Shown: positions 1-64,000, counted from the first letter of the stretch. The stretch: DNA of 64,000 bases from Candidatus Eiseniibacteriota bacterium (GCA_963823555.1 CAWGMA010000001.1:1504001-1568000); one strand, 5' to 3'. Numbers and translations: made by a program. The notes: generated by a model from the letters alone, not told the origin.

Positions 1-1645
1 CGGTGATTCCAGTCGTTCGCACCTCCACCTGCGGGCCGGGTGGAACGAGGCGCATCACCTGCCAGAGGGGGAGCGCATGGCGCGCTGCGTAGGCCGAGCG
101 ACCCTCGTTGAACCCCAGGGCCACGAGCGGGACGGAGCCGGTCGCCGCGGCGATGGCCATGGCCCGAGCGGTCTGCATCTGCACGGTCGTGGCCAGGGGG
201 CACGGCGTCGCGTAGCTGGAGCCCCCGAGGTAGGCGTTGGCCAGCGTCGAGCGGGCGGCGCGCCAGTCAGCTCGCTCCTCGCCGAAGCTGACCCCATCCG
301 CGAGAAGACCGAAGGTCAGGTCCGGTACTTCGAGCCCGGAGTGCGTGATCAGGATGCCGCTCGGCCCCAACCCCCGGCGGACCCCTTGCATCCAGGCGAA
401 GCTCTCGCGCCCCGGGAAATCCGTGGGTCGCGCCGCGAGCGCTGCGTAGTGAGCGGACGCCTGCTCGATGAACAGGCCGTCCAGGCCGCTATCCCGCGCC
501 CAGAGCCCCACGGCTTCTCCATCTCCTCCCGGCAGCACCGTGGCCAGGCAGCGCATGCCGGCGGCATGCACCTCGTCGATCGTGCGCCGGAACTCAGGCT
601 CGTCGAGCGGGACGTTGCCGATCCGCCCGCCCTGAGCGCGCCAGCCGCCCCCGAGGACGAGGCCCGTCGCCCCGGCTCGCGCCATGGCCGTGATCGCGCT
701 CGAGGACGGAAAGACCATGCCGTCGCCCTGTTCCTCGATCCAGTGGGCAAGGCGATGACCGGTGAGACGCGAGCGCAGCGGATGGACTCCGAGAAGAAAC
801 CCCCATTTCATCTCGTAGGTGTAGGGCGCCACGAGCTCGAAGGGTCCCTCCTGTTCGGGAAGGATCCAGGTCGCGAAGTTCTTGCCGTCTCGTACGGCCG
901 ACACCGCCTGAACCTCCGAACCCTTGAGAGAGTGCGGGCTTTCGGCGATGACCTGGAGCTGATTCGAGAGGCTGCCGGCGGTACCGAGGGCAAGCCCGAC
1001 GTTGGGGCAGAACGGTGTGGTGAAAACGGGCTGCGGCTCGAGCATGCCCGAGCCGCGATCGCGATTGCGCTGCCAGTGCCAGAAAGAAAGGGTGTAGGTG
1101 CCGGTGTCGACCTGCATCCCCAGAGATGCCTTGGTCACGGTGATCGGCTTGGATTTCTCGGGCAGGTTGAGGGCCAGGTCGAGGAAGACAGCACCCGCGC
1201 TGTGGATCGTATAGGTCGTGCGCAGCGCGAGCGGGGTTTCCTTTCCCGCCTCGGTGGCGAGCCGGGTGTCGCAAGCGACGACAACCCGCTCCGGTGTCTG
1301 CTCCTCGATCCGGATGCTGCCGGCGCTGAAGGGGCCCAGAGGACCATCCGGGGTGTAGACCAGGATCCCCGGCACCGAGTTGCGGCGAATGCCGGCCGCG
1401 ACCAGTTCGTGCCACTCGATCCCATCGAAGAGACGAATCGAGGTCAGGTCTCCCCCGGCGGCCCGCGACCAGCTGAGAGCGAAGTGGGAGCCGGTCACGG
1501 CCACGCTGTCGGCGGACGTGACCACCACGAGCGCCGCAGGTTCGAGTTCGGAGGCCAATCCATCGGCCAGCGGCAGCATCGTCCCGGAAGCCAGCGCGCC
1601 GGCCAGGGCAAGCACTACGGGAAGTGGAAGGGTGGCGTGTTTCAC
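1..1645 (-). CDS. Secreted protein, possibly glycoside-hydrolase-like (beta-rich N-terminus then alpha/beta region); 3' end runs off the window
   Basis: Absent from the ORF track. Manual translation from GTG at 1645 gives MKHATLPLPVVLALAGALASGTMLPLADG (signal-peptide-like), then ...GATGLVLGGGW...EFRRTIDEVHAAGMRCLATV...GLDGLFIEQ, open to the window edge. The + strand ORF 77..1672 is its shadow. Confidence 0.7.
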   Translation of the reverse strand, partial: MKHATLPLPVVLALAGALASGTMLPLADGLASELEPAALVVVTSADSVAVTGSHFALSWSRAAGGDLTSIRLFDGIEWHELVAAGIRRNSVPGILVYTPDGPLGPFSAGSIRIEEQTPERVVVACDTRLATEAGKETPLALRTTYTIHSAGAVFLDLALNLPEKSKPITVTKASLGMQVDTGTYTLSFWHWQRNRDRGSGMLEPQPVFTTPFCPNVGLALGTAGSLSNQLQVIAESPHSLKGSEVQAVSAVRDGKNFATWILPEQEGPFELVAPYTYEMKWGFLLGVHPLRSRLTGHRLAHWIEEQGDGMVFPSSSAITAMARAGATGLVLGGGWRAQGGRIGNVPLDEPEFRRTIDEVHAAGMRCLATVLPGGDGEAVGLWARDSGLDGLFIEQASAHYAALAARPTDFPGRESFAWMQGVRRGLGPSGILITHSGLEVPDLTFGLLADGVSFGEERADWRAARSTLANAYLGGSSYATPCPLATTVQMQTARAMAIAAATGSVPLVALGFNEGRSAYAARHALPLWQVMRLVPPGPQVEVRTTGIT

Positions 1646-1766
1646 GGTCTATCTCAGCTGGAGGAGGGGTGAACTATGCGCCGCGTGACTGAAGCAACGG
1701 AATCCGACCGGGGGAATGGGGGTCGCCTGGAGCCCGGCCCGTCCTGCCAAAAGTATGCACTGGAAG

Positions 1767-1795
1767 AAGGTAGCCAGCGCGCAAGAGACTGTCAA
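1767..1795 (-). promoter_or_regulatory. Sigma70-like promoter TTGACA-N17-TACCTT
   Basis: Perfect -35 at 1795-1790, 17-nt spacer, -10 at 1772-1767, upstream of the CDS starting at 1645. Confidence 0.55.
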
Positions 1796-2676
1796 CGATC
1801 TAGCCTGCCCGGTTCCGCGTCGAGGTCGATGAGGACCCGGTCGCGCCGCCGCGCCGCCTCGGCGGTGACGATGGGGGGCAGCTCACTCAACTTGACCACC
1901 TGCCCCGGGAAGCGATCCCGGAAGACGTCCTCCAGCGCGTTCGCCATCTCCTCCCCCGAGACCACCCGGCCCGCTGCGGTGCTGACGTCGATCGTCTCGT
2001 TCGCCAGCCGTTGCCGGAGAGCGTCTCGATCCCCGCTCAGGCGCAGGAAGCGCACGAGTTCCGCTTGCTCCGGACCGAGGAGCAGCGATCCATGCTGCAG
2101 GAAGGCGCGGGTGAGTCGCCGCTGGGCGCTGCCGCAGATCTTCCGTCCGGCATGGACGAGTTCGTGGCCGTAAGCGACGGCGAAACAGGCGGCGAGGAGT
2201 CGCTCCGGTCCCGAGGAGCCCGGCGTCGCGGTCCCGGAGCGCCGCGGCGCGAAGGCCGTCTCGACGCCCAGGCGCGAGAGCGCCGCCATGATCAGCTCGG
2301 AGACGCGGCGATAGGTGTCATGGAGATTCGCCCCCCACCTCCCATCCGGGACCCCGCCGACCAGCGAATAGGTGAGCTCGTTGGCATGATAGACCGCCTT
2401 ACCGCCCGTCGAGCGGCGCACCACGGGCACGACGGCGCGGCGCAGGGCTGCCAGATCGAGCTCGTCATGGGGCGACTGCAAGCGCCCGATCGAGACCGCG
2501 GAGGGGGCCCAGCCGAAGAGCCGCACCCACGTGCCAGCCACGGCGCCGGATTGCCGCAGCTGGAGCAACGCGTCGTCGAGGGCCATGTTCCAGGCCGGAT
2601 CGCGGGGCCCATCCTGAACGAGGTGAATGTCGTGATCGGGCGCCGGTGGGACGCCCGCGGCGTCGAGTGGACTCAT
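1792..2676 (-). CDS. Lipoate-protein ligase A / LipM-like octanoyltransferase family protein
   Basis: Motifs NMALDDALL, RLFGWAPSAVSIGRLQ, VVRRSTGGKAVYH, ELTYS, GRKICGSAQRR, FLQHGSLLL. Confidence 0.9.
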   Translation of the reverse strand: MSPLDAAGVPPAPDHDIHLVQDGPRDPAWNMALDDALLQLRQSGAVAGTWVRLFGWAPSAVSIGRLQSPHDELDLAALRRAVVPVVRRSTGGKAVYHANELTYSLVGGVPDGRWGANLHDTYRRVSELIMAALSRLGVETAFAPRRSGTATPGSSGPERLLAACFAVAYGHELVHAGRKICGSAQRRLTRAFLQHGSLLLGPEQAELVRFLRLSGDRDALRQRLANETIDVSTAAGRVVSGEEMANALEDVFRDRFPGQVVKLSELPPIVTAEAARRRDRVLIDLDAEPGRLDR

Positions 2677-2700
2677 GACCGGCAAGGCTAGCAGATGGGA

Positions 2701-3471
2701 CTATTGCGACCCGGAGGTCCCGCGCCGGCCCCGCATCCGCATCTCGAGCAAGCTGGCCACGATGATCGCGGCGATGAACAGGGCCATGCAGATCTGCGCG
2801 ATACCGGGGGCCGCCGCCGGCCAGTCGATGAACAGGAGGTCCATGCGACCGATGAGGAGCGAGTAGCGCGCCATCACGGTGAAGCCGTAGGACGCACCGA
2901 AGGAGATCATCAGGAACCAGATGCCGAGCCGCGCCACTCCCCCGAGGGCTCCCCGGTGTTCCCTTGAGAAGAAGAAATAGGCCAGCGAAGCGATGACACC
3001 GATCACGAGCACGAGGTTGTTGATGACGCTCGGTCCCGCGATGTTCTCCGCGTTCCAGAACGGGGTCCCGGGCCGTGGCACTGCGGAGATCATGGTGGCC
3101 TCGACCTGGGGCACGAAATCCCCCTGCGCCGCCCCGATCACGGCGAGCCCGGCAAAGGCGCCGACCATCACCGCCAGGGACCAGCGCGAGAGCCAGGCGT
3201 ACCGGGGCAGGAAACGGCTGAACATGAGCAGCCCGATGGCGAACGGAATGAGCAGGATGAGACGCGGCGGGGCCCCCTCGGCGCCGACCAGCGGCCGCCA
3301 CAGGTTGGGCAGGAAGACATTGTTCCACTCGAGCCCCACGTAGTAGCCGGCGGCCACGCCGATGAACAGGTGCTCGGCGAACTTGTAGATAGGGTTGTCC
3401 TTGAAGAGAAAGCTCAGGATGGCCAGTGTGAACAGGCCGTTCATCGTGAGCAGGAAGGCTTCAGGCAGCAT
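2701..3471 (-). CDS. Multi-pass membrane protein of the glmL-like operon
   Basis: About 7 hydrophobic helices; SFLFKDNPIYKFAEHLFIGVAAGY and FGASYGFTVMAR; tightly packed with neighbours. Confidence 0.8.
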   Translation of the reverse strand: MLPEAFLLTMNGLFTLAILSFLFKDNPIYKFAEHLFIGVAAGYYVGLEWNNVFLPNLWRPLVGAEGAPPRLILLIPFAIGLLMFSRFLPRYAWLSRWSLAVMVGAFAGLAVIGAAQGDFVPQVEATMISAVPRPGTPFWNAENIAGPSVINNLVLVIGVIASLAYFFFSREHRGALGGVARLGIWFLMISFGASYGFTVMARYSLLIGRMDLLFIDWPAAAPGIAQICMALFIAAIIVASLLEMRMRGRRGTSGSQ

Positions 3472-3477
3472 GGCGAA

Positions 3478-4323
3478 TCACCTCACCTTCCTCCCGGCGG
3501 CCACGAACAGCAGGTTGCCTAGGACAATGAAGAAGATGATGACCACGTGGGCCAGCGATTGCCCATCCATGCCGCGAGTGGCGGTGCCCATGACGCCGAT
3601 CAATTCCTCGAACTCGGCCGCTCCGGCGAGACCGCCGAGCAGGCCGTCGAGCTGGCCGGCATTGACGTAGGCGTAGTACTCGGGGGCGCTCACCGCGGTG
3701 CATCCCGAGACGATCGGGATCATCTCTTCACCGGCATTCTGGAAGCGCTGTCCCACCTGCTGCACCCATTCCTTGGTCCCGGGGTAGCCCGCCGAGATAC
3801 TCACCAGCAGATAGACGCTCGAGAAGTTCTGGACGTCCGCCATGATGGGCAGCTGGGATACGGGGCGTCCGTCGTAGTCGGTGGGAAAGGCCTCACGCAC
3901 CGCGGTCCCGACCCGCACCATCACCGCCTCCCGGCCCTCCTTGAAGCCCAGGTTCACGTAGTCGACGCCGTATTCCTTTGCATAGCGCGGGGCCACATCG
4001 CCAAAGGCTCGAGCCAGGAGCGGCGGCCCAGCCGGCCACAGGCAGAATCCAACCACCTTCACGTTGCGCCGGAAGCAGAGGTCGAGGACCGCCATCGTCA
4101 TCGGCTGCAACTCCGGCATCGACCCCGGATCGTAGTCCGCGGCGAGGAAGATGGTCCCGCCTTCCGGCACCCGCTCGACGGCCTGGAAGAAGGATCGCGC
4201 CTCGCGCGACACGCGGATCGGCAGACCCAGGGGGCGGACGTATGGCACGATGATCACGAGCAAGACCACGAGGAAGATGAACCGGCGGTCGAGATGCATG
4301 AGGCGGTGGGCCAGGCTCATCAA
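3478..4323 (-). CDS. Membrane-anchored protein with a central soluble alpha/beta domain (glmL-like operon)
   Basis: N- and C-terminal TM helices around DYDPGSMPELQP, DYVNLGFKEG, GQLDGLLGGLAGAAEFE. Confidence 0.8.
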   Translation of the reverse strand: MMSLAHRLMHLDRRFIFLVVLLVIIVPYVRPLGLPIRVSREARSFFQAVERVPEGGTIFLAADYDPGSMPELQPMTMAVLDLCFRRNVKVVGFCLWPAGPPLLARAFGDVAPRYAKEYGVDYVNLGFKEGREAVMVRVGTAVREAFPTDYDGRPVSQLPIMADVQNFSSVYLLVSISAGYPGTKEWVQQVGQRFQNAGEEMIPIVSGCTAVSAPEYYAYVNAGQLDGLLGGLAGAAEFEELIGVMGTATRGMDGQSLAHVVIIFFIVLGNLLFVAAGRKVR

Positions 4324-4324
4324 G

Positions 4325-4972
4325 TCACTCGCCCCCCAGGTAGTTGCGCTCGAGACCGAGGATGACCTTGAGCCCGGTGGCGATGGCGCCGAGCGCGGCG
4401 CCGATCAAGATCGCTCGCTTGGCCGCGTTGTTCGGGATCCCCATGATCCAGTCCGAGATGTTGGGCAGCTGATCCCAGATGGCGGCGCCAATCGGCACCC
4501 GGCCCAGCATGACCAGGACCGCAGCGATGGCGAGCAGACCGGCCTCGAACGAGCGGACACGAAACGCCCGGAACGCGGCCGAGGCGATGAAGAAGGCGAG
4601 GAGGGCGAACATCGTGCCTTGCATCGGCACATAGACGTGGAGATAGAAATCGTTGAACAGCGTTCCTTCGGCAATGCCGAACAACGGAGCGCGGCCCACG
4701 CTGCCCCCGACCCCGAGCACCACCATGACGGCGAAACCGATCAGGAGCGGGATGTGATAGAACCAGTCGTGCTCGCGGCGCGTGATACGCAGGTAGCTCA
4801 AGCGGGCGATGTTGGCCACACCGAGAACGGCGGCGAAGGCGAGGATGATGATGGCCCAGGACTCGAGCTCGGTACGTCCCGCCGTGAAGTGGCGCTGCGG
4901 GACAAAGAGTCCGATGACCATGAACAGGCCGACGATGAGCGTGATCGCCAGCGGCACCTCACGCCGGAGCAT
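4325..4972 (-). CDS. Multi-pass membrane protein (glmL-like operon)
   Basis: About 6 TM helices; TMFALLAFFIASAAFRAFRVRS, PNNAAKRAILIG, ILGLERNYLGG; GGAGG RBS. Confidence 0.8.
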   Translation of the reverse strand: MLRREVPLAITLIVGLFMVIGLFVPQRHFTAGRTELESWAIIILAFAAVLGVANIARLSYLRITRREHDWFYHIPLLIGFAVMVVLGVGGSVGRAPLFGIAEGTLFNDFYLHVYVPMQGTMFALLAFFIASAAFRAFRVRSFEAGLLAIAAVLVMLGRVPIGAAIWDQLPNISDWIMGIPNNAAKRAILIGAALGAIATGLKVILGLERNYLGGE

Positions 4973-5005
4973 GGGTGTCCTCCTCCGCCGGCGCGCCGGC
5001 TCTGG

Positions 5006-6262
5006 CTACCGCAGCACGAACCATTGGCGGAACGCCTCCCACCCAGCACTCGCGGTCAAGACTCCCAGGAGGATCAAGGCGATCACGATGACCTTCATCC
5101 AATCGGTGCCCTTGAGCACGCCGATCAGCTTGGGCTCACGAGACAGATAGGCCGAAGCAGCGTAGAACTCCTCGCCGATCAGGGTGTAATCGCAGGCGAC
5201 GACGAAGAAAGGTAGCTGGTGGATGTTGGCCGTGCCCGCGATCTGCACGGCGCCGGTGGCGAAGCCGGTCTCGGCGAGGATCAGCGACTCGGCGAAGAAC
5301 GAGCCCAGGAACAGGTTCGCCGCCGGCTTCTCGCGCAGCATGATGCCGTCGACTCCGGCCGTGAAGGCGAACTGCTCTTCGGAGAGGTAGCGAATATTGT
5401 TCTTGTTGTAGGCGTCGGGGCGACCGGCATCCAGGTAGCCCTGCTTCACCGTCTCCTCGGCGAGGGGCACCACGAAGGCGCGGCAGACGGGCACGATGAG
5501 GGGTGTCTCGTAGCGCGCCACAGTCTTCGCCACGTTGCCGAGGATGATCATCGAGTAGATGGTCTGGATGTTGTTCGCGTCGTCGATTCCTGGAACGTAG
5601 AGCACCGCGCGGCCCATCTCGGTGGCGCGCCCGATCGCCTCCTCGATGGCGGTGAGGCCGGCGATCTTGCGGACGAAGGGTGCCTGCCCGCGGCGGGCAT
5701 GATCCTCGGTGAGCCGCGTGAAGACGAGCACGAGCGCGAAGAACAGGAGAATCAGCACCAGCAGATTCGAGCGATCGGTGTTGAAGTAACTCTGACGCGC
5801 CACACCGGATACGGCCGTGCTTGCGGTTTCCCCGAGTTCACCGCGGGCGGCGACCCGGTAGTAGTAGGCAACGCCGTTGCGCAACGGAGAACCGGGCCGG
5901 TCGGTATCGACGAAGACCGAGGTGCCGGCGTTCACGGTGTCGATGGCGGCAAAGGGCCCGTCCGGGCTCTCGCTTCGATAGATCACATAGCCCTGCGCCG
6001 CATCCCCCGGCACGCGCTTCCAGGTGATGTGCAGGGCTTGCCCCGCGTCGTTGCGCACGTCGCGAACGGACACGCTATCGGGAGCCGCCGGGATCCTCGG
6101 CGCCTCACGTTCCCCCGCGGCGGGGGTGAGGGTCGTGGGCGCACCGGCCGCGGCGGAGGAAGGGTCGGGACCGGGCTCGGCCTGGGCGATCGGCAAGAGG
6201 ATCACGAGCGCCAGGAGCGCCATGACCGCCCACACCGTGCTGCCGCCCCGCTTGCTCCTCAT
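5006..6262 (-). CDS. Fibronectin type III domain + DUF6754-like membrane protein
   Basis: Signal peptide; FN3 pattern (ITWKRV..GYVIYRS..YYYRVAA); TM helix; then VRKIAGLTAIEEAIGRATEMGR, FFAESLILAETG, QLPFFVVACDYTLIGEEFYAASAYLS. Confidence 0.75.
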   Translation of the reverse strand: MRSKRGGSTVWAVMALLALVILLPIAQAEPGPDPSSAAAGAPTTLTPAAGEREAPRIPAAPDSVSVRDVRNDAGQALHITWKRVPGDAAQGYVIYRSESPDGPFAAIDTVNAGTSVFVDTDRPGSPLRNGVAYYYRVAARGELGETASTAVSGVARQSYFNTDRSNLLVLILLFFALVLVFTRLTEDHARRGQAPFVRKIAGLTAIEEAIGRATEMGRAVLYVPGIDDANNIQTIYSMIILGNVAKTVARYETPLIVPVCRAFVVPLAEETVKQGYLDAGRPDAYNKNNIRYLSEEQFAFTAGVDGIMLREKPAANLFLGSFFAESLILAETGFATGAVQIAGTANIHQLPFFVVACDYTLIGEEFYAASAYLSREPKLIGVLKGTDWMKVIVIALILLGVLTASAGWEAFRQWFVLR

Positions 6263-6311
6263 GTCATCTCCGGCCCTGCTTGCTCAACCGGCAGCTCCGC
6301 TGCCGCTTCAG

Positions 6312-7444
6312 CTAGCCCTCGATCATCTCGACATTGGCGCGCGGCAAGGTAACGCGCTCGCCCGGAGCGAATTCCACCTCGAGGACTCGGACCCGGGCTT
6401 CGGTCTCGAGGGCCTGGAGCTCGCTCGGGAGATCGCTCACGGTGCCCAGGTGTCCAAAGTAGGGTTCGCGGATGACGCGAATCGGCGTCCCCACCGTGAG
6501 TCCAATGTTGTGGTCATGACCCGCATCGTCAATCGCCGCCTTGTCATCAGGGACGATCAGCTCCGGACGCAGCACGCCGGCGCGAATCTGCGTGGCGCCG
6601 TTCATGGAGGCCACCCGCCCCGCGCTGGCGCCGAGGAGATCGAAGGTCTTCTGCGCCATGGGCATCTGTCCGAAACCCTCGGTCACCATCAGAGTGATGC
6701 CGATGTCCTCGTGCCCGGTGATGGCCACACCGAGGTCGTAGCCGAGAAAGTCACGCAGGTCCTTGTCGGAAAACCCTCCCACGACGATACCCGCGACACC
6801 CGCTTTCACCGCCAGCGAGAGCGTCTCCTTGGTCACGTGGGAACCCCCGATCAGGAGCGCTCCCCGGGCGCGATCGCCAAGAGCGGACAGCGCCGCTCCA
6901 TCGAGTTCATGGTCACGGGCCTTGACGGCGACAGTAAGGGTCCCATGAGTCTCGCCGCCAATGCCGAAGATGCCTTGAACGAAGGCCCCGCGGGTCTCGA
7001 TCACGACTCCCTGCCGCTCGATGATCTCCACCACTTCCCCATCGACGTAGGCCTGCACCTCGAGGGGGATGGGCGGCTCGCGCAGGATGACATTGCCGGT
7101 CACCTTGGACACGGTCTCCACGGTGCCGGTCACGGGCGCTTGCACGCGGGAAGTAAAGAGACCGAAGAAGGTCTTGCTGAGCGCCGAGGTCCTTGCCCTT
7201 CTCGATCGTGCTCGCCTTCCCGCTTCACCAGGGAGCGTTCGAGATCCTCGGGCAGGAGGCCAAGCAGATTGGCGACGTTGACCGTCTGCACGTTTCCCGG
7301 GAGCTCGGTCTTCGCCACCACGTCGGTCGCTTTGACCCGGCTGCCCTTCTTGACCAGGACCTCGCCGAGGATCGGCAGCCGCCGCTCGCGTCGCATCGTG
7401 GCGGTCTTGGTGACGGTGAGACCTGGGGTGTAGGCGTGAGCCAT
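6312..7444 (-). CDS. Conserved protein with barrel-sandwich-hybrid (biotinyl/lipoyl-like) segments and a KOW-like C-terminus; frameshifted near 7190-7215
   Basis: ORF 7130..7444 (MAHAYTPGL..GEVLVKKGSRVKATDVVA) continues in ORF 6312..7523 (KTFFGLF..VQAPVTGTV..GIFGIGGE..LMVTEGFG..RVIREPYFGHLGTV..ANVEMIE); AAGGAAG RBS before the ATG at 7444. Confidence 0.75.
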
Positions 7445-7456
7445 CTCGCTTCCTTC

Positions 7457-9335
7457 CTAGCCCGCCATGACCGGTGCGTTGGGACGAGCGGCGACCCCGG
7501 CGGGCGCCATGCCGGGTAGGCATCCAGCGCCTCGATCCACTGGGTCAAGCAGACGGATGCGCTCGTCGCGATTCTCCGGCAGTCCGAATGGGCGCCGCCC
7601 GCGCCCGTCGAGCAGGATGCCCACTTCGCCGCCGACGAGACGAGCACGGATTGCTCGGCCCTTGCCCTCGCCGAGGTCCTGGTGCCGGCCGGGGGTCAGC
7701 ACGGCGTCGATCTCCTCGCCCGGGCCGGCCGCAACGCGCCGGATCTCCCCGTACCGGATCTCGAACTCCTCCGTCCGTGCCAGCCGTCCAGGTCAGGCTC
7801 GCCTGGAGCGCCGTCTCTGCCGCGCCGTCCCTGGCCCCACGGGGCGACGGCGGTGCCGAGGCGGATCAGGCAGTCCTTGCTCGAAGACCTCGGTGGCCGC
7901 CTTCTCGTGCACCGTCGGCGAGCACGCCGAGCTGCGGCATCATGAAGATCGAGTCGACCGCCAGCTCGGTGACGCCCTCGGGCAGGAAGGCGTCGATCAT
8001 CATCAGCGCGGCCTGGATCGCGCCGCGGCGCGTGCGAGAGCACGCCGCCCGACCCGACCAGCAGGTCGAGCGCCATCAGGTCGACCAGCGTGTCGCCGCT
8101 CGAGCTGTCTGCTCGAAGGTGTCGGAGATCGTGCGCTCCTGCTGCACGCCCTTGAGGCCGACCGCCAGCGGCTTGTGCTGCTCGAAGGCCAGCCGCAGCG
8201 CCTCGCGGGCGATCGCCTGCTCGATCATCAGCTCCTCGAGCGGTCTGCGGGATGGTGGTCGGGCGGATCATCTTGTTCTTGATCCGGTTGCGCAGCTCGG
8301 CCTCGTCCAGACCGAACGGCACCCAGCGCATGACGTTGGCGACCCCGGCCTCGGCCAGCACGTTGGAGACGCGAGTAGCTCATGCCGAGGTTGGCGCACA
8401 CCGTGCGGTTGAAGACGCCCTGGAAGACGGAGAAGACGTCGGTCGTGGCGCCGCCGATGTCGACGCCGACCACGTCGATCCTCTCCTCGCTTGGCGATCG
8501 TCTGGATGATCGAGCCGACCGCCGCCGGGCGTCGGCATGATCGGGACCGGCGGTCCAGGCCATCAGCTTCTTGTAGCCCGGCGCCTGCGCCATGACGTGC
8601 TCCATGAACAGGTCGTGGATCTTGTCGCGCGCCGGGCCCAGGTTCTCGCGCTCGAGCATCGGCCGGAGGTTGTCGGTGATCACGAGGGCGGTCTTGTCCG
8701 CCAGGCGCTCCTCGATCAGCGGCGCGGCGTCCTTGTTGCCGGCGTAGATGACCGGCAGCTCGTAGCCGGCGCCGAGGCGCGGCCTTGGGATCGGCCGCGG
8801 CGATGATCTCGGCCAGCTCGACCACGTGCTGGGTCGTGCCGCCGTCGATGCCGCCGGAGAGCAGGATCATGTCGGGCCGCAGCTGGCGGATGCGCTCGAT
8901 CTTCTCGTGCGGCAGGCGGCCGTCGTTGGAGGCGATCACGTCCATGACGATGGCGCCGGCGCCCAGGGCGGCGCGCTCGGCGCTCTCGCCGGTCATCTGA
9001 CTTGACCACGCCGGCCACCATCATCTGCAGGCCGCCGCCGGCCGCTGAGGTCGAGAGGTAGAGATCGACCCCGCGGTCGCCGCTCTGCGGGGTGATGATC
9101 GTGCTCGCCGTCGAGGAGCTCGCGGCCGGCAGAGCTCCTCGACCTCGCGGATGGCGTTGAGCACGCCGCGGGTCACGTCCTCGAACGGCGCCTCGACCGT
9201 GGTCGGCGCCTCGCCGCGGACGATCAGGCGGTAGACGTCGCCCTGCTTCTCGATGAGGATCGCCTTGGTCGTGGTCGAGCCGCAGTCGGTGGCGAGGATG
9301 GAGCGGATCTGATTGGGTTGGATGGTCTGACTCAT
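7457..9335 (-). CDS. glmL: Glutamate mutase L (GlmL/MutL-type) family ASKHA ATPase, broken by many small indels
   Basis: Pieces spread over several frames: ILATDCGSTTTKAILI, EAPTTVEAPFEDV, GGGLQMMVAG, AERAALGAGA, RPDMILLSGGIDGG, VDIGGATTDVFS, NLGMSYS, GSGGVLSHAP, GGEVGILLDGRGR. Cannot fully exclude a true pseudogene. Confidence 0.8.
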
Positions 9336-9794
9336 CGTCCTCTAGGCCACTGCGGGGCACCGGGGTGAGCCCAGCGGTGAGGTCGCTCTTCGAGCCGGTC
9401 GCCAGCGGCTTCCGATAACTTCGATGCGGTGCCTGCTCGCGTCGCGACATGACAGCGGCACCGGCCCACCGGTGCCGCAAGGGATTGGAGTATATAGAAA
9501 GGCGTCCACCGGAGAAAGGCTCCTCCTGAGCACCGGGGATGGCGGCCCGCCTCCTGACGGCGGGCCGGGAACGAGCGGCGGCAACGCTGGACCAGCATAG
9601 GCAGCCCGGATGCTCCAGAGGCCACCGGAGCGGACGCCGCACCGGCCCGGGCGGGACCCGGTCCCCTCCCGGACTTCATGTGATGCCCGAAGCCACCGGC
9701 AGTAACTGCTTGTGCTTCAGCATGCTATGGCGGTTCTTGTGAGATGCGTTCCGGGGCGGCCATCGATCTCACCCGCGCGGCGTGCTGGACCGGG

Positions 9795-10199
9795 CTACGC
9801 CTCCCCACGCCGCCTGGCCGCTTCGCGTGCTTCCCTCTCAGCCTTCTTGGCGGCGCGCGCCGCGGCCTTCGCTTCGCGTTCGCGATCTCGCTCCTCCTCG
9901 TCGAGGGTCTCGATGAGCACAAGGAGCCGCTCCAGAGAATCGCGATTCTCCATGAGCTGGGCGAAGCGCTCGTACTGAGCGATGTGGAAGAAGGTCCGCA
10001 CGAAGGGCTCGAAGAAGATGAGCGCCTGACTGCCGATGAAGCTCAGCGGCTTCACCGACTCGAGAAAGAACACCGCTGGCGTGGCCAGCCCCATCCGCAC
10101 CACCCGACCGGCCACGGCAGAGAGCAGGGCCTCGTCCTCCGCTGGGAAGCTCCCTTCGGGGGCCGGCTTCGATCCCGCGTCGTCGCCTGGACTAGTCAT
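9795..10199 (-). CDS. Conserved hypothetical protein
   Basis: VVRMGLATPAVFFLESVKPLSFIGSQALIFFEPF; overlaps the upstream gene; GAAGG RBS. Confidence 0.7.
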   Translation of the reverse strand: MTSPGDDAGSKPAPEGSFPAEDEALLSAVAGRVVRMGLATPAVFFLESVKPLSFIGSQALIFFEPFVRTFFHIAQYERFAQLMENRDSLERLLVLIETLDEEERDREREAKAAARAAKKAEREAREAARRRGEA

Positions 10200-10668
10200 G
10201 AGCACCTTCGCTCTTTCGTTTCGACCTGGGCAAGGGCGAAAGGCGGGCGGCCACCGCGGCGACCACCTGCTCTCGATTGCCGGCGAAGAGGAGCCTCACA
10301 CCACGATAGGACTCGAGCCAGGAGGTGTGTCGGTATGGGCTCAAAGTAACGCCTCGCGCATCGGCGACATAGGTACGGAGAGCGGACCACTCGCGCCGCC
10401 GCGCCCCGAGGACCGATGTGGCGGCCACACCCTGGTCATCGATGCGGAAATTGGTCGGCAAGAAGTACGTGGCCAGCGACAGGAACAGGATGGCCAGGGC
10501 CACGCCGCCAATGATGGGACTACCGCCGTAGATCCCCAGAGCGAAGGCTGCCGCCAGGAGCGCCAGGGCCACGGCACCCGCCTGCGCCGGCCGTTCCGCT
10601 GCAGGCCACGCCCGCCAGAGGAGGGTCGCCGGTCCCCTCTCCTCCTTTCCTATGTCTCCGGCTTCCAC
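10192..10668 (-). CDS. Small membrane protein (2 TM helices + beta-rich C-terminal domain)
   Basis: Two hydrophobic helices, then YFLPTNFRIDDQGV..RRREWSALR..LSPY..WLESYRGVRL; start overlaps the gcvPB stop. Confidence 0.65.
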   Translation of the reverse strand: MEAGDIGKEERGPATLLWRAWPAAERPAQAGAVALALLAAAFALGIYGGSPIIGGVALAILFLSLATYFLPTNFRIDDQGVAATSVLGARRREWSALRTYVADARGVTLSPYRHTSWLESYRGVRLLFAGNREQVVAAVAARLSPLPRSKRKSEGAHD

Positions 10669-12191
10669 CGCAGCTTGAGCTCACGGGCCGCCCGAGCCTC
10701 ATCGAGACGGCGAACGGGGGTCGCATGGGGAGCCTCGTGCAAGAGGTCCGGGTTTTCACGGGCTTCACGGGCGATGTCCTTGAGGGCCGCCGCAAAGCGA
10801 TCGAGGGAGTGCTTGGTCTCGGATTCAGTAGGTTCGATCATCATCGCCTCGTGCACGATGAGCGGGAAGTAGACCGTCGGCGCGTAGAAGCCATGGTCGA
10901 GAAGCCGTTTCGCCATGTCCGTCGTGCGCACCCCGTGCGCCTTCTGCCGGTCGCCGGAGAGCACGAACTCGTGCAGTGAAGGCCCGTCATAGGGCAACTC
11001 GAAGTCATCGAGCAGAAGCGCCTTCAAGTAGTTGGCGTTGAGCACGGCGTTCTCTGTCGCCTCGCGCAGACCATCGGGACCCAGCGCCAGGATGTAGGCC
11101 AGGGCGCGCACGTGCATCCCGAAGTTTCCGTAGAAGGAGTGGACCTTCCCCACCGAGCGCGGCCGGTCCCATTCGAGGACCACGCGACCGTCCTTCCTCT
11201 CGATCGTGGGACGGGGCAGGTACGGTTCCAGCGCAGCCTTGATCCCCACCGGACCGGAGCCCGGACCGCCGCCCCCATGGGGCGTCGAGAAGGTCTTGTG
11301 CAGGTTCAGATGGCAGATGTCGAATCCCATGTCGCCCGGTCGGGTGACACCGGCCAGTGCATTCAAGTTGGCGCCATCGAGATAGAGGAGTGCCCCGGCT
11401 TCGTGCACCCGGGCCGCGATCTGGACGATGTCCTCCTCGAAGAGGCCGAGCGTGTTGGGGTTGGTGACCATGAAGACGGCCGTCCGGTCGTCGAGAGCGC
11501 GGAGCAGCGCTTCGAGATCGACCAGTCCGCGCGCATCGGACTTGATCTCCACCGGTTCGAAGCCACACATCGCGGCGCTGGCCGGGTTGGTGCCGTGGGC
11601 TGAATCAGGGTAGATCACGCGCTTCCGGTCGTGCTCGCCGCGGTCATGGAAATACGCCCGTGCCATCAACAGGCCGGTGAACTCCCCCTGCGCCCCGGCC
11701 GCGGGCTGGAGAGTGATGTGATGCATGCCCGTGATTTCCGCCAGCAAGTCTCGCAGTTGGGCCATCAGGCCGAGGGCCCCCTGGGTGGCCGCCGCGGGCG
11801 CCAGGGGATGCAGGGCAGCGAATCCGGGGAGCGCGGCCAGGGCCTCGTTCACCTTCGGGTTGTACTTCATGGTGCACGAGCCAAGAGGGAACACGTCGCG
11901 GTCGATGTGATGGTTGAGGACCGAGATCCGCGTGAAGTGGCGGACCACCTGGGGCTCGGTGACCTCGGGCAGACGCGGCTCGCTCCGCCGCAAATGTGCT
12001 GATGGCAGCAGATCCTCCAGCGGAGTATCGGGTACATCGAGCGGTTCCAGGCGGTATCCGATGTGGCCAGGAACGGAGAGCTCGAAGATGAGCGGCTCGG
12101 GACCTCCGGTCATGGCACGAGGGTCAGGACCGGACGGTGACGTTCCGGTCTTCTTCCCGGTCTCCTGATGGGTCCGCTTCGGCGCGCTCAT
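10650..12191 (-). CDS. gcvPB: Glycine dehydrogenase (decarboxylating) subunit 2
   Basis: PLGSCTMKYNPK, QPAAGAQGEFTG, DSAHGTNPASA, PLP-lysine motif HLNLHKTFSTPHGGGGPG, MIEPTESE. Confidence 0.97.
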   Translation of the reverse strand: MSAPKRTHQETGKKTGTSPSGPDPRAMTGGPEPLIFELSVPGHIGYRLEPLDVPDTPLEDLLPSAHLRRSEPRLPEVTEPQVVRHFTRISVLNHHIDRDVFPLGSCTMKYNPKVNEALAALPGFAALHPLAPAAATQGALGLMAQLRDLLAEITGMHHITLQPAAGAQGEFTGLLMARAYFHDRGEHDRKRVIYPDSAHGTNPASAAMCGFEPVEIKSDARGLVDLEALLRALDDRTAVFMVTNPNTLGLFEEDIVQIAARVHEAGALLYLDGANLNALAGVTRPGDMGFDICHLNLHKTFSTPHGGGGPGSGPVGIKAALEPYLPRPTIERKDGRVVLEWDRPRSVGKVHSFYGNFGMHVRALAYILALGPDGLREATENAVLNANYLKALLLDDFELPYDGPSLHEFVLSGDRQKAHGVRTTDMAKRLLDHGFYAPTVYFPLIVHEAMMIEPTESETKHSLDRFAAALKDIAREARENPDLLHEAPHATPVRRLDEARAARELKLRWKPET

Positions 12192-13561
12192 CTCCGTGCC
12201 TCCGCGAGTGCCGGTCCCGTCGCTTTCACGCCCGCCACAACGGAACCCAGTCGCTCGATCTCCTCGCGAGTCCGGCGCTCGGTGACGGCGACGAGAAGAC
12301 CCTCCTCGAACTCAGGATCGAGTTGCCGGAGCGGAACCCCGGCGAGAATGCCCGCTGCGAGGCCACGCTCGATCACTGCAGCTGTCGGTCCGGGAACCCT
12401 GACGGCAAACTCACGGAAGAACGCTCCGTCGTGAAGCCGCGGGGCGCCGGCGCGTTCGAGCACGCGAGCAGCGAAGTGCGCCTTCTTCAGACAGTGCTCG
12501 GCGGTCTCGCGGATGCCTTTCTTTCCGAGCAGACTCAGACTGATGGTGGCCATCAAGGCGATGAGGCCGGTGTTGGTGCAGATATTGGAAGTCGCGCGCT
12601 CGCGCCGGATGTGTTGCTCGCGCGTCTGCAGAGTCAAGACGTAGCCCCGCCGCCCATCACGATCCACGGTTTCCGCCGCGAGGCGCCCGGGCATACGTCT
12701 CACGTGCTCAGCCTTGGCGGCGAAGAAGCCGAGGGCCGGCCCACCGAAGCTGGCGAACGTGCCCAGCGACTGCCCCTCGCCGACGGCCACATCCGCGTCG
12801 TAGTCTCCAGGGGGCGCGATGAGCCCCAGCGAGATGGGGTCGACGCTGGCAACGAGCAAGGCTCCGGCCCGATGGATCACCTCGGAGAGATGTCCGACAT
12901 CCTCCAGCAATCCGAAGACGTTCGGGTGCTGGATGACCACCGCAGCGACATCGTCACCGATCTTCTCGGCCAGCAAGGCTGCGGGCGTCGTGCCGCCGGG
13001 TGCAGGAACGGTCTCGAAGGCGAGACCTGAGGCCGAGGCATACGTGCGCGCCACCTCGGCATGGAAGGGATGAACCCCGCCGAGAAGCAGGATTCGCGAA
13101 CGCCGTGTCGCGCCCGCGGCCAGCAGGATGGCTTCGGCGAGGGCGGAGCCGCCGTCGTACATGGAGGCATTCGCCACATCCATGCCGGTGAGCTCGCAGA
13201 TCAAGGTCTGAAACTCGAAGATCACGGCGAGGGTGCCCTGGCTCACCTCCGGCTGGTACGGCGTGTAGGCCGTCATGAACTCCGAGCGCGTTGCCAGCAT
13301 CCGAACCGCAGCCGGAACATAGTGGTCATAGATCCCGGCACCGAGGAAAGAGGCCATGCGCTCGTTGTCGGCGTTCTCGGCGGCCATGGCACCGAGGACG
13401 CGCGACAGCCGGTCCTCGCCATGCGCCGGCGGCAGGTCGAGCAGTTCCTGCAGCAAGAGGCGTCGTGGGATGGACCCGAAGAGCTCATCAATGCTCGAAA
13501 CACCCATGGCGGCGAGCATGGCTCGCCGCTCCGCATCACCCTTCTGAGAGTATCGGCTCAC
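12188..13561 (-). CDS. gcvPA: Glycine dehydrogenase (decarboxylating) subunit 1
   Basis: FLGAGIYDHYVP, TAYTPYQPEVSQG, NASMYDG, LQTREQHIRRERATSNICTN; GTG start at 13561 after a GGAGG RBS. Confidence 0.97.
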   Translation of the reverse strand: MSRYSQKGDAERRAMLAAMGVSSIDELFGSIPRRLLLQELLDLPPAHGEDRLSRVLGAMAAENADNERMASFLGAGIYDHYVPAAVRMLATRSEFMTAYTPYQPEVSQGTLAVIFEFQTLICELTGMDVANASMYDGGSALAEAILLAAGATRRSRILLLGGVHPFHAEVARTYASASGLAFETVPAPGGTTPAALLAEKIGDDVAAVVIQHPNVFGLLEDVGHLSEVIHRAGALLVASVDPISLGLIAPPGDYDADVAVGEGQSLGTFASFGGPALGFFAAKAEHVRRMPGRLAAETVDRDGRRGYVLTLQTREQHIRRERATSNICTNTGLIALMATISLSLLGKKGIRETAEHCLKKAHFAARVLERAGAPRLHDGAFFREFAVRVPGPTAAVIERGLAAGILAGVPLRQLDPEFEEGLLVAVTERRTREEIERLGSVVAGVKATGPALAEARR

Positions 13562-13702
13562 GCCACTTATCCCTCCGCGGAAACGGTCCCGCTCCCGCGC
13601 TTGCGAGCCGCTCCCCACCTCGGGCATGGGAGAGCGCGACATGGCGAACGACATGTTTGGCCGGCATCCGGAGCCGACCCCATCCTGCGTTCGAGGCGCC
13701 GG

Positions 13703-14095
13703 CTACGCCCCGATATGGTCGGCGTACCCCTTGGCATCGAGGAGTGTTTCGAGCTCACTCTCATCCTGGACGCGGATCTTGACCACCCATCCCTCTTCAT
13801 ACGGAGACTCGTTGATGAGGCCGGGATTCTTGTCCAGGTGGATGTTGATCTCGACGACCTCGCCGGAGACGGGAGCGTAGAGGTCGGCGACGGTCTTCAC
13901 CGCCTCAACGAGACCGAACGGTTTCCCCTGGACCGTATTCTCTCCGATGTCAGGCAGCTCCACGTAGACGACGTCACCGAGCTCACCCTGGGCGTAATCG
14001 GTGATCCCGACGGTGGCGACACCATCTTCGATCTCGATCCACTCGTGGTCCTGGGTGTAGCGCAGATCCTCAGGGATGGTTGTTTCTTCCGCCAT
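13703..14095 (-). CDS. gcvH: Glycine cleavage system H protein
   Basis: YTQDHEW, VGITDYAQGELGDVVYVELP, lipoyl-lysine motif VEAVKTV, INESPYEEGW. Confidence 0.97.
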   Translation of the reverse strand: MAEETTIPEDLRYTQDHEWIEIEDGVATVGITDYAQGELGDVVYVELPDIGENTVQGKPFGLVEAVKTVADLYAPVSGEVVEINIHLDKNPGLINESPYEEGWVVKIRVQDESELETLLDAKGYADHIGA

Positions 14096-14175
14096 CAGTC
14101 CTCCCCCTCCGGCTCGTGCCGACGTGGGCCAGCGTCTCCGGGTCCGCATGTGAGCTCCGGATGCGCGTGGCAACC

Positions 14176-15285
14176 TCACTTCGCGCCGGGGCGTCCTCGC
14201 TTGTAGAACGGCTTCGCTACAACATGAGCCGAGAACACCTGGTCCCGAATCGTCACCTCGATCTCATCCCCCAGATTCGCCGAGTTGCTCGCAATGAGGG
14301 CAAGCGCATACGCCCCATCTAGAGTCGGCGCGAACATGCCGCTTGTGACCTGACCGATCGCCTGACCTCTCCACGCCACGCGACTACCCTGGCGCGCGAT
14401 GCGCGCCCCGGCCATCTTAATCCCAACCAGCTTCCTGGGGATGCCTGTTTCCCGCTGGCGCAGCAGAGCATCGCGACCCAGGAACGGTTTGTCGAGCTTG
14501 ACCGCAAAACCGATGCCGGCCTCGAGCGGCCCGATCTCGGGCGTCAACTCATGGCCATAGAGACAGAGCCCCGCCTCGAAGCGCAGCGTATCGCGCGCGC
14601 CCAGGCCAGCGGGTTGGACTCCCAGATCGACTCCCGCCGCCAGGAGCCCGGCCCACAACCTGGCCGCTTGCTCCGCATCGACCATGATCTCGAAACCGTC
14701 TTCCCCGGTGTACCCGAGCCGGGCGATGAGCGCATCGATCCCGAAGACCCGTCCGTGCTGGAAGCGGTAGTAGCCAAGATCATGGACGAGTGCTCCCCCG
14801 CGACCGAGGAGCTCGGGCGCGCGCGGGCCCTGCACGGCGACAAGGGCGCTGCGCGCCGAGATGTCGTCCATCTCGACCCCGGCCGGCCGGTGGCTCTCGA
14901 GCCAGGCGAAGTCCTTCTCGCGGTTCGAAGCGTTGACCACCATGAGGTAGTCACCGGCAGCAACGCGGTAGACGATCAGGTCATCGACCGTGCCGCCGTC
15001 CTCATAGCAAAGCGCCGAGTAGATGGCCTGGCCATCGGCGATGCCGGCGATCCGGTTGGTCACCAGGTGATCGAGGAAGGACTCGGCGCCGCGGCCGTGA
15101 ACCCGGAAGCGCCCCATGTGCGAGACGTCGAAGAGACCGACCGCCTGGCGGACGGCGAGGTGCTCGGGAATGATGCCCGAGTAAGACAGGGGCATGTCCC
15201 ACCCGGAGAAGTCGACCATCTTGGCGCGTAGCTCCCGGTGGGTGGCGTTGAGTGGAGTCTTGTGCGCAGCGAGAGCGGAGTCCAT
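14176..15285 (-). CDS. gcvT: Glycine cleavage system T protein (aminomethyltransferase)
   Basis: MVDFSGWDMP, GLFDVSHMG, GYTGEDGFE, GLGARDTLRFEAGLCLYGHE. Confidence 0.97.
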   Translation of the reverse strand: MDSALAAHKTPLNATHRELRAKMVDFSGWDMPLSYSGIIPEHLAVRQAVGLFDVSHMGRFRVHGRGAESFLDHLVTNRIAGIADGQAIYSALCYEDGGTVDDLIVYRVAAGDYLMVVNASNREKDFAWLESHRPAGVEMDDISARSALVAVQGPRAPELLGRGGALVHDLGYYRFQHGRVFGIDALIARLGYTGEDGFEIMVDAEQAARLWAGLLAAGVDLGVQPAGLGARDTLRFEAGLCLYGHELTPEIGPLEAGIGFAVKLDKPFLGRDALLRQRETGIPRKLVGIKMAGARIARQGSRVAWRGQAIGQVTSGMFAPTLDGAYALALIASNSANLGDEIEVTIRDQVFSAHVVAKPFYKRGRPGAK

Positions 15286-15364
15286 GGGTGTCGGCCGCTT
15301 CCTTGCCCCGCGGCGGGAGTCTGCTGCCGCCCGGTGCTTCCGGGCGGCGGTGAACAAGCGCCCG

Positions 15365-15394
15365 AGTCTAGACCCCCCTTCCGTCGGACGTCAA
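15365..15394 (-). promoter_or_regulatory. Sigma70-like promoter of gcvT (TTGACG-N18-TAGACT)
   Basis: -35 at 15394-15389, -10 at 15370-15365, 80 nt before the gcvT ATG; the spacer includes a G6 run. Confidence 0.5.
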
Positions 15395-15617
15395 TGACCC
15401 GCCGTCCTTATAACCTCCGTTCTTGAGGTCCTTTGACTCTGGGCGCGGGCACCGATCGGGACCCGGCCAGCGCGCGGCCGCCATGTTCCTGGAGCGCTCA
15501 CGGTCCGCCCTGCTCCAGGCCCATCCCCAGGGTTCCTGAAGTCGCCTCGCACATCGCCATCGAGCCCCGGGCCTTGGCAATCCCCAGCGCGAAGCGCGCC
15601 CCAGCCAAGGCGAGGGC

Positions 15618-15646
15618 TGGAAATCATCATCCAGTCATGATATAGT
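15618..15646 (+). promoter_or_regulatory. Putative promoter of the secreted-protein cluster (TGGAAA-N17-TATAGT, extended -10 TGn)
   Basis: TATAGT at 15641-15646 preceded by TGA; TGGAAA exactly 17 nt upstream; AT-rich patch in a GC-rich intergenic region. Confidence 0.45.
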
Positions 15647-15683
15647 GACCGCGTTCACGATGACCGTGGACAAGGAGGTCCCA

Positions 15684-15869
15684 TTGGCCGCCGCAGCGCC
15701 TCCAGCCAGCGCCCCTCCCTCCCCGCCCGAACCGCGGCCGCCCCCGCGCGCTTCCCCTCTCTGCCGACATCTTCTCCCCCAACCCGTCCAGTTCCATCGC
15801 GCCCTTGCACAGTTGGTTGGGGTCCCGCCAGAAGAGCGGACCCTGCCCGGCACTGCGCACTCAAGGTGA
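15684..15869 (+). CDS. Possible 61-aa proline-rich leader/small protein
   Basis: Perfect SD AAGGAGGT (15672-15679) before TTG at 15684; its TGA stop lies inside the RBS of the next gene. Confidence 0.35.
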   Translation: MAAAAPPASAPPSPPEPRPPPRASPLCRHLLPQPVQFHRALAQLVGVPPEERTLPGTAHSR

Positions 15870-15877
15870 GGTCCGCC

Positions 15878-18800
15878 ATGAAGCTAGCCGTCCGGCTCGT
15901 CGCCGCTTCGCTCCTTCTCGGTGCCGCCCTTCCCGCGTCCGCCACCACCCCGATCAGCAGCTGGGGCACCACGATCACGGTCTCGAACGAGACCTATGTC
16001 CTCACCGCGGATCTCATCGATGCCGCCCAGGGCAGCGATGACTTCGCCATCGGCATCGCCCCCGGCGTCAGCGATGTGATCATCGATGGCGCGGGATTCC
16101 TGATCGATGGGCGCGACACCGCCGGAGCGGCAGACGACGACATCGGTATCGCCATGGTTGGCAACTCCGGCGCCCCGATTCGCAATGTCACCGTTCGCAA
16201 CGTTCGCTTCACGGATATCGGCAACGCCGTCTTCGGCCAGGACGATCTCTGCCTCGTCACCATCGAGGATTGCGAGTTCTTCACGGTCAACGACTGGAGC
16301 GCCATCGAGTTCATCACGCTCACCGCGGGAGCCGAGCTCAAGTGGATCACCGTGCGTGAGAACTGGATCCACGACTCGGCCGTCTTTCCCATCAAGTTCT
16401 TCAACTACGCCAATGCCGGGGCCGGCGTTGCCGTCATGCAGCATGTCTACGTCGTCGGCAATGTGATCCATGACAACGCTCGCTCGACGACGCACCCCGA
16501 GAACTGGAATGGAGCAATCGGCTTCCGCCACGGGGCGGAGGATGTCCGCGTCTGGGACAATGTCGTCATTCACAACGACGGGCTGGCCGGTCTCTTCCTC
16601 GGCTCGAACGACGTGGCGGGTGATGTGTTCGATGGAGTTTCGATCCGGGGGAATCACTTCTCCGCCGCGACGGGCAACATCCGGGCTCCATCGGGAACGG
16701 TCGTGGCCTCGGGCATCACGCTTCACCAGGTGACGACGACGAGCGGAGACTTCTCGACGTGGGCGGTGAGCGGCAACTACCTCTATCAGAACGCCAACCG
16801 GGGCATCGACCTCATACCCGGCGGCGGGCCCGCTCCTCTGCCCACGAACGACAACTGGTGGGGTGAGGACGGCACGATCGCCGGCACCTACGGCAACGGC
16901 GCCAGCAATGCCACCGATGCGAGTCCCCTCGATCTGGCCGACGGCATTCTGGCCTCCCCTGATGCAGCCGGCATCGACCGCGCCCTCTCCGATGTCGACG
17001 GCTACTTGGCGCAAGTCGTCCTCCTCAATCAGGATGACGGAGTGCCTGGCATTCGCGGGTTCGATGTCGACTACGACTTTGCCGCGTCGCTCGCTCTGCT
17101 CAGAACGATCGAGGGCCCCTTCCTCCGGTTGCAGTACCCGACGACCACGTTCTTCGACGTGCCCCGGATCGGGGGCAGCGGCAACCAGCGCACGGCGTCA
17201 GGAGCCGTCCTCGGTGGCGGCGCTCCCCTCGCCATCGGCAATGGCGCTCTCGCCATTTCGATCTTCCGCGCCACCGCCGAGGATCTCGGCGCCGGGGACG
17301 ACTACACGATCGACGCGGTCCTGCTTCGGGATCCGTTGAATGTGCCGCTCGCGGTCCTCGGGGATGATGATGCCAATCGTCCCGTTGACGATACCGACCC
17401 CACCGCGGGAGTCGCTTATACCGGTGGGGGCAACGGCTGCTTCAACACCCCCATGGCGAGCATCGATGTCACCGCCGATGACAACCTGGCACTCGAGGAT
17501 ATCCTCTATCGCTTCTACAAGGCGAGCCTCGACCCGGGTTGCTTCGTTCCCGTGGCCCTTGACCTGAACGGGACGGGCTATGGACCGAGCCCGACCGTGG
17601 TGACCTTCGCGGACGGCGACGGGGTCTATCTCTTCGAGGTCCGCGCCAGCGACGACGCGGGCAACTGGACCACCGCGAGCATCACGCTCACCTACGACAC
17701 CACTCCTCCGGCTGACTTTGCCGGTGCCACGGGGGCCGTCGCGGTCCCCGGTCCGGGCACTCCCGCCGCCGAGGAGGTGCTCGTGAGCTGGAACGGGAGC
17801 TTCGAGGCGGGCGGTGATCTTCGCCTGCGCTACCTGCCCTATGGTGGCGCCGTCGGCAACTACGCCTACCCGGAATACGATGACGCCGCACCCACGCCCG
17901 GCCCGCACTACCCCGGACCCGGCGAGGGTACGGAGATCGATATCCCCGATGTCGCCACGGGCAGCGTCACGATCCCGTACCTCCTCGCTGAGCGCTCTTA
18001 CTACTACTACGTCGTCTACGTGATCGACTGCGCCGGGAACCCATCTCCCGGTGTGGCTGGAAGCGCACGCGGGAGCGCGCTCAGTTACTACCTCGGTGAT
18101 TGGGATCCGAACACCACTCCCGCCTGTGCCGGATCGCCGCAGTACGCGAGCGGTAACGGCGAGGTGGATTTCTGTGATCTCATCGGGCTCAGCGCCACTT
18201 TCGGCACCGGCGACGGCCAGCCCGGCTACCAGAACTTCGCCGATATCGGACCGACGACGCCGGGTCCGGGAGTCCTCGATCTCCCGGCGACCGACAATGT
18301 CATCGACTTCGAGGACCTGATCCTGTTTGCGATCAACTTCGGGAACGTGGCACCGCTTGGCGGGGACATCGTGCTCGGCGAGGAAGCGCCCGGAGTCATC
18401 GGCTTCGTGCTCGAACCGAGTGCTGGCGATCGCGACGAACACCTGATAGTTCATCTCACGCTCACCGGCAACGCGCGCGAGGTGAAGGGATTCGAGGCGG
18501 TGGTCGGGCACGCGCCAGGCCTCCGTTTCGTCGCCGCCCGACCCGGTCCGCTGCTCGGCGAGGAGGTCTTCTTCCGCGGCCTCGAGCGCGGCAACACGGT
18601 AAGCGTCAACGCCGCGGTCCTGACTGGAACCTTCGTCGGCTCCGGAGTCGTGGCCGAGCTCGAGTACCAGATTCTCGACCCTGGCGACACCTCCGTCGAG
18701 GTGGTCGGGGCCAAGGTTCGCGATACCACCAACCGTGAGCTCGGCGGCATGGTGACCACTGGAATCGAGGCTCCGGAGGTCGCCCCGGCGGCGACGATCT

Positions 18801-19066
18801 TCCACGCCCCGGCGCCCAACCCCGCCTTCGGAAGCGTGGCGCTCCGCCTGACCCTCGCCCAGCCCGCGGTGGCACGCGTTCGCATCATCGATGCGACCGG
18901 TCGCGTGGTGCGGACGCTGGCCGATGGCCCGCTCACGGCCGGGGATCAGGAGCTCATCTGGAACGGCAGGAACGACGCGGGGCTTCCAGCCCCGAATGGC
19001 ATCTATCTCGTGGAGTTCGCCGCCGGTGCCAACCGGTCGGTGCACAAGCTGATGCTCGTGCGCTAG
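15878..19066 (+). CDS. Secreted modular protein A1: beta-helix, cohesin-like, Ig-like, FN3-like (YPEYDD), dockerin-like, cohesin-like, FlgD/T9SS-type CTD
   Basis: Signal peptide MKLAVRL..LPASA; parallel beta-helix repeats ending in NWWG; YYLGDWD..NGEVDFCDL..DIGPTT..DNVIDFEDLILFAINF; C-terminal PNP..IIDATGRVVRTL..WNGRNDAG..GIYLV..KLMLVR. Confidence 0.85.
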   Translation: MKLAVRLVAASLLLGAALPASATTPISSWGTTITVSNETYVLTADLIDAAQGSDDFAIGIAPGVSDVIIDGAGFLIDGRDTAGAADDDIGIAMVGNSGAPIRNVTVRNVRFTDIGNAVFGQDDLCLVTIEDCEFFTVNDWSAIEFITLTAGAELKWITVRENWIHDSAVFPIKFFNYANAGAGVAVMQHVYVVGNVIHDNARSTTHPENWNGAIGFRHGAEDVRVWDNVVIHNDGLAGLFLGSNDVAGDVFDGVSIRGNHFSAATGNIRAPSGTVVASGITLHQVTTTSGDFSTWAVSGNYLYQNANRGIDLIPGGGPAPLPTNDNWWGEDGTIAGTYGNGASNATDASPLDLADGILASPDAAGIDRALSDVDGYLAQVVLLNQDDGVPGIRGFDVDYDFAASLALLRTIEGPFLRLQYPTTTFFDVPRIGGSGNQRTASGAVLGGGAPLAIGNGALAISIFRATAEDLGAGDDYTIDAVLLRDPLNVPLAVLGDDDANRPVDDTDPTAGVAYTGGGNGCFNTPMASIDVTADDNLALEDILYRFYKASLDPGCFVPVALDLNGTGYGPSPTVVTFADGDGVYLFEVRASDDAGNWTTASITLTYDTTPPADFAGATGAVAVPGPGTPAAEEVLVSWNGSFEAGGDLRLRYLPYGGAVGNYAYPEYDDAAPTPGPHYPGPGEGTEIDIPDVATGSVTIPYLLAERSYYYYVVYVIDCAGNPSPGVAGSARGSALSYYLGDWDPNTTPACAGSPQYASGNGEVDFCDLIGLSATFGTGDGQPGYQNFADIGPTTPGPGVLDLPATDNVIDFEDLILFAINFGNVAPLGGDIVLGEEAPGVIGFVLEPSAGDRDEHLIVHLTLTGNAREVKGFEAVVGHAPGLRFVAARPGPLLGEEVFFRGLERGNTVSVNAAVLTGTFVGSGVVAELEYQILDPGDTSVEVVGAKVRDTTNRELGGMVTTGIEAPEVAPAATIFHAPAPNPAFGSVALRLTLAQPAVARVRIIDATGRVVRTLADGPLTAGDQELIWNGRNDAGLPAPNGIYLVEFAAGANRSVHKLMLVR

Positions 19067-19082
19067 CCAAGTCATGAGGACC

Positions 19083-19102
19083 GGGACGGGGCCCTCCGTC
19101 CC
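19083..19102 (+). other. Intergenic stem-loop GGGACGG-N6-CCGTCCC
   Basis: 7-bp perfect inverted repeat between A1 and the A2 RBS; no U-tract. Confidence 0.45.
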
Positions 19103-19118
19103 GACTCGAGGAGGGGTC

Positions 19119-22100
19119 ATGGTCCAATCGCGCTTGACGCAGCGGGTTCTCCTGAGCGCCCTGGTGGGGAGTCTCCTCTTCGCCGCACCCGCGCTCGCCG
19201 CTGTGCCCATCTCCAGCTGGGGGTTCGTGACGCTCTTCAGCGATACCACCTACGTGGTCACGACGGACCTGACGGAACCGGCGGGCACACAAGGGGTGAG
19301 CGGCACCGTCGCCATCCGCATCCCGCCATCGGTGCACGACATCGTCATCGAAGGAGGCGGCTTCACGATCGATGGGCGCGATACCGGCGGTAGCCCTGAT
19401 CTCGACATCGGGGTGGCCATGAGCGGCATCGCCTCCGGATCGGTGCGCGACATCGTCATCAGGGATCTCCGCCTCACCGATGTCTCGATCGGCGTGCAGA
19501 TCCAGGATTACGTCTGCCGGGCCGTTGTCGAGGACTGTGAGTTCGCCGCCTGTGTCAACCAGGCGGGGATCGAGCTGGCGAACGTGATCGGCGGCGCCGA
19601 GATGCGCTGGATCACCGTGCGTGACAACTGGTTTCACGATGGCGCCGGCGTTCCGATCCTGGTTCGCAACACCGCCAACGCCGGGCCCGGGGTGGCCGTG
19701 ATGGAACACATCGCCGTCGTCGCCAATGTGGTCCATGACTACCGGCGCTCGCCGGCCTTTCCGGAGCCCTGGAACGCCGCCATCGTGCTCCGGCATGGCG
19801 GCAGCGAGCTGCGGGTCTGGGACAACCTGATGGTGGGAGGGACAGGCGAGTCCGGCGTCTTCATGACCTCGGATGACAGCTCCGACCAGCCCTACGATGC
19901 GGTCTCGATCCGCGGCAACGTGCTGGCCGGAGCGAGCGGCAACGTTCGCTCGGCAGGAGCCCAGAATGCCAGCGGCATCACGCTCGACCGCGTGACGACC
20001 ACGACCGGCGATTTCTCGACCTGGGTGGTCACCGGCAACTACCTCGTCCAGAACGAGGCCTACGGCATCGAGCTCTTGACCGGGACCAACACCCCGGCGA
20101 GCCTGCCCGCGGATGGCAACTGGTGGGGTGAAGACGGCACGGTCACCGGGGCCTTCGGCAACGGAGCCCTCAATACCACGGACGCCTCGCCGCGCGACAT
20201 CGCCGATGGCATCCTCGTCATCCCCTCGCGTTCCGCGGGTGGCGACCGCGCCGTGGCCGCTGTGGGCGGATTCGCCGGGGTCGCTGTCATCCTCAACCAG
20301 AACGACGGGGCACCGGGGATCCGCGGCTTCGATGTCGATTACGATCACACGGCCAGCTTCGCCTACCGACGCACGATCGAGGGCCCCTTCCTCGATCTGC
20401 AGGCGCCGACCGTGCAGTTCTACGACATCCCGCGGATCGGCGGGTCCGGGAACGAGCGCACGGCATCAGCCGCGATCCTGGGCGGCGGCGCCCCCCTGGC
20501 CGTCGGCAACGGAGTGCTCTTCCTGACCGTGCTTGCAGGCACCAGCGAGGACGAGGCGCCGGCCGCCGACTTCCTGCTCCAGGGCGCGGCGCTTCGTGAT
20601 CCCGGGAACTTCCCGGTTGCCATTGCCGCTCTCACCGATGCCGATCGCCCGATCGACGACACACCACCGGCGGCGACCGTCACCCCTCCAGGCGGCAACC
20701 CCTGCGTCGGGAGCGAGACCGCGCCCGTGGGGGTCGCGGTGAGCGACGACTTCGCTCTCGAAGATGTGGCCTACCGCTTCCATCGCATCGATCTGGCTCC
20801 GGGCTGCTGGACGGCCCTCTCGCTCGACGAACCGGGCACTGCCTACACCGGTCCAGCCAGCGTACCTGTGACGTTCGGTTTCGGCGAGGGGACCTATGTG
20901 TTCGAGCTCCTTGCCACGGATGACGCCGGCAATGCCGCCATCGAGAGGCTCTTCCTCTCCTTCGATGAGACGCCTCCGGCGGACTTCACAGGCACCACGA
21001 CCGCGCTCGCCGTTCCCGGTCCCGGCACGCCGGCGGCCGAGGAGGTTCGTTTCACCTGGAACGGCAGCTTCGAGGCTGGCGCCGACCTGAGGCTCCACTA
21101 CCTCCCCTATGGCGGCACACCCGGGAACTACGCTTACCCCGAGTACGACGACGCGGGCCCGGTGCCGGGACCGCACTTCCCGGGCCCCACGGAGGGGACG
21201 GTGATCGATCTCCCCGATGTCGCCTCCGGAAGCGTGGTCATTCCGTTCACGATCGCCGAACGTTCCTACTACTACTTCACCCTCTACGTGTTCGACTGCG
21301 CCGGAAATCCCTCGCCGGGGGCCAGCTCGACCGTGCGCAAGAACGCCCTCAGCTATTACCTGGGCGACTGGGACTCCCACAGCCCACCGGCCTGCCCCGG
21401 GTCGCCCGAGTACACGAGCGGCAACGGCGAGGTCCACTACTGCGATCTGATCGGAATGAGCCGTGCCTTCGCCACGACGCCGAGCGACCCCAACTACTCC
21501 GCCTATGTGGACATCGGTCCGACGACCCCAGGGCCTTCCCCCCGTGATCTACCCGTCACGGACAATGTGATCGACTTCGAGGACCTCATCATCTTCGCGG
21601 TCAACTTCGAGACCGTGTTCCCCTTCGCCGGCGATGACGAGACCGTGCTGGCCGACGAACGGACGGGGCGAATCGGCTCCGTCCGCCTCACCCTCGACGT
21701 GACATCGCGCGAAGAGGACCGAGTGCTGGCCAGGCTGCGGGTCGACGGCGACGTTGAAGAGCTCCTCGGTCTAGAGGCGGTGATCCTGACACCGGGCTTC
21801 GAGCTGGTTCGGGTCCGTCCGGGACCCATCGTGCCGGACTCGCACTTCCTGATCGCCGTGCCGCACAAGGATGGATGGACCTTCAACCTCGCCCTGCTCG
21901 GACCGGAGGCACGACTGGCAACCGCGGGCGTGGTGGGCGAGATCGAGCTCCGGCCCACGGGGAGCCTGGATGAACCCACATGCCGCCTTCAGAGCCACAA
22001 GCTCCGCGACCGCCGGAATCGCGAGCTGGATGGGTCCGGAGGCGTTGCGGCGGTGGGAACCGGGCCCCCCGCGAGCGACATTCCACGCACCTTCGCCCTG

Positions 22101-22349
22101 GCCGAGCCCGTTCCTAACCCGGCCAATCCGGTCACGAGCATCAATTTCTCTGTGCCGGGCCGCTCCGAGCTGAGGATTCACGTCTATGACGCGGCAGGTC
22201 GGCTCGTGGCGCGTCTTTTCGAGGGCATCGCCGAACCCGGCGAGCACACGGTGACATGGCGCGCCGACGAGCATGCCAGCGGCATGTACCTGATCGAGAT
22301 GACGGCGGGTGAATTCCGCGCGGTGCGGAAGGCGCTCATCATCAAGTAG
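19119..22349 (+). CDS. Secreted modular protein A2, full-length tandem paralogue of A1
   Basis: Colinear with A1 (PISSWG, WITVRDNW, NWWGEDGT, PGIRGFDVDYD, PGPGTPAAEEV, NYAYPEYDD, YYLGDWD, DNVIDFEDL); GAGGAGG RBS before the ATG at 19119; CTD ends RKALIIK. Confidence 0.85.
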   Translation: MVQSRLTQRVLLSALVGSLLFAAPALAAVPISSWGFVTLFSDTTYVVTTDLTEPAGTQGVSGTVAIRIPPSVHDIVIEGGGFTIDGRDTGGSPDLDIGVAMSGIASGSVRDIVIRDLRLTDVSIGVQIQDYVCRAVVEDCEFAACVNQAGIELANVIGGAEMRWITVRDNWFHDGAGVPILVRNTANAGPGVAVMEHIAVVANVVHDYRRSPAFPEPWNAAIVLRHGGSELRVWDNLMVGGTGESGVFMTSDDSSDQPYDAVSIRGNVLAGASGNVRSAGAQNASGITLDRVTTTTGDFSTWVVTGNYLVQNEAYGIELLTGTNTPASLPADGNWWGEDGTVTGAFGNGALNTTDASPRDIADGILVIPSRSAGGDRAVAAVGGFAGVAVILNQNDGAPGIRGFDVDYDHTASFAYRRTIEGPFLDLQAPTVQFYDIPRIGGSGNERTASAAILGGGAPLAVGNGVLFLTVLAGTSEDEAPAADFLLQGAALRDPGNFPVAIAALTDADRPIDDTPPAATVTPPGGNPCVGSETAPVGVAVSDDFALEDVAYRFHRIDLAPGCWTALSLDEPGTAYTGPASVPVTFGFGEGTYVFELLATDDAGNAAIERLFLSFDETPPADFTGTTTALAVPGPGTPAAEEVRFTWNGSFEAGADLRLHYLPYGGTPGNYAYPEYDDAGPVPGPHFPGPTEGTVIDLPDVASGSVVIPFTIAERSYYYFTLYVFDCAGNPSPGASSTVRKNALSYYLGDWDSHSPPACPGSPEYTSGNGEVHYCDLIGMSRAFATTPSDPNYSAYVDIGPTTPGPSPRDLPVTDNVIDFEDLIIFAVNFETVFPFAGDDETVLADERTGRIGSVRLTLDVTSREEDRVLARLRVDGDVEELLGLEAVILTPGFELVRVRPGPIVPDSHFLIAVPHKDGWTFNLALLGPEARLATAGVVGEIELRPTGSLDEPTCRLQSHKLRDRRNRELDGSGGVAAVGTGPPASDIPRTFALAEPVPNPANPVTSINFSVPGRSELRIHVYDAAGRLVARLFEGIAEPGEHTVTWRADEHASGMYLIEMTAGEFRAVRKALIIK

Positions 22350-22359
22350 GAGGTCGGTG

Positions 22360-23130
22360 ATGGCACGATTCCTTGCGCTGATTGCAGTCGCCTCACTAGC
22401 CGGGATGCTGGCGGTGACCGTGGCCCTCGCCGAACCGATCGTCTACCTGCGCCCCTTGTGCCTGGACATCCAGGCTGGGCAGACCCTGACGGTGCACCTC
22501 AGCGTGGGCGACACCGGGGATGAGATCAGCTGCTTCTATGCGGTGATCGCGTACGATCCAGCCAGGATCGTCATCAACGATGTCACCGAGGGCGGTCTCT
22601 ACGTGTCGACATCCGAGCCGACCTATCCGGGCTGGACGGCGACGGCGCCCGATTCCTTCGAGGTCTACAACTGCATCCTGGGTTCGGGAACGTTCGTGCT
22701 CGGACCGGGCGATCTCGCCGACATCGAGGTCGAGGGGCTCGTCACCGGGCCGGCGCCGATGACGATCAGCTTCATCGACATCCGGGACCGGAACCGGGAC
22801 TCCTACCCCACGCTCTTTGTCGTCAATTGCGGCACGACCGGGCTTCCGGCGGAAGCCGAGACGCCGGCGATCGCGCCGCGCCTCAGGGTCGCGCCGAACC
22901 CGGCACCGGGCCGAGCTCGGATCGAGCTTCTCGGCCCGGTGCCGGCGGGGAGCGTCGACATCTACGATGTCGCCGGCCGGCTCTGCCGCAGCCTCGGTGT
23001 CGCTGCCGGCGGCGCCGTTCTCCGCTGGGATGGTCGTGACGACCACGGCCGCAACCTGCCGCCCGGGATGTACCTGATCCGGGGCGGTGAGAAGGGGGAA
23101 CTTGGAACCAAGTTGCTTCTGATTCGCTAG
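22360..23130 (+). CDS. Secreted single-cohesin protein with FlgD/T9SS-type CTD
   Basis: Signal peptide; GQTLTVHLSV..FYAVIAYDPARIVINDVTEGGL..GPGDLADIEVEG..IRD (cohesin pattern); CTD APNP..IYDVAGR..WDGRDDHG..GMYLIR..KLLLIR; AGGAGG RBS. Confidence 0.8.
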   Translation: MARFLALIAVASLAGMLAVTVALAEPIVYLRPLCLDIQAGQTLTVHLSVGDTGDEISCFYAVIAYDPARIVINDVTEGGLYVSTSEPTYPGWTATAPDSFEVYNCILGSGTFVLGPGDLADIEVEGLVTGPAPMTISFIDIRDRNRDSYPTLFVVNCGTTGLPAEAETPAIAPRLRVAPNPAPGRARIELLGPVPAGSVDIYDVAGRLCRSLGVAAGGAVLRWDGRDDHGRNLPPGMYLIRGGEKGELGTKLLLIR

Positions 23131-23214
23131 GAGGGCGCACGGCCGCTCGGCCGCCAGAGCCCCTGCTTCCCATCGCCCCCTGGCCGCTCATGGGGACACA
23201 GTGAGGAGAGGATC

Positions 23215-26200
23215 ATGCACAAGCCGCAACTGATCTTGCTGTCTTCTGCCATCGCCCTGGTGCTGGCCGCCGCCGTGGCGGCGGCTCCAGTGGCCACGCG
23301 CTTAAGCGAGAACCCGGATGACATCGTGGGTCCTCCCATGGCCGTCCGCGGTTTCTCGCCGCTGTCGGTGCTCGGGAGCCCGGCCAATCTCGATGATGGG
23401 ATCCAGCTCGGAGGCGACTACGGGCGGCGCATGCAGGCGGACGTCACCGAGGACAATGCCGGCAATGGAGGGGGCGATTCGGATCCTGACGATGCCGGAT
23501 GGGACTGGGTGCGCACCTCGCCTCCCGATCCCTACGAACACTCGGCGACGGCAAGCCCCACGAACCTCTACGGCGTCTGCTCCCTCGGGCTCTACTACGC
23601 GCATCTGCGCAATCCCGGCGACGCCGGCATCCTGCAGGCCATGACCGACGCCGCCGTGTGGAGCAGGAACGCTGGGAGCGGGAGCATCCGCACCTCTGCC
23701 GACATGATCTTCCTCATGCTGTATGCGGATCTGGTGACGGATAACACCTTCGCAGATGCGGCCAAGGCCAAGATGGATGCCCGAATCGCGGCCGCGGGCA
23801 CCAACGGGACCGATCTCGCTGTCTACATTCGAGATCTCCGCGGCGTCACGCAGAACTACCCCAACGGCATCATTGCCTGGGACATCGGGGCCTATGTCGT
23901 GGCCTGTCAGATGCTCTTCGACGCGGGCTACGGATCACCTTATGACACCTGGGCCGACCAGATGGCCGAGGTGCTGTGGCAGGATTCGTTCAACGATGAC
24001 CCCGGTCTCTTCGATGTCGTCGATGACGCCGGCTGGGATCCCACCTACACCAATCGCAACTTCTGGTGGTACAACCTCGGCATCTCGGGCCTGATCGACG
24101 CCTTCGAGACGTCAGGTGTCCACACCGCCGAGATCCCGGGCCTGGTCCAGCGCATCCTCGACAGCCAGGCTTCCACGGGGGCGATCTGCTTCAGCTATGG
24201 CGTCCATGCGGATGACGAGGACTGGCAATCGACGGCCTACGCGGCCATGTCCCTCGCTCGTCACGACAAGCCGACCTACCAGCTCGATATCAGCCACATG
24301 GCCTACTACATGGCCGCCACCCAGGATCCGACCCACGGCTCCTGGCTCTACTCCGGCGGTGACCACTATCCGGAGGTTTGCCTCGAGAACGTCTCGGGCA
24401 TGTACTTCGGCGAGCCACCCACGGAGGTTCTCGTCGACGACGACTTCGTCGATCAGGATGCGGTGGATACCTACAACGCCGCCAACAGCACCAGCTACGT
24501 CCTCGGCTACGACGCCTTCGACAACATCCAGGATGGCGTCAATGCCGTCTCCGGCAGCACGGTCAACGTGCTTCCGGGGACGTATGAGCAGCAGGTGGTG
24601 ATCACGACCAATAACCTCGTTCTTGCCGGGTCCGGCGTCGGCAGCACGATCATCAAGTCGCCGGTAAGTCTCGCCGCCTCATTCAACACCGGGGTCAGCA
24701 ATTACCCGGTGGTATTCATCAACGGAGCGACGGGAGTCACGATCCAGGACCTCACCGTCGACGGTTTCGGCCGCGGGAACTCGAACTACCGCTTCATCGG
24801 TATCGCCTACTGGAATGCCGGTGGGACGATCCAGGACTGTCGCATCACTGGTATACGTGAGGCGCCGCTTAGCGGGAATCAGCACGGGGTCGGCATCTAT
24901 AGCTACAACAACACCGGTGGTCCATACGCCTTGAACGTCCTTGCCACGACAGTTGATGACTACCAGAAGAACGCAATGGCGCTTTCCGGGGATGGCATGG
25001 TCGTAAGCGTGGCCAACTGCACTACGGTTGGTTCCGGAGATCTAGGCTTGGGACTGCCGGCTCAGAATGGCATCCAGGTCAGCTATGGAGCCAGCGGTTC
25101 GGTTTCATCCACCTCCATCTCCAATATGCGGTATACGCCGGCGACATGGGTGGCCAGCGGGGTTCTGGTCTATCTGCCTGGTGACGCAGTCACCCTCAGC
25201 AGCCTGAGCGGAGCCAACGCGATCACCAACGTGCAGGCTCCGATCAGCTGGTACGACGGATCCGGATCAATGACTGATGTGGAGACGGTCGGCGGATCGG
25301 ACTTTGGACCTGTGTACATCGAGAATGCTTCGACGGTCTCCAAGACTGCCGAGTCGAGTCCGCGGCGCTCCGAACCTCTTTCAGAGGAACGCCAGCAGTC
25401 GGGACCGCCCGTGGCAACGAGCTTCAGCGTTAGCGTTTCCGGAAGCTGCTTCACGGGCACCGGGGTTACCGGGACCGCGGGCGTTTATGCCTACTCAGCG
25501 GGCATGCCACTCAGTGTCTTGGTAAACAACACTACGCTCAGCAACTGGGACTATGGCCTTGTCGCTGATGGCGCAGCCGTCAACCTGACCGCCCAGGACA
25601 ACTCGATTTCCGGGAATGTCAGCGCCGGCTTCGACAACACGCTGAGCCTCGCCGCCCAGGATGCAGAGTACAACTGGTGGGGTCATGTTGGCGGACCGGC
25701 CGGGGGCGGAGACCTTGTCCTCGGTACCGGGGTTGATTACACGCCGTGGCGCACGGACGGCACGAGCACCACGCTCTGCGCCTTTACCCCGGCCAACACC
25801 AACGCGGTTACGCCCGGACCGGCGCCGAGCTGCATCTCGACGGTGAATCCGTGCGTCACCATCCCGGTCGACATCGCGCGGAGTGACAACGCGAATCTCC
25901 GTGGTTTCAGCATCCAGGTCACGCTCTCCTCGGAGCTGGCGCTGTGCGGATCCGGGATCAGCGAGGGCACTTACCTGAGCGGCATCGGTGGCACGAACTT
26001 CCAGGTCACGGGATCCAATCCCTACACCGTGGACTGTGCCATCCTCGGCGGCACGTGCGGCGCAACGGCGCCAACCGGCAATCTTTTCAACCTGAATGTG
26101 ACGAGCGCGAGCCCGACAGCCACTGGAACCATCAGCATCACGGGCGTCACGCTGCGCGACTGCGTCAACCAGCCCATTCCGGGTTCGCCCGGCACGCCAC

Positions 26201-27533
26201 TCTCGATCACGATCGACAACACGCCGCCGGTGGCGGTCACGAACCTCACGGCCACGCAGGTCAAGGCCGCGAATGACTCGGATGGCACGACGAAGATCAC
26301 CCTCAACTTCACCGTCCCGGGAGACGCGGCGGTGACCGAGGTCTACCGGGCGCCCTACGGGAACTATCCCGAGTACGACGACCCGACGCCGACTCCGGGC
26401 GCCGTGCCGAGCGCTCCCTCCTATCCGCCGGCTGCACCCTGGGCTCCGACCGGCGTCACGGGAACCGGGCAGACCGATGAGGTGGCCTGGCCGGCGCGTG
26501 ACTTCTGGTACTACGCCGTCTTCACCAAGGACGCCTGCGGCAACGTGTCCGCGGTCTCGAACATGACCGACGGAACGCTCAACTACCACCTCGGCGATGT
26601 CACGGCACGCCTCCGGCGCAGGGGACAATGTGGTCGGTTACCGTGGACATCTCGCTCCTCGGAGCTCACTACGGCATCACCCTCATTCCCAACGATCCAT
26701 TCAACTACCTCGACGTCGGTCCCACCACCGACTACTCGGTGGATGCCCGGCCGACGACGGACAACCTCATCAACTTCGAGGACCTGATCGTCTTCGCCAT
26801 CAACTACGAACTGGTCGGCAAGAACGCAGCCCCATCCGGTATCAACGACATCCCGGACGGCAGACCGACGCTCGTGCTCCGCACCGAGGCGACGGCCGAT
26901 GGCATCCTCGCCCACCTCGTCCTCGCGGATAACCCGGGCAGCGTGAAGGGTATCCACGCCGTGATCGAGTCCGACCCAGGGCTCGCCCTGGTCACGGTCG
27001 AAGAGGGAGCTCTTCTCGCGGGCCAGGAGGACATCTTCTTCCGCCATCTGGCCGAAGGCGGTACCGGCATCCATGCCGCGGCGCTCGGCAACGGGGTCGC
27101 GATCCACGGCTCCGGCGAGGTCGCCACGCTCCGCTATCGCGGTCGCGGCGACGTGCGCCTGGCGGTGACCGATCTCCGCGATCTCGACAATCGCTTCCTC
27201 GGTGATCCGCCGACGACGACGGCGGTGGCCGAGGCGGCACAGGCCGTGATCCCCGAGCGCTTCGCGCTCCTCGCGGCCCAGCCCAATCCCTTCAACCCGT
27301 CGACCACGCTCCGCTTCAACCTGCCGGTGGCCTCGCACGCCACGCTCGCGATCTACGACGTGAGCGGGCAGCTGGTGCGCATGCTCGTCGACGGCGATCT
27401 ACAACCGGGCGAGTTCTCCGCCTACTGGGACGGCCGGAACGGCCGGGGCCAGACGGTGAGCTCGGGTGTGTATCTGGTGCGGATGCGGGCCGGCAGTTTC
27501 GAGGCCACGCAGAAGCTCCAGCTCCTCAAGTAA
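23215..27533 (+). CDS. Secreted modular protein B1: alpha/alpha-toroid-like, beta-helix, cohesin-like, FN3-like (YPEYDD), dockerin-like, cohesin-like, CTD; two indels at about 26605-26640
   Basis: ORF 23215..26787 matches the paralogues up to NYHLGDVT; SGAGDNVV follows in a second frame and TVDISLLGAHYG..DNLINFEDL..KLQLLK in a third (ORF 26628..27533). Confidence 0.8.
26865..27533 (+). repeat. Cohesin + CTD coding segment highly similar at DNA level to 30960..31634 (more loosely to 37440..38107)
   Basis: Shared strings such as ggcatcctcgcccacctcgt, cccaatcccttcaa, ggccagacggtgagctc, ttcgaggccacgcagaagctcca; differences mostly at third codon positions. Confidence 0.8.
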
Positions 27534-27542
27534 GAACGATCC

Positions 27543-27575
27543 GGGGCGGGGAGCTTCTGCGCTCCCCGCCCCTTT
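27543..27575 (+). terminator. Strong stem-loop after B1 (partial terminator or RNA-stabilising hairpin)
   Basis: GGGGCGGGGAGC-ttctgc-GCTCCCCGCCCC (12-bp stem) followed by only TTT. Confidence 0.6.
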
Positions 27576-27620
27576 CGACTCCGCGACCGCCGGGCGGAGC
27601 CCACAAGGAGGACAGGGCCG

Positions 27621-30600
27621 ATGCAATCACACTCACGCTTCTGGATTCCGGTGCTGATCATGATGGTCGCCGTTGCGGCCATCACGCTGCCCCCGACCAG
27701 CGCCGGCGCACGTGTTTCCCCGACCGAAGATGCGCCGGGGGGCGCCGACCTCGATCGCACCCCGGTCGAGACTCCGGGCGACGCCAGCGATGTGAAGAAC
27801 CTCGCTACCGGTCTGTTCTACGACAGCGTGGCCCTGGCTCTGGCCGACCCCCTCACACTCGACGGTCATACGCTGGAAGTGCAGAGCAGCTATGCGGAGG
27901 GCCTGGTCGACGTCAACAAGGCGGTCACCATCCAGGGGCTCTTGGGATCCGAGGTCATCACGCCGACCACGAACACCGGGAGCTCGGGTGACGCTCGTGG
28001 CTGGTTCCTTGTCACCGTTCCCGGAGTGACCATCAAGAACCTCAACTTCGATGGCACCGGCTTTCTCATTCAGCAGGCGGTCCGCTGCCTCGAGGATGTC
28101 GTCATCGAAGACTGCTCGTTCTCGAACATCAGCTACTCCCTCTACACCGGCATCGGAGTGGTCGGATTCAAGATTACGACGGTCAATCGATGCAGCTTTG
28201 CCAACATCGAGCGCATCGGCATCATCCTCTTCGGGCTCGACGCCAATGGGTTCGTCAACGAGTGTACCTACACCGGGAAGGGCATCGTCGACGGCCTCGA
28301 CTACGGAATCGAGCTGGGCGGAGGAGCCATCGCCGCTCTGTACAACAACACGATCACCAATTGCCTGGGAGTCGCATCGAGCGACGGCTCGACCTCGGCT
28401 GCCACCCTCATCACGACCTACTTCGGCCTGGGGACCATGGGAGATGTCTCCCATAACTTCCTCAACAACAACACAGCTGCGATTGCGGCCGGATATGATG
28501 CGGCCGACGAGTCGATGGTGATGGCTTACGAGAACGACTTCTCAGGGAACCTATCCTACGGTGTCGAGAACACTTCGTCGATCAGGATCACGGACGCCTC
28601 CGCCAACTGGTGGGGCACCAATGACCGCACCACGGTCGCGTCCCTGACCTCGGGCACCGTCGACTACACGCCCTGGACCGATGTGGGCACCGACACATCG
28701 GCGGATCCTGGCTTCCAGCCCGACCTCTCGACGCTCCACGTCGATGCCGCAAGCCCACAACTGGGCTCTAGCATCCTGCAAGAGGCCATCCAGCTCGTAA
28801 GCGGTAGCACCGTCATCGCAGGGCCTGGCACCTACGTCGGGGGTATCAACCTCAACAAGTCGGTAACGCTCCTTGGCGCTCAGAGCGGCGTTCCGGCATG
28901 TGGCCGCGTGGTCGGCCCGCCGAATCCGGCGGTCGAATCGATCATCACCGGCGGCGGGACGCCCCTACTCAAGCTCCTCGGCGGCTGCGCCGGCAGCGTG
29001 ATCGACGGCTTCGCCTTCATCGGCGGCGCCAAGGGCATCGAATCCAGCTCCGGCCCGATCAACAACGTGCAGATCCTGAACAACCACATTGCCGGCTTCA
29101 CGGGCAGCGGCGTCTTCTTGAACGATTCGGGAACCGACATTACCGTGGATCAAAACAACATCGATGGATCGAGCCAGACGGGCGCCGGTGGTATCTTCCA
29201 CCTCGATCAGGACAACTTCGATGGGTTGCACTTCACCAGCAACTGCGTCCTCAATTCCGTCAACGGTACCGGCCTCTTCGTCGATGGCAATCACAATGTC
29301 GGCGCCAGCGGGCTTCGCACGCCGCTCATCGACGGCAACCAGTTCACCGCCAATAACACAGGAACGAATCTCGGACGGTTTGCGTTCGAGTTCGGAACCA
29401 TCAGCAACAACACCTTCTCCGGGAGTGGGTTTGACGGATTGCAGGGCGGCATCCAGAACACGGCGATCACGGGCAACACCTTCTCCGGGAACGGCCGTTT
29501 CGGACTCGCCCTGACCGGTTTCGGAGGCAGCAGTGATCCCACGCGCGGAGCACAGAACTGCACCATCACGGGGAACAGCTTCACCAGCAATGTGAGCGCG
29601 GGGCTGCTGTTCAGCGGGAGTCAGTACCCTGGCACCATCTCGACGAACATCGCCAACAACAACAACTTCACCGGAAACATCGGCCCAGGCGCGTCGTATT
29701 CGGGCACCGAGACCCTGGATCTCACCTGCAACTGGTGGAGTGACCTGGGCGGCCCGGACTACTCGCCGACCAATCCCAATCCGCCTGGAGACGCAATCGT
29801 CGCGGCCAGCGCGCTTTTCGCCCCGTGGCTGAACGGCGCTGCTCCGGGCGGCAGCTGTGACCAGTACGGCAACAATACGATCGCGGCGAACACGACGGGG
29901 CTCTGCATCTCGACGGCGACGACCTGCGTGACCGTGCCGGTCGAGTTCAACCGGCTCGACGCGAGCCCGGCCCGCGCCGTGAGCGTCACGATCCAGCTCA
30001 GCTCGAACATCGAGCTGTGCGGCGCCATCACCCAGGGCACCTGGATCGGGCCCTACAACTCGGTCTTCCAGGTCATCGACAACACCGGTGGATCCTACAC
30101 CGTGGATCAATCGATCCTCGGCACACCCTGCGGGATCACGACCGGGGGCACCCTCTTCACGGTGCCGGTCCGGAAGACCACGGCCGCCGGCGACGGCACG
30201 GGAACCATCACCGTGACCGCAGCCGATGTCCGTGATTGCGGTAATCCCGCTGTGACGCTGCCGGGCATTGCTGGCGCCCCGGCCTCGATTCCGATCGACA
30301 TCACGGCCCCGGCGGCGGTGGCGCTGACCGCCGCTCAGGATCTCACCTCGAACGGCACCGACGGCACGACCTCGATCGATGTCACCGTCCCCAACACGGT
30401 GGTCGCGGGCGACGAGGTCCGCGTCTACCGCAAGGGCTTCGGCAACTACCCGGAGTACGATGACCCGCCCAGTCCGGGTGCGGTGCCCATGATACCCACC
30501 ACGGAGGCAGCGGCGCTGGGCACGGGCTGGACCCTCGCCTTCTCGACCACCGGTCCCTACCCCATCACGGTCCCGAACGAGCCCACGACCCGGGACTTCT

Positions 30601-31634
30601 GGTACTACGTGGCCTTTGCCGAGGATCCCTGTGGCAACGTGGGCGGGGCCACCGCGATCACGGGCGGCAACCTCAACTACCACCTCGGCGATGTCACCGA
30701 CGGCACGACGCCCGGCAACGGCGACAACTTCGTCGATGGCGCCGACATCTCCGCGCTGGGGACAGCCTACGGCCAGGTGGACGGCGGGCCTTTCTACCAG
30801 AACTACATCGATGTCGGACCCACCACCGATGGCTCCACGCGCGGTCGCCCGATCACCGACAACCAGATCGAGTTCGAGGACCTGATCCTCTTCGCGATCA
30901 ACTACGGGAACGTGAGCCTGAACGCCCCGGCGGGTGGTTTGGCGGACGTGCCTGACGGCAGGCCCGTACTCCTCCTCCGCACCGAGGCCACCGCCGACGG
31001 CATCCTCGCCCACCTCGTGCTCGAGGACAACGCCGGCCAGGTCAAGGGCATCCACGCCGTCCTCGAGTTCGATCCAGGGCTCAGCCTGGTCGCGGTCGAG
31101 GAGGGGGCGCTCCTCCAGGCTCAGGGCCAGCCGGTCTTCTTCCGTCACCTGGAGGAAGCCGGTGCCGGCATCCACACCGCCGTCCTCGGTAACGGCATCG
31201 GCCTCCACGGCACAGGCGATGTCGCCACGGTGCGCTTCCGGGGCCGCGGCGAGGTGCGGCTCGGCCTCGCCGACCTCCGGGATCTCGATAACCATGCCAT
31301 CGGCGATCCGCCCCAGACCACCGGCATCGAGCCGGCGGCGGTGACACCCACGCCCGAGCGCTTCGAGCTGCTCGCGGCGCAACCCAATCCCTTCAATCCG
31401 TCGACCACGCTGCGCTTCCGGCTGCCGCAGGCGGCTCACACCACGATCTCGATCTATGATGTGAGCGGGCAGCTCGTGCGCACCCTCGTTGACGGCGATC
31501 TGCAACCGGGCGAGCACACCGCCTTCTTCGATGGGCGGAACGCTCGGGGCCAGACGGTGAGCTCCGGCGTCTATCTGGTGCGCATGCGGGCCGGCAGCTT
31601 CGAGGCCACGCAGAAGCTCCATCTCCTCAAGTAG
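27621..31634 (+). CDS. Secreted modular protein B2: two beta-helix domains, cohesin-like, FN3-like (YPEYDD), dockerin-like, cohesin-like, CTD
   Basis: Signal peptide; two Asn-ladder beta-helices ending NWWG and NWWS; NYHLGDVTDGTTPGNGDNFVDGADI..DVGPTTD..DNQIEFEDLILFAINYG; CTD ends KLHLLK; AAGGAGG RBS. Confidence 0.85.
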   Translation: MQSHSRFWIPVLIMMVAVAAITLPPTSAGARVSPTEDAPGGADLDRTPVETPGDASDVKNLATGLFYDSVALALADPLTLDGHTLEVQSSYAEGLVDVNKAVTIQGLLGSEVITPTTNTGSSGDARGWFLVTVPGVTIKNLNFDGTGFLIQQAVRCLEDVVIEDCSFSNISYSLYTGIGVVGFKITTVNRCSFANIERIGIILFGLDANGFVNECTYTGKGIVDGLDYGIELGGGAIAALYNNTITNCLGVASSDGSTSAATLITTYFGLGTMGDVSHNFLNNNTAAIAAGYDAADESMVMAYENDFSGNLSYGVENTSSIRITDASANWWGTNDRTTVASLTSGTVDYTPWTDVGTDTSADPGFQPDLSTLHVDAASPQLGSSILQEAIQLVSGSTVIAGPGTYVGGINLNKSVTLLGAQSGVPACGRVVGPPNPAVESIITGGGTPLLKLLGGCAGSVIDGFAFIGGAKGIESSSGPINNVQILNNHIAGFTGSGVFLNDSGTDITVDQNNIDGSSQTGAGGIFHLDQDNFDGLHFTSNCVLNSVNGTGLFVDGNHNVGASGLRTPLIDGNQFTANNTGTNLGRFAFEFGTISNNTFSGSGFDGLQGGIQNTAITGNTFSGNGRFGLALTGFGGSSDPTRGAQNCTITGNSFTSNVSAGLLFSGSQYPGTISTNIANNNNFTGNIGPGASYSGTETLDLTCNWWSDLGGPDYSPTNPNPPGDAIVAASALFAPWLNGAAPGGSCDQYGNNTIAANTTGLCISTATTCVTVPVEFNRLDASPARAVSVTIQLSSNIELCGAITQGTWIGPYNSVFQVIDNTGGSYTVDQSILGTPCGITTGGTLFTVPVRKTTAAGDGTGTITVTAADVRDCGNPAVTLPGIAGAPASIPIDITAPAAVALTAAQDLTSNGTDGTTSIDVTVPNTVVAGDEVRVYRKGFGNYPEYDDPPSPGAVPMIPTTEAAALGTGWTLAFSTTGPYPITVPNEPTTRDFWYYVAFAEDPCGNVGGATAITGGNLNYHLGDVTDGTTPGNGDNFVDGADISALGTAYGQVDGGPFYQNYIDVGPTTDGSTRGRPITDNQIEFEDLILFAINYGNVSLNAPAGGLADVPDGRPVLLLRTEATADGILAHLVLEDNAGQVKGIHAVLEFDPGLSLVAVEEGALLQAQGQPVFFRHLEEAGAGIHTAVLGNGIGLHGTGDVATVRFRGRGEVRLGLADLRDLDNHAIGDPPQTTGIEPAAVTPTPERFELLAAQPNPFNPSTTLRFRLPQAAHTTISIYDVSGQLVRTLVDGDLQPGEHTAFFDGRNARGQTVSSGVYLVRMRAGSFEATQKLHLLK

Positions 31635-31666
31635 AACTGAGGTAGAATTGGATGAGGGTTGAGCGA

Positions 31667-31695
31667 GGCCGGGGCGCCACCAGGGCGCCCCGGCC
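31667..31695 (+). terminator. Intergenic stem-loop after B2, without a U-tract
   Basis: GGCCGGGGCGCC-accag-GGCGCCCCGGCC, 12-bp perfect stem. Confidence 0.55.
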
Positions 31696-31735
31696 CGCCT
31701 CCCAGAACCGATCACCGCTTCACGAAGGGGTCGCC

Positions 31736-32572
31736 ATGCGGACTTCCTCGACTGCCGCCATCCTCCTTGCCACGTTCGTCCTCGTGCTCTCCGCCTCGGC
31801 AACGGCGCAACCGGCGGACTTCAACGCCTTCCTGCTGCCCGAGCTGAGCACGATCGACGTCGGGGACACTGTGTTCGTCCGCTTCGAAGTGGATGCGACG
31901 GCGATGGAGTTCAACGGCTATGAAGTGACGATCCAGTACGACCCCACGATCGTCGACTTCCTGCCGCCAGTGATCGAGGGTCCGCTCATGACCGGCGCTT
32001 GCGGGAACACCTTCAAGTCGCTCACGCAGACCGATTCGACGCTCACCTACGCGCACGTGATCCTCTGCGCCGGGGTTGCTCTCAACGGCCCGGGCCTGCT
32101 CTCCACCTACCGATTCCAGGGTCTCGCCAACGGGGTGAGCCCGGTCACGATCATCAGCGATCCCGATCGCACGTTCGCCAATGCGGGGATATGGATCAGC
32201 CCCGGTCACCCCACCTTCCCGCGGCAGGTGATCTTCCATAACGCGGAAATCCGGGTCGGCCCGCAGTCCGGCATCGACTCGGGCGCCGTGCCACCGCCTA
32301 CCTTCCATCTCGGGCAGAACGCGCCGAATCCGTTTCGATCGCTCACCACCATCCCCTTCGAGCTCGCAGCCGATGGTGAGGTCACCTTCGAGATCTTCGA
32401 TGTTCTGGGCCGCCGCGTGTGGTCGGATGCGTGGACCCTCACGGCGGGGACCCACACCCTGCGCTGGGATGGAGTCAGTTCCAGCGCCTCAACGCTTCCC
32501 AACGGCGTCTACCTCTACCGGTTGACGTCCGCGACCGGGAGCGAGAGCCGCCGTCTCGTCCTCACCCGCTAA
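31736..32572 (+). CDS. Second secreted single-cohesin protein with FlgD/T9SS-type CTD
   Basis: Signal peptide; VGDTVFVRFEV..FNGYEVTIQYDPTIVDF..EGPLM..NGPGLLSTYRFQG; CTD QNAPNPF..IFDVLGR..WDG..GVYLYRL..RLVLTR. Confidence 0.8.
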   Translation: MRTSSTAAILLATFVLVLSASATAQPADFNAFLLPELSTIDVGDTVFVRFEVDATAMEFNGYEVTIQYDPTIVDFLPPVIEGPLMTGACGNTFKSLTQTDSTLTYAHVILCAGVALNGPGLLSTYRFQGLANGVSPVTIISDPDRTFANAGIWISPGHPTFPRQVIFHNAEIRVGPQSGIDSGAVPPPTFHLGQNAPNPFRSLTTIPFELAADGEVTFEIFDVLGRRVWSDAWTLTAGTHTLRWDGVSSSASTLPNGVYLYRLTSATGSESRRLVLTR

Positions 32573-32704
32573 AGGTGAGCGCCGACGGCGACTGACTTTC
32601 GTATCACGTCGAGGTCTGCTTGCCAGTTCCCCCCAACGAGGCAAGAGATCAACTAGCTGCTAGCGCAGCAGGCCTTGCAGCACGTCCCGGATAGGAGCGC
32701 GACC

Positions 32705-35700
32705 ATGTCGTGGTCAAAAGGGACTTCCGCACGGTCTCACCTCGCAGTAGCCGTACTTACCGCTTGTTTTGGACTCGCAGGCGCTGCCCCAACTCACGCT
32801 TTGCCCTTCGATAGCATGCCTCTGCAACCGGTTTCGGTCTCCGCAACGACGGGAGAGAAACCGCAATCGAAGGTCTGGTCCCACGGCGGCCAGTGGTGGT
32901 GCGTGCTCCCCGATGGCAGTGGCAGCTGGCTCAGGCGTCTCGACGGCGACACCTGGACCGACGTGCTCCAGCTCTCGACCAACACGGGGACCAAGGCGGA
33001 TGTGAAGGCTGTCGGCGATGACGCCCACGTGCTCCTCTTCGCAGGAGCAACCTCGCAACTCGTCTCCCTGCACTATGGGGCAAATACCTACTCCATCAGC
33101 AGTGGCCCGACGTCGATCACGCTCGACAGTGGTGTGGAGATCGCCACCATCGACATAGACTCGACCGGCCGCATGTGGCTGGCCTCGGATGGCACGACCA
33201 CCATCAACGTCCGCTACAGTGATCCCCCGTACACAGCATGGAGTGGTCCAGAGACCATCGCCACCGGCGTCAGCACCGACGACATCTCGGTCGTCGTCGC
33301 GCTGCCGGCGGAACTGAGCGTGGGTGTCCTCTGGTCGAATCAGGCAACCCGGCGCTTCGGCTTCCGTGTTCACCCGGATGGTTCCCCACCCTCTATCTGG
33401 GGGGACGACGAAGTTCCGGCCTCGCAGTCCGCACAGAACGTCGGGTTGGGCATGGCCGACGATCACCTCAATGTCGCCGTGGCCTCGGACGCCACACTGT
33501 ACGCCGCAGTCAAGACCAGCTATGACACGGCAGGCTATCCCCGCGTGGCGCTCCTCGTCCGCCGGTCCAACGGCCCCGCTCCCGGATCGTGGGACGACCT
33601 CTACAGCGTGGATGAAGCCGGAACCCGCGGCATCGTGCTCCTGGATGAGATCACCGATGTGGTCACGGTCGTCTACACCTCGACCGAGGGTCTCAATGAC
33701 ATCGTCTTCAAGGAGTCTCCAACCTCCGCCATCTCGTTCGGCGCTCGCAGCACGCTCATCGCCGGGTCCAACAACGACGTCACGAGCACCAAGCAGAACA
33801 TCGTCGGCGAGGTGGTTCTCCTCGCCTCGACGGCCACCACGGCGACCGGCGTCCTCCGCTCGAACGCCGCACTCGCCGGGCACTGGCCCATGGACGAGAC
33901 CGGAGGACTTCAAATCCTGGACGTCTCCGGCAATGGCAACGACGGGATTGTCGTCGGCGCACCGGCCAGGGTACCGGGCATCCAGGGTCTGGCCCTCGAT
34001 TTCAATGGCTCGAGCCAGTACGCGACTATCGCACCCGACCCGACGCTCGATATCACCGGGGAGATCACCGTGGCCTGCTGGGTCTATCCCCGCGTTGTCA
34101 ACACCCAGAACCTGATCAAGAAGGCCATCAACGGCAACACCAACGGCTACGAACTGTCACTGGCCTCCTCCACATCCGGATCCGGCCCCAGCAAGTTCTT
34201 CTTCCGTTTCAACCAGCAGTCGAGCGGCGATACCTATCGTGTCAACTCGACGACCAACTATCCCCTGAACACCTGGACTCACATCGCCGGAACCTATGAC
34301 GGCTCGGTGATGCGCCTCTACGTGAACGGCGTGCTCAACAACTCGGTCACCGGCCCGGCTGCGATCGCGAGCAACACGCTTGCGGTCTGCTTTGCGGCTC
34401 AGCCGGATGCCGGGGCCAGCTTCAAGCTCAACGGTCGCATGGATGATGCGCGCATCTTCTCCCGCGCGCTCTCCGCAACGGAGATCGCGGCACTGGCCGA
34501 CGCCGCTCCTCCCACAGTGGCGCTTCTCGCTCCCAACGGTGGTGAGATCTGGCCTGTCGGATCGAGTCAGACCATCTCCTGGACCGCAACCGACATCATC
34601 GGCGTGACGGCCATCGACATCGAATATTCGACCGACTCCGGCGCGAGCTGGGATGTCGTGGCGACGGGTCTGGCTAACAGTGGCACTTTCGCCTGGACCG
34701 TACCAACGACGCCCACGCCGGCAGCCCGGGTCCGAGTCGCCGCGTATGACGCCGCCGGATCCACGACGAGCGACGCGAGTGATACCGACTTCGAGATCCA
34801 GGCCGGTGGCGCTCCGGTGGTCGCCTTGGACGCCCCCAATGGCGGCGAGCTCTGGCCGGTCGGGGCCACCCGCAACATCACCTGGACGGCATCGGACGAC
34901 CAGGGCGTCACCGCCATCGATCTCGAGCTTTCGACCGACAGCGGGTCCTCATGGTCCGACATCGCGGTCGGGCTGGCGAACACCGGCACCTACGCCTGGC
35001 TCGTCCCAACCACTCCGACTAGGGCAGCGCTCGTTCGCGTCACAGCTCATGACGCCGATTTGAACAGCACGAGCGATACGAGCGACGCCGTCTTCGCCAT
35101 CGCCGATCTCGCATCCCCTCTCGCCTACTGGCCATTCGAAGAAGGTGGCGGGCCGGAGATCCTCGATGCTTCCGCTCTCGGCAACGACGGCACCCTCTAC
35201 GGTAGCCCGAGCTGGGCAACCGGCGTCAGAGGGCAATCCCTCGTCTTGAACGGCTCGACCCAGTACGCGCTCGTTCCCGATAACCCGAGCCTCGACCTGA
35301 CCACCGGGATCACGCTGGCCTGCTGGGTCAAGCCCGGACGCGTCGGAACCCAGTACGTCATCAAGAAGGCCATCATCGATGGTGGACCGGGAAGCGATGG
35401 CTACGAACTCTCCCTGGCGACAACCGGGGTCGCCTTTGTCCGCTTCAACCAGGTAGCGTACGCCAACACGTATCGCATCAACGCCACGACGCCCTACCCG
35501 ACCGACGGCACGTGGATGCACCTGGCGGCCACCTTCGACGGGACGGCGATCCGCCTCTATGTCAACGGGACGCAGGAAGGTGCGACGTTGAACATGCCGG
35601 TTCCGATCACCATCAACACCTTGCCACTGGGGATCGGCGCCCAGAGCAACGGGACCACCCCCTTCCAGGGGGCCATGGATGAGGCGCGGGTCTACGGCCG

Positions 35701-38107
35701 AGCGCTCAGCCCGACCGAGGTTCGCATCCTCGCTGATATCACGCCGCCGACCATCACCCTCTCGAGCCCCAACGGCGGCGAGGTATGGCTGGCCGGATCG
35801 ACCCAGGCCATCACCTGGACGGCCGCCGACGACGTGGAACTCGACACCATCGCCCTCGACTTCTCGACCGATGGCGCCTCCTGGTCGTCCATCGCATCCG
35901 GTCTCGCCAACTCCGGTTCATACGACTGGGTCGTGCCTGCCGTGCCGAGCACGACCGTGCGTGTCCGGGCCACGGCCCGGGACGCGGCGACCAACAGCGC
36001 GAGCGATCAGAGCGACGCCGATTTCGAGATCCGGACCGAGTTGCTGCCCGATCTGGCCATCACCCCTTCCCCGCTCGATTTCGGTCCGGTGGTGATCGGC
36101 AGCACGGCCTCGCAGGAGCTGACCTTGACTCACATGGGCGAGATCGATGATCCTCCGATCGAGTTGACCGCCCTCACCCTCGGCGGCTCACCGGCCTACT
36201 CCATTCCGGCGTCTCCGACGCTTCCACTCCTCATCCCACCTCAGGGTTCGGTCGTCCTGACCCTCCAGTTCGCCCCCCTGGATCCCATCGCACATGCCGG
36301 GAACCTCGAGGCGACTCATGACGGCAACAACACCCCGCTCAACGTGGCGCTGCTGGGACAAGGCGTTACCGGAGTGGTGGCTGCTCGTGCCGACGATTGC
36401 ATCACGGCGACTGATCCGTGCCTTTCGGTCGCCGTCGAATACGAGCGCGTCGACGCGATACCGGCTCGGGGCGCTTCCATCCATATCCAGCTCAGCCCCG
36501 AGCTCGAGCTCTGCACACCGGATGATCCGGGACTGAGCATCCTCCAGGGATCATGGCTCGCGAGCTATGCCTCTACCTTCCAGGTCGGTGATCTTGGTGG
36601 AGGCCTGTACATCGTGGACCAGGCCATCCTCGGATCGCCCTGCGGCGCTACGGGAGGCGGTACCCTGTTCACGATCGACGTGAGAGGAACCGTCGCCGAC
36701 GGATCAGGCACGATCGCTGTCGGCAGTGTCGTCGTCCGCGACTGTGTCAATCAGCCAATCGTGACCACCGCCGGCCCAGATGCCGAGGTGGTCATCGATT
36801 CGACCGTACCCGCCCCGGTGGACGACCTTCTCGCCACACAGGTACGGGACGCCAATGAGGGCGACGGGACGACGCAGATCCTGGTGGAATTCACCGTGCC
36901 GGGGGGAACCGACTCGGTCGAGGTCTGGCGGGCTCCTTTCGGCGACTATCCGGAGTACGACGATGGCCTGGGCTCGGTCCCTGCGGTCCCCTCGTACCCC
37001 CCGCCATCTCCCTGGGAGCACACGACGGTGCCGACCGGGGGCGGAACGGACGAGCCACCGACGCGGGACTTCTGGTACTACGTGGCCTTCGCGCGCGATG
37101 CATGCGGCAACATCTCGCCTGTATCGGAGACGACAGGCGGGACTCTCAATTACCATCTCGGTGACGTCACGGATGGCACGAGCCCCGGCAGCGGCGACAA
37201 CCTGGTCACAGCGGTCGATGTCACGCTGCTCGGAAACCACTACGGCGAGGTTTCCACCGACCCGGAATGGCTCAACTATCTCGACGTGGGGCCAACCACG
37301 GACTACTCCGTCCACTCTCGACCGACAACCGACAATGCAGTCGGCTTCGAAGACCTCATGCTCTTCGCAGTCAACTTTGGCCAGGTCGGTCTTGCTGCGA
37401 GTCCATCAGAGATCGCCGACGCTCCGCCGCCGCCGCCGCAACTGGTTCTGCGTACAGAAGTCACTCCAGGCGGCCTCATCGCCCACCTCTTCCTTGAAGA
37501 AAACAGCGGGCAAGTGAAGGGCATTCATGCGGTTGTGGATTTCGATCTCGCCTCACTCGTCCTGGAACGGGTTCACGAGGGCTCGCTCCTCGCCGGTCAG
37601 GGCAACCCGATCTTCTTCACCCATCGCAACGAGGAGGGGGTGGGCATCCATGCGGCCATTCTCGGCGCCGATGTCACCCTACAGGGATCGGGAGAGATCG
37701 CGACCCTCTTCTTCCGCGGCCAGGGCGCGATGCACATCCGGCAGGCGGATCTGCGCGACGCTCGGAACGGCTTCCTGGGCGCCCCGCCGACCTCGACTGG
37801 GGTCGAAGCGCCAACGGCTCCCACCCCCACTCGCTTCGAGCTCCTGGGGGCGCAACCCAATCCCTTCAATCCCACGACGACGTTCCGCTTCCTGCTTCCC
37901 GAAGCAGCTTCCGCCGAACTCCTGATCTACGATGTGGCCGGCAAACTAGTACGCACGGTGTTGCAGGCCGAACTGGCCCCCGGCGAATACCTCGCCACCT
38001 GGGATGGCCGGAATGACCGCGGGCGGGCCGTGACCTCCGGCGTCTACCTCCTCCACCTGCGGGCCGGGAACAGGGAAGCTACGCGGAAGCTCCAGCTAGT
38101 CAAGTAA
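32705..38107 (+). CDS. Secreted modular protein B3: beta-rich N-domain, 2 LamG, 3 PNGGE Ig-like repeats, ASH-like Ig domain, cohesin-like, FN3-like (YPEYDD), dockerin-like, cohesin-like, CTD
   Basis: LamG motifs WTHIAGTYDGSVMRLYVNG..GRMDDARIFSRALS and WMHLAATFDG..MDEARVYGRALS; three PNGGExW repeats; LDFGPVVIG; NYHLGDVTDG..DNAVGFEDL; ends KLQLVK; AGGAG RBS. Confidence 0.85.
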   Translation: MSWSKGTSARSHLAVAVLTACFGLAGAAPTHALPFDSMPLQPVSVSATTGEKPQSKVWSHGGQWWCVLPDGSGSWLRRLDGDTWTDVLQLSTNTGTKADVKAVGDDAHVLLFAGATSQLVSLHYGANTYSISSGPTSITLDSGVEIATIDIDSTGRMWLASDGTTTINVRYSDPPYTAWSGPETIATGVSTDDISVVVALPAELSVGVLWSNQATRRFGFRVHPDGSPPSIWGDDEVPASQSAQNVGLGMADDHLNVAVASDATLYAAVKTSYDTAGYPRVALLVRRSNGPAPGSWDDLYSVDEAGTRGIVLLDEITDVVTVVYTSTEGLNDIVFKESPTSAISFGARSTLIAGSNNDVTSTKQNIVGEVVLLASTATTATGVLRSNAALAGHWPMDETGGLQILDVSGNGNDGIVVGAPARVPGIQGLALDFNGSSQYATIAPDPTLDITGEITVACWVYPRVVNTQNLIKKAINGNTNGYELSLASSTSGSGPSKFFFRFNQQSSGDTYRVNSTTNYPLNTWTHIAGTYDGSVMRLYVNGVLNNSVTGPAAIASNTLAVCFAAQPDAGASFKLNGRMDDARIFSRALSATEIAALADAAPPTVALLAPNGGEIWPVGSSQTISWTATDIIGVTAIDIEYSTDSGASWDVVATGLANSGTFAWTVPTTPTPAARVRVAAYDAAGSTTSDASDTDFEIQAGGAPVVALDAPNGGELWPVGATRNITWTASDDQGVTAIDLELSTDSGSSWSDIAVGLANTGTYAWLVPTTPTRAALVRVTAHDADLNSTSDTSDAVFAIADLASPLAYWPFEEGGGPEILDASALGNDGTLYGSPSWATGVRGQSLVLNGSTQYALVPDNPSLDLTTGITLACWVKPGRVGTQYVIKKAIIDGGPGSDGYELSLATTGVAFVRFNQVAYANTYRINATTPYPTDGTWMHLAATFDGTAIRLYVNGTQEGATLNMPVPITINTLPLGIGAQSNGTTPFQGAMDEARVYGRALSPTEVRILADITPPTITLSSPNGGEVWLAGSTQAITWTAADDVELDTIALDFSTDGASWSSIASGLANSGSYDWVVPAVPSTTVRVRATARDAATNSASDQSDADFEIRTELLPDLAITPSPLDFGPVVIGSTASQELTLTHMGEIDDPPIELTALTLGGSPAYSIPASPTLPLLIPPQGSVVLTLQFAPLDPIAHAGNLEATHDGNNTPLNVALLGQGVTGVVAARADDCITATDPCLSVAVEYERVDAIPARGASIHIQLSPELELCTPDDPGLSILQGSWLASYASTFQVGDLGGGLYIVDQAILGSPCGATGGGTLFTIDVRGTVADGSGTIAVGSVVVRDCVNQPIVTTAGPDAEVVIDSTVPAPVDDLLATQVRDANEGDGTTQILVEFTVPGGTDSVEVWRAPFGDYPEYDDGLGSVPAVPSYPPPSPWEHTTVPTGGGTDEPPTRDFWYYVAFARDACGNISPVSETTGGTLNYHLGDVTDGTSPGSGDNLVTAVDVTLLGNHYGEVSTDPEWLNYLDVGPTTDYSVHSRPTTDNAVGFEDLMLFAVNFGQVGLAASPSEIADAPPPPPQLVLRTEVTPGGLIAHLFLEENSGQVKGIHAVVDFDLASLVLERVHEGSLLAGQGNPIFFTHRNEEGVGIHAAILGADVTLQGSGEIATLFFRGQGAMHIRQADLRDARNGFLGAPPTSTGVEAPTAPTPTRFELLGAQPNPFNPTTTFRFLLPEAASAELLIYDVAGKLVRTVLQAELAPGEYLATWDGRNDRGRAVTSGVYLLHLRAGNREATRKLQLVK

Positions 38108-38146
38108 CGCGCTGTAGACAGCTTGGGATAGGCCCGGGCTGCAGCA

Positions 38147-38178
38147 AGGGCCCGGGGTGCCAAGGCACCCCGGGCCCT
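38147..38178. terminator. Long GC-rich hairpin between convergent transcription units
   Basis: AGGGCCCGGGGTGCC-aa-GGCACCCCGGGCCCT, perfect 15-bp inverted repeat. Confidence 0.7.
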
Positions 38179-38198
38179 CACAGTTCTGTCTCTCCGAT

Positions 38199-38440
38199 TC
38201 AACGCTCGAGCTTGAGCAGGCGCAGAACCACTGCCTGCCCTCCGCTCGACAGTTCACAGAAGTACACGCCCGGCAAGTGGCGACTCATTCGCGATTCCGG
38301 CCGCCATCAGCCCATGGGGTCCGTGCCCATTCGGATTCACGCCATGGCAGACCCGGCAGTCCCGCAATGTACCCGCCACCCCTTGCAGTGCCATCACTTG
38401 CCTGTTGTCACGTTCCTCTCTCGTTGCGGTCCAGGTCGCG
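38199..38440 (-). pseudogene. Relic of a c-type cytochrome gene that ended in a FlgD/T9SS-type CTD
   Basis: One frame reads REERDNRQVMALQGVAGTLRDCRVCHGVNPNGHGPHG (CxxCH at 38344-38358); a shifted frame reads LPGVYFCELSSGGQAVVLRLLKLER* (CTD end); no credible start or N-terminus. Confidence 0.55.
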
Positions 38441-38452
38441 CAGGAACGGTGC

Positions 38453-39178
38453 CTAGAACCGGTATCCCGCCGACAGGCCGAACGACAGGTTCTCCCGGTA
38501 CTCGATCTCCCCTGCCGCCTCGAGGCCGCGCCAGACGCGGATCGCGCCCCCGCCGAGGAGCTCCAAGTTCTTGCGCGTCTCCCCGCGCGCCGGGAACGGG
38601 CTGTAGGACGGAGCGTACTCGAGAAAATCGTGCCGCGAGTAGATGAGGCCCGCATACAACCGGAGCGGCATCTCGTGCACGGTGAGCAGGCGCCCGAACG
38701 TTCCGTGGGCCACGTAGTTTCGCTCGAGCTTGTGGGTCTGTGAAGTCGAGCGGTCGAACCCGATCGACTCCCGGTACTGCCCCCCGGCGATCACGTCCCA
38801 GCGCCCGCTCGGCGCCAGGTAGAGACGGCTACGTATGCCGAGTGCCACGTTCCACGTCATGTAGTCGCGTTCGGAATAGCGGTCCTGCGCGTTGTGGGCG
38901 CGACCAATCAGGAGCCCGAGCTCGATCCACTCCTCGTAGAGACCGAACTGCGCCTCCATGGCGCTGAACCCGAAGGTATCGTCCTGATTGGAGAGCGCAT
39001 CGGCCTCGACGTCGTACACGTCGCGCTCGTACTGGCGGGTCATGAGCCCGAGCTGGATGTCGCCACGGGGCACGACCGGACTGCCGAAGACGGCGGCAGC
39101 AGGCCGCGGCACGAGGAGAAGGACCACCAGCCCGGCGGCCGCGATCGCGAAGGCGGCGGCGTACCCACGAAAACGCAT
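38453..39178 (-). CDS. Outer-membrane beta-barrel protein
   Basis: Signal peptide, alternating amphipathic strands, terminal beta-signal GLSAGYRF; GGAGG RBS. Confidence 0.75.
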   Translation of the reverse strand: MRFRGYAAAFAIAAAGLVVLLLVPRPAAAVFGSPVVPRGDIQLGLMTRQYERDVYDVEADALSNQDDTFGFSAMEAQFGLYEEWIELGLLIGRAHNAQDRYSERDYMTWNVALGIRSRLYLAPSGRWDVIAGGQYRESIGFDRSTSQTHKLERNYVAHGTFGRLLTVHEMPLRLYAGLIYSRHDFLEYAPSYSPFPARGETRKNLELLGGGAIRVWRGLEAAGEIEYRENLSFGLSAGYRF

Positions 39179-39231
39179 GTTTCCTCCAGGCGGGGGACCA
39201 TCAGAGGAGAAACGGAAATCGGCGGCCTGCT

Positions 39232-42087
39232 TCATGTTGCCGCACCGGCGGGGATGCCGCGGGCCCCGCGGCCCGACTCGAGCCCGGCGCGCAGGGCCGC
39301 ACCGGTGTGCGAGGCCTCCGCGCGGGCCACATCCTCGGGGGTGCCGGCGGCAACGATCCTACCACCTCCCTCCCCACCCTCGGGCCCGAGGTCAACGAGC
39401 CAGTCGGCAGCTCGAATCACGTCGAGGTGATGCTCGATAACCACCACCGTATTACCGAGATCCACCAGCCGCTCGAGGACCTCCAGGAGCTGGCGGACGT
39501 CATCGAAGTGGAGACCGGTCGTGGGCTCATCGAGGATGTAGAGGGTGCGCCCGGTGGCGATCTTGGAGAGCTCGGTCGCCAGCTTCACGCGCTGCGCCTC
39601 GCCTCCGGAGAGCGTGGTGGCCGGTTGCCCGAGGTGGATATAACCGAGACCGACTCCCTTGAGGGTTCCGAGGCGCCGCGCCAGCGCGGGAAAGGCCGCG
39701 AAGAAGTCGCAGGCCTCCTCCACGGTCATGGCGAGGACATCGGCGATCGAGGCCCCGCGGTAGCGGACCTCCAGGGTCTCGCGGCTGAAGCGCTTCCCGC
39801 GGCAGACATCGCAGGTCACGAAAACATCGGGCAGGAAGTGCATCTCGATCTTCGTGACTCCGTCCCCGGCGCAGGCCTCGCAGCGGCCGCCCTTCACGTT
39901 GAAGCTGAAGCGGCCCGGTCCGTAGCCGCGCACACGCGACTCCGGGAGCTGGGCGAAGAGCGCCCGGATCGGATCGAAGGACCCGGTGTAGGTCGCCGGG
40001 TTCGAGCGCGGAGTGCGCCCGATCGGCGACTGGTCGATATCGACGACCTTGTCGATGTGCTCCGTACCCTCGATGCGCTCGTGGGCGCCGGGCGGATTGC
40101 CGGCCCGGTAGAGGAGCCGCGCCAGGGCCCGGTGGAGGACGTCGTTGACGAGGGTCGACTTGCCCGACCCCGAGACGCCGGTCACGCAGGTGAAGGTGCC
40201 CAGCGGGATCGTGACGTCGATCGACTTGAGATTGTTGGCCCGCGCCCCCACCACCCGGATCGTCTTGCCGTTTCCCGGCCGTCTATCGGCCCGGGTCGGG
40301 ATGGTGCGGGCCCGCGACAGGTAGAGCCCGGTGAGGGACCTGGCATCGGCTTCGACCGACTCGGGGGTGCCGGCGGCCACGACCTCGCCCCCGTGCAGAC
40401 CAGCGCCGGGACCGAGATCGAGCACGTAGTCCGCGGCCTCGATCGTGTCCCGGTCGTGCTCGACGACGAGGACCGTGTTGCCCAGGTCCCGGAGACCGGC
40501 GAGCGTGCGCAGCAGCCGCCCCGTATCCCGGGGATGGAGGCCGATCGAAGGCTCATCGAGAACATAGAGGACCCCGGTCAGCCGTGAGCCGACCTGGGTC
40601 GCCAGGCGGATGCGCTGGGCCTCCCCACCGGAGAGGGTCGCCGCCGAGCGATCCAGGGTGAGGTAGTCGAGACCGACGTCGTCGAGGAATCGCAGGCGGT
40701 CGCGGATCTCCTTGATGGCATCCCGGGCGATGGTCGTCTCGCGCTCCGTCAGGGTGAGCCCGTCGAGAAACGATCTGGCCTCGCCGACCGAGAAGGCCGT
40801 CACCGCTCCGATCGAGCACCCGCCGACCTGCACCGCGAGGCTCTCCGCTCGCAATCGCTGGCCACCACAGGCAGCGCAGGGTCGCGGCGACATGAAGCCC
40901 CCGATCCACTCCCGGATCATGTTCGAGCTCGTCTGCCGGTATCGCCGCTCGAGGCTCGGGATCACGCCCTCGAACGGGCGGCGGATCTTGGCGCTCATCC
41001 GCTTCGACTTCCAGCTGAAGTCGATCTCGTCCTTGCCCGAGCCGTAGAGCAGGAGGTCGCGCACCCGCTTCGGGAGCTTTCCGAACGGCGCCTCGAGCGA
41101 GAACCGGTAGTGGCGGGCGAGGGTGGCAAGCATGGCCCCGTACCACTTGGCATCGGCGCTCCGCCAGGGCTTGAGCGCACCCTCGCTGACGGCAAGGCGC
41201 GGATCCGGAACCACGAGCTCCGGATCGACCTCGAGGTGAGTTCCGAGCCCATCGCATTCGCGGCAGGCCCCGTAGGGGCTGTTGAAGGAGAAGTTGCGGG
41301 GCTCGAGCGACTCGAAGGAGAGACCGCACTGGAGACAGGCGGCGCTCTCCGAGAAGAGAATCTCCTCCGCATCGCCCACCGCCACGACCGCGGTGCCGCC
41401 ACCGGCCCGGAGCGCCGTCTCGAGGGAGTCGTGGTAACGGCTCCGCTTCCCCGGATCCGCGGGCAGCCGGTCGATGACGAGCTCGATCGTGTGCTTGCGC
41501 TTCTTGTCGAGGACGACATCCCCGCCGTCGAGGTCCACAAGCTCGCCGTCGATCCGGGCGCGGGGGAATCCGCCGCGGCGGGCATCGGCCAGGATCTCCG
41601 CGTGCTCGCCCTTCCGACCTCGCACCACGGGAGCCAGGATCACGAGGCGGATGCCGGGGGGCTGCGCGAGGAGCCGATCGACCATCTCCTCGACCGTTTG
41701 TCGCCCGATCTCCCGACCACACTTCGGGCAATGCTGCCGGCCGATACGCGCAAAGAGGAGGCGCAGGTGATCATAGATCTCGGTCGTCGTCGCCACGGTC
41801 GAGCGCGGATTGCGCGCCGCGGTCCGCTGCTCGATGGCGATTGCCGGGGACAGCCCGTCGATCGAGTCGACATCGGGCTTCTCCATCTGGCCCAGGAACT
41901 GGCGGGCGTAGGCGGAGAGGCTCTCGACGTAGCGGCGCTGGCCCTCGGCGTAGATCGTATCGAAGGCAAGCGAGGACTTCCCCGAACCCGACACCCCGGT
42001 GATCACGGTGAGCGTGTTCCGCGGGATGTCGATGTCGATATTCTTGAGGTTGTGTTCGCGCGCGCCGCGCACCGAGATCCGATCCAC
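39232..42087 (-). CDS. uvrA: Excinuclease ABC subunit A
   Basis: [10 protein letters not shown], two Walker A GVSGSGKS, two LSGGEAQR, zinc fingers; start taken at GTG 42087 (alternative 42123). Confidence 0.98.
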
Positions 42088-42136
42088 GGCACCATGATCG
42101 CTCAGGGGAGGTCGTGAGATCAAGCCGGACTAACGG

Positions 42137-42877
42137 CTAGGTTGCCGCCATCTGCCGTCCGCGAGCCTCGTCGGAAGCCACCTTGCCGTCCATCAGGCGT
42201 ACGGACCGGCGGGCGTGGTTCGCGATGTCCTCCTCGTGCGTGACGAGGATGATGGTGTTCCCGAGCTGGTGGATCTCGTCGACCGCGCGCATGATCTCGT
42301 TCGAGGTCTTGGAGTCGAGGTTGCCCGTGGGCTCGTCGGCGAGGATGAGCGATGGCTCGTTGACCAGGGCCCGGGCGATCGCCACCCGCTGGCGCTGGCC
42401 GCCCGAAAGCTGAGCCGGTCGGTGGTGCGCCCGGTCGCGGAGGCCTACCGTCTCGAGCGCCCGCCACACCCGCTCCTTCCGATCGGCGGGTGACATGCCC
42501 GAGTAGATGAGCGGCAGCTCGACATTGTGGAAGGTGTCCGCCCGGGGCAGCAGGTTGAAGGTCTGGAAGACGAACCCGATCTCGCGGTTCCGGATGCGAG
42601 CCAGCTCGTCGTCGTTGAGCTCCTGGATCTCGATGCCCTTGAAGCGATAGGAACCCCCGCTCGGCGTGTCGAGGCACCCGATGACGTTCATCATCGTCGA
42701 CTTGCCCGATCCGGAGGGTCCCATGATGGCGACGTACTCGCCGCGACGGATGACGAGATCGACACCGTCGAGCGCGCGCACCTCTTCGCCGCCCATGGGG
42801 TAGACCTTGAAGACTCTCTCGAACTCGATCAGCGGTTCGCCCGCCGCCACCGTCCGCTCGACCTGTGCCGTCGACAT
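42137..42877 (-). CDS. ABC transporter ATP-binding protein, MacB/LolD family
   Basis: [47 protein letters not shown]. Confidence 0.93.
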
Positions 42878-42895
42878 GATCGTCTCCGATTCTTG

Positions 42896-44305
42896 CTATG
42901 GTCCCGTGCTCGCCAGCGCCGGGATGCCGCTGCCCCGCGCGCGATCCAGGCGGGCCTCGGCCTCGAAGAGCGCCGCCCAGGAGTCGACGAGAGCACTGCG
43001 CGACTCGATGAGCGACACCTGCGCCTGATCGAACTCGAGGATGGTCCCCGAGCCGACCTGGTAGCGCTCCTGCGCCAGCTTCAGGTTCTCCTCGGCCAGC
43101 GCCACCCCCTCGGTGGCGACGGTGATCGATTGCATCGCCTCACGCACGCCGAGGATGGCTTCCTTGATCTCGAGGGTCGCGCCGAGCTCGGCCTGCTGCA
43201 GGCGCGCTCGCTCGCTGGCGAGGTTCCCCTTCGCCGACTTGACCTGGCCCTCCGCCACGAGACCGTCGAAGATGTTCAGACTCACCCCTGCCCGGGCGCT
43301 CCAGCCATCCGAGTCGTTGTCGATTTGAATGATCTCGCCCGTGTCGAGCTCAACCGTGGTCACTCCTGGATTGTAGGTCTTACCCCAATCCAGCGCCCCG
43401 AAGAGCTCCGGATAATGGCTGGCGCTGGCCGCGCCCAGAGACGCCTCGGCACCCTTGACGCTCTCGCGGGCAGCCGCCAGATCGGGACGAGCTGTCAGCG
43501 CCTCGGCGACGACCGCCGTCGAGTCGATCTCGCCGCGAGGGCTGGTGTCGATCTCCCGGGAGATCTCCAGCGGTGTATTCACTGGCAAGGAGAGCAACTG
43601 ATTCAAACGTCCGCGCTCGATCTCGACCCGATTACGGGCTCCGATCTGTTCGAGTCTCGCCTGCTGCAGATTCACGCGAGCTTGCAGGACGTCGTTGCGA
43701 GCGACGGATCCCAGCTCGAAGAGCGTGTCCGCTCGCCGCAACTGGTCCTCCGAGAGCGACACTCCCTCATCGCGAACCTCGGAGAGGCGGATCGCCTTCA
43801 AGAGCTCATAGAACTGGATCCTTACGGCCAGAGCGACATCGAGCTTCTGCGACTCGCTGAGGCTGCGCCCCGCCCGCTCGCCCGCCCTGGCGCCTTTCAC
43901 ATTCTGGATATTGGCCCAGCTGAAAATGGGTTGATTGAGCCCGATTCCCAGTCGCTGATTGTCGCTCGAGTAGTTGCCAAGGCGCAGCTGACCGGTGTTA
44001 TCCACCGTGCCCGCCCCCGAGTAGCCGGATTGGTGGTTGAGCGAGTAGTTCGCACCCACATTCGGCAAGAAGCCCCGGTAGGACTGCCACACCCGTCCCT
44101 GGGCCGCCATGAGGTTTCCGGCAGCTACCGCGACGTCGTAATTCCGCTCGAGGGCGATCGCCACGGCCTGCTCGATGGTCAGGGGCCCCGGGGGAAGCAC
44201 CGCTGACGGCGCCGACGCTTCCTGCGCTTGGCTGGGCACCGCAACGGCCATGAACAAAGCCACGAGTGGCATCCCAGTGCGACGGGCTAGACGTTGGATG
44301 ATCAT
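42896..44305 (-). CDS. TolC family outer-membrane efflux protein
   Basis: Signal peptide; LTIEQAVAIALERN, LNQPIFSW, RPDL, LNIFDG, ERYQVGSGTILE; GGAGG RBS. Confidence 0.9.
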   Translation of the reverse strand: MIIQRLARRTGMPLVALFMAVAVPSQAQEASAPSAVLPPGPLTIEQAVAIALERNYDVAVAAGNLMAAQGRVWQSYRGFLPNVGANYSLNHQSGYSGAGTVDNTGQLRLGNYSSDNQRLGIGLNQPIFSWANIQNVKGARAGERAGRSLSESQKLDVALAVRIQFYELLKAIRLSEVRDEGVSLSEDQLRRADTLFELGSVARNDVLQARVNLQQARLEQIGARNRVEIERGRLNQLLSLPVNTPLEISREIDTSPRGEIDSTAVVAEALTARPDLAAARESVKGAEASLGAASASHYPELFGALDWGKTYNPGVTTVELDTGEIIQIDNDSDGWSARAGVSLNIFDGLVAEGQVKSAKGNLASERARLQQAELGATLEIKEAILGVREAMQSITVATEGVALAEENLKLAQERYQVGSGTILEFDQAQVSLIESRSALVDSWAALFEAEARLDRARGSGIPALASTGP

Positions 44306-44422
44306 CGACTCGAACCTCCAGGAGACGGACGGGCACCCCGAGCTTGGTTGCTGGCTAGCGCCCTCGACGAGGACGGCAGCCGGGCAAAAAGACTCCCGGG
44401 GGCTCCGGTCGACTAATGTCAC

Positions 44423-44449
44423 TACGCATGGCCCAGGTCTCGGGTTTCC
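44423..44449 (-). promoter_or_regulatory. Possible ECF-sigma promoter (GGAAAC-N17-CGTA) upstream of the TolC gene
   Basis: Resembles the AAC/CGT core of ECF promoters; lies in the Yip1-TolC intergenic region. Confidence 0.25.
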
Positions 44450-44484
44450 CCCCTCTACCCGACCAACCATCCCAAGGACACCGC

Positions 44485-45249
44485 TCAACCGCCGAGCGCT
44501 GTGCCCACCGTGGCGGCTCCCAGGGCATAGAGGAGCCAGACCATGATCAGGGCCACGGCCACGCTCTTCAGACGGACGCGATGCACGATGCTGAGCCCCA
44601 GGGCCATGACGAGGAGCTTCCACAGGCTGAAGATGTCCAGATGCTTGAGGAAGGCAAACAGGAAGCCACCCGCATCCTCGGCACCGAGCAACAGCGCCGG
44701 GCCGAAAGGCACTTCCGGCGTCCCCTGGGCCAGCATGGCGGGTAGCTTGACCCCGAGCTCGAGCACCCCGATCAGAAGCCCGTAGCACACGACGGCGAAG
44801 GTGCGCAGGAAGCTCGCGCCGCCCCCCAGAAGGAACCCGACCACGAGGTGGGCCACGAGGGCGATGACGAGCGCGCTCAGCGGTGTCCCCAGCACCGCCC
44901 CCCCGATGCCCAGAGCCCTGATCGCCGGGCTCTTGATCATGCTCTCCGCCTGCGCGAGATCGGCACCGGACATCTCCTCGCGCTCCGCCAGGGCCTCGAG
45001 CTGCGCCGGGATGATGACGCGATCATAGGCGAAGAGAACGAAGCCGGCGGTCAGGAGCACGAGCACGAGGAGCGGCTGCCACCACGTCCGCGGTACCAGA
45101 TCCACGGCAGCAAACGCCTTCCCTGGCGCCACGAAGACGTCCATCGCTCGCCGCAGGAAACTGCCGGCGGCACTCTTTTCATCCGGCGGGGCCACGCTCT
45201 CCCCCACGGGCGCATCCGGCCGGCCTTCATACCCTCTCGGGTCTTCCAT
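44485..45249 (-). CDS. Yip1 family membrane protein
   Basis: VFVAPGKAF..WWQPL, five TM helices, LDIFSLWKL; AGGAG RBS. Confidence 0.8.
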   Translation of the reverse strand: MEDPRGYEGRPDAPVGESVAPPDEKSAAGSFLRRAMDVFVAPGKAFAAVDLVPRTWWQPLLVLVLLTAGFVLFAYDRVIIPAQLEALAEREEMSGADLAQAESMIKSPAIRALGIGGAVLGTPLSALVIALVAHLVVGFLLGGGASFLRTFAVVCYGLLIGVLELGVKLPAMLAQGTPEVPFGPALLLGAEDAGGFLFAFLKHLDIFSLWKLLVMALGLSIVHRVRLKSVAVALIMVWLLYALGAATVGTALGG

Positions 45250-45289
45250 GGTCTTGCTCCTTCCTCGCCCCGGCCCCATCCCCCCCGAC

Positions 45290-45946
45290 TCAGCGCCGGA
45301 GCACGAAACGGAACGGGATCACGATCCGCGCCTTCACCGGTACATCTCGCTGTTTCGCCGGCGTGAACTCCGAGGCCCGCGCCGCCTTGAGAGCGGCCTG
45401 TTCCAGTGCGGCAATGACGTCGGACTGGACGACCACAGCATCGATCACGCGCCCCGTCTCGTCCACCGTGACTTGCACCAGCACCGTTCCCTGCGCGTGC
45501 AACTCGCGAGCGATGTCGGGATACTCCGGCTCGACCACGGTCACCCGCTGCGGAGGGGTATCGAAAGCCACGAATCCCTCGTCCGGCGGGGGGGGCGGCG
45601 CCGAGGTCGGAGGTGAGAACGGATCGAGCACCGTGGGCGGCATCGGCGGGCTCTCCTCCGGTTCCTCGTTTGTCACCTCGGGCTCGACCGGAAGCTCCGG
45701 GATCTCGGGTCGCTCGACCTCCGGCGGCGGCGGCGGAATGTCGATCTCGTCCGGTATGTCGATGACCTGGATCCGTTCCTCGGTGAACTCGTAGGGATGC
45801 GAGGGCGGCCCCATGCCAAACAAGATGTAGAGGATATGCACCGCAGCGGAGATGATCAGGCAGTACACGCAGTAGCGGATATAGCTCTCGTTGAGCTTCG
45901 TGAAGGCCGCTTCTGCGCGCCCCGTCCGCTGAGGGGCGTGGTCCAT
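45290..45946 (-). CDS. tonB: Energy transducer TonB
   Basis: N-terminal TM helix with His, Pro-rich linker, PEYPDIA..QGTVLVQVTVDETG..FTPAKQ..IPFRF. Confidence 0.9.
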   Translation of the reverse strand: MDHAPQRTGRAEAAFTKLNESYIRYCVYCLIISAAVHILYILFGMGPPSHPYEFTEERIQVIDIPDEIDIPPPPPEVERPEIPELPVEPEVTNEEPEESPPMPPTVLDPFSPPTSAPPPPPDEGFVAFDTPPQRVTVVEPEYPDIARELHAQGTVLVQVTVDETGRVIDAVVVQSDVIAALEQAALKAARASEFTPAKQRDVPVKARIVIPFRFVLRR

Positions 45947-45957
45947 GGCCGCCCACC

Positions 45958-46362
45958 CTACTCGTTGCCGCGCGTGGTGAAGGAGACCGGCAATACCCCG
46001 GCCGTCTTCAGCGCGTCGATCGCCTCCGCCATGAGCCGATACGGCGCGTTCTGATCGCAGTTGACGCCCACGAGAATGGTGGGGTTCCGGCGCACCTTGG
46101 TCTCCAGAATGGACGCGAGGTCCTCCATCTTGATGATGCGATCGTCGATGGAGACCGTGCCCTCGGCATCGATCCAGACATGCGTCATGTGCTCACGTGG
46201 GACGCTCTCCCCCATCTCGGCCCGGGGCAACGTGATGCGCAGGCCCTCCTCGAGGCGGAAGATCGTCGTCGACATGAAGAAGATGAAGAGCAGGAAGGCG
46301 ATGTCGGCCATCGATACCGCGGGGATCCGCGTGTCGACAAGTACGGTGCGCAGGAACTTCAT
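45958..46362 (-). CDS. exbD: Biopolymer transporter ExbD
   Basis: SMADIAFLLFIFFMSTT, ITLPRA. Confidence 0.9.
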   Translation of the reverse strand: MKFLRTVLVDTRIPAVSMADIAFLLFIFFMSTTIFRLEEGLRITLPRAEMGESVPREHMTHVWIDAEGTVSIDDRIIKMEDLASILETKVRRNPTILVGVNCDQNAPYRLMAEAIDALKTAGVLPVSFTTRGNE

Positions 46363-46784
46363 CAGCCGCCCTCACCGCTCGCCGGCGCCGTCTTCAGGGA
46401 GATCCGCGGAGCCTCGGCCTCCTTGACCTCGTCGAGAACGCGGATCATCGTCTTGTAGAGGGCCCGCGGATGCGTCTCGATAGAGACGACGAGTTCTTCA
46501 TTCTCCAGGATTCGCCCATGCACGATGTCGCTGAGCGCATCAAGATCATCGACGCTCTCACCATCGGCGAAGACCTTGCTCTCGGCATCGGTATACAGGA
46601 CGAGGACGTTCTTGCGGTTGACCTCCTTCTTGGGTCCGCCCTTGGGCGGGAGGACCAGGGTCAACCCCTGCTCCAGACTGAAAACGGTGGTCGAGATGAA
46701 GAAGATGAGCAACAGGAAGGCAATGTCGGCCATCGACGCCGATGGGATCTCCGTCGAGACTGATGGCCGCCTGAACCGACTCAT
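46362..46784 (-). CDS. exbD: Biopolymer transporter ExbD (second copy)
   Basis: IPSASMADIAFLLLIFFISTT. Confidence 0.9.
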   Translation of the reverse strand: MSRFRRPSVSTEIPSASMADIAFLLLIFFISTTVFSLEQGLTLVLPPKGGPKKEVNRKNVLVLYTDAESKVFADGESVDDLDALSDIVHGRILENEELVVSIETHPRALYKTMIRVLDEVKEAEAPRISLKTAPASGEGG

Positions 46785-46811
46785 TCCCGTCGCCTCCGGC
46801 CACACTCCGCG

Positions 46812-47714
46812 CTAGACACGACGATCTGTCTGCCGCTGATGCTCGAGATCGACCAGGGTGTCCACGACCTCAACGGAAGCCGCCTCCATCTCGGTGATGA
46901 ACTTATCGATCTTGGTGATGAACCAGTTGTACGCGAACTGCACGGGAATGGCGATGCTGAGACCCGTCTCGGTGGTGATGAGGGCTTCGGAGATGCCGTT
47001 GGCCACCACCTTGGCGCTGACCTGATCCGCGGCCGCAATGGCATCGAAGGCGTTGATCATGCCGGATACCGTGCCCAGAAAGCCGATGAGCGGCGCGATC
47101 ACGGTGATCGAAGCCAGCCAGATCAAGGAGCGCTGGAGATAAGCCATCTCGATGACTCCGGCGGACTCGATGGCCTTGGTCACCGCATCGGGTCCCTTGT
47201 CCGCGCGCATGAGCCCCGAGTGCAGGACGGCCGCGATCGGCCCTGGAGTACGCGTGCAGACCTCGATGGCCCCGTCCACGCCCTTGTCACGGAGCGCCGA
47301 GAGCAGGCGGTCGATGAAGCGGCGGGTGTTGATGCGCGCCCTGCTGAGCGTGAACCAGCGCTCGAGGATGAGAGCGACACCCACGATCGAGCAGGCGAGG
47401 AGCGGCCACATGAAGATACCGCCCTTGACGAACCAGTCGACCATGGCGGTCCGCAATCCGCCGCTACGCGGCGTCGCCACGGCTTCTGCGCTGCCACCCG
47501 CCGTCGTTGCGGAGCCGGTTGCCGCCGCCGAACTGGCCGCGCTCTCAGCCGCCGTGCTGCTTGGACCGCCGGCGCTCTCGGACGCCGGGGACTGGGCCGG
47601 TGTCTCCTGCGCCGCGACGGGCGGCATCCCACCGACCAGGAGGAAGAAGCTCAGGACCCAGGGCGCCAGCCGATGCGCGAGCGCCCACCGCTCAGGAACC
47701 CCCGAAACGACCAT
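46812..47714 (-). CDS. exbB: MotA/TolQ/ExbB proton channel protein
   Basis: GGIFMWPLL, APLIGFLGTVSGMI, GISEALITT, IAIP; the exact start is uncertain. Confidence 0.9.
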   Translation of the reverse strand: MVVSGVPERWALAHRLAPWVLSFFLLVGGMPPVAAQETPAQSPASESAGGPSSTAAESAASSAAATGSATTAGGSAEAVATPRSGGLRTAMVDWFVKGGIFMWPLLACSIVGVALILERWFTLSRARINTRRFIDRLLSALRDKGVDGAIEVCTRTPGPIAAVLHSGLMRADKGPDAVTKAIESAGVIEMAYLQRSLIWLASITVIAPLIGFLGTVSGMINAFDAIAAADQVSAKVVANGISEALITTETGLSIAIPVQFAYNWFITKIDKFITEMEAASVEVVDTLVDLEHQRQTDRRV

Positions 47715-47769
47715 GGCGAATCGGCACCTCCCCACGGGCTGGCCAACCATCCCAACTCCCGTGGCGGGA

Positions 47770-47798
47770 ATTGTTCCGGCACCCGGCCAGAGTGTCAA
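47770..47798 (-). promoter_or_regulatory. Sigma70-like promoter of exbB (TTGACA-N17-AACAAT)
   Basis: Perfect -35 at 47798-47793, 17-nt spacer, 4/6 match -10. Confidence 0.5.
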
Positions 47799-47848
47799 CC
47801 GCTCATTTCCCTTTGAGATGCGGGCATGGACTGGAACGCGCGACCAGA

Positions 47849-49180
47849 CTAGGGCTTCAACCGGGTGATCGTGCGGGGGAAAGGTATGGCTTCCCGAATG
47901 TGGTGGATACCGGCGATCCACCCCACCGTACGTTCGATGCCGAGCCCGAACCCGGCATGCGGCACGCTGCCGAAGCGGCGGAGGTCGAGGTACCACTCGA
48001 AGGCCTCGCGCGGAAGCTGGTGCTCCGCCAGGCGCTGCTCGAGAAGGGCCAGATCGTCGATCCGCTGGCCCCCACCCACGATCTCCCCGTAACCCTCGGG
48101 CGCCAGGAGATCGGCGGACTGCGACAGCCGCGGGTCGCTGGGATCCGGCTGCATGTAGAAGGCCTTGCAGGCAGCCGGGAAATGATGCACGAAGAGCGGC
48201 TGATCGAAATCGGCGACCAGGGCCTCTTCATCGGGAGCACCGAAGTCGCCCCCCCACTCGAAATCCATCCCCTTGGCCTTCAGGCGCTCGGCAGCCTCGT
48301 TGTAGTGCAACCGGGGGAATGGCGAACGCACCCGTTCGAGCGGTGCCGTGTCTCGCTCGAGCACTTCGAGGTCCTGACGGCGGCGGTCCAGCACCCGCTC
48401 GACGATGGAAACCACCATCCCCTCGGCCATCTGCATGGCGCCCTCGAGATCCGCGAACGCCATCTCCGGTTCCACCATCCAGAACTCGGTGAGATGCCGT
48501 CGGGTCTTCGACTTCTCGGCGCGAAAGACCGGGCCAAAGCAGTAGACGCGACCGAAGGCCATCACCGTGGCCTCGTTGTAGAGCTGCCCGGACTGCGTGA
48601 GATAGGCCGTTCGCGGGGTCTCGGCGTCCGGGTCGTTGAAGTAAGGCACCTCGAAGAGGGTCGTCGTGCCCTCGCACGCGGCCGGCGTGAACATCGGCGT
48701 ATCGACCAGCACGAAGTCGCGATCATCGAGGAAGTCACGGCATGCGCGCACGACTTCACTGCGAATGCGAAGGAGAGCGTGCTGCTTCGCCGATCGGAGC
48801 CACAGATGCCGGTTGTCGAGCAGGAACTCGATACCGTGCTCCTTCTTGGCAATCGGGTACTCCTGAGCCAGGCTCAAGATCGCGACATCCGTCGCCGTGA
48901 GCTCGAAACCGCCCGGAGCCCGCGGCTCGGCGCGCACCACCCCCGTGACGCGGATCGCCGATTCCTGCGTCACTGCATCGCAGGCCTGAAAAGCCGCCTC
49001 CGTGACCGAGCCCTTGGCGACCACAACCTGGATCGTGCCGGAGCCGTCGCGGAGGAGAAGGAAGTAGAGCTTGCCCGAGTGCCGGCGGTTGTAGAGCCAG
49101 CCCCGAAGCTCGACCTCCGTGCCTGCATGGCGACCGACTTCAGTCACGCGTGTCGGGATGGGACGGCTCTCGTCCACCAT
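47849..49180 (-). CDS. asnS: Asparagine--tRNA ligase
   Basis: [60 protein letters not shown]. Confidence 0.97.
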
Positions 49181-49383
49181 GGGTGCCTCCTGTATCGGAT
49201 TCGATCAAGCGGGGCCGGCTGCGGCTCGCCGGGTCTTGCGCCGCAGGTGAAGCCTGGCAATCACAAGCGGGTTGCCATGCCGTCGCGACATCGTCCCAAG
49301 CCGAAACGGAACGGAGCCCGCTGTCTCACCGGCGGGCACCCGAACGACCCCGGAGGGCGCGCACGTCGCGCGCGGGGCGAGCC

Positions 49384-49412
49384 AAGGTAGCAGAGGCCAC
49401 GCAGGGGGTCAA
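49384..49412 (-). promoter_or_regulatory. Sigma70-like promoter of asnS (TTGACC-N17-TACCTT, TGn extension)
   Basis: -35 at 49412-49407, -10 at 49389-49384; same -10 hexamer as the promoter at 1767-1795. Confidence 0.5.
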
Positions 49413-49509
49413 TTTGCCCCGCCCGGAGGAGACCCGCCGTACGTCGCCTTCGTGTTTCCGGCTGCAGATATGCCGCTCCGAGGACGATAAACACCGGGAA
49501 GGATCCACC

Positions 49510-51567
49510 ATGCACCATCCGCTGCGCCTCAGGCTCTGGGCGCTATCCCTCTCGGTCGCCATCGCCCTGGCGGCGCTTGCGCCGGCCACGCCCAGCTTGC
49601 TGTGCGGCGGGGCTTCACTCGCTCGGGCCGGTGGGCTCGTTGCTTCAGCGGAGCCGCCTTCCCCTGGTGCCGACAGGGGCGGAAACACGGAGACGGCTCT
49701 CGCCGTCCCGGTTCCTCCGCTATCCCTCGATCCGTACCGCGCTCTGCTCGAAGCGCGGGAAGCCGTATCCCAGGGCGACAAAGCTGGTGCCCGGGCCGCA
49801 CTGGCCCGCGCCAGAGCCCTCGATCCCGGTCTCATCGAACCCGATCTCTTCGCGGCGACACTCGACATGCCCTGGGCACTCGGGGATGCCGGGGATCGGC
49901 TGTTCGCCGCCTTCCGCACCGGACGCGACCGCTTCGTGCTCCAGGCGCAAACGCTCGCCGGCGTCGTCTGGGGTGGACTGGCCATCCTGGCTGCGCTGAT
50001 CACTCTCCTTGCTGTGGGTCACGCCTCGGTCGCTGCCCGCCCGCTGCACCACCTGCTCGCGGAACGGTTCGTTCCAGCTCTCACGCCCCGCCTGGCCGCG
50101 GTGGCCGCTGGACTTGTTCTCATCCTGCCGCTCGTTCTCGGCGCTGGCCCACTGGCCGGCGCGCTGGCTGTTCTCGTCCTGGCCGCACCGCTCGGCGCCC
50201 GACGACCGCTCGCCCTGGCCGCGGTCGGCGCCTGCCTCATTCTCGCCCTTGGCCTGGCTCCGTATTTTGCGCCATCCGTCCTCCGCCCGGCGGACTTCCG
50301 CGATCAGGCGCCTTTGCTCGACTACGCCGATCATGCGCCCCTCACTCCGGAGCTCGGCGCACGACTCGCCCAGGTCGCCGAGTCCGGTAACGATCTCGCG
50401 CTTCTCGTCCACGCCAACGCGCTGCAGAGAGCCCAGCGCTTCGCGGAGGCCGAGCCCCTGCTATTGCGCTATTGCGAGCGCCAGCCCAGTGACTTTCGAG
50501 GCCCCCTGAGCGTTGGCAATGCCCTCATGCGCCTGGGCGACACGCGGACCGCGGTCCGCTTCTTTCGCCAAGCGCAAGCGCTCGCCCCCTCCGCTCCCGA
50601 ACCGCTGCTCAATCTGGCTCTTGCCTACTCCCAGTTGATGCAGTTCGAGATGGCCAACGAAGCCCTGGCCGCTGCGAGCCAGATCGACCCCGAGGCGGTT
50701 GCGACGATCAACAGCGCCAGCGCTTCCGCCGCGGCGGCGCCCGTGGAGGCGCGTCTGCGGGCTGCCGAGTTGTGGCGTCTCTTCGAGGCCGAGCGGGCGA
50801 GTCTGGGCGCCGAACCACCCGCCAGCATCCAGGTGTGGATGCCCTGGAGGGGAGGCGTGCTGTGGCCCCTCGGTCTTGCCCTGCTCGGTGTGGCCTGGCA
50901 TCTGCGGCGAACCCTCGCCAGGAAGGCCTTCCCGGCCCCTTGCGCGGCGTGCGGACGGATGGTCTGCTCGCGCTGCGCGGCGCAGCGGCCAGGCCTGACG
51001 CTCTGTCGCGTGTGCTGGAAGCGAATCGGCGATATACCTGCCGATGATGCGCTGCAACGTCTCATCGCTGCCGAGCGGCTGAAGCGACGCGGGCGCGACC
51101 GGCTGTCGCGCCTCGTCTGGAACCTCCTCGTCCCAGGTCACGGACTGATCAAGGCCGGGCACCACATCGCGGCGGCGCTCATGTACGCGATCATTGCCGT
51201 GACCGGAGTCGCCTTCCTCACCGGAGGCCACCCTGTCGTGCCGCTCCCGGCTGCACCGGGGAGCGCCGGGAACATGTTCGGACCGCAAAGCTACGGTCTG
51301 TTGCTGGCTCTGACCCTGGCCGCGACCGCGGCACTCAGCATCAGCGCCCGCCCGAGCCTCGGCCGCTCCACGCGCGGCCGCTTGGTGCCACTCGACCACC
51401 ATCATCCCTCCGCCGCCCGGGACATCGGCCGCCCGGCACCGTCTCCAGCGCACAGGAGCCGCCCGGCAGCGCAACGAGACTGGCATGAAGAGAGGGACGT
51501 TCCTGCCCCCCATCGGCAGCGGGAAGAGGGCAACCGGGCGGATCGCCGCACGGGAACGGATGACTAG
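49510..51567 (+). CDS. Membrane protein with TPR repeats and a Cys-rich zinc-finger-like segment
   Basis: Signal peptide, TM bundle, TPRs (GNALMRLGD..A..FFRQAQALAP, NLALAYSQL), CAACGRMVCSRC..LCRVC, LVPGHGLI. Confidence 0.75.
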   Translation: MHHPLRLRLWALSLSVAIALAALAPATPSLLCGGASLARAGGLVASAEPPSPGADRGGNTETALAVPVPPLSLDPYRALLEAREAVSQGDKAGARAALARARALDPGLIEPDLFAATLDMPWALGDAGDRLFAAFRTGRDRFVLQAQTLAGVVWGGLAILAALITLLAVGHASVAARPLHHLLAERFVPALTPRLAAVAAGLVLILPLVLGAGPLAGALAVLVLAAPLGARRPLALAAVGACLILALGLAPYFAPSVLRPADFRDQAPLLDYADHAPLTPELGARLAQVAESGNDLALLVHANALQRAQRFAEAEPLLLRYCERQPSDFRGPLSVGNALMRLGDTRTAVRFFRQAQALAPSAPEPLLNLALAYSQLMQFEMANEALAAASQIDPEAVATINSASASAAAAPVEARLRAAELWRLFEAERASLGAEPPASIQVWMPWRGGVLWPLGLALLGVAWHLRRTLARKAFPAPCAACGRMVCSRCAAQRPGLTLCRVCWKRIGDIPADDALQRLIAAERLKRRGRDRLSRLVWNLLVPGHGLIKAGHHIAAALMYAIIAVTGVAFLTGGHPVVPLPAAPGSAGNMFGPQSYGLLLALTLAATAALSISARPSLGRSTRGRLVPLDHHHPSAARDIGRPAPSPAHRSRPAAQRDWHEERDVPAPHRQREEGNRADRRTGTDD

Positions 51568-51615
51568 GGGCCGCAACCAGGCCGGGACGCCGCAGATCGA
51601 GAGGAATGAACGAAC

Positions 51616-52740
51616 ATGGCGCTGACGGGGAACATCGCTGACTGGAGCCTCGCCGATCTCCTGCAGATCGTCGCCGCCGAGCGCAAGACCGGAGCCCTCA
51701 CCCTGACGCGTGACGGCGAGGAAGTACGCCTCGAATTCAGCGCCGGCCTTCTCGTCAACGCGAGCGAGAGACGGATCGGGCAAGAACGCTCCGGCCGCTC
51801 CCGACCCTCGCGACGACCCGCGAGGAATGAGCCGCCGGGCGGCTTCCTCGCCTTCTTGATCAAGAGCGGCCACATCAAGCCGGACCAGGCTCGATCCGTG
51901 ATCCTCCTGGGGCGAGAAACCGGCGAGGACACTGCGAACGCCATCCTCAAGGCCCAGCTCCTCGATCCTGAATCCCTCGGAGAGGCCATGGCGGCCTATG
52001 CGCAGGACCTCTTCTCACGCGTGCTCTCGTGGGAGGAAGCCGACTACACATTCCTCGCCGAGAAAGGGAAGCCGGAAAGGAAGGGTCGGAGCCACAAGCC
52101 GACAGGGAGCGGGCCCATCGCGCTCAATACCGAGGGTCTTCTCCTCGAGGGTATGCGCCGCATTGACGAACAACCGCGAATCGGGCAGGTCGTCCAGCCG
52201 GGAACCGTGTTCGTGCGTGCCGCGGGCGCTCCGGCGCCTGTCGACCTCGACGATCGCGAGGCGACAGTCCTCGAGCTGGTCGATGGATCCCGCGATGCCC
52301 GCACGCTGGCGGCCACGGTCCAGCTCGGCGAGTACGAGGCTTATGAAGCGCTTTTCCTCCTGCACCAGGCTGGCCTCATCGCCGAGCGCGCTGGCCCGCC
52401 GATCGTGCGCCTGCGGCCACGACACCGAGAGCAAGGCCCATCAGCTCCGCAATCGGCCTGGTTGCATGTCGTGGCCCTGGCCTTGATCCTGGGTGCCTCT
52501 CTCGTCTTCCGGCTAGCGGCCTTTGGCACAATCTGGCCACGCCAGTCTGCTCTCACGTTCGAAGCGCCGCCCCTGACCGAACGCGATCTGGCTGCTCTCC
52601 ACTTCGCTGCCGAGCTCTACACCGCATACACCGGTCACGAGGCCGAGAGTGTCGATGCGCTCGTCCATGCGGGCCTATTGCCTGGCGGCTTCGGCCGCTG
52701 GGACCAGGCGTCGATTCCTCGCCACGCGACACGTCGCTGA
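51616..52740 (+). CDS. DUF4388 (PatA N-terminal-like) domain protein
   Basis: MALTGNIADWSLADLLQIVAAERKTGAL, WEEADYTF, LLLEGMRRIDE, LELVDGSR; C-terminal TM helix; GAGGA RBS. Confidence 0.85.
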   Translation: MALTGNIADWSLADLLQIVAAERKTGALTLTRDGEEVRLEFSAGLLVNASERRIGQERSGRSRPSRRPARNEPPGGFLAFLIKSGHIKPDQARSVILLGRETGEDTANAILKAQLLDPESLGEAMAAYAQDLFSRVLSWEEADYTFLAEKGKPERKGRSHKPTGSGPIALNTEGLLLEGMRRIDEQPRIGQVVQPGTVFVRAAGAPAPVDLDDREATVLELVDGSRDARTLAATVQLGEYEAYEALFLLHQAGLIAERAGPPIVRLRPRHREQGPSAPQSAWLHVVALALILGASLVFRLAAFGTIWPRQSALTFEAPPLTERDLAALHFAAELYTAYTGHEAESVDALVHAGLLPGGFGRWDQASIPRHATRR

Positions 52741-52763
52741 CGACGTCAGCCACTCTCCGGCGC

Positions 52764-53351
52764 TCATTCGCCCTCGTCCATCGCCCAGGTGGTGGCCAGC
52801 AGATGGCTCACGGCCGCCAGCAAGTCGGCGTGCACTCGCGCCGGATCGATGTCCGGGATGACATCCTGCGATCGGCGGTCCGCGACGAGAGCCGACTCCC
52901 CTTGCCCCGTTCGAACGAGCAGGCCTCCTCCGAGAAGGGTCTCACCAAGCGTCACGTCCTCCCGCTTGTCGCCAACGGCAAAGGACCGGCTGAGATCCAG
53001 TCCGTGGTCCTGAGCGGCTGCGCGGACAAGGGCGCCGCGGGGCTTGCGACAATCGCAACCCTGATCCGGTCGATGCGGACAGACGTAGATCGCATCGAGC
53101 CGTGCTCCCTCCGCGGCCAGGAGCTCCGCCAGTCTCCGGTGTTGAAGATCGAGGTCGTGCGCCGTGAACAACCCGCGTCCGATACCCGACTGATTGGTGA
53201 GGAGAATCGCCAGGATGCCACGGGCATTGAGCAGACGGATCGCCACGGCGGCCCCCGGCAACAGGGCGATCTGATCCGCGGATCGCGCGTAGCCACGGTC
53301 CTCGATCAATGTGCCATCGCGATCGATGAAGCAGGCCCGGCGCCCCATCAT
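52764..53351 (-). CDS. gmhB: D-glycero-D-manno-heptose 1,7-bisphosphate phosphatase (HAD IIIA)
   Basis: FIDRDGTL, TNQSGIGRG, CPHRPDQGCDCRKP, VGDK, LVRTGQG. Confidence 0.9.
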   Translation of the reverse strand: MMGRRACFIDRDGTLIEDRGYARSADQIALLPGAAVAIRLLNARGILAILLTNQSGIGRGLFTAHDLDLQHRRLAELLAAEGARLDAIYVCPHRPDQGCDCRKPRGALVRAAAQDHGLDLSRSFAVGDKREDVTLGETLLGGGLLVRTGQGESALVADRRSQDVIPDIDPARVHADLLAAVSHLLATTWAMDEGE

Positions 53352-54415
53352 GATTGCTCCTCTGGCTTGCCACCGGAGGGTCGAGACACGCCCAGCTCCA
53401 GGTCGGCTGCGGCCATCACGGCCTCGACCGAGATCCGCTCGAGGCAGACGAAATCGATCCCGCAGCGACGGCTATAGCATGGGGCACACGGTGGACGTTC
53501 CGCGGCGATCACCACTCGTCCACCGCGCGGGCCCGTCCAGTCGGGCTCGGTGGACCCGAAGATACCGATGGTAGGCGTACCGACCGCTCGGGCCAGGTGC
53601 ATGGGCCCCGAGTCGTTGCTGACCACGACCCTGGCGCCGGCAAGCACGGCCGCCAGCGCCGCCACATCCGTGCGGCCGGCGCAGTCGACGACACGGGCGG
53701 CTGCGCGCGGCGCACCGATCGCCTCATTCACCGCCGCTGTCACCAACCTATCGCCGGGACCTCCGACCAGCACCACGTCGAGACCGTGACGCTCCGCCAG
53801 AGCGGCTCCGACCTGGGCGAACCGCGCCGCCGGCCAGCGCTTGGTGGGGCCGAAGGTGGCTCCAGGCGCCAGTACGGCATACGGCCGCTCGCTGATGAGC
53901 GCGCGCGCGCGGCGCCGGGCCTCTTCGCTCACGTGCACTTCGGGCTCCGCGGCAGGCACGCCAAGATCGAGCAGCGCGACAACACTACGGTACTCCTCCA
54001 GGAGGTGTGCCCCACCCCGCGCTCCGCGGCGCGCTCGCCGCGTGAAGCACCAGCGGCGCGCTGGTCCATCGAAGCCGACTCGTTCCGGTGCTGCCACCAG
54101 GCGAGCGAAGAACGCCGCGGACGGTGTCGACGGCAGTACCACATGCCGCGCGTAGCCGGCTCGGCGCAGCGACCTGGTGATGGAGAGAAAGGAGCCAGGA
54201 TGCCCGTGCTCGCCGTGGCGCTCGTAACGAATCGCGCGACGCACGACCGGGTGCCCTTGAGTCACGGCCAGCGCCGTCGGATTGCCGCAGACATCCACGA
54301 TCGGGGGCGACTGCAGGCGCCCGATTCCGGCCAGAAGCCCTGTGGCCAGCACGGCATCGCCCAGCCAGTTCGGAAGCGAGATCAGAATCGCTCCGCTGCT
54401 TCCATGCTCGTTCAC
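53348..54415 (-). CDS. waaF: Lipopolysaccharide heptosyltransferase II (GT9)
   Basis: PNWLGDAV, APGATFGPTKRWP, SNDSGPMHLA, IFGST, CAPC; GTG start at 54415. Confidence 0.88.
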   Translation of the reverse strand: MNEHGSSGAILISLPNWLGDAVLATGLLAGIGRLQSPPIVDVCGNPTALAVTQGHPVVRRAIRYERHGEHGHPGSFLSITRSLRRAGYARHVVLPSTPSAAFFARLVAAPERVGFDGPARRWCFTRRARRGARGGAHLLEEYRSVVALLDLGVPAAEPEVHVSEEARRRARALISERPYAVLAPGATFGPTKRWPAARFAQVGAALAERHGLDVVLVGGPGDRLVTAAVNEAIGAPRAAARVVDCAGRTDVAALAAVLAGARVVVSNDSGPMHLARAVGTPTIGIFGSTEPDWTGPRGGRVVIAAERPPCAPCYSRRCGIDFVCLERISVEAVMAAADLELGVSRPSGGKPEEQS

Positions 54416-54477
54416 TCGGTGTCCGATCCTCGGCGCGCCGCGCTCTGTGCGCGCATCGTCCAGCACATCGACAGCGA

Positions 54478-56991
54478 TCAGTGCGGCAGCGCCGAGGCAT
54501 CGCCCTGCGAGAGTTGGGCAAGCGCGTCGCTCGCCCTGGTGTCGCTCGGATGCGATTGCAGCCAGTCGGCGAGCAGCTGCCGGGCTTCGGCGGGGCGCCC
54601 GGCATCCCACTCGACGCGGGCCAGCCACAGGGTCGGCTCGATGAACTGCCCGCCCGCGAGCTCGATCGCTCGAGACAAGGTGTCGCGAGCCTCATCCATC
54701 CGCCCCTGGCGGAAGAGGGCAACGCCCAACCGATACTCGGCATCCAGGCTGGCGGGGTCCCGCGACAGCGCGAAGCGGAAGAGCGATTCCGCCTCCACCG
54801 AGTGGCCGAGGTCACACAGCAAGGCCCCGCGCATGGTGGCGATATCGGGGCGGCCGGGAGCTATCGCGTCACAGCGGATGAACATCTGCAACGCTTCGTC
54901 GTAGCGACCGCGGGTCTGCAGCTCATAGCCCAGCTCCGCGAAGTGCACCACGTAGTTGTGAATCAAGTACGACCCGGTGTCATCGATGTGAACGCTCTGA
55001 TCCCGCGTGTCGTCCGCCTTGAGAACCCCGCGATACAGGTAATTCTCGAAGGCGTTGGCGTACGCCGTGTCGAAGTCGAGCGCTCGTGTTGCCGGCTCGG
55101 GCAGCAACTTGAAGACCATTCCCTGGAAGACCAGCTGTCGATCGAACCCGACGCGGTCGGGAACGGTGACCGCGAAATAGACCGGACGCCGGTAGTCGTT
55201 CGTCGCGATGATATGCCGAACAGCGGCATCCTTGACCGTCCCCGGCTCATAACTGCCATCCGGATGCAGGACCACCAGTCCCAACCGCTCGTGCACAGCC
55301 ACCCGCATGCTATCGATGTCGGCATCGCTCCACGTGATCGGGACCCGGGGCTCGAGGTCGCGTAGCTGCTTGATGTACCAGCCAGTATTGAGCAGGCTCA
55401 GGCATGCCACCCGGACATCCTTGCGAAGCCCTTCGACCTCCTGCAGATACCACAATGGAAACGTGTCATTGTCACCGTTGGTGAAGATGATGGCATTGGG
55501 CTCGAGGAAATTGAGGATGTTGTAGGCATAGTCCCGGGCCACGAAGTTCCCGCGCCGGTCGTGGCTGGCGAATCCGGTGCGCAAGGGCAGGAGCCCGAGG
55601 ACGATACCCAGGACGGCCGCCACCGGGACCAGGCGCCGGGCCCGTTGACCGCGCGCCAGCTCCGCGATGAGCGCCGAGATCCCGATGCCGATCCACATGG
55701 CGAAGATCTGGAACGAAGGGGCGAAGAAGTAGTCGCGCTCGCGCACCTCCCCGATCTCCCACCGCCCGGTGGCCTGGTTGAAGGTGCCGCTCAGATTGAG
55801 GTAGAGGATGAGGAGCAGGCTCATCACCAGGAAGTGGGTGAGCATCATGACACCGTCGCGCGGGCGGCGCATGAAAAGAGCGATGGCGCCGAGAACGCCG
55901 AGCGCGAGGGGCACCACGACGCCGAGGAGTCCGTTCTGATAGCTCAGTACGAACTGCTCTCGCAGGTAGTAGAGATACAGGCGATCGATCTGGAAGAAGA
56001 ACGGCGCCCGGCGCTCGAGGATGTTGGTGGGCGGATACTGCTTCCGCGTCAAGACGTCCCATAGCGCCTGCCAGTTCTTCGGCGCCGCTTCGTTGATGCT
56101 CGGATCGAGCTGGGAGCGGATGAGGAGATAGAGATGGACGCTCAGTCCGAGGAAGAAGAGCACGATGAGCGCCGTAACGAAACCACGGCGTTGCGTGACA
56201 CCGAGCATGGCCGCGGCCACGACCGCCGCGAGGATCCAGAAGCTCTGCCCCCCCTCCATTCTCCAGTGCAGAACGACGAGCACCGCCGGGAGCACGACGC
56301 ACCACAGGACGAGGTCACGCGTGGTCAGGATCGCATGACGACGTTCGAGCGCCACCAGGACGATCAGCCCGGGCAGGATGAGGTAGGTTCCGAGATGGAT
56401 GCCGATGGTGAGACTCAAGAGGTAGAACACGAGGAGCAGGGCCTTGCCGTCACCGCCGGGCTCGCCGCGCTCGGCGGCATCGCGCCACACGAGGGTGGCC
56501 CACAGCGCGATCGCCATCACCATGTTGGAGAGCGAGTAGACCTCGGCTTCGATCGAGTTGACCCAGCAGGTGTTGGCGAAGGCGGTGAAGAGTCCCGCTG
56601 CGATCGCTCCCACCAGGGTCGCGATGCCTCCGCTCGGCTCGCGCAGGTTCATCGAGCGAAGGAGGCGAGCCGTGGCGAGGATGGTGAAGAAGACCGCTGC
56701 CGCTCCGGCCACCGCCGACAGCCCATTCACCCGCTCGGCCACCGTGCCGAACGGCAACAGGGTGGCGACGCGACCGAGGAGGATATAGAGGGGCGTCCCC
56801 GGCGGATGCGGAATGCCGAGGATCCAGCTTGTGGCAATGAACTCGCCCGCATCCCAGAACGGCGTCGTCTCCCCCATTCCGATGAAGTAGACGATGAGCG
56901 CCAGCAAGCTCACGGCCACGGCCATGGGCGCCACGAGGCGCGAGGCGATGTCGCTCTCGATCTTCGTCTCCTCGAGACTACTTGCGGTCAT
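54478..56991 (-). CDS. DUF2723 (TMEM260-like, GT-C) membrane protein with C-terminal TPRs
   Basis: FWDAGEFIA, GIPHPPGTPLY, EAEVYS, EVRERDYFF, FTNGDNDTFPLWYLQEVEGLRKDV, SLLNTGWY, RPVYFAVTV. Confidence 0.88.
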   Translation of the reverse strand: MTASSLEETKIESDIASRLVAPMAVAVSLLALIVYFIGMGETTPFWDAGEFIATSWILGIPHPPGTPLYILLGRVATLLPFGTVAERVNGLSAVAGAAAVFFTILATARLLRSMNLREPSGGIATLVGAIAAGLFTAFANTCWVNSIEAEVYSLSNMVMAIALWATLVWRDAAERGEPGGDGKALLLVFYLLSLTIGIHLGTYLILPGLIVLVALERRHAILTTRDLVLWCVVLPAVLVVLHWRMEGGQSFWILAAVVAAAMLGVTQRRGFVTALIVLFFLGLSVHLYLLIRSQLDPSINEAAPKNWQALWDVLTRKQYPPTNILERRAPFFFQIDRLYLYYLREQFVLSYQNGLLGVVVPLALGVLGAIALFMRRPRDGVMMLTHFLVMSLLLILYLNLSGTFNQATGRWEIGEVRERDYFFAPSFQIFAMWIGIGISALIAELARGQRARRLVPVAAVLGIVLGLLPLRTGFASHDRRGNFVARDYAYNILNFLEPNAIIFTNGDNDTFPLWYLQEVEGLRKDVRVACLSLLNTGWYIKQLRDLEPRVPITWSDADIDSMRVAVHERLGLVVLHPDGSYEPGTVKDAAVRHIIATNDYRRPVYFAVTVPDRVGFDRQLVFQGMVFKLLPEPATRALDFDTAYANAFENYLYRGVLKADDTRDQSVHIDDTGSYLIHNYVVHFAELGYELQTRGRYDEALQMFIRCDAIAPGRPDIATMRGALLCDLGHSVEAESLFRFALSRDPASLDAEYRLGVALFRQGRMDEARDTLSRAIELAGGQFIEPTLWLARVEWDAGRPAEARQLLADWLQSHPSDTRASDALAQLSQGDASALPH

Positions 56992-58075
56992 CCTGAAGAC
57001 TCCCCGTCCGTGCCCGGTCTTCCGACCCGGCACTGGCCGCCTCCGATTCGACCTCCGGACCCCGATCCGCGCCCGGCGCGCGCGCGCGGCGACCACGCCC
57101 TCCCGCCCTGGCGAGGAGGATGGCCGCCCCCGGTGAGCTCACGGCGACCGCGACCAAGTAGGCCAGAAGCTGCATGGCCGAGGCCGCCGCGGCCCCGACC
57201 CCGAGCAACCCGAAGAGCACCGCCCCCATGCTCTCCCGGACTCCGATCCCCCCGATCGAGACCGGCACCGCCACGGCCACTGCCAGCAACGGCACAAACA
57301 GGAAGAAATACCGGACCCCCAACTCGATGTCCAGCGCCCGCGCGACCTGCGTATGCGCCAGGATCCGTATCGCCTGAACCGCGACCGCCACCAGAAAGAG
57401 GAGGCCCCGCCCGCGCGCCATCCGCAGACGGGTCAGGGCCGCCTCCACACGATCGATCCGCCCCCCGATCCGCACCGGGAGCGGCCGGGCGACCGTCCTC
57501 AGCACGAGACGACTCGCCGGACTCATAACGATCGCAAGGCCGCCGATGCTGAGCCCGGCGTTGACGGCAGCTGCCATGAGGACATACCGCCCCGTAGAGC
57601 TCGTTGCGAGCTCCTGGGCGCCGAACAGCGAGATCAAGCCGATCACTCCCAGCACGCCGAGCCCGAGCAGGCGGTCGACCAGGGTCGCCGCCGCCGCGGC
57701 ACTTCCCTGTCCCCCTTCCCGGGCCGTACCGAGCACCCGCGCCAGATCTCCCCCCGCCCCGGTTGGCAGGACCAGGTTGCCGAACGCCCCGGCAAAGTAG
57801 TAGGTCACGACCCGCCCCCAGGCGAGGTCCACTCCCGCCGTCCGGAGCAATCGCCCCCATTGCCAGCTACCGAGAAGATGCGACACCGCGAGCAGGCTCG
57901 CCGCGGCCAGGAGCCGCGACGGCGAGGCGCCACCCATCGTGGCCAGCAACGATTCGACGCCGATTCGCCGCAGGAGCCAGGCCATGAGGCCCAGCGAGAC
58001 CGCCACCTTGACGGCCAAGAGGAGGGCAGGACGCAGCTTCCCGCGGTGTGGCTCCGCCATCTGGGGAACGGTCAT
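56978..58075 (-). CDS. Lysylphosphatidylglycerol-synthase-TM / UPF0104 flippase-like membrane protein
   Basis: FGNLVLPTGAGGDLAR, VDRLLGL, PVSIGGIGVRE. Confidence 0.85.
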   Translation of the reverse strand: MTVPQMAEPHRGKLRPALLLAVKVAVSLGLMAWLLRRIGVESLLATMGGASPSRLLAAASLLAVSHLLGSWQWGRLLRTAGVDLAWGRVVTYYFAGAFGNLVLPTGAGGDLARVLGTAREGGQGSAAAAATLVDRLLGLGVLGVIGLISLFGAQELATSSTGRYVLMAAAVNAGLSIGGLAIVMSPASRLVLRTVARPLPVRIGGRIDRVEAALTRLRMARGRGLLFLVAVAVQAIRILAHTQVARALDIELGVRYFFLFVPLLAVAVAVPVSIGGIGVRESMGAVLFGLLGVGAAAASAMQLLAYLVAVAVSSPGAAILLARAGGRGRRARAPGADRGPEVESEAASAGSEDRARTGSLQDDRK

Positions 58076-59199
58076 GACCCACTTCCTCCCGCGCTCCGGT
58101 CAGACGTGGCCACGCTCTCGGCCAGGGCCAGCGCTTCAGCGGCCGCCCGCTCCCAGGTGAACCCGAGGGCGAACTCCCGTCCTCCGCGACCGAGGCGGTC
58201 TCGCAGCGCGGAGTCGCCAAGGATGCGCACCAGGGCCGCCGCGAGGGCACCCGGATCCCCGTACGGCACGAGGAGGCCCGTCACTCCATCGATCACCGAG
58301 TCCATCAGGCCAGGCACGCGAGTCGCCACCGTCGGCGTACCACAGGCATTCCCCTCCAGCATGGTGAGGCCCCAGCCCTCCTTCACCGAGGCGCTGGCGA
58401 CCACCCAGGCGCGGCGCAGGAGATCCACCACCTCGGCCTGGGAGCACCGGCCGAGAAAACGGACCCCGGTCACGCGGCGAGCGCGATTCCTGAGCGCCTG
58501 CTCGTAGGGACCGCTGCCCACGATCCATAGCTCGGCTCCCGGCACCTCCCTGCGAACGCCGGGAAGCGCCGCCACCAGGCTCTGGATCCCCTTGTACTGG
58601 CGAATCCGACCCAAGTGCAGGATCGCCGGAGTGTCGCTCCGTGGAGTCTCCGGGTCCGGGTAGTACGTCCCATGATCCACACCCACCGGCACCACGTGCA
58701 CCCGTCCCGCGGCCAGACCGCGCGAAATGAGATCGGTTCGCGTCGATTCCGAGATGACGAGGAAGTCGGTCTGACGATAGGTGCGCGGGATCAACAGCTC
58801 GTGCAGGTAGACATAAGCAGCGAGCGGAAAGGACGCTTCCGCAAACACAGCGGTGCCGAAGAGATGAGGGACGATCGCGAGGACCGGCTCGCGCACGAAT
58901 GCGGGCGTGAAGAAGGGAACCTTGTTGATGTCCTCGATGACCAGATCGAATGACCGACCGCGGAACTCCCGCTCGTAAGCGCGGCGGAGAGCCCAATTGG
59001 CATCGAACCAGCTTCCGCGCCGGATGACCTCGACCCCATCGATCGAATCATGGCGCGCGCCGCCCTTGAAGCCGCTGGCGAGAAGCGTCACCTCGTGCCC
59101 GCGTTCGACGAAGCGGCGCAGGATCTCGTGCAGGTGCACCTCGGCTCCGCCAGCCTCGGGGTGGTGCGGGTCCCGCCAGTTGAAAGCGAGAAACCTCAC
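58072..59199 (-). CDS. Glycosyltransferase family 4
   Basis: NWRDPHHPEAGGAEVH, HLGRIRQYKG, KEGWGLTMLEGNACGTP. Confidence 0.92.
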   Translation of the reverse strand: MRFLAFNWRDPHHPEAGGAEVHLHEILRRFVERGHEVTLLASGFKGGARHDSIDGVEVIRRGSWFDANWALRRAYEREFRGRSFDLVIEDINKVPFFTPAFVREPVLAIVPHLFGTAVFAEASFPLAAYVYLHELLIPRTYRQTDFLVISESTRTDLISRGLAAGRVHVVPVGVDHGTYYPDPETPRSDTPAILHLGRIRQYKGIQSLVAALPGVRREVPGAELWIVGSGPYEQALRNRARRVTGVRFLGRCSQAEVVDLLRRAWVVASASVKEGWGLTMLEGNACGTPTVATRVPGLMDSVIDGVTGLLVPYGDPGALAAALVRILGDSALRDRLGRGGREFALGFTWERAAAEALALAESVATSDRSAGGSGS

Positions 59200-59206
59200 G
59201 GCTCGC

Positions 59207-59995
59207 TCACCGCTTCTCTCCGATCGTCCCGATCACGAGGAAGGTGTAGAAGGCGAGCCGGCGCGGGCGGAACCAGCGCCGGAAGGCCGCGCTCGCCGAT
59301 CCGATTCCTGCGAGCTCAGGCGGATACAACGGCAAGGAGATGCCGATCTTGCGGAGCGCGTAACGGACGGACCGGTAACCGAGCCCTGGGACCATCCAGT
59401 CGCCGTAACGATGAAGGATGCGAAATCCATGATGCTCGACCAGCCCCTCGAGCTCGCCAATCGAGTACTCGGTCTCCCACCCGGCGAACCAGCGATTCAG
59501 TGCGATCAGCACGTGCTTCATCGCCGTGTAGAGATGAAAGCGCTGCGGAACATCGACCAGGACGTGACCCGCATCCACCAGAACCCGTCGGTTCTCGTGG
59601 AGAAGCGGCGACGGATCGCGGAAATGCTCCATCAGTCCCTGATGGAAGACCACGTCGAAGGCACGATCCCGGAAAGGCATCTGCGTGCAGTCGGCACAAA
59701 CCAGATCGACCGCGGTCCCGCTGCGCCGCGCCAGCCGCTGCACGATGCGCAACGCCTCCAGAGTGTAGTCGAGAACGAACGGCCGCGCGCCATGAGCCGC
59801 CAGCTCGAGCGAATCGCGACCCGAACCGGCCCCGACCTCCAGCACCTTCGCCCCCGCCAGCTGCCGCACCTTCACGAGCTCCGCCGCGATCCGGCCCTCG
59901 TTCGAGTAGACCTGATCGATATCCCGGTTCTCGTCCCAGAAGGCGGACCAATGCGCTTTGGTCGATTCGCGTTTCAGCATCGTCTGCGCTGGCAC
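59207..59995 (-). CDS. Class I SAM-dependent methyltransferase
   Basis: VLEVGAGSGRDS, MPFRDRAFDVVFHQGLMEHF. Confidence 0.9.
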   Translation of the reverse strand: MPAQTMLKRESTKAHWSAFWDENRDIDQVYSNEGRIAAELVKVRQLAGAKVLEVGAGSGRDSLELAAHGARPFVLDYTLEALRIVQRLARRSGTAVDLVCADCTQMPFRDRAFDVVFHQGLMEHFRDPSPLLHENRRVLVDAGHVLVDVPQRFHLYTAMKHVLIALNRWFAGWETEYSIGELEGLVEHHGFRILHRYGDWMVPGLGYRSVRYALRKIGISLPLYPPELAGIGSASAAFRRWFRPRRLAFYTFLVIGTIGEKR

Positions 59996-60001
59996 AAGCC
60001 G

Positions 60002-60727
60002 CTATACGCCCCACACCAGTCGCTCGGCGGCGCTCTGGGGCAACGCCACTTCCAGGATGCGACTGCGGACCTGCTCGACATCATAGAAGATGCGTCGGAT
60101 CTCGACGCGCCCGCTCTCAACGTCGAACAGGGCAAAAGCAGCACGCGGATCCCCGTCGCGGGGCTGCCCGACCGACCCGACATTGACCAGGAGCCGCTCA
60201 CCGGCGCCGAGAACGGCCACGGGTGGCGCCTTCTGCAGATGCGCTCCGCCATTCTCGAGGAAGAACCCGGGGAAGTGGGAGTGGCCGACGAAGCAGATGC
60301 GCTCGGTGAAGGCGTTGAACTCGCGGATCGCCTCCCGCAAGTTGAAGACGTAGAGCCAGTCCTCGGGGGCCGAGGGGCTCGAGTGGACGAAGCGGATATC
60401 GCCGATCGCGAGAGTGTACGGCAGCCCCTTCAGATACTCCGCGTTGTCCGGGCGGAGGACATCTCGCGTCCACAGGACGGCGGCTCGCGCATCAGGATTG
60501 AAGTAGTCGGTCTCCGTGGTGCCGATCGCGGCACAGTCATGATTGCCGATGACGACATGATCCGCCCGTGCGCGCACCAGATCGACGACTTCATTGGGAT
60601 TCGCTCCGTACCCGACGAGATCGCCCAGACATGCGATGGCATCGACCTTCTCGGCATCGATCACCTGCAGGCAGGCTTCCAGAGCCTCCAGGTTGGAATG
60701 GATATCCGAGATGATCGCGTATCTCAT
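60002..60727 (-). CDS. Metallophosphoesterase (calcineurin-like)
   Basis: ISDIHSN, LGDLVGYG, GNHD, FVGHSH, NVGSVGQPRDG. Confidence 0.93.
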   Translation of the reverse strand: MRYAIISDIHSNLEALEACLQVIDAEKVDAIACLGDLVGYGANPNEVVDLVRARADHVVIGNHDCAAIGTTETDYFNPDARAAVLWTRDVLRPDNAEYLKGLPYTLAIGDIRFVHSSPSAPEDWLYVFNLREAIREFNAFTERICFVGHSHFPGFFLENGGAHLQKAPPVAVLGAGERLLVNVGSVGQPRDGDPRAAFALFDVESGRVEIRRIFYDVEQVRSRILEVALPQSAAERLVWGV

Positions 60728-61174
60728 TCTTCTCCCGTGTCGCCTTCCAGAGCCGCATCCGCTGTGCTTTCGTTCATCCGCCGCCGCACCGCATCGACGA
60801 CGCCGTTGACGAAGTGCCCGGACTCCTCGCCACCGTAACGCTTGGCGATTTCGATCGCCTCGTTGATCGTCACCGGCTCAGGAATGCCCGGCGTGAAGAA
60901 CAGCTCGACCACGGCCAGGCGGATCACGGCGCGGTCAGTCGACTTCATGCGCTCGAGATCCCAATGCGGACTCGATCTCTCGTATGGCGCGATCCACAGC
61001 AGCCCGATGACGATCGAAGGATTCTACAATAAGCGTGGCGAACTCCACCACCTCGGCCGGCCGGCGCTCCCCGGAGGCGATCTCGCTCAGCCGGCTCACC
61101 GCCAGCTCCCCCAGTAGGTCGCTCTGGTAGAGCGCAAGGAATGCGAGCTCACGCGCCCGCCGCCGGCGTCCCAA
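60724..61174 (-). CDS. nusB: Transcription antitermination factor NusB (single frameshift near 60965)
   Basis: RRRARELAFLALYQ in one frame; WDLERMKSTDRAVIRLAVVE..INEAIEIAKRYG..FVNGVVD in another; directly downstream of ribH. Confidence 0.9.
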
Positions 61175-61178
61175 GAGA

Positions 61179-61694
61179 TCAGTCTCGGGTGCGGCGACGT
61201 GCCCGCCGCTTGGCGCTCGGAGCCGGCTTAGCGGCCCCGGCCAGAAGGTTCGCCATCTCGAGTGCGGACAGCGCCGCTTCGAAGCCACGGTTGCCCGACT
61301 TGGCTCCGGCGCGTTCGATGGCCTGTTCCAGGCTATCTGCCGTCGACACGCCGAAGATGACGGGCACGCCGGAGGCGGTGGCCGCATCGGCGACACCGCG
61401 AGCCACGGCCGAGGCCACCTGCTCGAAGTGGGAGGTCCCCCCGCGGATCACCGCGCCGAGGGTGATCACGGCGGCGAAATGTCCGCTCGCGGCCAGCTTG
61501 CCGGCGACCAGCGGAATCTCGAAGGACCCCGGAACCCAGTAGACGTCGATCTGATCCGAATCGACACCGTGCCGCTCCAGGCAATCGACGGCCCCGGCCA
61601 GCAGGCGGTCGGTGACTACTTCATTGGTCCGGCTGACGACCACGGCAAAATCCAGGCCGTTCCCGGCAAGTGCTCCCCGGTGTTCACGAGCCAC
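61179..61694 (-). CDS. ribH: 6,7-dimethyl-8-ribityllumazine synthase
   Basis: [34 protein letters not shown]. Confidence 0.95.
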
Positions 61695-63062
61695 TCCCAC
61701 TCCTCCTTCTTACCCGAGCCGGCGGGGATACCGCGGTGGCGTCGAGCAGATGACCCAGCTTGTGCCGCTTCGTCGCCAGGTAGTCCATGTTCACTGCATT
61801 CGGTGCAATGACGATCGGCACGCGTTCGGCGATCGAGAGCCCGAAGGCCTCGAGCCCGACGACCTTCTTGGGATTGTTGGTCAGTAGCCGGATCCGGCGC
61901 ACACCGAGATCGACCAGGATCTGAGCGCCGATGCCGTAGTCTCGGAGATCCGGCTTGAAGCCGAGCTTCATGATTGGCCTCGACCGTGTCCAGACCCTCA
62001 TCCTGAAGACTGTAGGCCTTGATCTTGTTGGCCAGACCGATGCCGCGCCCTTCCTGCCGCATGTACAGGAACACTCCACGTCCGGCTTCCTGGATCATCT
62101 CGAGCGCTCGGTCCATCTGTTCACCGCAATCGCAGCGCATCGAACCGAAGACGTCGCCGGTCAGGCACTGCGAGTGCACGCGGACCAGGACCGCTTCCGG
62201 GCCCGTGACGTCGCCGCAGACAAGCGCCACGTGATGATCGCCGTCCAGAAGACTTTCGTAGAGGAAGAGCTCGAACTCCCCGTGGCGCGTCGGCATGACG
62301 GTTTCCACGATGCGCCGCACCAGGACTTCGGTCCGCCGGCGATAGGCGATGAGATCGCGGATGGTGATGATCTTGAGCCCGAAGTCACGAGCCAACCGCA
62401 TGAGACGTGGCACCCGCGCCATCTGTCCGTCGTCGTCCATGATCTCGCAGAGCACACCTGCCGGGTAGAGCCCGGCCAGCCGTGCCAGGTCGACCGCCGC
62501 TTCCGTGTGACCGGCCCGGCGCAGCACCCCGCCGTTCTCCGCCCGCAGGGGAAAGACGTGACCCGGGCGCGCGAAATCCTGAGCCCGCACGGTCTCCTCG
62601 GTGAGCGCACGAACGGTTCGGGCGCGATCCTCGGCTGAGATCCCGGTCGACATGCCATGCAGGAAATCGACCGACACCGAAAAGGCCGTCTGCATCGGCG
62701 CCGTGTTGTCCGCCACCATCGGACGCAAGTTCGAGCTCGTCCAGCCGCTCGCCCGTGGCGGGCGCGCAGATCAGTCCGCGGCCATGCGTGGCCAGGAAGT
62801 TGATCGCTTCCGCCGTCGCCTTCTCCGCTGCCAGGATGAGATCTCCCTCGTTCTCCCGGTCTTCGTCATCGACCACGATGACGACCCGACCCTGCTGGAT
62901 GTCCGTGATCGCGGCCTCGATCGGGTCGAACACGGTGGCCTCGGGGGAAGGAGTCGGGTGGCCCGTGGCCACGGCTTTCCTCGGACGACCGGACCCGCGC
63001 CCGGTCGCGGTCCGGGCACGGGGTTCCCGGGCTCTCGTCTTCTCGTTGTTCTCTCTGGTCAT
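61684..63062 (-). CDS. ribBA: Bifunctional DHBP synthase / GTP cyclohydrolase II (frameshifts near 62730 and 61972)
   Basis: [69 protein letters not shown] across three frames. Confidence 0.93.
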
Positions 63063-63126
63063 CTCTACCGCCGCCGAACCGGGGATTTCGCTGAGCCGCG
63101 TCCCGCCCCGCACATGGCCCCCATGG

Positions 63127-63810
63127 CTAACTTGAGCGCTCGCGCCAGGCTCCCTGGCCCGACTTGAGGAAAGTGGCGAGGTCGACTCCCGACTTCCGAG
63201 CGTCGCGTCCGGATTCCCCATCGAGCCCGATCAAATGCTCGAGGTACTTGGCCAGAATGTCGATTTCGATGTTCACCTCATCTCCTGGGTGCAGATCCCC
63301 CAGGGTCGTGACGGCGAGCGTATGGGGGATCAAGTACACCGCGAAGGCATCTCGCCTCGCATCGCCCACGGTGAGGCTCACTCCGGCAATCGCAATGGAT
63401 CCCTTGCTCACAACGTAGCGGCCCAGGTCCCGGTCAAGGAGCTCGAAGCTCAGTCGTTCCGAAGCACCTTCAAGCGTGCGCGCATCGAAGCGGGCGCGGC
63501 CGTCGACATGGCCCTGCACCCAGTGTCCTTCCAGGCGGCCGCCCACGGCCAGCGGCCGTTCCAGATTGACCCTGCTGCCGGGCCGCAGCCGACCGAGCGT
63601 GGACCGCCGGAGCGTCTCGGCGATGGCCTGACACGTAGCGCGCCCCGGGCCGAGGGCGACGACCGTGAGACAGACACCGTCGACAGCGAGGGATCCACCC
63701 ACGACCAGATGCTCGATGGCCCGGGGCAGGGCAAACGTGAGGCGGACGCCTTCCGCCTCGGGTTCCGCCGCCACGACTTCCCCGATGCCTTCGATGATAC
63801 CGGTGAACAC
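63127..63810 (-). CDS. ribE: Riboflavin synthase
   Basis: [51 protein letters not shown]. Confidence 0.96.
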
Positions 63811-63816
63811 CTGATC

Positions 63817-64000
63817 TTATCTCCCAGCCGGGCCCGGACGTCGGGTCCCCGTCGAGCGGCGCCGCGTCCGGGGCCCGGGCGCCACCACGTCGCCGGAAAT
63901 CGAGAGGTCCTTGCCCAGGGTTTCCACCTGCCATTTCGCGACCCTGAGCCCCGTGGCGATCGAACGCACACCGAGAGGACCCACCCACGCCATCTGCTCT
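63817..64000 (-). CDS. ribD: Probable C-terminus of RibD (deaminase/reductase), partial
   Basis: Manual translation ..WVGPLGVRSIATGLRVAKWQVETLGKDLSISGDV..; position directly upstream of ribE. Confidence 0.6.
   Translation of the reverse strand, partial: EQMAWVGPLGVRSIATGLRVAKWQVETLGKDLSISGDVVAPGPRTRRRSTGTRRPGPAGR

Follow-up and report, generated by a model that had tools for sequence, protein, structure and literature searches.

Cohesin and dockerin modules are known as pairs that link one protein to another. The clostridial type II anchoring systems (CipA CohI9-X-DocII of C. thermocellum, 3kcp and 4fl4; ScaA XDoc of A. cellulolyticus, 4u3s) have the order cohesin-X-dockerin, with the matching cohesin on a separate anchor protein and with SLH or sortase tags. 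In the CttA XMod-Doc:ScaE complex of R. flavefaciens, a type III pair formed by two proteins, the dockerin inserts contact the X module and 600-750 pN have been measured (accessible part of PMC4266597). Amy4 of the R. bromii amylosome carries cohesin and dockerin in one protein. The accessible text (PMC4611034) reports self-recognition and proposes multimers without a classic scaffoldin; Amy4 is a single enzyme with one cohesin, and its self-binding was read as intermolecular. Genome-inferred examples are a scaffoldin-like protein of Ca. Stygibacter, which combines non-cellulosomal cohesin/dockerin modules with a CTD (PMC8542988), and ANME proteins in which a single dockerin is accompanied by as many as five cohesins, i.e. 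one plug and several sockets (PMC9012536). The accessible parts of these two papers describe separate enzyme-dockerin and scaffoldin proteins or domain lists, and no obligate dockerin-cohesin cis cassette. A cohesin-dockerin pair of Chlorobium sits on two proteins (available text of 10.64898/2026.03.19.712371). Self-binding cohesin-dockerin proteins are already known. Our literature search, which covered mainly open-access main texts, found no description of a fixed dockerin-cohesin cis cassette on T9SS cargo and no paper joining Eisenbacteria with type IX secretion.

Module order and secretion signals of the cluster

The window, i.e. the whole 64,000-nucleotide stretch of DNA that was analysed, belongs to a Candidatus Eiseniibacteriota genome of 4.6 Mb in four contigs (92.5 percent complete). 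A cluster on its + strand (15866-38107) encodes five large proteins (A1, A2, B1, B2, B3) and two small ones, all seven of which end in a FlgD-Ig/T9SS type A CTD. The large proteins are built as payload - inner cohesin - (Ig in A1/A2) - X module - dockerin - outer cohesin - CTD, and the cluster is present in similar order in a genome of the same genus. Promoter and terminator scans gave results at chance level. The features are as follows, with positions counted from the first letter of the window.

15866..19066, + strand: A1 (P0001), signal-peptide-like N-terminus, beta-helix payload and tail; likely start ATG 15878
16961..17386, + strand: A1 inner cohesin, divergent A-type, face Asp of the family replaced by Ser (hhalign and alignment)
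17048-17077, 17108, 17237 and 17324: motifs GIRGFDVDYD, IEGPFL, GNGALA and LRDPLN of A1
17387..17698, + strand: extra Ig-like spacer of A1, A1/A2 type only, an insertion relative to B-type tails (weak Big_13, E 0.019)
17699..18088, + strand: A1 X module, FN3-like, directly 5' of the dockerin (family HMM match)
18089..18364, + strand: A1 dockerin, type II-like, insertions in both calcium loops (profile matches to type II dockerins)
18401..18760, + strand: A1 outer cohesin, shorter and less conserved, to which the dockerin is predicted to bind in cis (profile and B2 model)
18482, 18545, 18638 and 18716-18733: motifs VKGFEAVV, GPLL, GSGVVAELEY and VRDTTN of A1
18791..19063, + strand: A1 CTD, T9SS type A-like, FlgD-Ig (Pfam, TIGR04183; B2 CTD model)
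19074..22349, + strand: A2 (P0002), A1 paralogue; inner cohesin 20229-20654, X 20967-21356, dockerin 21357-21632, outer cohesin 21678-22046, CTD
22309..23130, + strand: P0007, small signal peptide - cohesin - CTD protein without dockerin (Pfam Cohesin E 0.0025)
23215..27533, + strand: B1 (P0003 + P0008); inner cohesin 25813-26217, X 26218-26586, dockerin ~26587-26830 (frameshifted), outer cohesin 26859-27215, CTD
27621..31634, + strand: B2 (P0004), beta-helix payload, the modelled copy; inner cohesin 29886-30299, X 30300-30680, dockerin 30681-30929, outer cohesin 30957-31316, CTD
31652..32572, + strand: P0006, second small cohesin-like - CTD protein without dockerin (outer HMM 28 bits)
32675..38107, + strand: B3 (P0005), two LamG and several Ig; inner cohesin 36380-36799, X 36800-37153, dockerin 37154-37402, outer cohesin 37430-37792, CTD

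The original prediction had described every large subunit as a dockerin between two cohesins, recognised by eight short motifs. All eight lie inside A1, between 17030 and 18740 where they had been placed, and A2, B1, B2 and B3 show the cohesin - dockerin - cohesin - CTD order as well. The first two motifs are exact in A2, but none is exact in B1-B3, where the modules are homologous with different sequences. The module identities were right, although the X module (FN3-like, ~125 aa, always between inner cohesin and dockerin) had been overlooked. Together with the extra Ig-like domain, which A2 shares, it fills the gap of ~700 nt between inner cohesin and dockerin in A1. The word "every" applies to all five large proteins of the window, but two of the eight proteins in the genome with the same dockerin gave no inner-cohesin match. 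The dockerin of B1 is interrupted by a frameshift (about 26600-26630); further large genes in the assembly are broken in the same way, which suggests a possible assembly error rather than a real break.

All five large proteins scored over the cut-off for TIGR04183 (for B1, its tail). In Pfam, A1 matched FlgD_ig (E 8e-12) and, below the cut-off, Beta_helix (E 1e-4); no solved relative of its payload was found by sequence search, and the database copy of A1 has 1062 aa. The genome contains SprA, PorU and PorV over cut-off, many PorU/gingipain-like matches and 265 ORFs that match the CTD profile, and the model of the B2 CTD aligned with the PorU CTD 6za2 (Z 11.1). With a signal peptide (judged by eye), a C-terminal CTD and SprA, PorU and PorV in the genome, the proteins have the marks of T9SS type A cargo. 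For characterised T9SS cargo (P. gingivalis), the accessible text of PMC11611037 describes cleavage of the CTD, after which the newly formed C-terminus is anchored.

Identity of the cohesin, X and dockerin modules

The module assignments rest on profile and fold comparisons. No match to Pfam Cohesin (PF00963) or Dockerin_1 (PF00404) was obtained in the five large proteins; PF00963 matched in many homologues. NCBIfam likewise assigned neither a cohesin nor a dockerin to the large proteins, and its "flexitail" match at the dockerin region was discarded as far below cut-off. The B2 tail, modelled with AlphaFold2 from 79 sequences, reached pLDDT 91.4 and pTM 0.78. Its inner cohesin (model residues 1-147) has nine strands and aligned with 5nrm (Z 16.8, rmsd 2.3, 137 aligned). 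Fold modelling was done on B2, and the inner cohesin of A1 was assigned by profile homology: in hhalign, six A-type sequences matched B-type inner cohesins with a probability of 94.9 and outer cohesins with 89.6, against 0.1 for X, dockerin and CTD control profiles. The concern that the inner module might be no cohesin was thereby not borne out. The outer cohesin of B2, modelled with eight long strands and a short last one, aligned with 2xdh (Z 13.9, rmsd 2.2, 112 aligned), and the top 19 rows were all cohesins; the outer family profile matched 2vn5, 1g1k and 2xdh. Five invariant columns are common to all 12 cohesin-like modules of the window.

The dockerin profile matched six type II dockerin chains (E 0.002-0.36), of which 2y3n, 4u3s, 4wi0 and 5k39 were at E 0.002-0.009; the same search also gave three alkaline phosphatase chains at E 0.5-0.6. 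The module consists of a duplicated calcium loop plus helix, with two helices predicted. Asp 1, Asp 12 and Asp/Asn 5 are present, insertions take the place of position 3, position 9 varies, and D4, D22, D44, D60 and D67 are 100 percent conserved. Of the type II pattern given in the accessible text of PMC5590126, the module retains aromatic 20, Gly 21 and Ala 17. Positions 10/11 are F and E in 96 and 95 percent of repeat 2 and variable in repeat 1. Since these recognition positions are fixed only in repeat 2, the dockerin likely has a single binding face, in the second repeat. The symmetric recognition residues of dual-binding-mode dockerins are absent, and couplings were found to helix 3 only. 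The X module is all-beta in the B2 models. It lies directly N-terminal to the dockerin and is coupled to it (ranks 17, 22 and 27 in the covariation), as in type II X-dockerin dyads, and the insertion in the second dockerin loop covaries with it. Fold searches with the B2 models gave lists filled by cohesins, with no stand-alone dockerin among the listed rows, and only the 3kcp and 4fl4 alignments ran through the dockerin; the tail model aligned with 3kcp over residues 2-351 (Z 16.2, rmsd 8.6, 249 aligned). Atlas matches of the dockerin to PF00404 clusters at 0.90 were taken as a lead only. A Foldseek match to the grappling-hook protein GhpA was dropped, as the preprint text contains neither "cohesin" nor "dockerin".

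By analogy, the tail would act as a version of the clostridial X-dockerin anchoring pair in which plug and anchor are joined; it is not a cellulosome. In contrast to the clostridial system, the matching cohesin is fused behind the dockerin, a T9SS-type CTD stands in place of the SLH or sortase tags, the best scores of both cohesins are to type I-like and archaeal ones, both calcium loops carry insertions, and Pfam identified no cellulase among the window payloads. The dockerins bring their own cohesin, and the payloads in the window are beta-helix, LamG and Ig, unlike those of a cellulosome. With CttA-ScaE, the tail appears to share the contact of dockerin inserts with X, here indicated by X-dockerin covariation, and probably the geometry, in which load passes from the X N-terminus to the C-terminally anchored cohesin (available part of PMC4266597); the present pair differs in being one chain with a covalent linker, known from sequence and model. 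As in Amy4, cohesin and dockerin lie in one protein, and they are predicted to recognise each other; unlike Amy4, there are two cohesins, a fixed adjacent pair, interchangeable payloads and 803 clusters (E below 1e-10).

Linkage and predicted pairing of the dockerin and the outer cohesin

A search with the tail gave 464 proteins, and the cassette was present in all 120 listed. The dockerin profile alone gave 1334 clusters at E 0.001 and 803 at 1e-10 (50 percent identity clusters). Dockerins of this type occur in 67 of the 121 sampled genomes of the phylum, the present one included, at 1-8 copies each (eight here), and named homologues are mostly Candidatus Eisenbacteria with a few Krumholzibacteria. 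The best 150 clusters of this search contained 155 dockerins, 18 of them without room downstream (contig ends or frameshifts). Among those with room, a cohesin followed within 60 aa in 136 of 137 and at 68 aa in the last. In the same clusters, X preceded the dockerin in 130 of 133 with room and any upstream cohesin was seen in 88 of 103, with A-type ones partly missed by the HMM. Searching with X-dockerin only added 99 proteins, in which the outer cohesin followed within 70 aa in 93 of 93 with room (six were short). The cohesin-blind searches combined thus placed an outer cohesin within the cut-off distance for 229 of 230 dockerins. A wider statement, that all ten dockerins of the genome have a cohesin behind them, was cut back after two canonical Pfam dockerins were checked, the segments downstream of which gave cohesin probabilities of 40.6 (weak) and 0.16 (no match).

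Dockerin Asn74 and outer Gly31 are 39-106 aa apart, with quartiles of 48-52 (n=343). In one homologue (P0138), four tandem Ig-X-dockerin-cohesin units are followed by one CTD, with no inner cohesin, and in P0156 and P0265 the dockerin-cohesin pair is repeated twice. Because it is duplicated with the dockerin in such arrays, the outer cohesin travels with the dockerin and not with the CTD. These arrays bear on a reading in which the outer cohesin acts as an internal chaperone that protects the dockerin during export and is later removed, either together with the CTD or by a cut in the dockerin-cohesin linker; the one dockerin and one inner cohesin left per subunit would then build linear filaments. 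The outer cohesin is indeed shorter and the least conserved module (mean identity 35 percent vs 46-57 for the others), the linker is modelled with low confidence and is exposed, and the genome is rich in PorU/gingipain-like matches. We nevertheless consider this reading very improbable: the repeats in P0138, P0156 and P0265 hold outer cohesins far from any CTD, the linker consensus showed no conserved protease/cleavage motif, and in the accessible text of PMC11611037 it is the CTD itself that T9SS processing takes off. The idea that a clasp opens upon CTD processing is unsupported on the same ground, as removal of the CTD as described there would leave dockerin and outer cohesin joined.

To judge the placement of the outer cohesin, X-dockerin-outer cohesin of B2 was modelled with AlphaFold2 (100 sequences); pLDDT was 93.9 and pTM 0.90, with the linker at low confidence. 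Complexes of this kind are textbook examples, and AlphaFold2 may be reproducing them by similarity. By our own arithmetic (205/339 residues), the pTM would reach no more than about 0.6 if the two bodies were not placed relative to each other. A pTM of 0.90 across a low-confidence linker therefore indicates that the outer cohesin is confidently placed on X-dockerin, a placement read from the pTM.

Mean-field covariation was calculated for 226 four-module units and for 343 dockerin-outer units (370 proteins, three duplicates dropped). The dockerin-outer signal is one column pair, picked after the ranking was seen: dockerin column 69 (repeat 2 position 14) with outer column 31 (strand-3 glycine), the one outstanding pair, with z 16.0 for the 226 units and 21.9 for the 343 units, where shuffled pairings did not exceed 6.9. 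In A1, this dockerin position is Ile819 (18320). Strands 3, 5, 6 and 8 of a cohesin form its dockerin-binding face. Across the 343 units, Met, Ile, Leu or Phe was paired with Gly in 277 and Val with Ala/Ser in 47; Val with Gly (7), non-Val with Ala (9) and other states (3) were rare. The Val-Ala state is spread over 31 separate clades, and an independent-pairs test of this size swap on a FastTree tree, with the trait columns left out, gave 10.5 vs 0 of 14 (p about 0.001). Paralogues that apparently lie on one contig carry different matched pairs in three groups, so the match is per gene. The swap between Met/Ile-Gly and Val-Ala might offer an orthogonal pair for protein engineering. As counter-evidence, the outer cohesins of the window have His or Asn at the face Asp position.

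Judged from sequence and model, a closed intramolecular clasp between dockerin and outer cohesin is probably the default state, although the covariation and the single-chain model would look alike for a cis clasp and a domain-swapped homo-oligomer. The original prediction had offered such a clasp as its second option, and it is this option that linkage, duplication, AlphaFold2 and covariation favour. Cohesin-dockerin pairs are familiar as connectors of separate proteins; here a large family (803 clusters, 67 of 121 genomes) appears to keep the pair within one chain, with residue compensation per gene. The competing view is an open monomer, the dockerin of which freely binds inner and outer cohesins of other subunits, domain-swapped dockerin:outer pairs included, and so gives ungated chains and branched trees. 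Both sockets keep the same face, the genes are clustered (eight copies here, 1-8 in 67 of 121 genomes), the covariation is compatible with swapped homo-oligomers, and Amy4 provides a precedent in which a cohesin binds its own dockerin and multimerisation is proposed (PMC4611034, accessible text). Still, we hold this view to be improbable. The per-gene matching among paralogues argues against free mixing, the linker has a length floor and a narrow spread as if spanning a closed pair, the closed form is predicted with pTM 0.90, and a tethered partner should have a large concentration advantage.

The inner cohesin and possible assembly on the cell surface

Conservation of the predicted face is, in percent, R86 G68 S83 D95 A68 L94 R96 for the inner cohesin and G92 S62 D95 A91 L72 R99 for the outer one; the face Asp is Ser in the inner cohesins of A1 and A2. 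"One plug, two sockets", as the original prediction had put it, is fair as anatomy, with both cohesins keeping the predicted dockerin-binding residues, but the sockets are not equivalent. The inner cohesin abuts X in 176 of 195 units and can lie hundreds of residues upstream. Couplings between the inner cohesin and the dockerin on helix 3 x face numbered 3 of the top 15 against 0.11 expected (p 0.0004) and were gone after shuffling; the face columns had been chosen after an earlier covariation ranking was seen, and without the already-seen columns the enrichment disappeared (p 0.41 inner, 0.15 outer). Single inner-dockerin pairs reached z 6.4-6.6, not above the shuffled maximum of 6.9. In tree-controlled tests, uncorrected, dockerin 64 x inner 117 gave 11.8 vs 1.9 of 23 pairs (p 0.013), dockerin 69 x inner 31 gave p 0.25 and 0.07, and dockerin 70 gave p 1. 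The coupling of the inner cohesin to the dockerin is suggestive, and its binding of a dockerin in trans plausible. Judging from the pTM of 0.78 and the alignment with 3kcp, cohesin, X and dockerin may form an extended rod, in which the inner cohesin likely cannot reach its own dockerin.

These data leave room for a permanent clasp, with X-dockerin-outer cohesin as a locked foot or stalk unit, the monomers self-anchored and the inner cohesin a rigid spacer or a binder of another ligand. All evidence for pairing in cis fits this (linkage, spacing, pTM 0.90, dockerin-outer covariation), as does P0138, in which the unit occurs four times in the manner of a stalk repeat, with no inner cohesin. In addition, no family dockerin without a cohesin behind it was found that could fill inner sockets, and the inner-dockerin covariation fails most controls. 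On the other hand, the inner cohesin keeps the same exposed residues as the outer one. Moreover, 13 of 148 complete-looking proteins, and one protein of the present genome, are payload-free cores, which would be of little evident use if the inner cohesin bound nothing. On balance, we regard permanent closure as unlikely. A pair that is closed for good would give T9SS surface proteins a new kind of calcium-dependent structural unit, which might bear load and close again after opening.

The scheme in which the clasp is closed by default, with the inner cohesin as a free socket that links subunits only after the dockerin is handed over, has in our estimate about an even chance, based on sequence and models. 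Its basis is the fixed X module - dockerin - cohesin - CTD cassette, with its order, near-absolute linkage and duplication as a unit. The dockerin would have a Ca2+-dependent fold propped by the X module, and through the one binding face in its second repeat it is predicted to form a closed cis complex with the outer cohesin. Export would proceed via Sec and T9SS, followed by CTD removal and anchoring at the C-terminus of the outer cohesin, presumably to a surface lipid, as in P. gingivalis (accessible text of PMC11611037). The clasp would then be loaded from the X N-terminus to the outer cohesin C-terminus, with the linker as covalent back-up. The weakest steps come last: on a crowded surface, dockerins may exchange onto inner cohesins, which would connect subunits sideways, in short chains or in trees, and payload-free cores and members with several cohesins might serve as adaptors. 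No trigger for the hand-over was found.

A unit with one plug gives chains or trees, and not by itself a cross-linked mesh or gel, as follows from AB2 polymer theory. With one plug per subunit, the proposed mesh is accordingly not expected. Free polymerisation through two equal sockets is also not favoured, as recognition is kept in one dockerin repeat and one socket is tethered behind it. The claim that assembly needs no dedicated scaffoldin was too strong: the family contains payload-free cores and proteins with two or three inner cohesins. Upstream cohesins numbered 0 in 10, 1 in 113, 2 in 9 and 3 in 16 of the 148 complete-looking proteins, a set biased towards having one. Payloads across the family include beta-helices, propellers, LamG, S8 peptidase and Ig arrays.

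More tentatively, we hypothesize a latch-gated, self-assembling T9SS surface coat, which we see as possible but doubtful. Subunits would be exported self-capped, and each dockerin would then be handed to a neighbour's inner cohesin, which frees the subunit's own outer socket; payload-free cores would form the backbone, three-cohesin members would branch it and members without an inner cohesin would end it. If true, this coat would be a cohesin-dockerin analogue of strand-exchange assembly across much of an uncultured phylum. Exchange of the dockerin would also show how a subunit that is complementary to itself can be kept from polymerising ahead of export, and would offer an initial model of the surface layer in an uncultured lineage.

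The small cohesin-CTD proteins of the cluster were also considered as anchors for the dockerins of the large proteins. This role was weakened by their differing face residues: P0007 has Cys in two face columns, unlike the large proteins.

A second cluster and the small cohesin-CTD proteins

A second cluster (L002, G000:C2:217485-203394, minus strand), organized on the same logic as that in the window, is present on another contig of the source genome (G000). Its genes are, in order:

First, minus strand: payload-free core (tail modules without N-terminal payload), cohesin-Ig-X-dockerin-cohesin-CTD
Second, minus strand: small cohesin-CTD protein
Third, minus strand: X-dockerin-cohesin-CTD in a very large, apparently frameshifted protein

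A profile search gave no match for an inner cohesin in the very large protein. Three small cohesin-CTD proteins were examined:

Window 22309-23130: small cohesin-CTD protein
Window 31652-32572: small cohesin-CTD protein
G000:C2:215188-214055: small cohesin-CTD protein

Their cohesin faces (predicted dockerin-binding residues) are divergent. In two of the proteins, a pair of face columns is occupied by cysteines, and a disulfide between these could span the binding surface.

Inner cohesins

In the B-type inner cohesins (e.g., window 29886-30299), cysteines are strongly conserved at five positions (85-95 percent), and C14-C45 and C87-C122 were found to covary. These modules are likely disulfide-stabilized cohesins. 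The homologue P0010 and its relatives (about 1700-2060 aa) constitute a subfamily in which a DUF5122 propeller is combined with inner cohesins, two or three per protein, that are separated by He_PIG Ig domains; this layout is scaffoldin-like.

Canonical dockerins in the same genome

Two proteins carry canonical (Pfam-matching) dockerins:

G000:C3:178662-175112 (L003): subtilisin-like protein with dockerin and CTD
G000:C1:1022476-1026174: PKD-repeat protein with dockerin, a following segment of weak cohesin likeness, and CTD

The subtilisin-like gene is followed by one for a predicted lipoprotein with a single canonical cohesin. Judged from their domains, the two products represent a conventional two-protein pair, separate from the window tail type. 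In the PKD-repeat protein, the segment behind the dockerin was weakly cohesin-like in profile comparison (probability 40.6); the segment before it appeared cohesin-like by eye and matched none of our profiles.

Other genes

Glycine cleavage genes T, H, P1, and P2 (window 10650-15357, minus strand; assigned by eye) are oriented divergently from the window cluster, and a UvrA-like gene (window 39232-42123) lies downstream of it. At least six consecutive genes (about 1600 aa each) at G000:C1:490000-520000 match the C25/PorU profile below the cut-off and are possibly a gingipain-like protease array.
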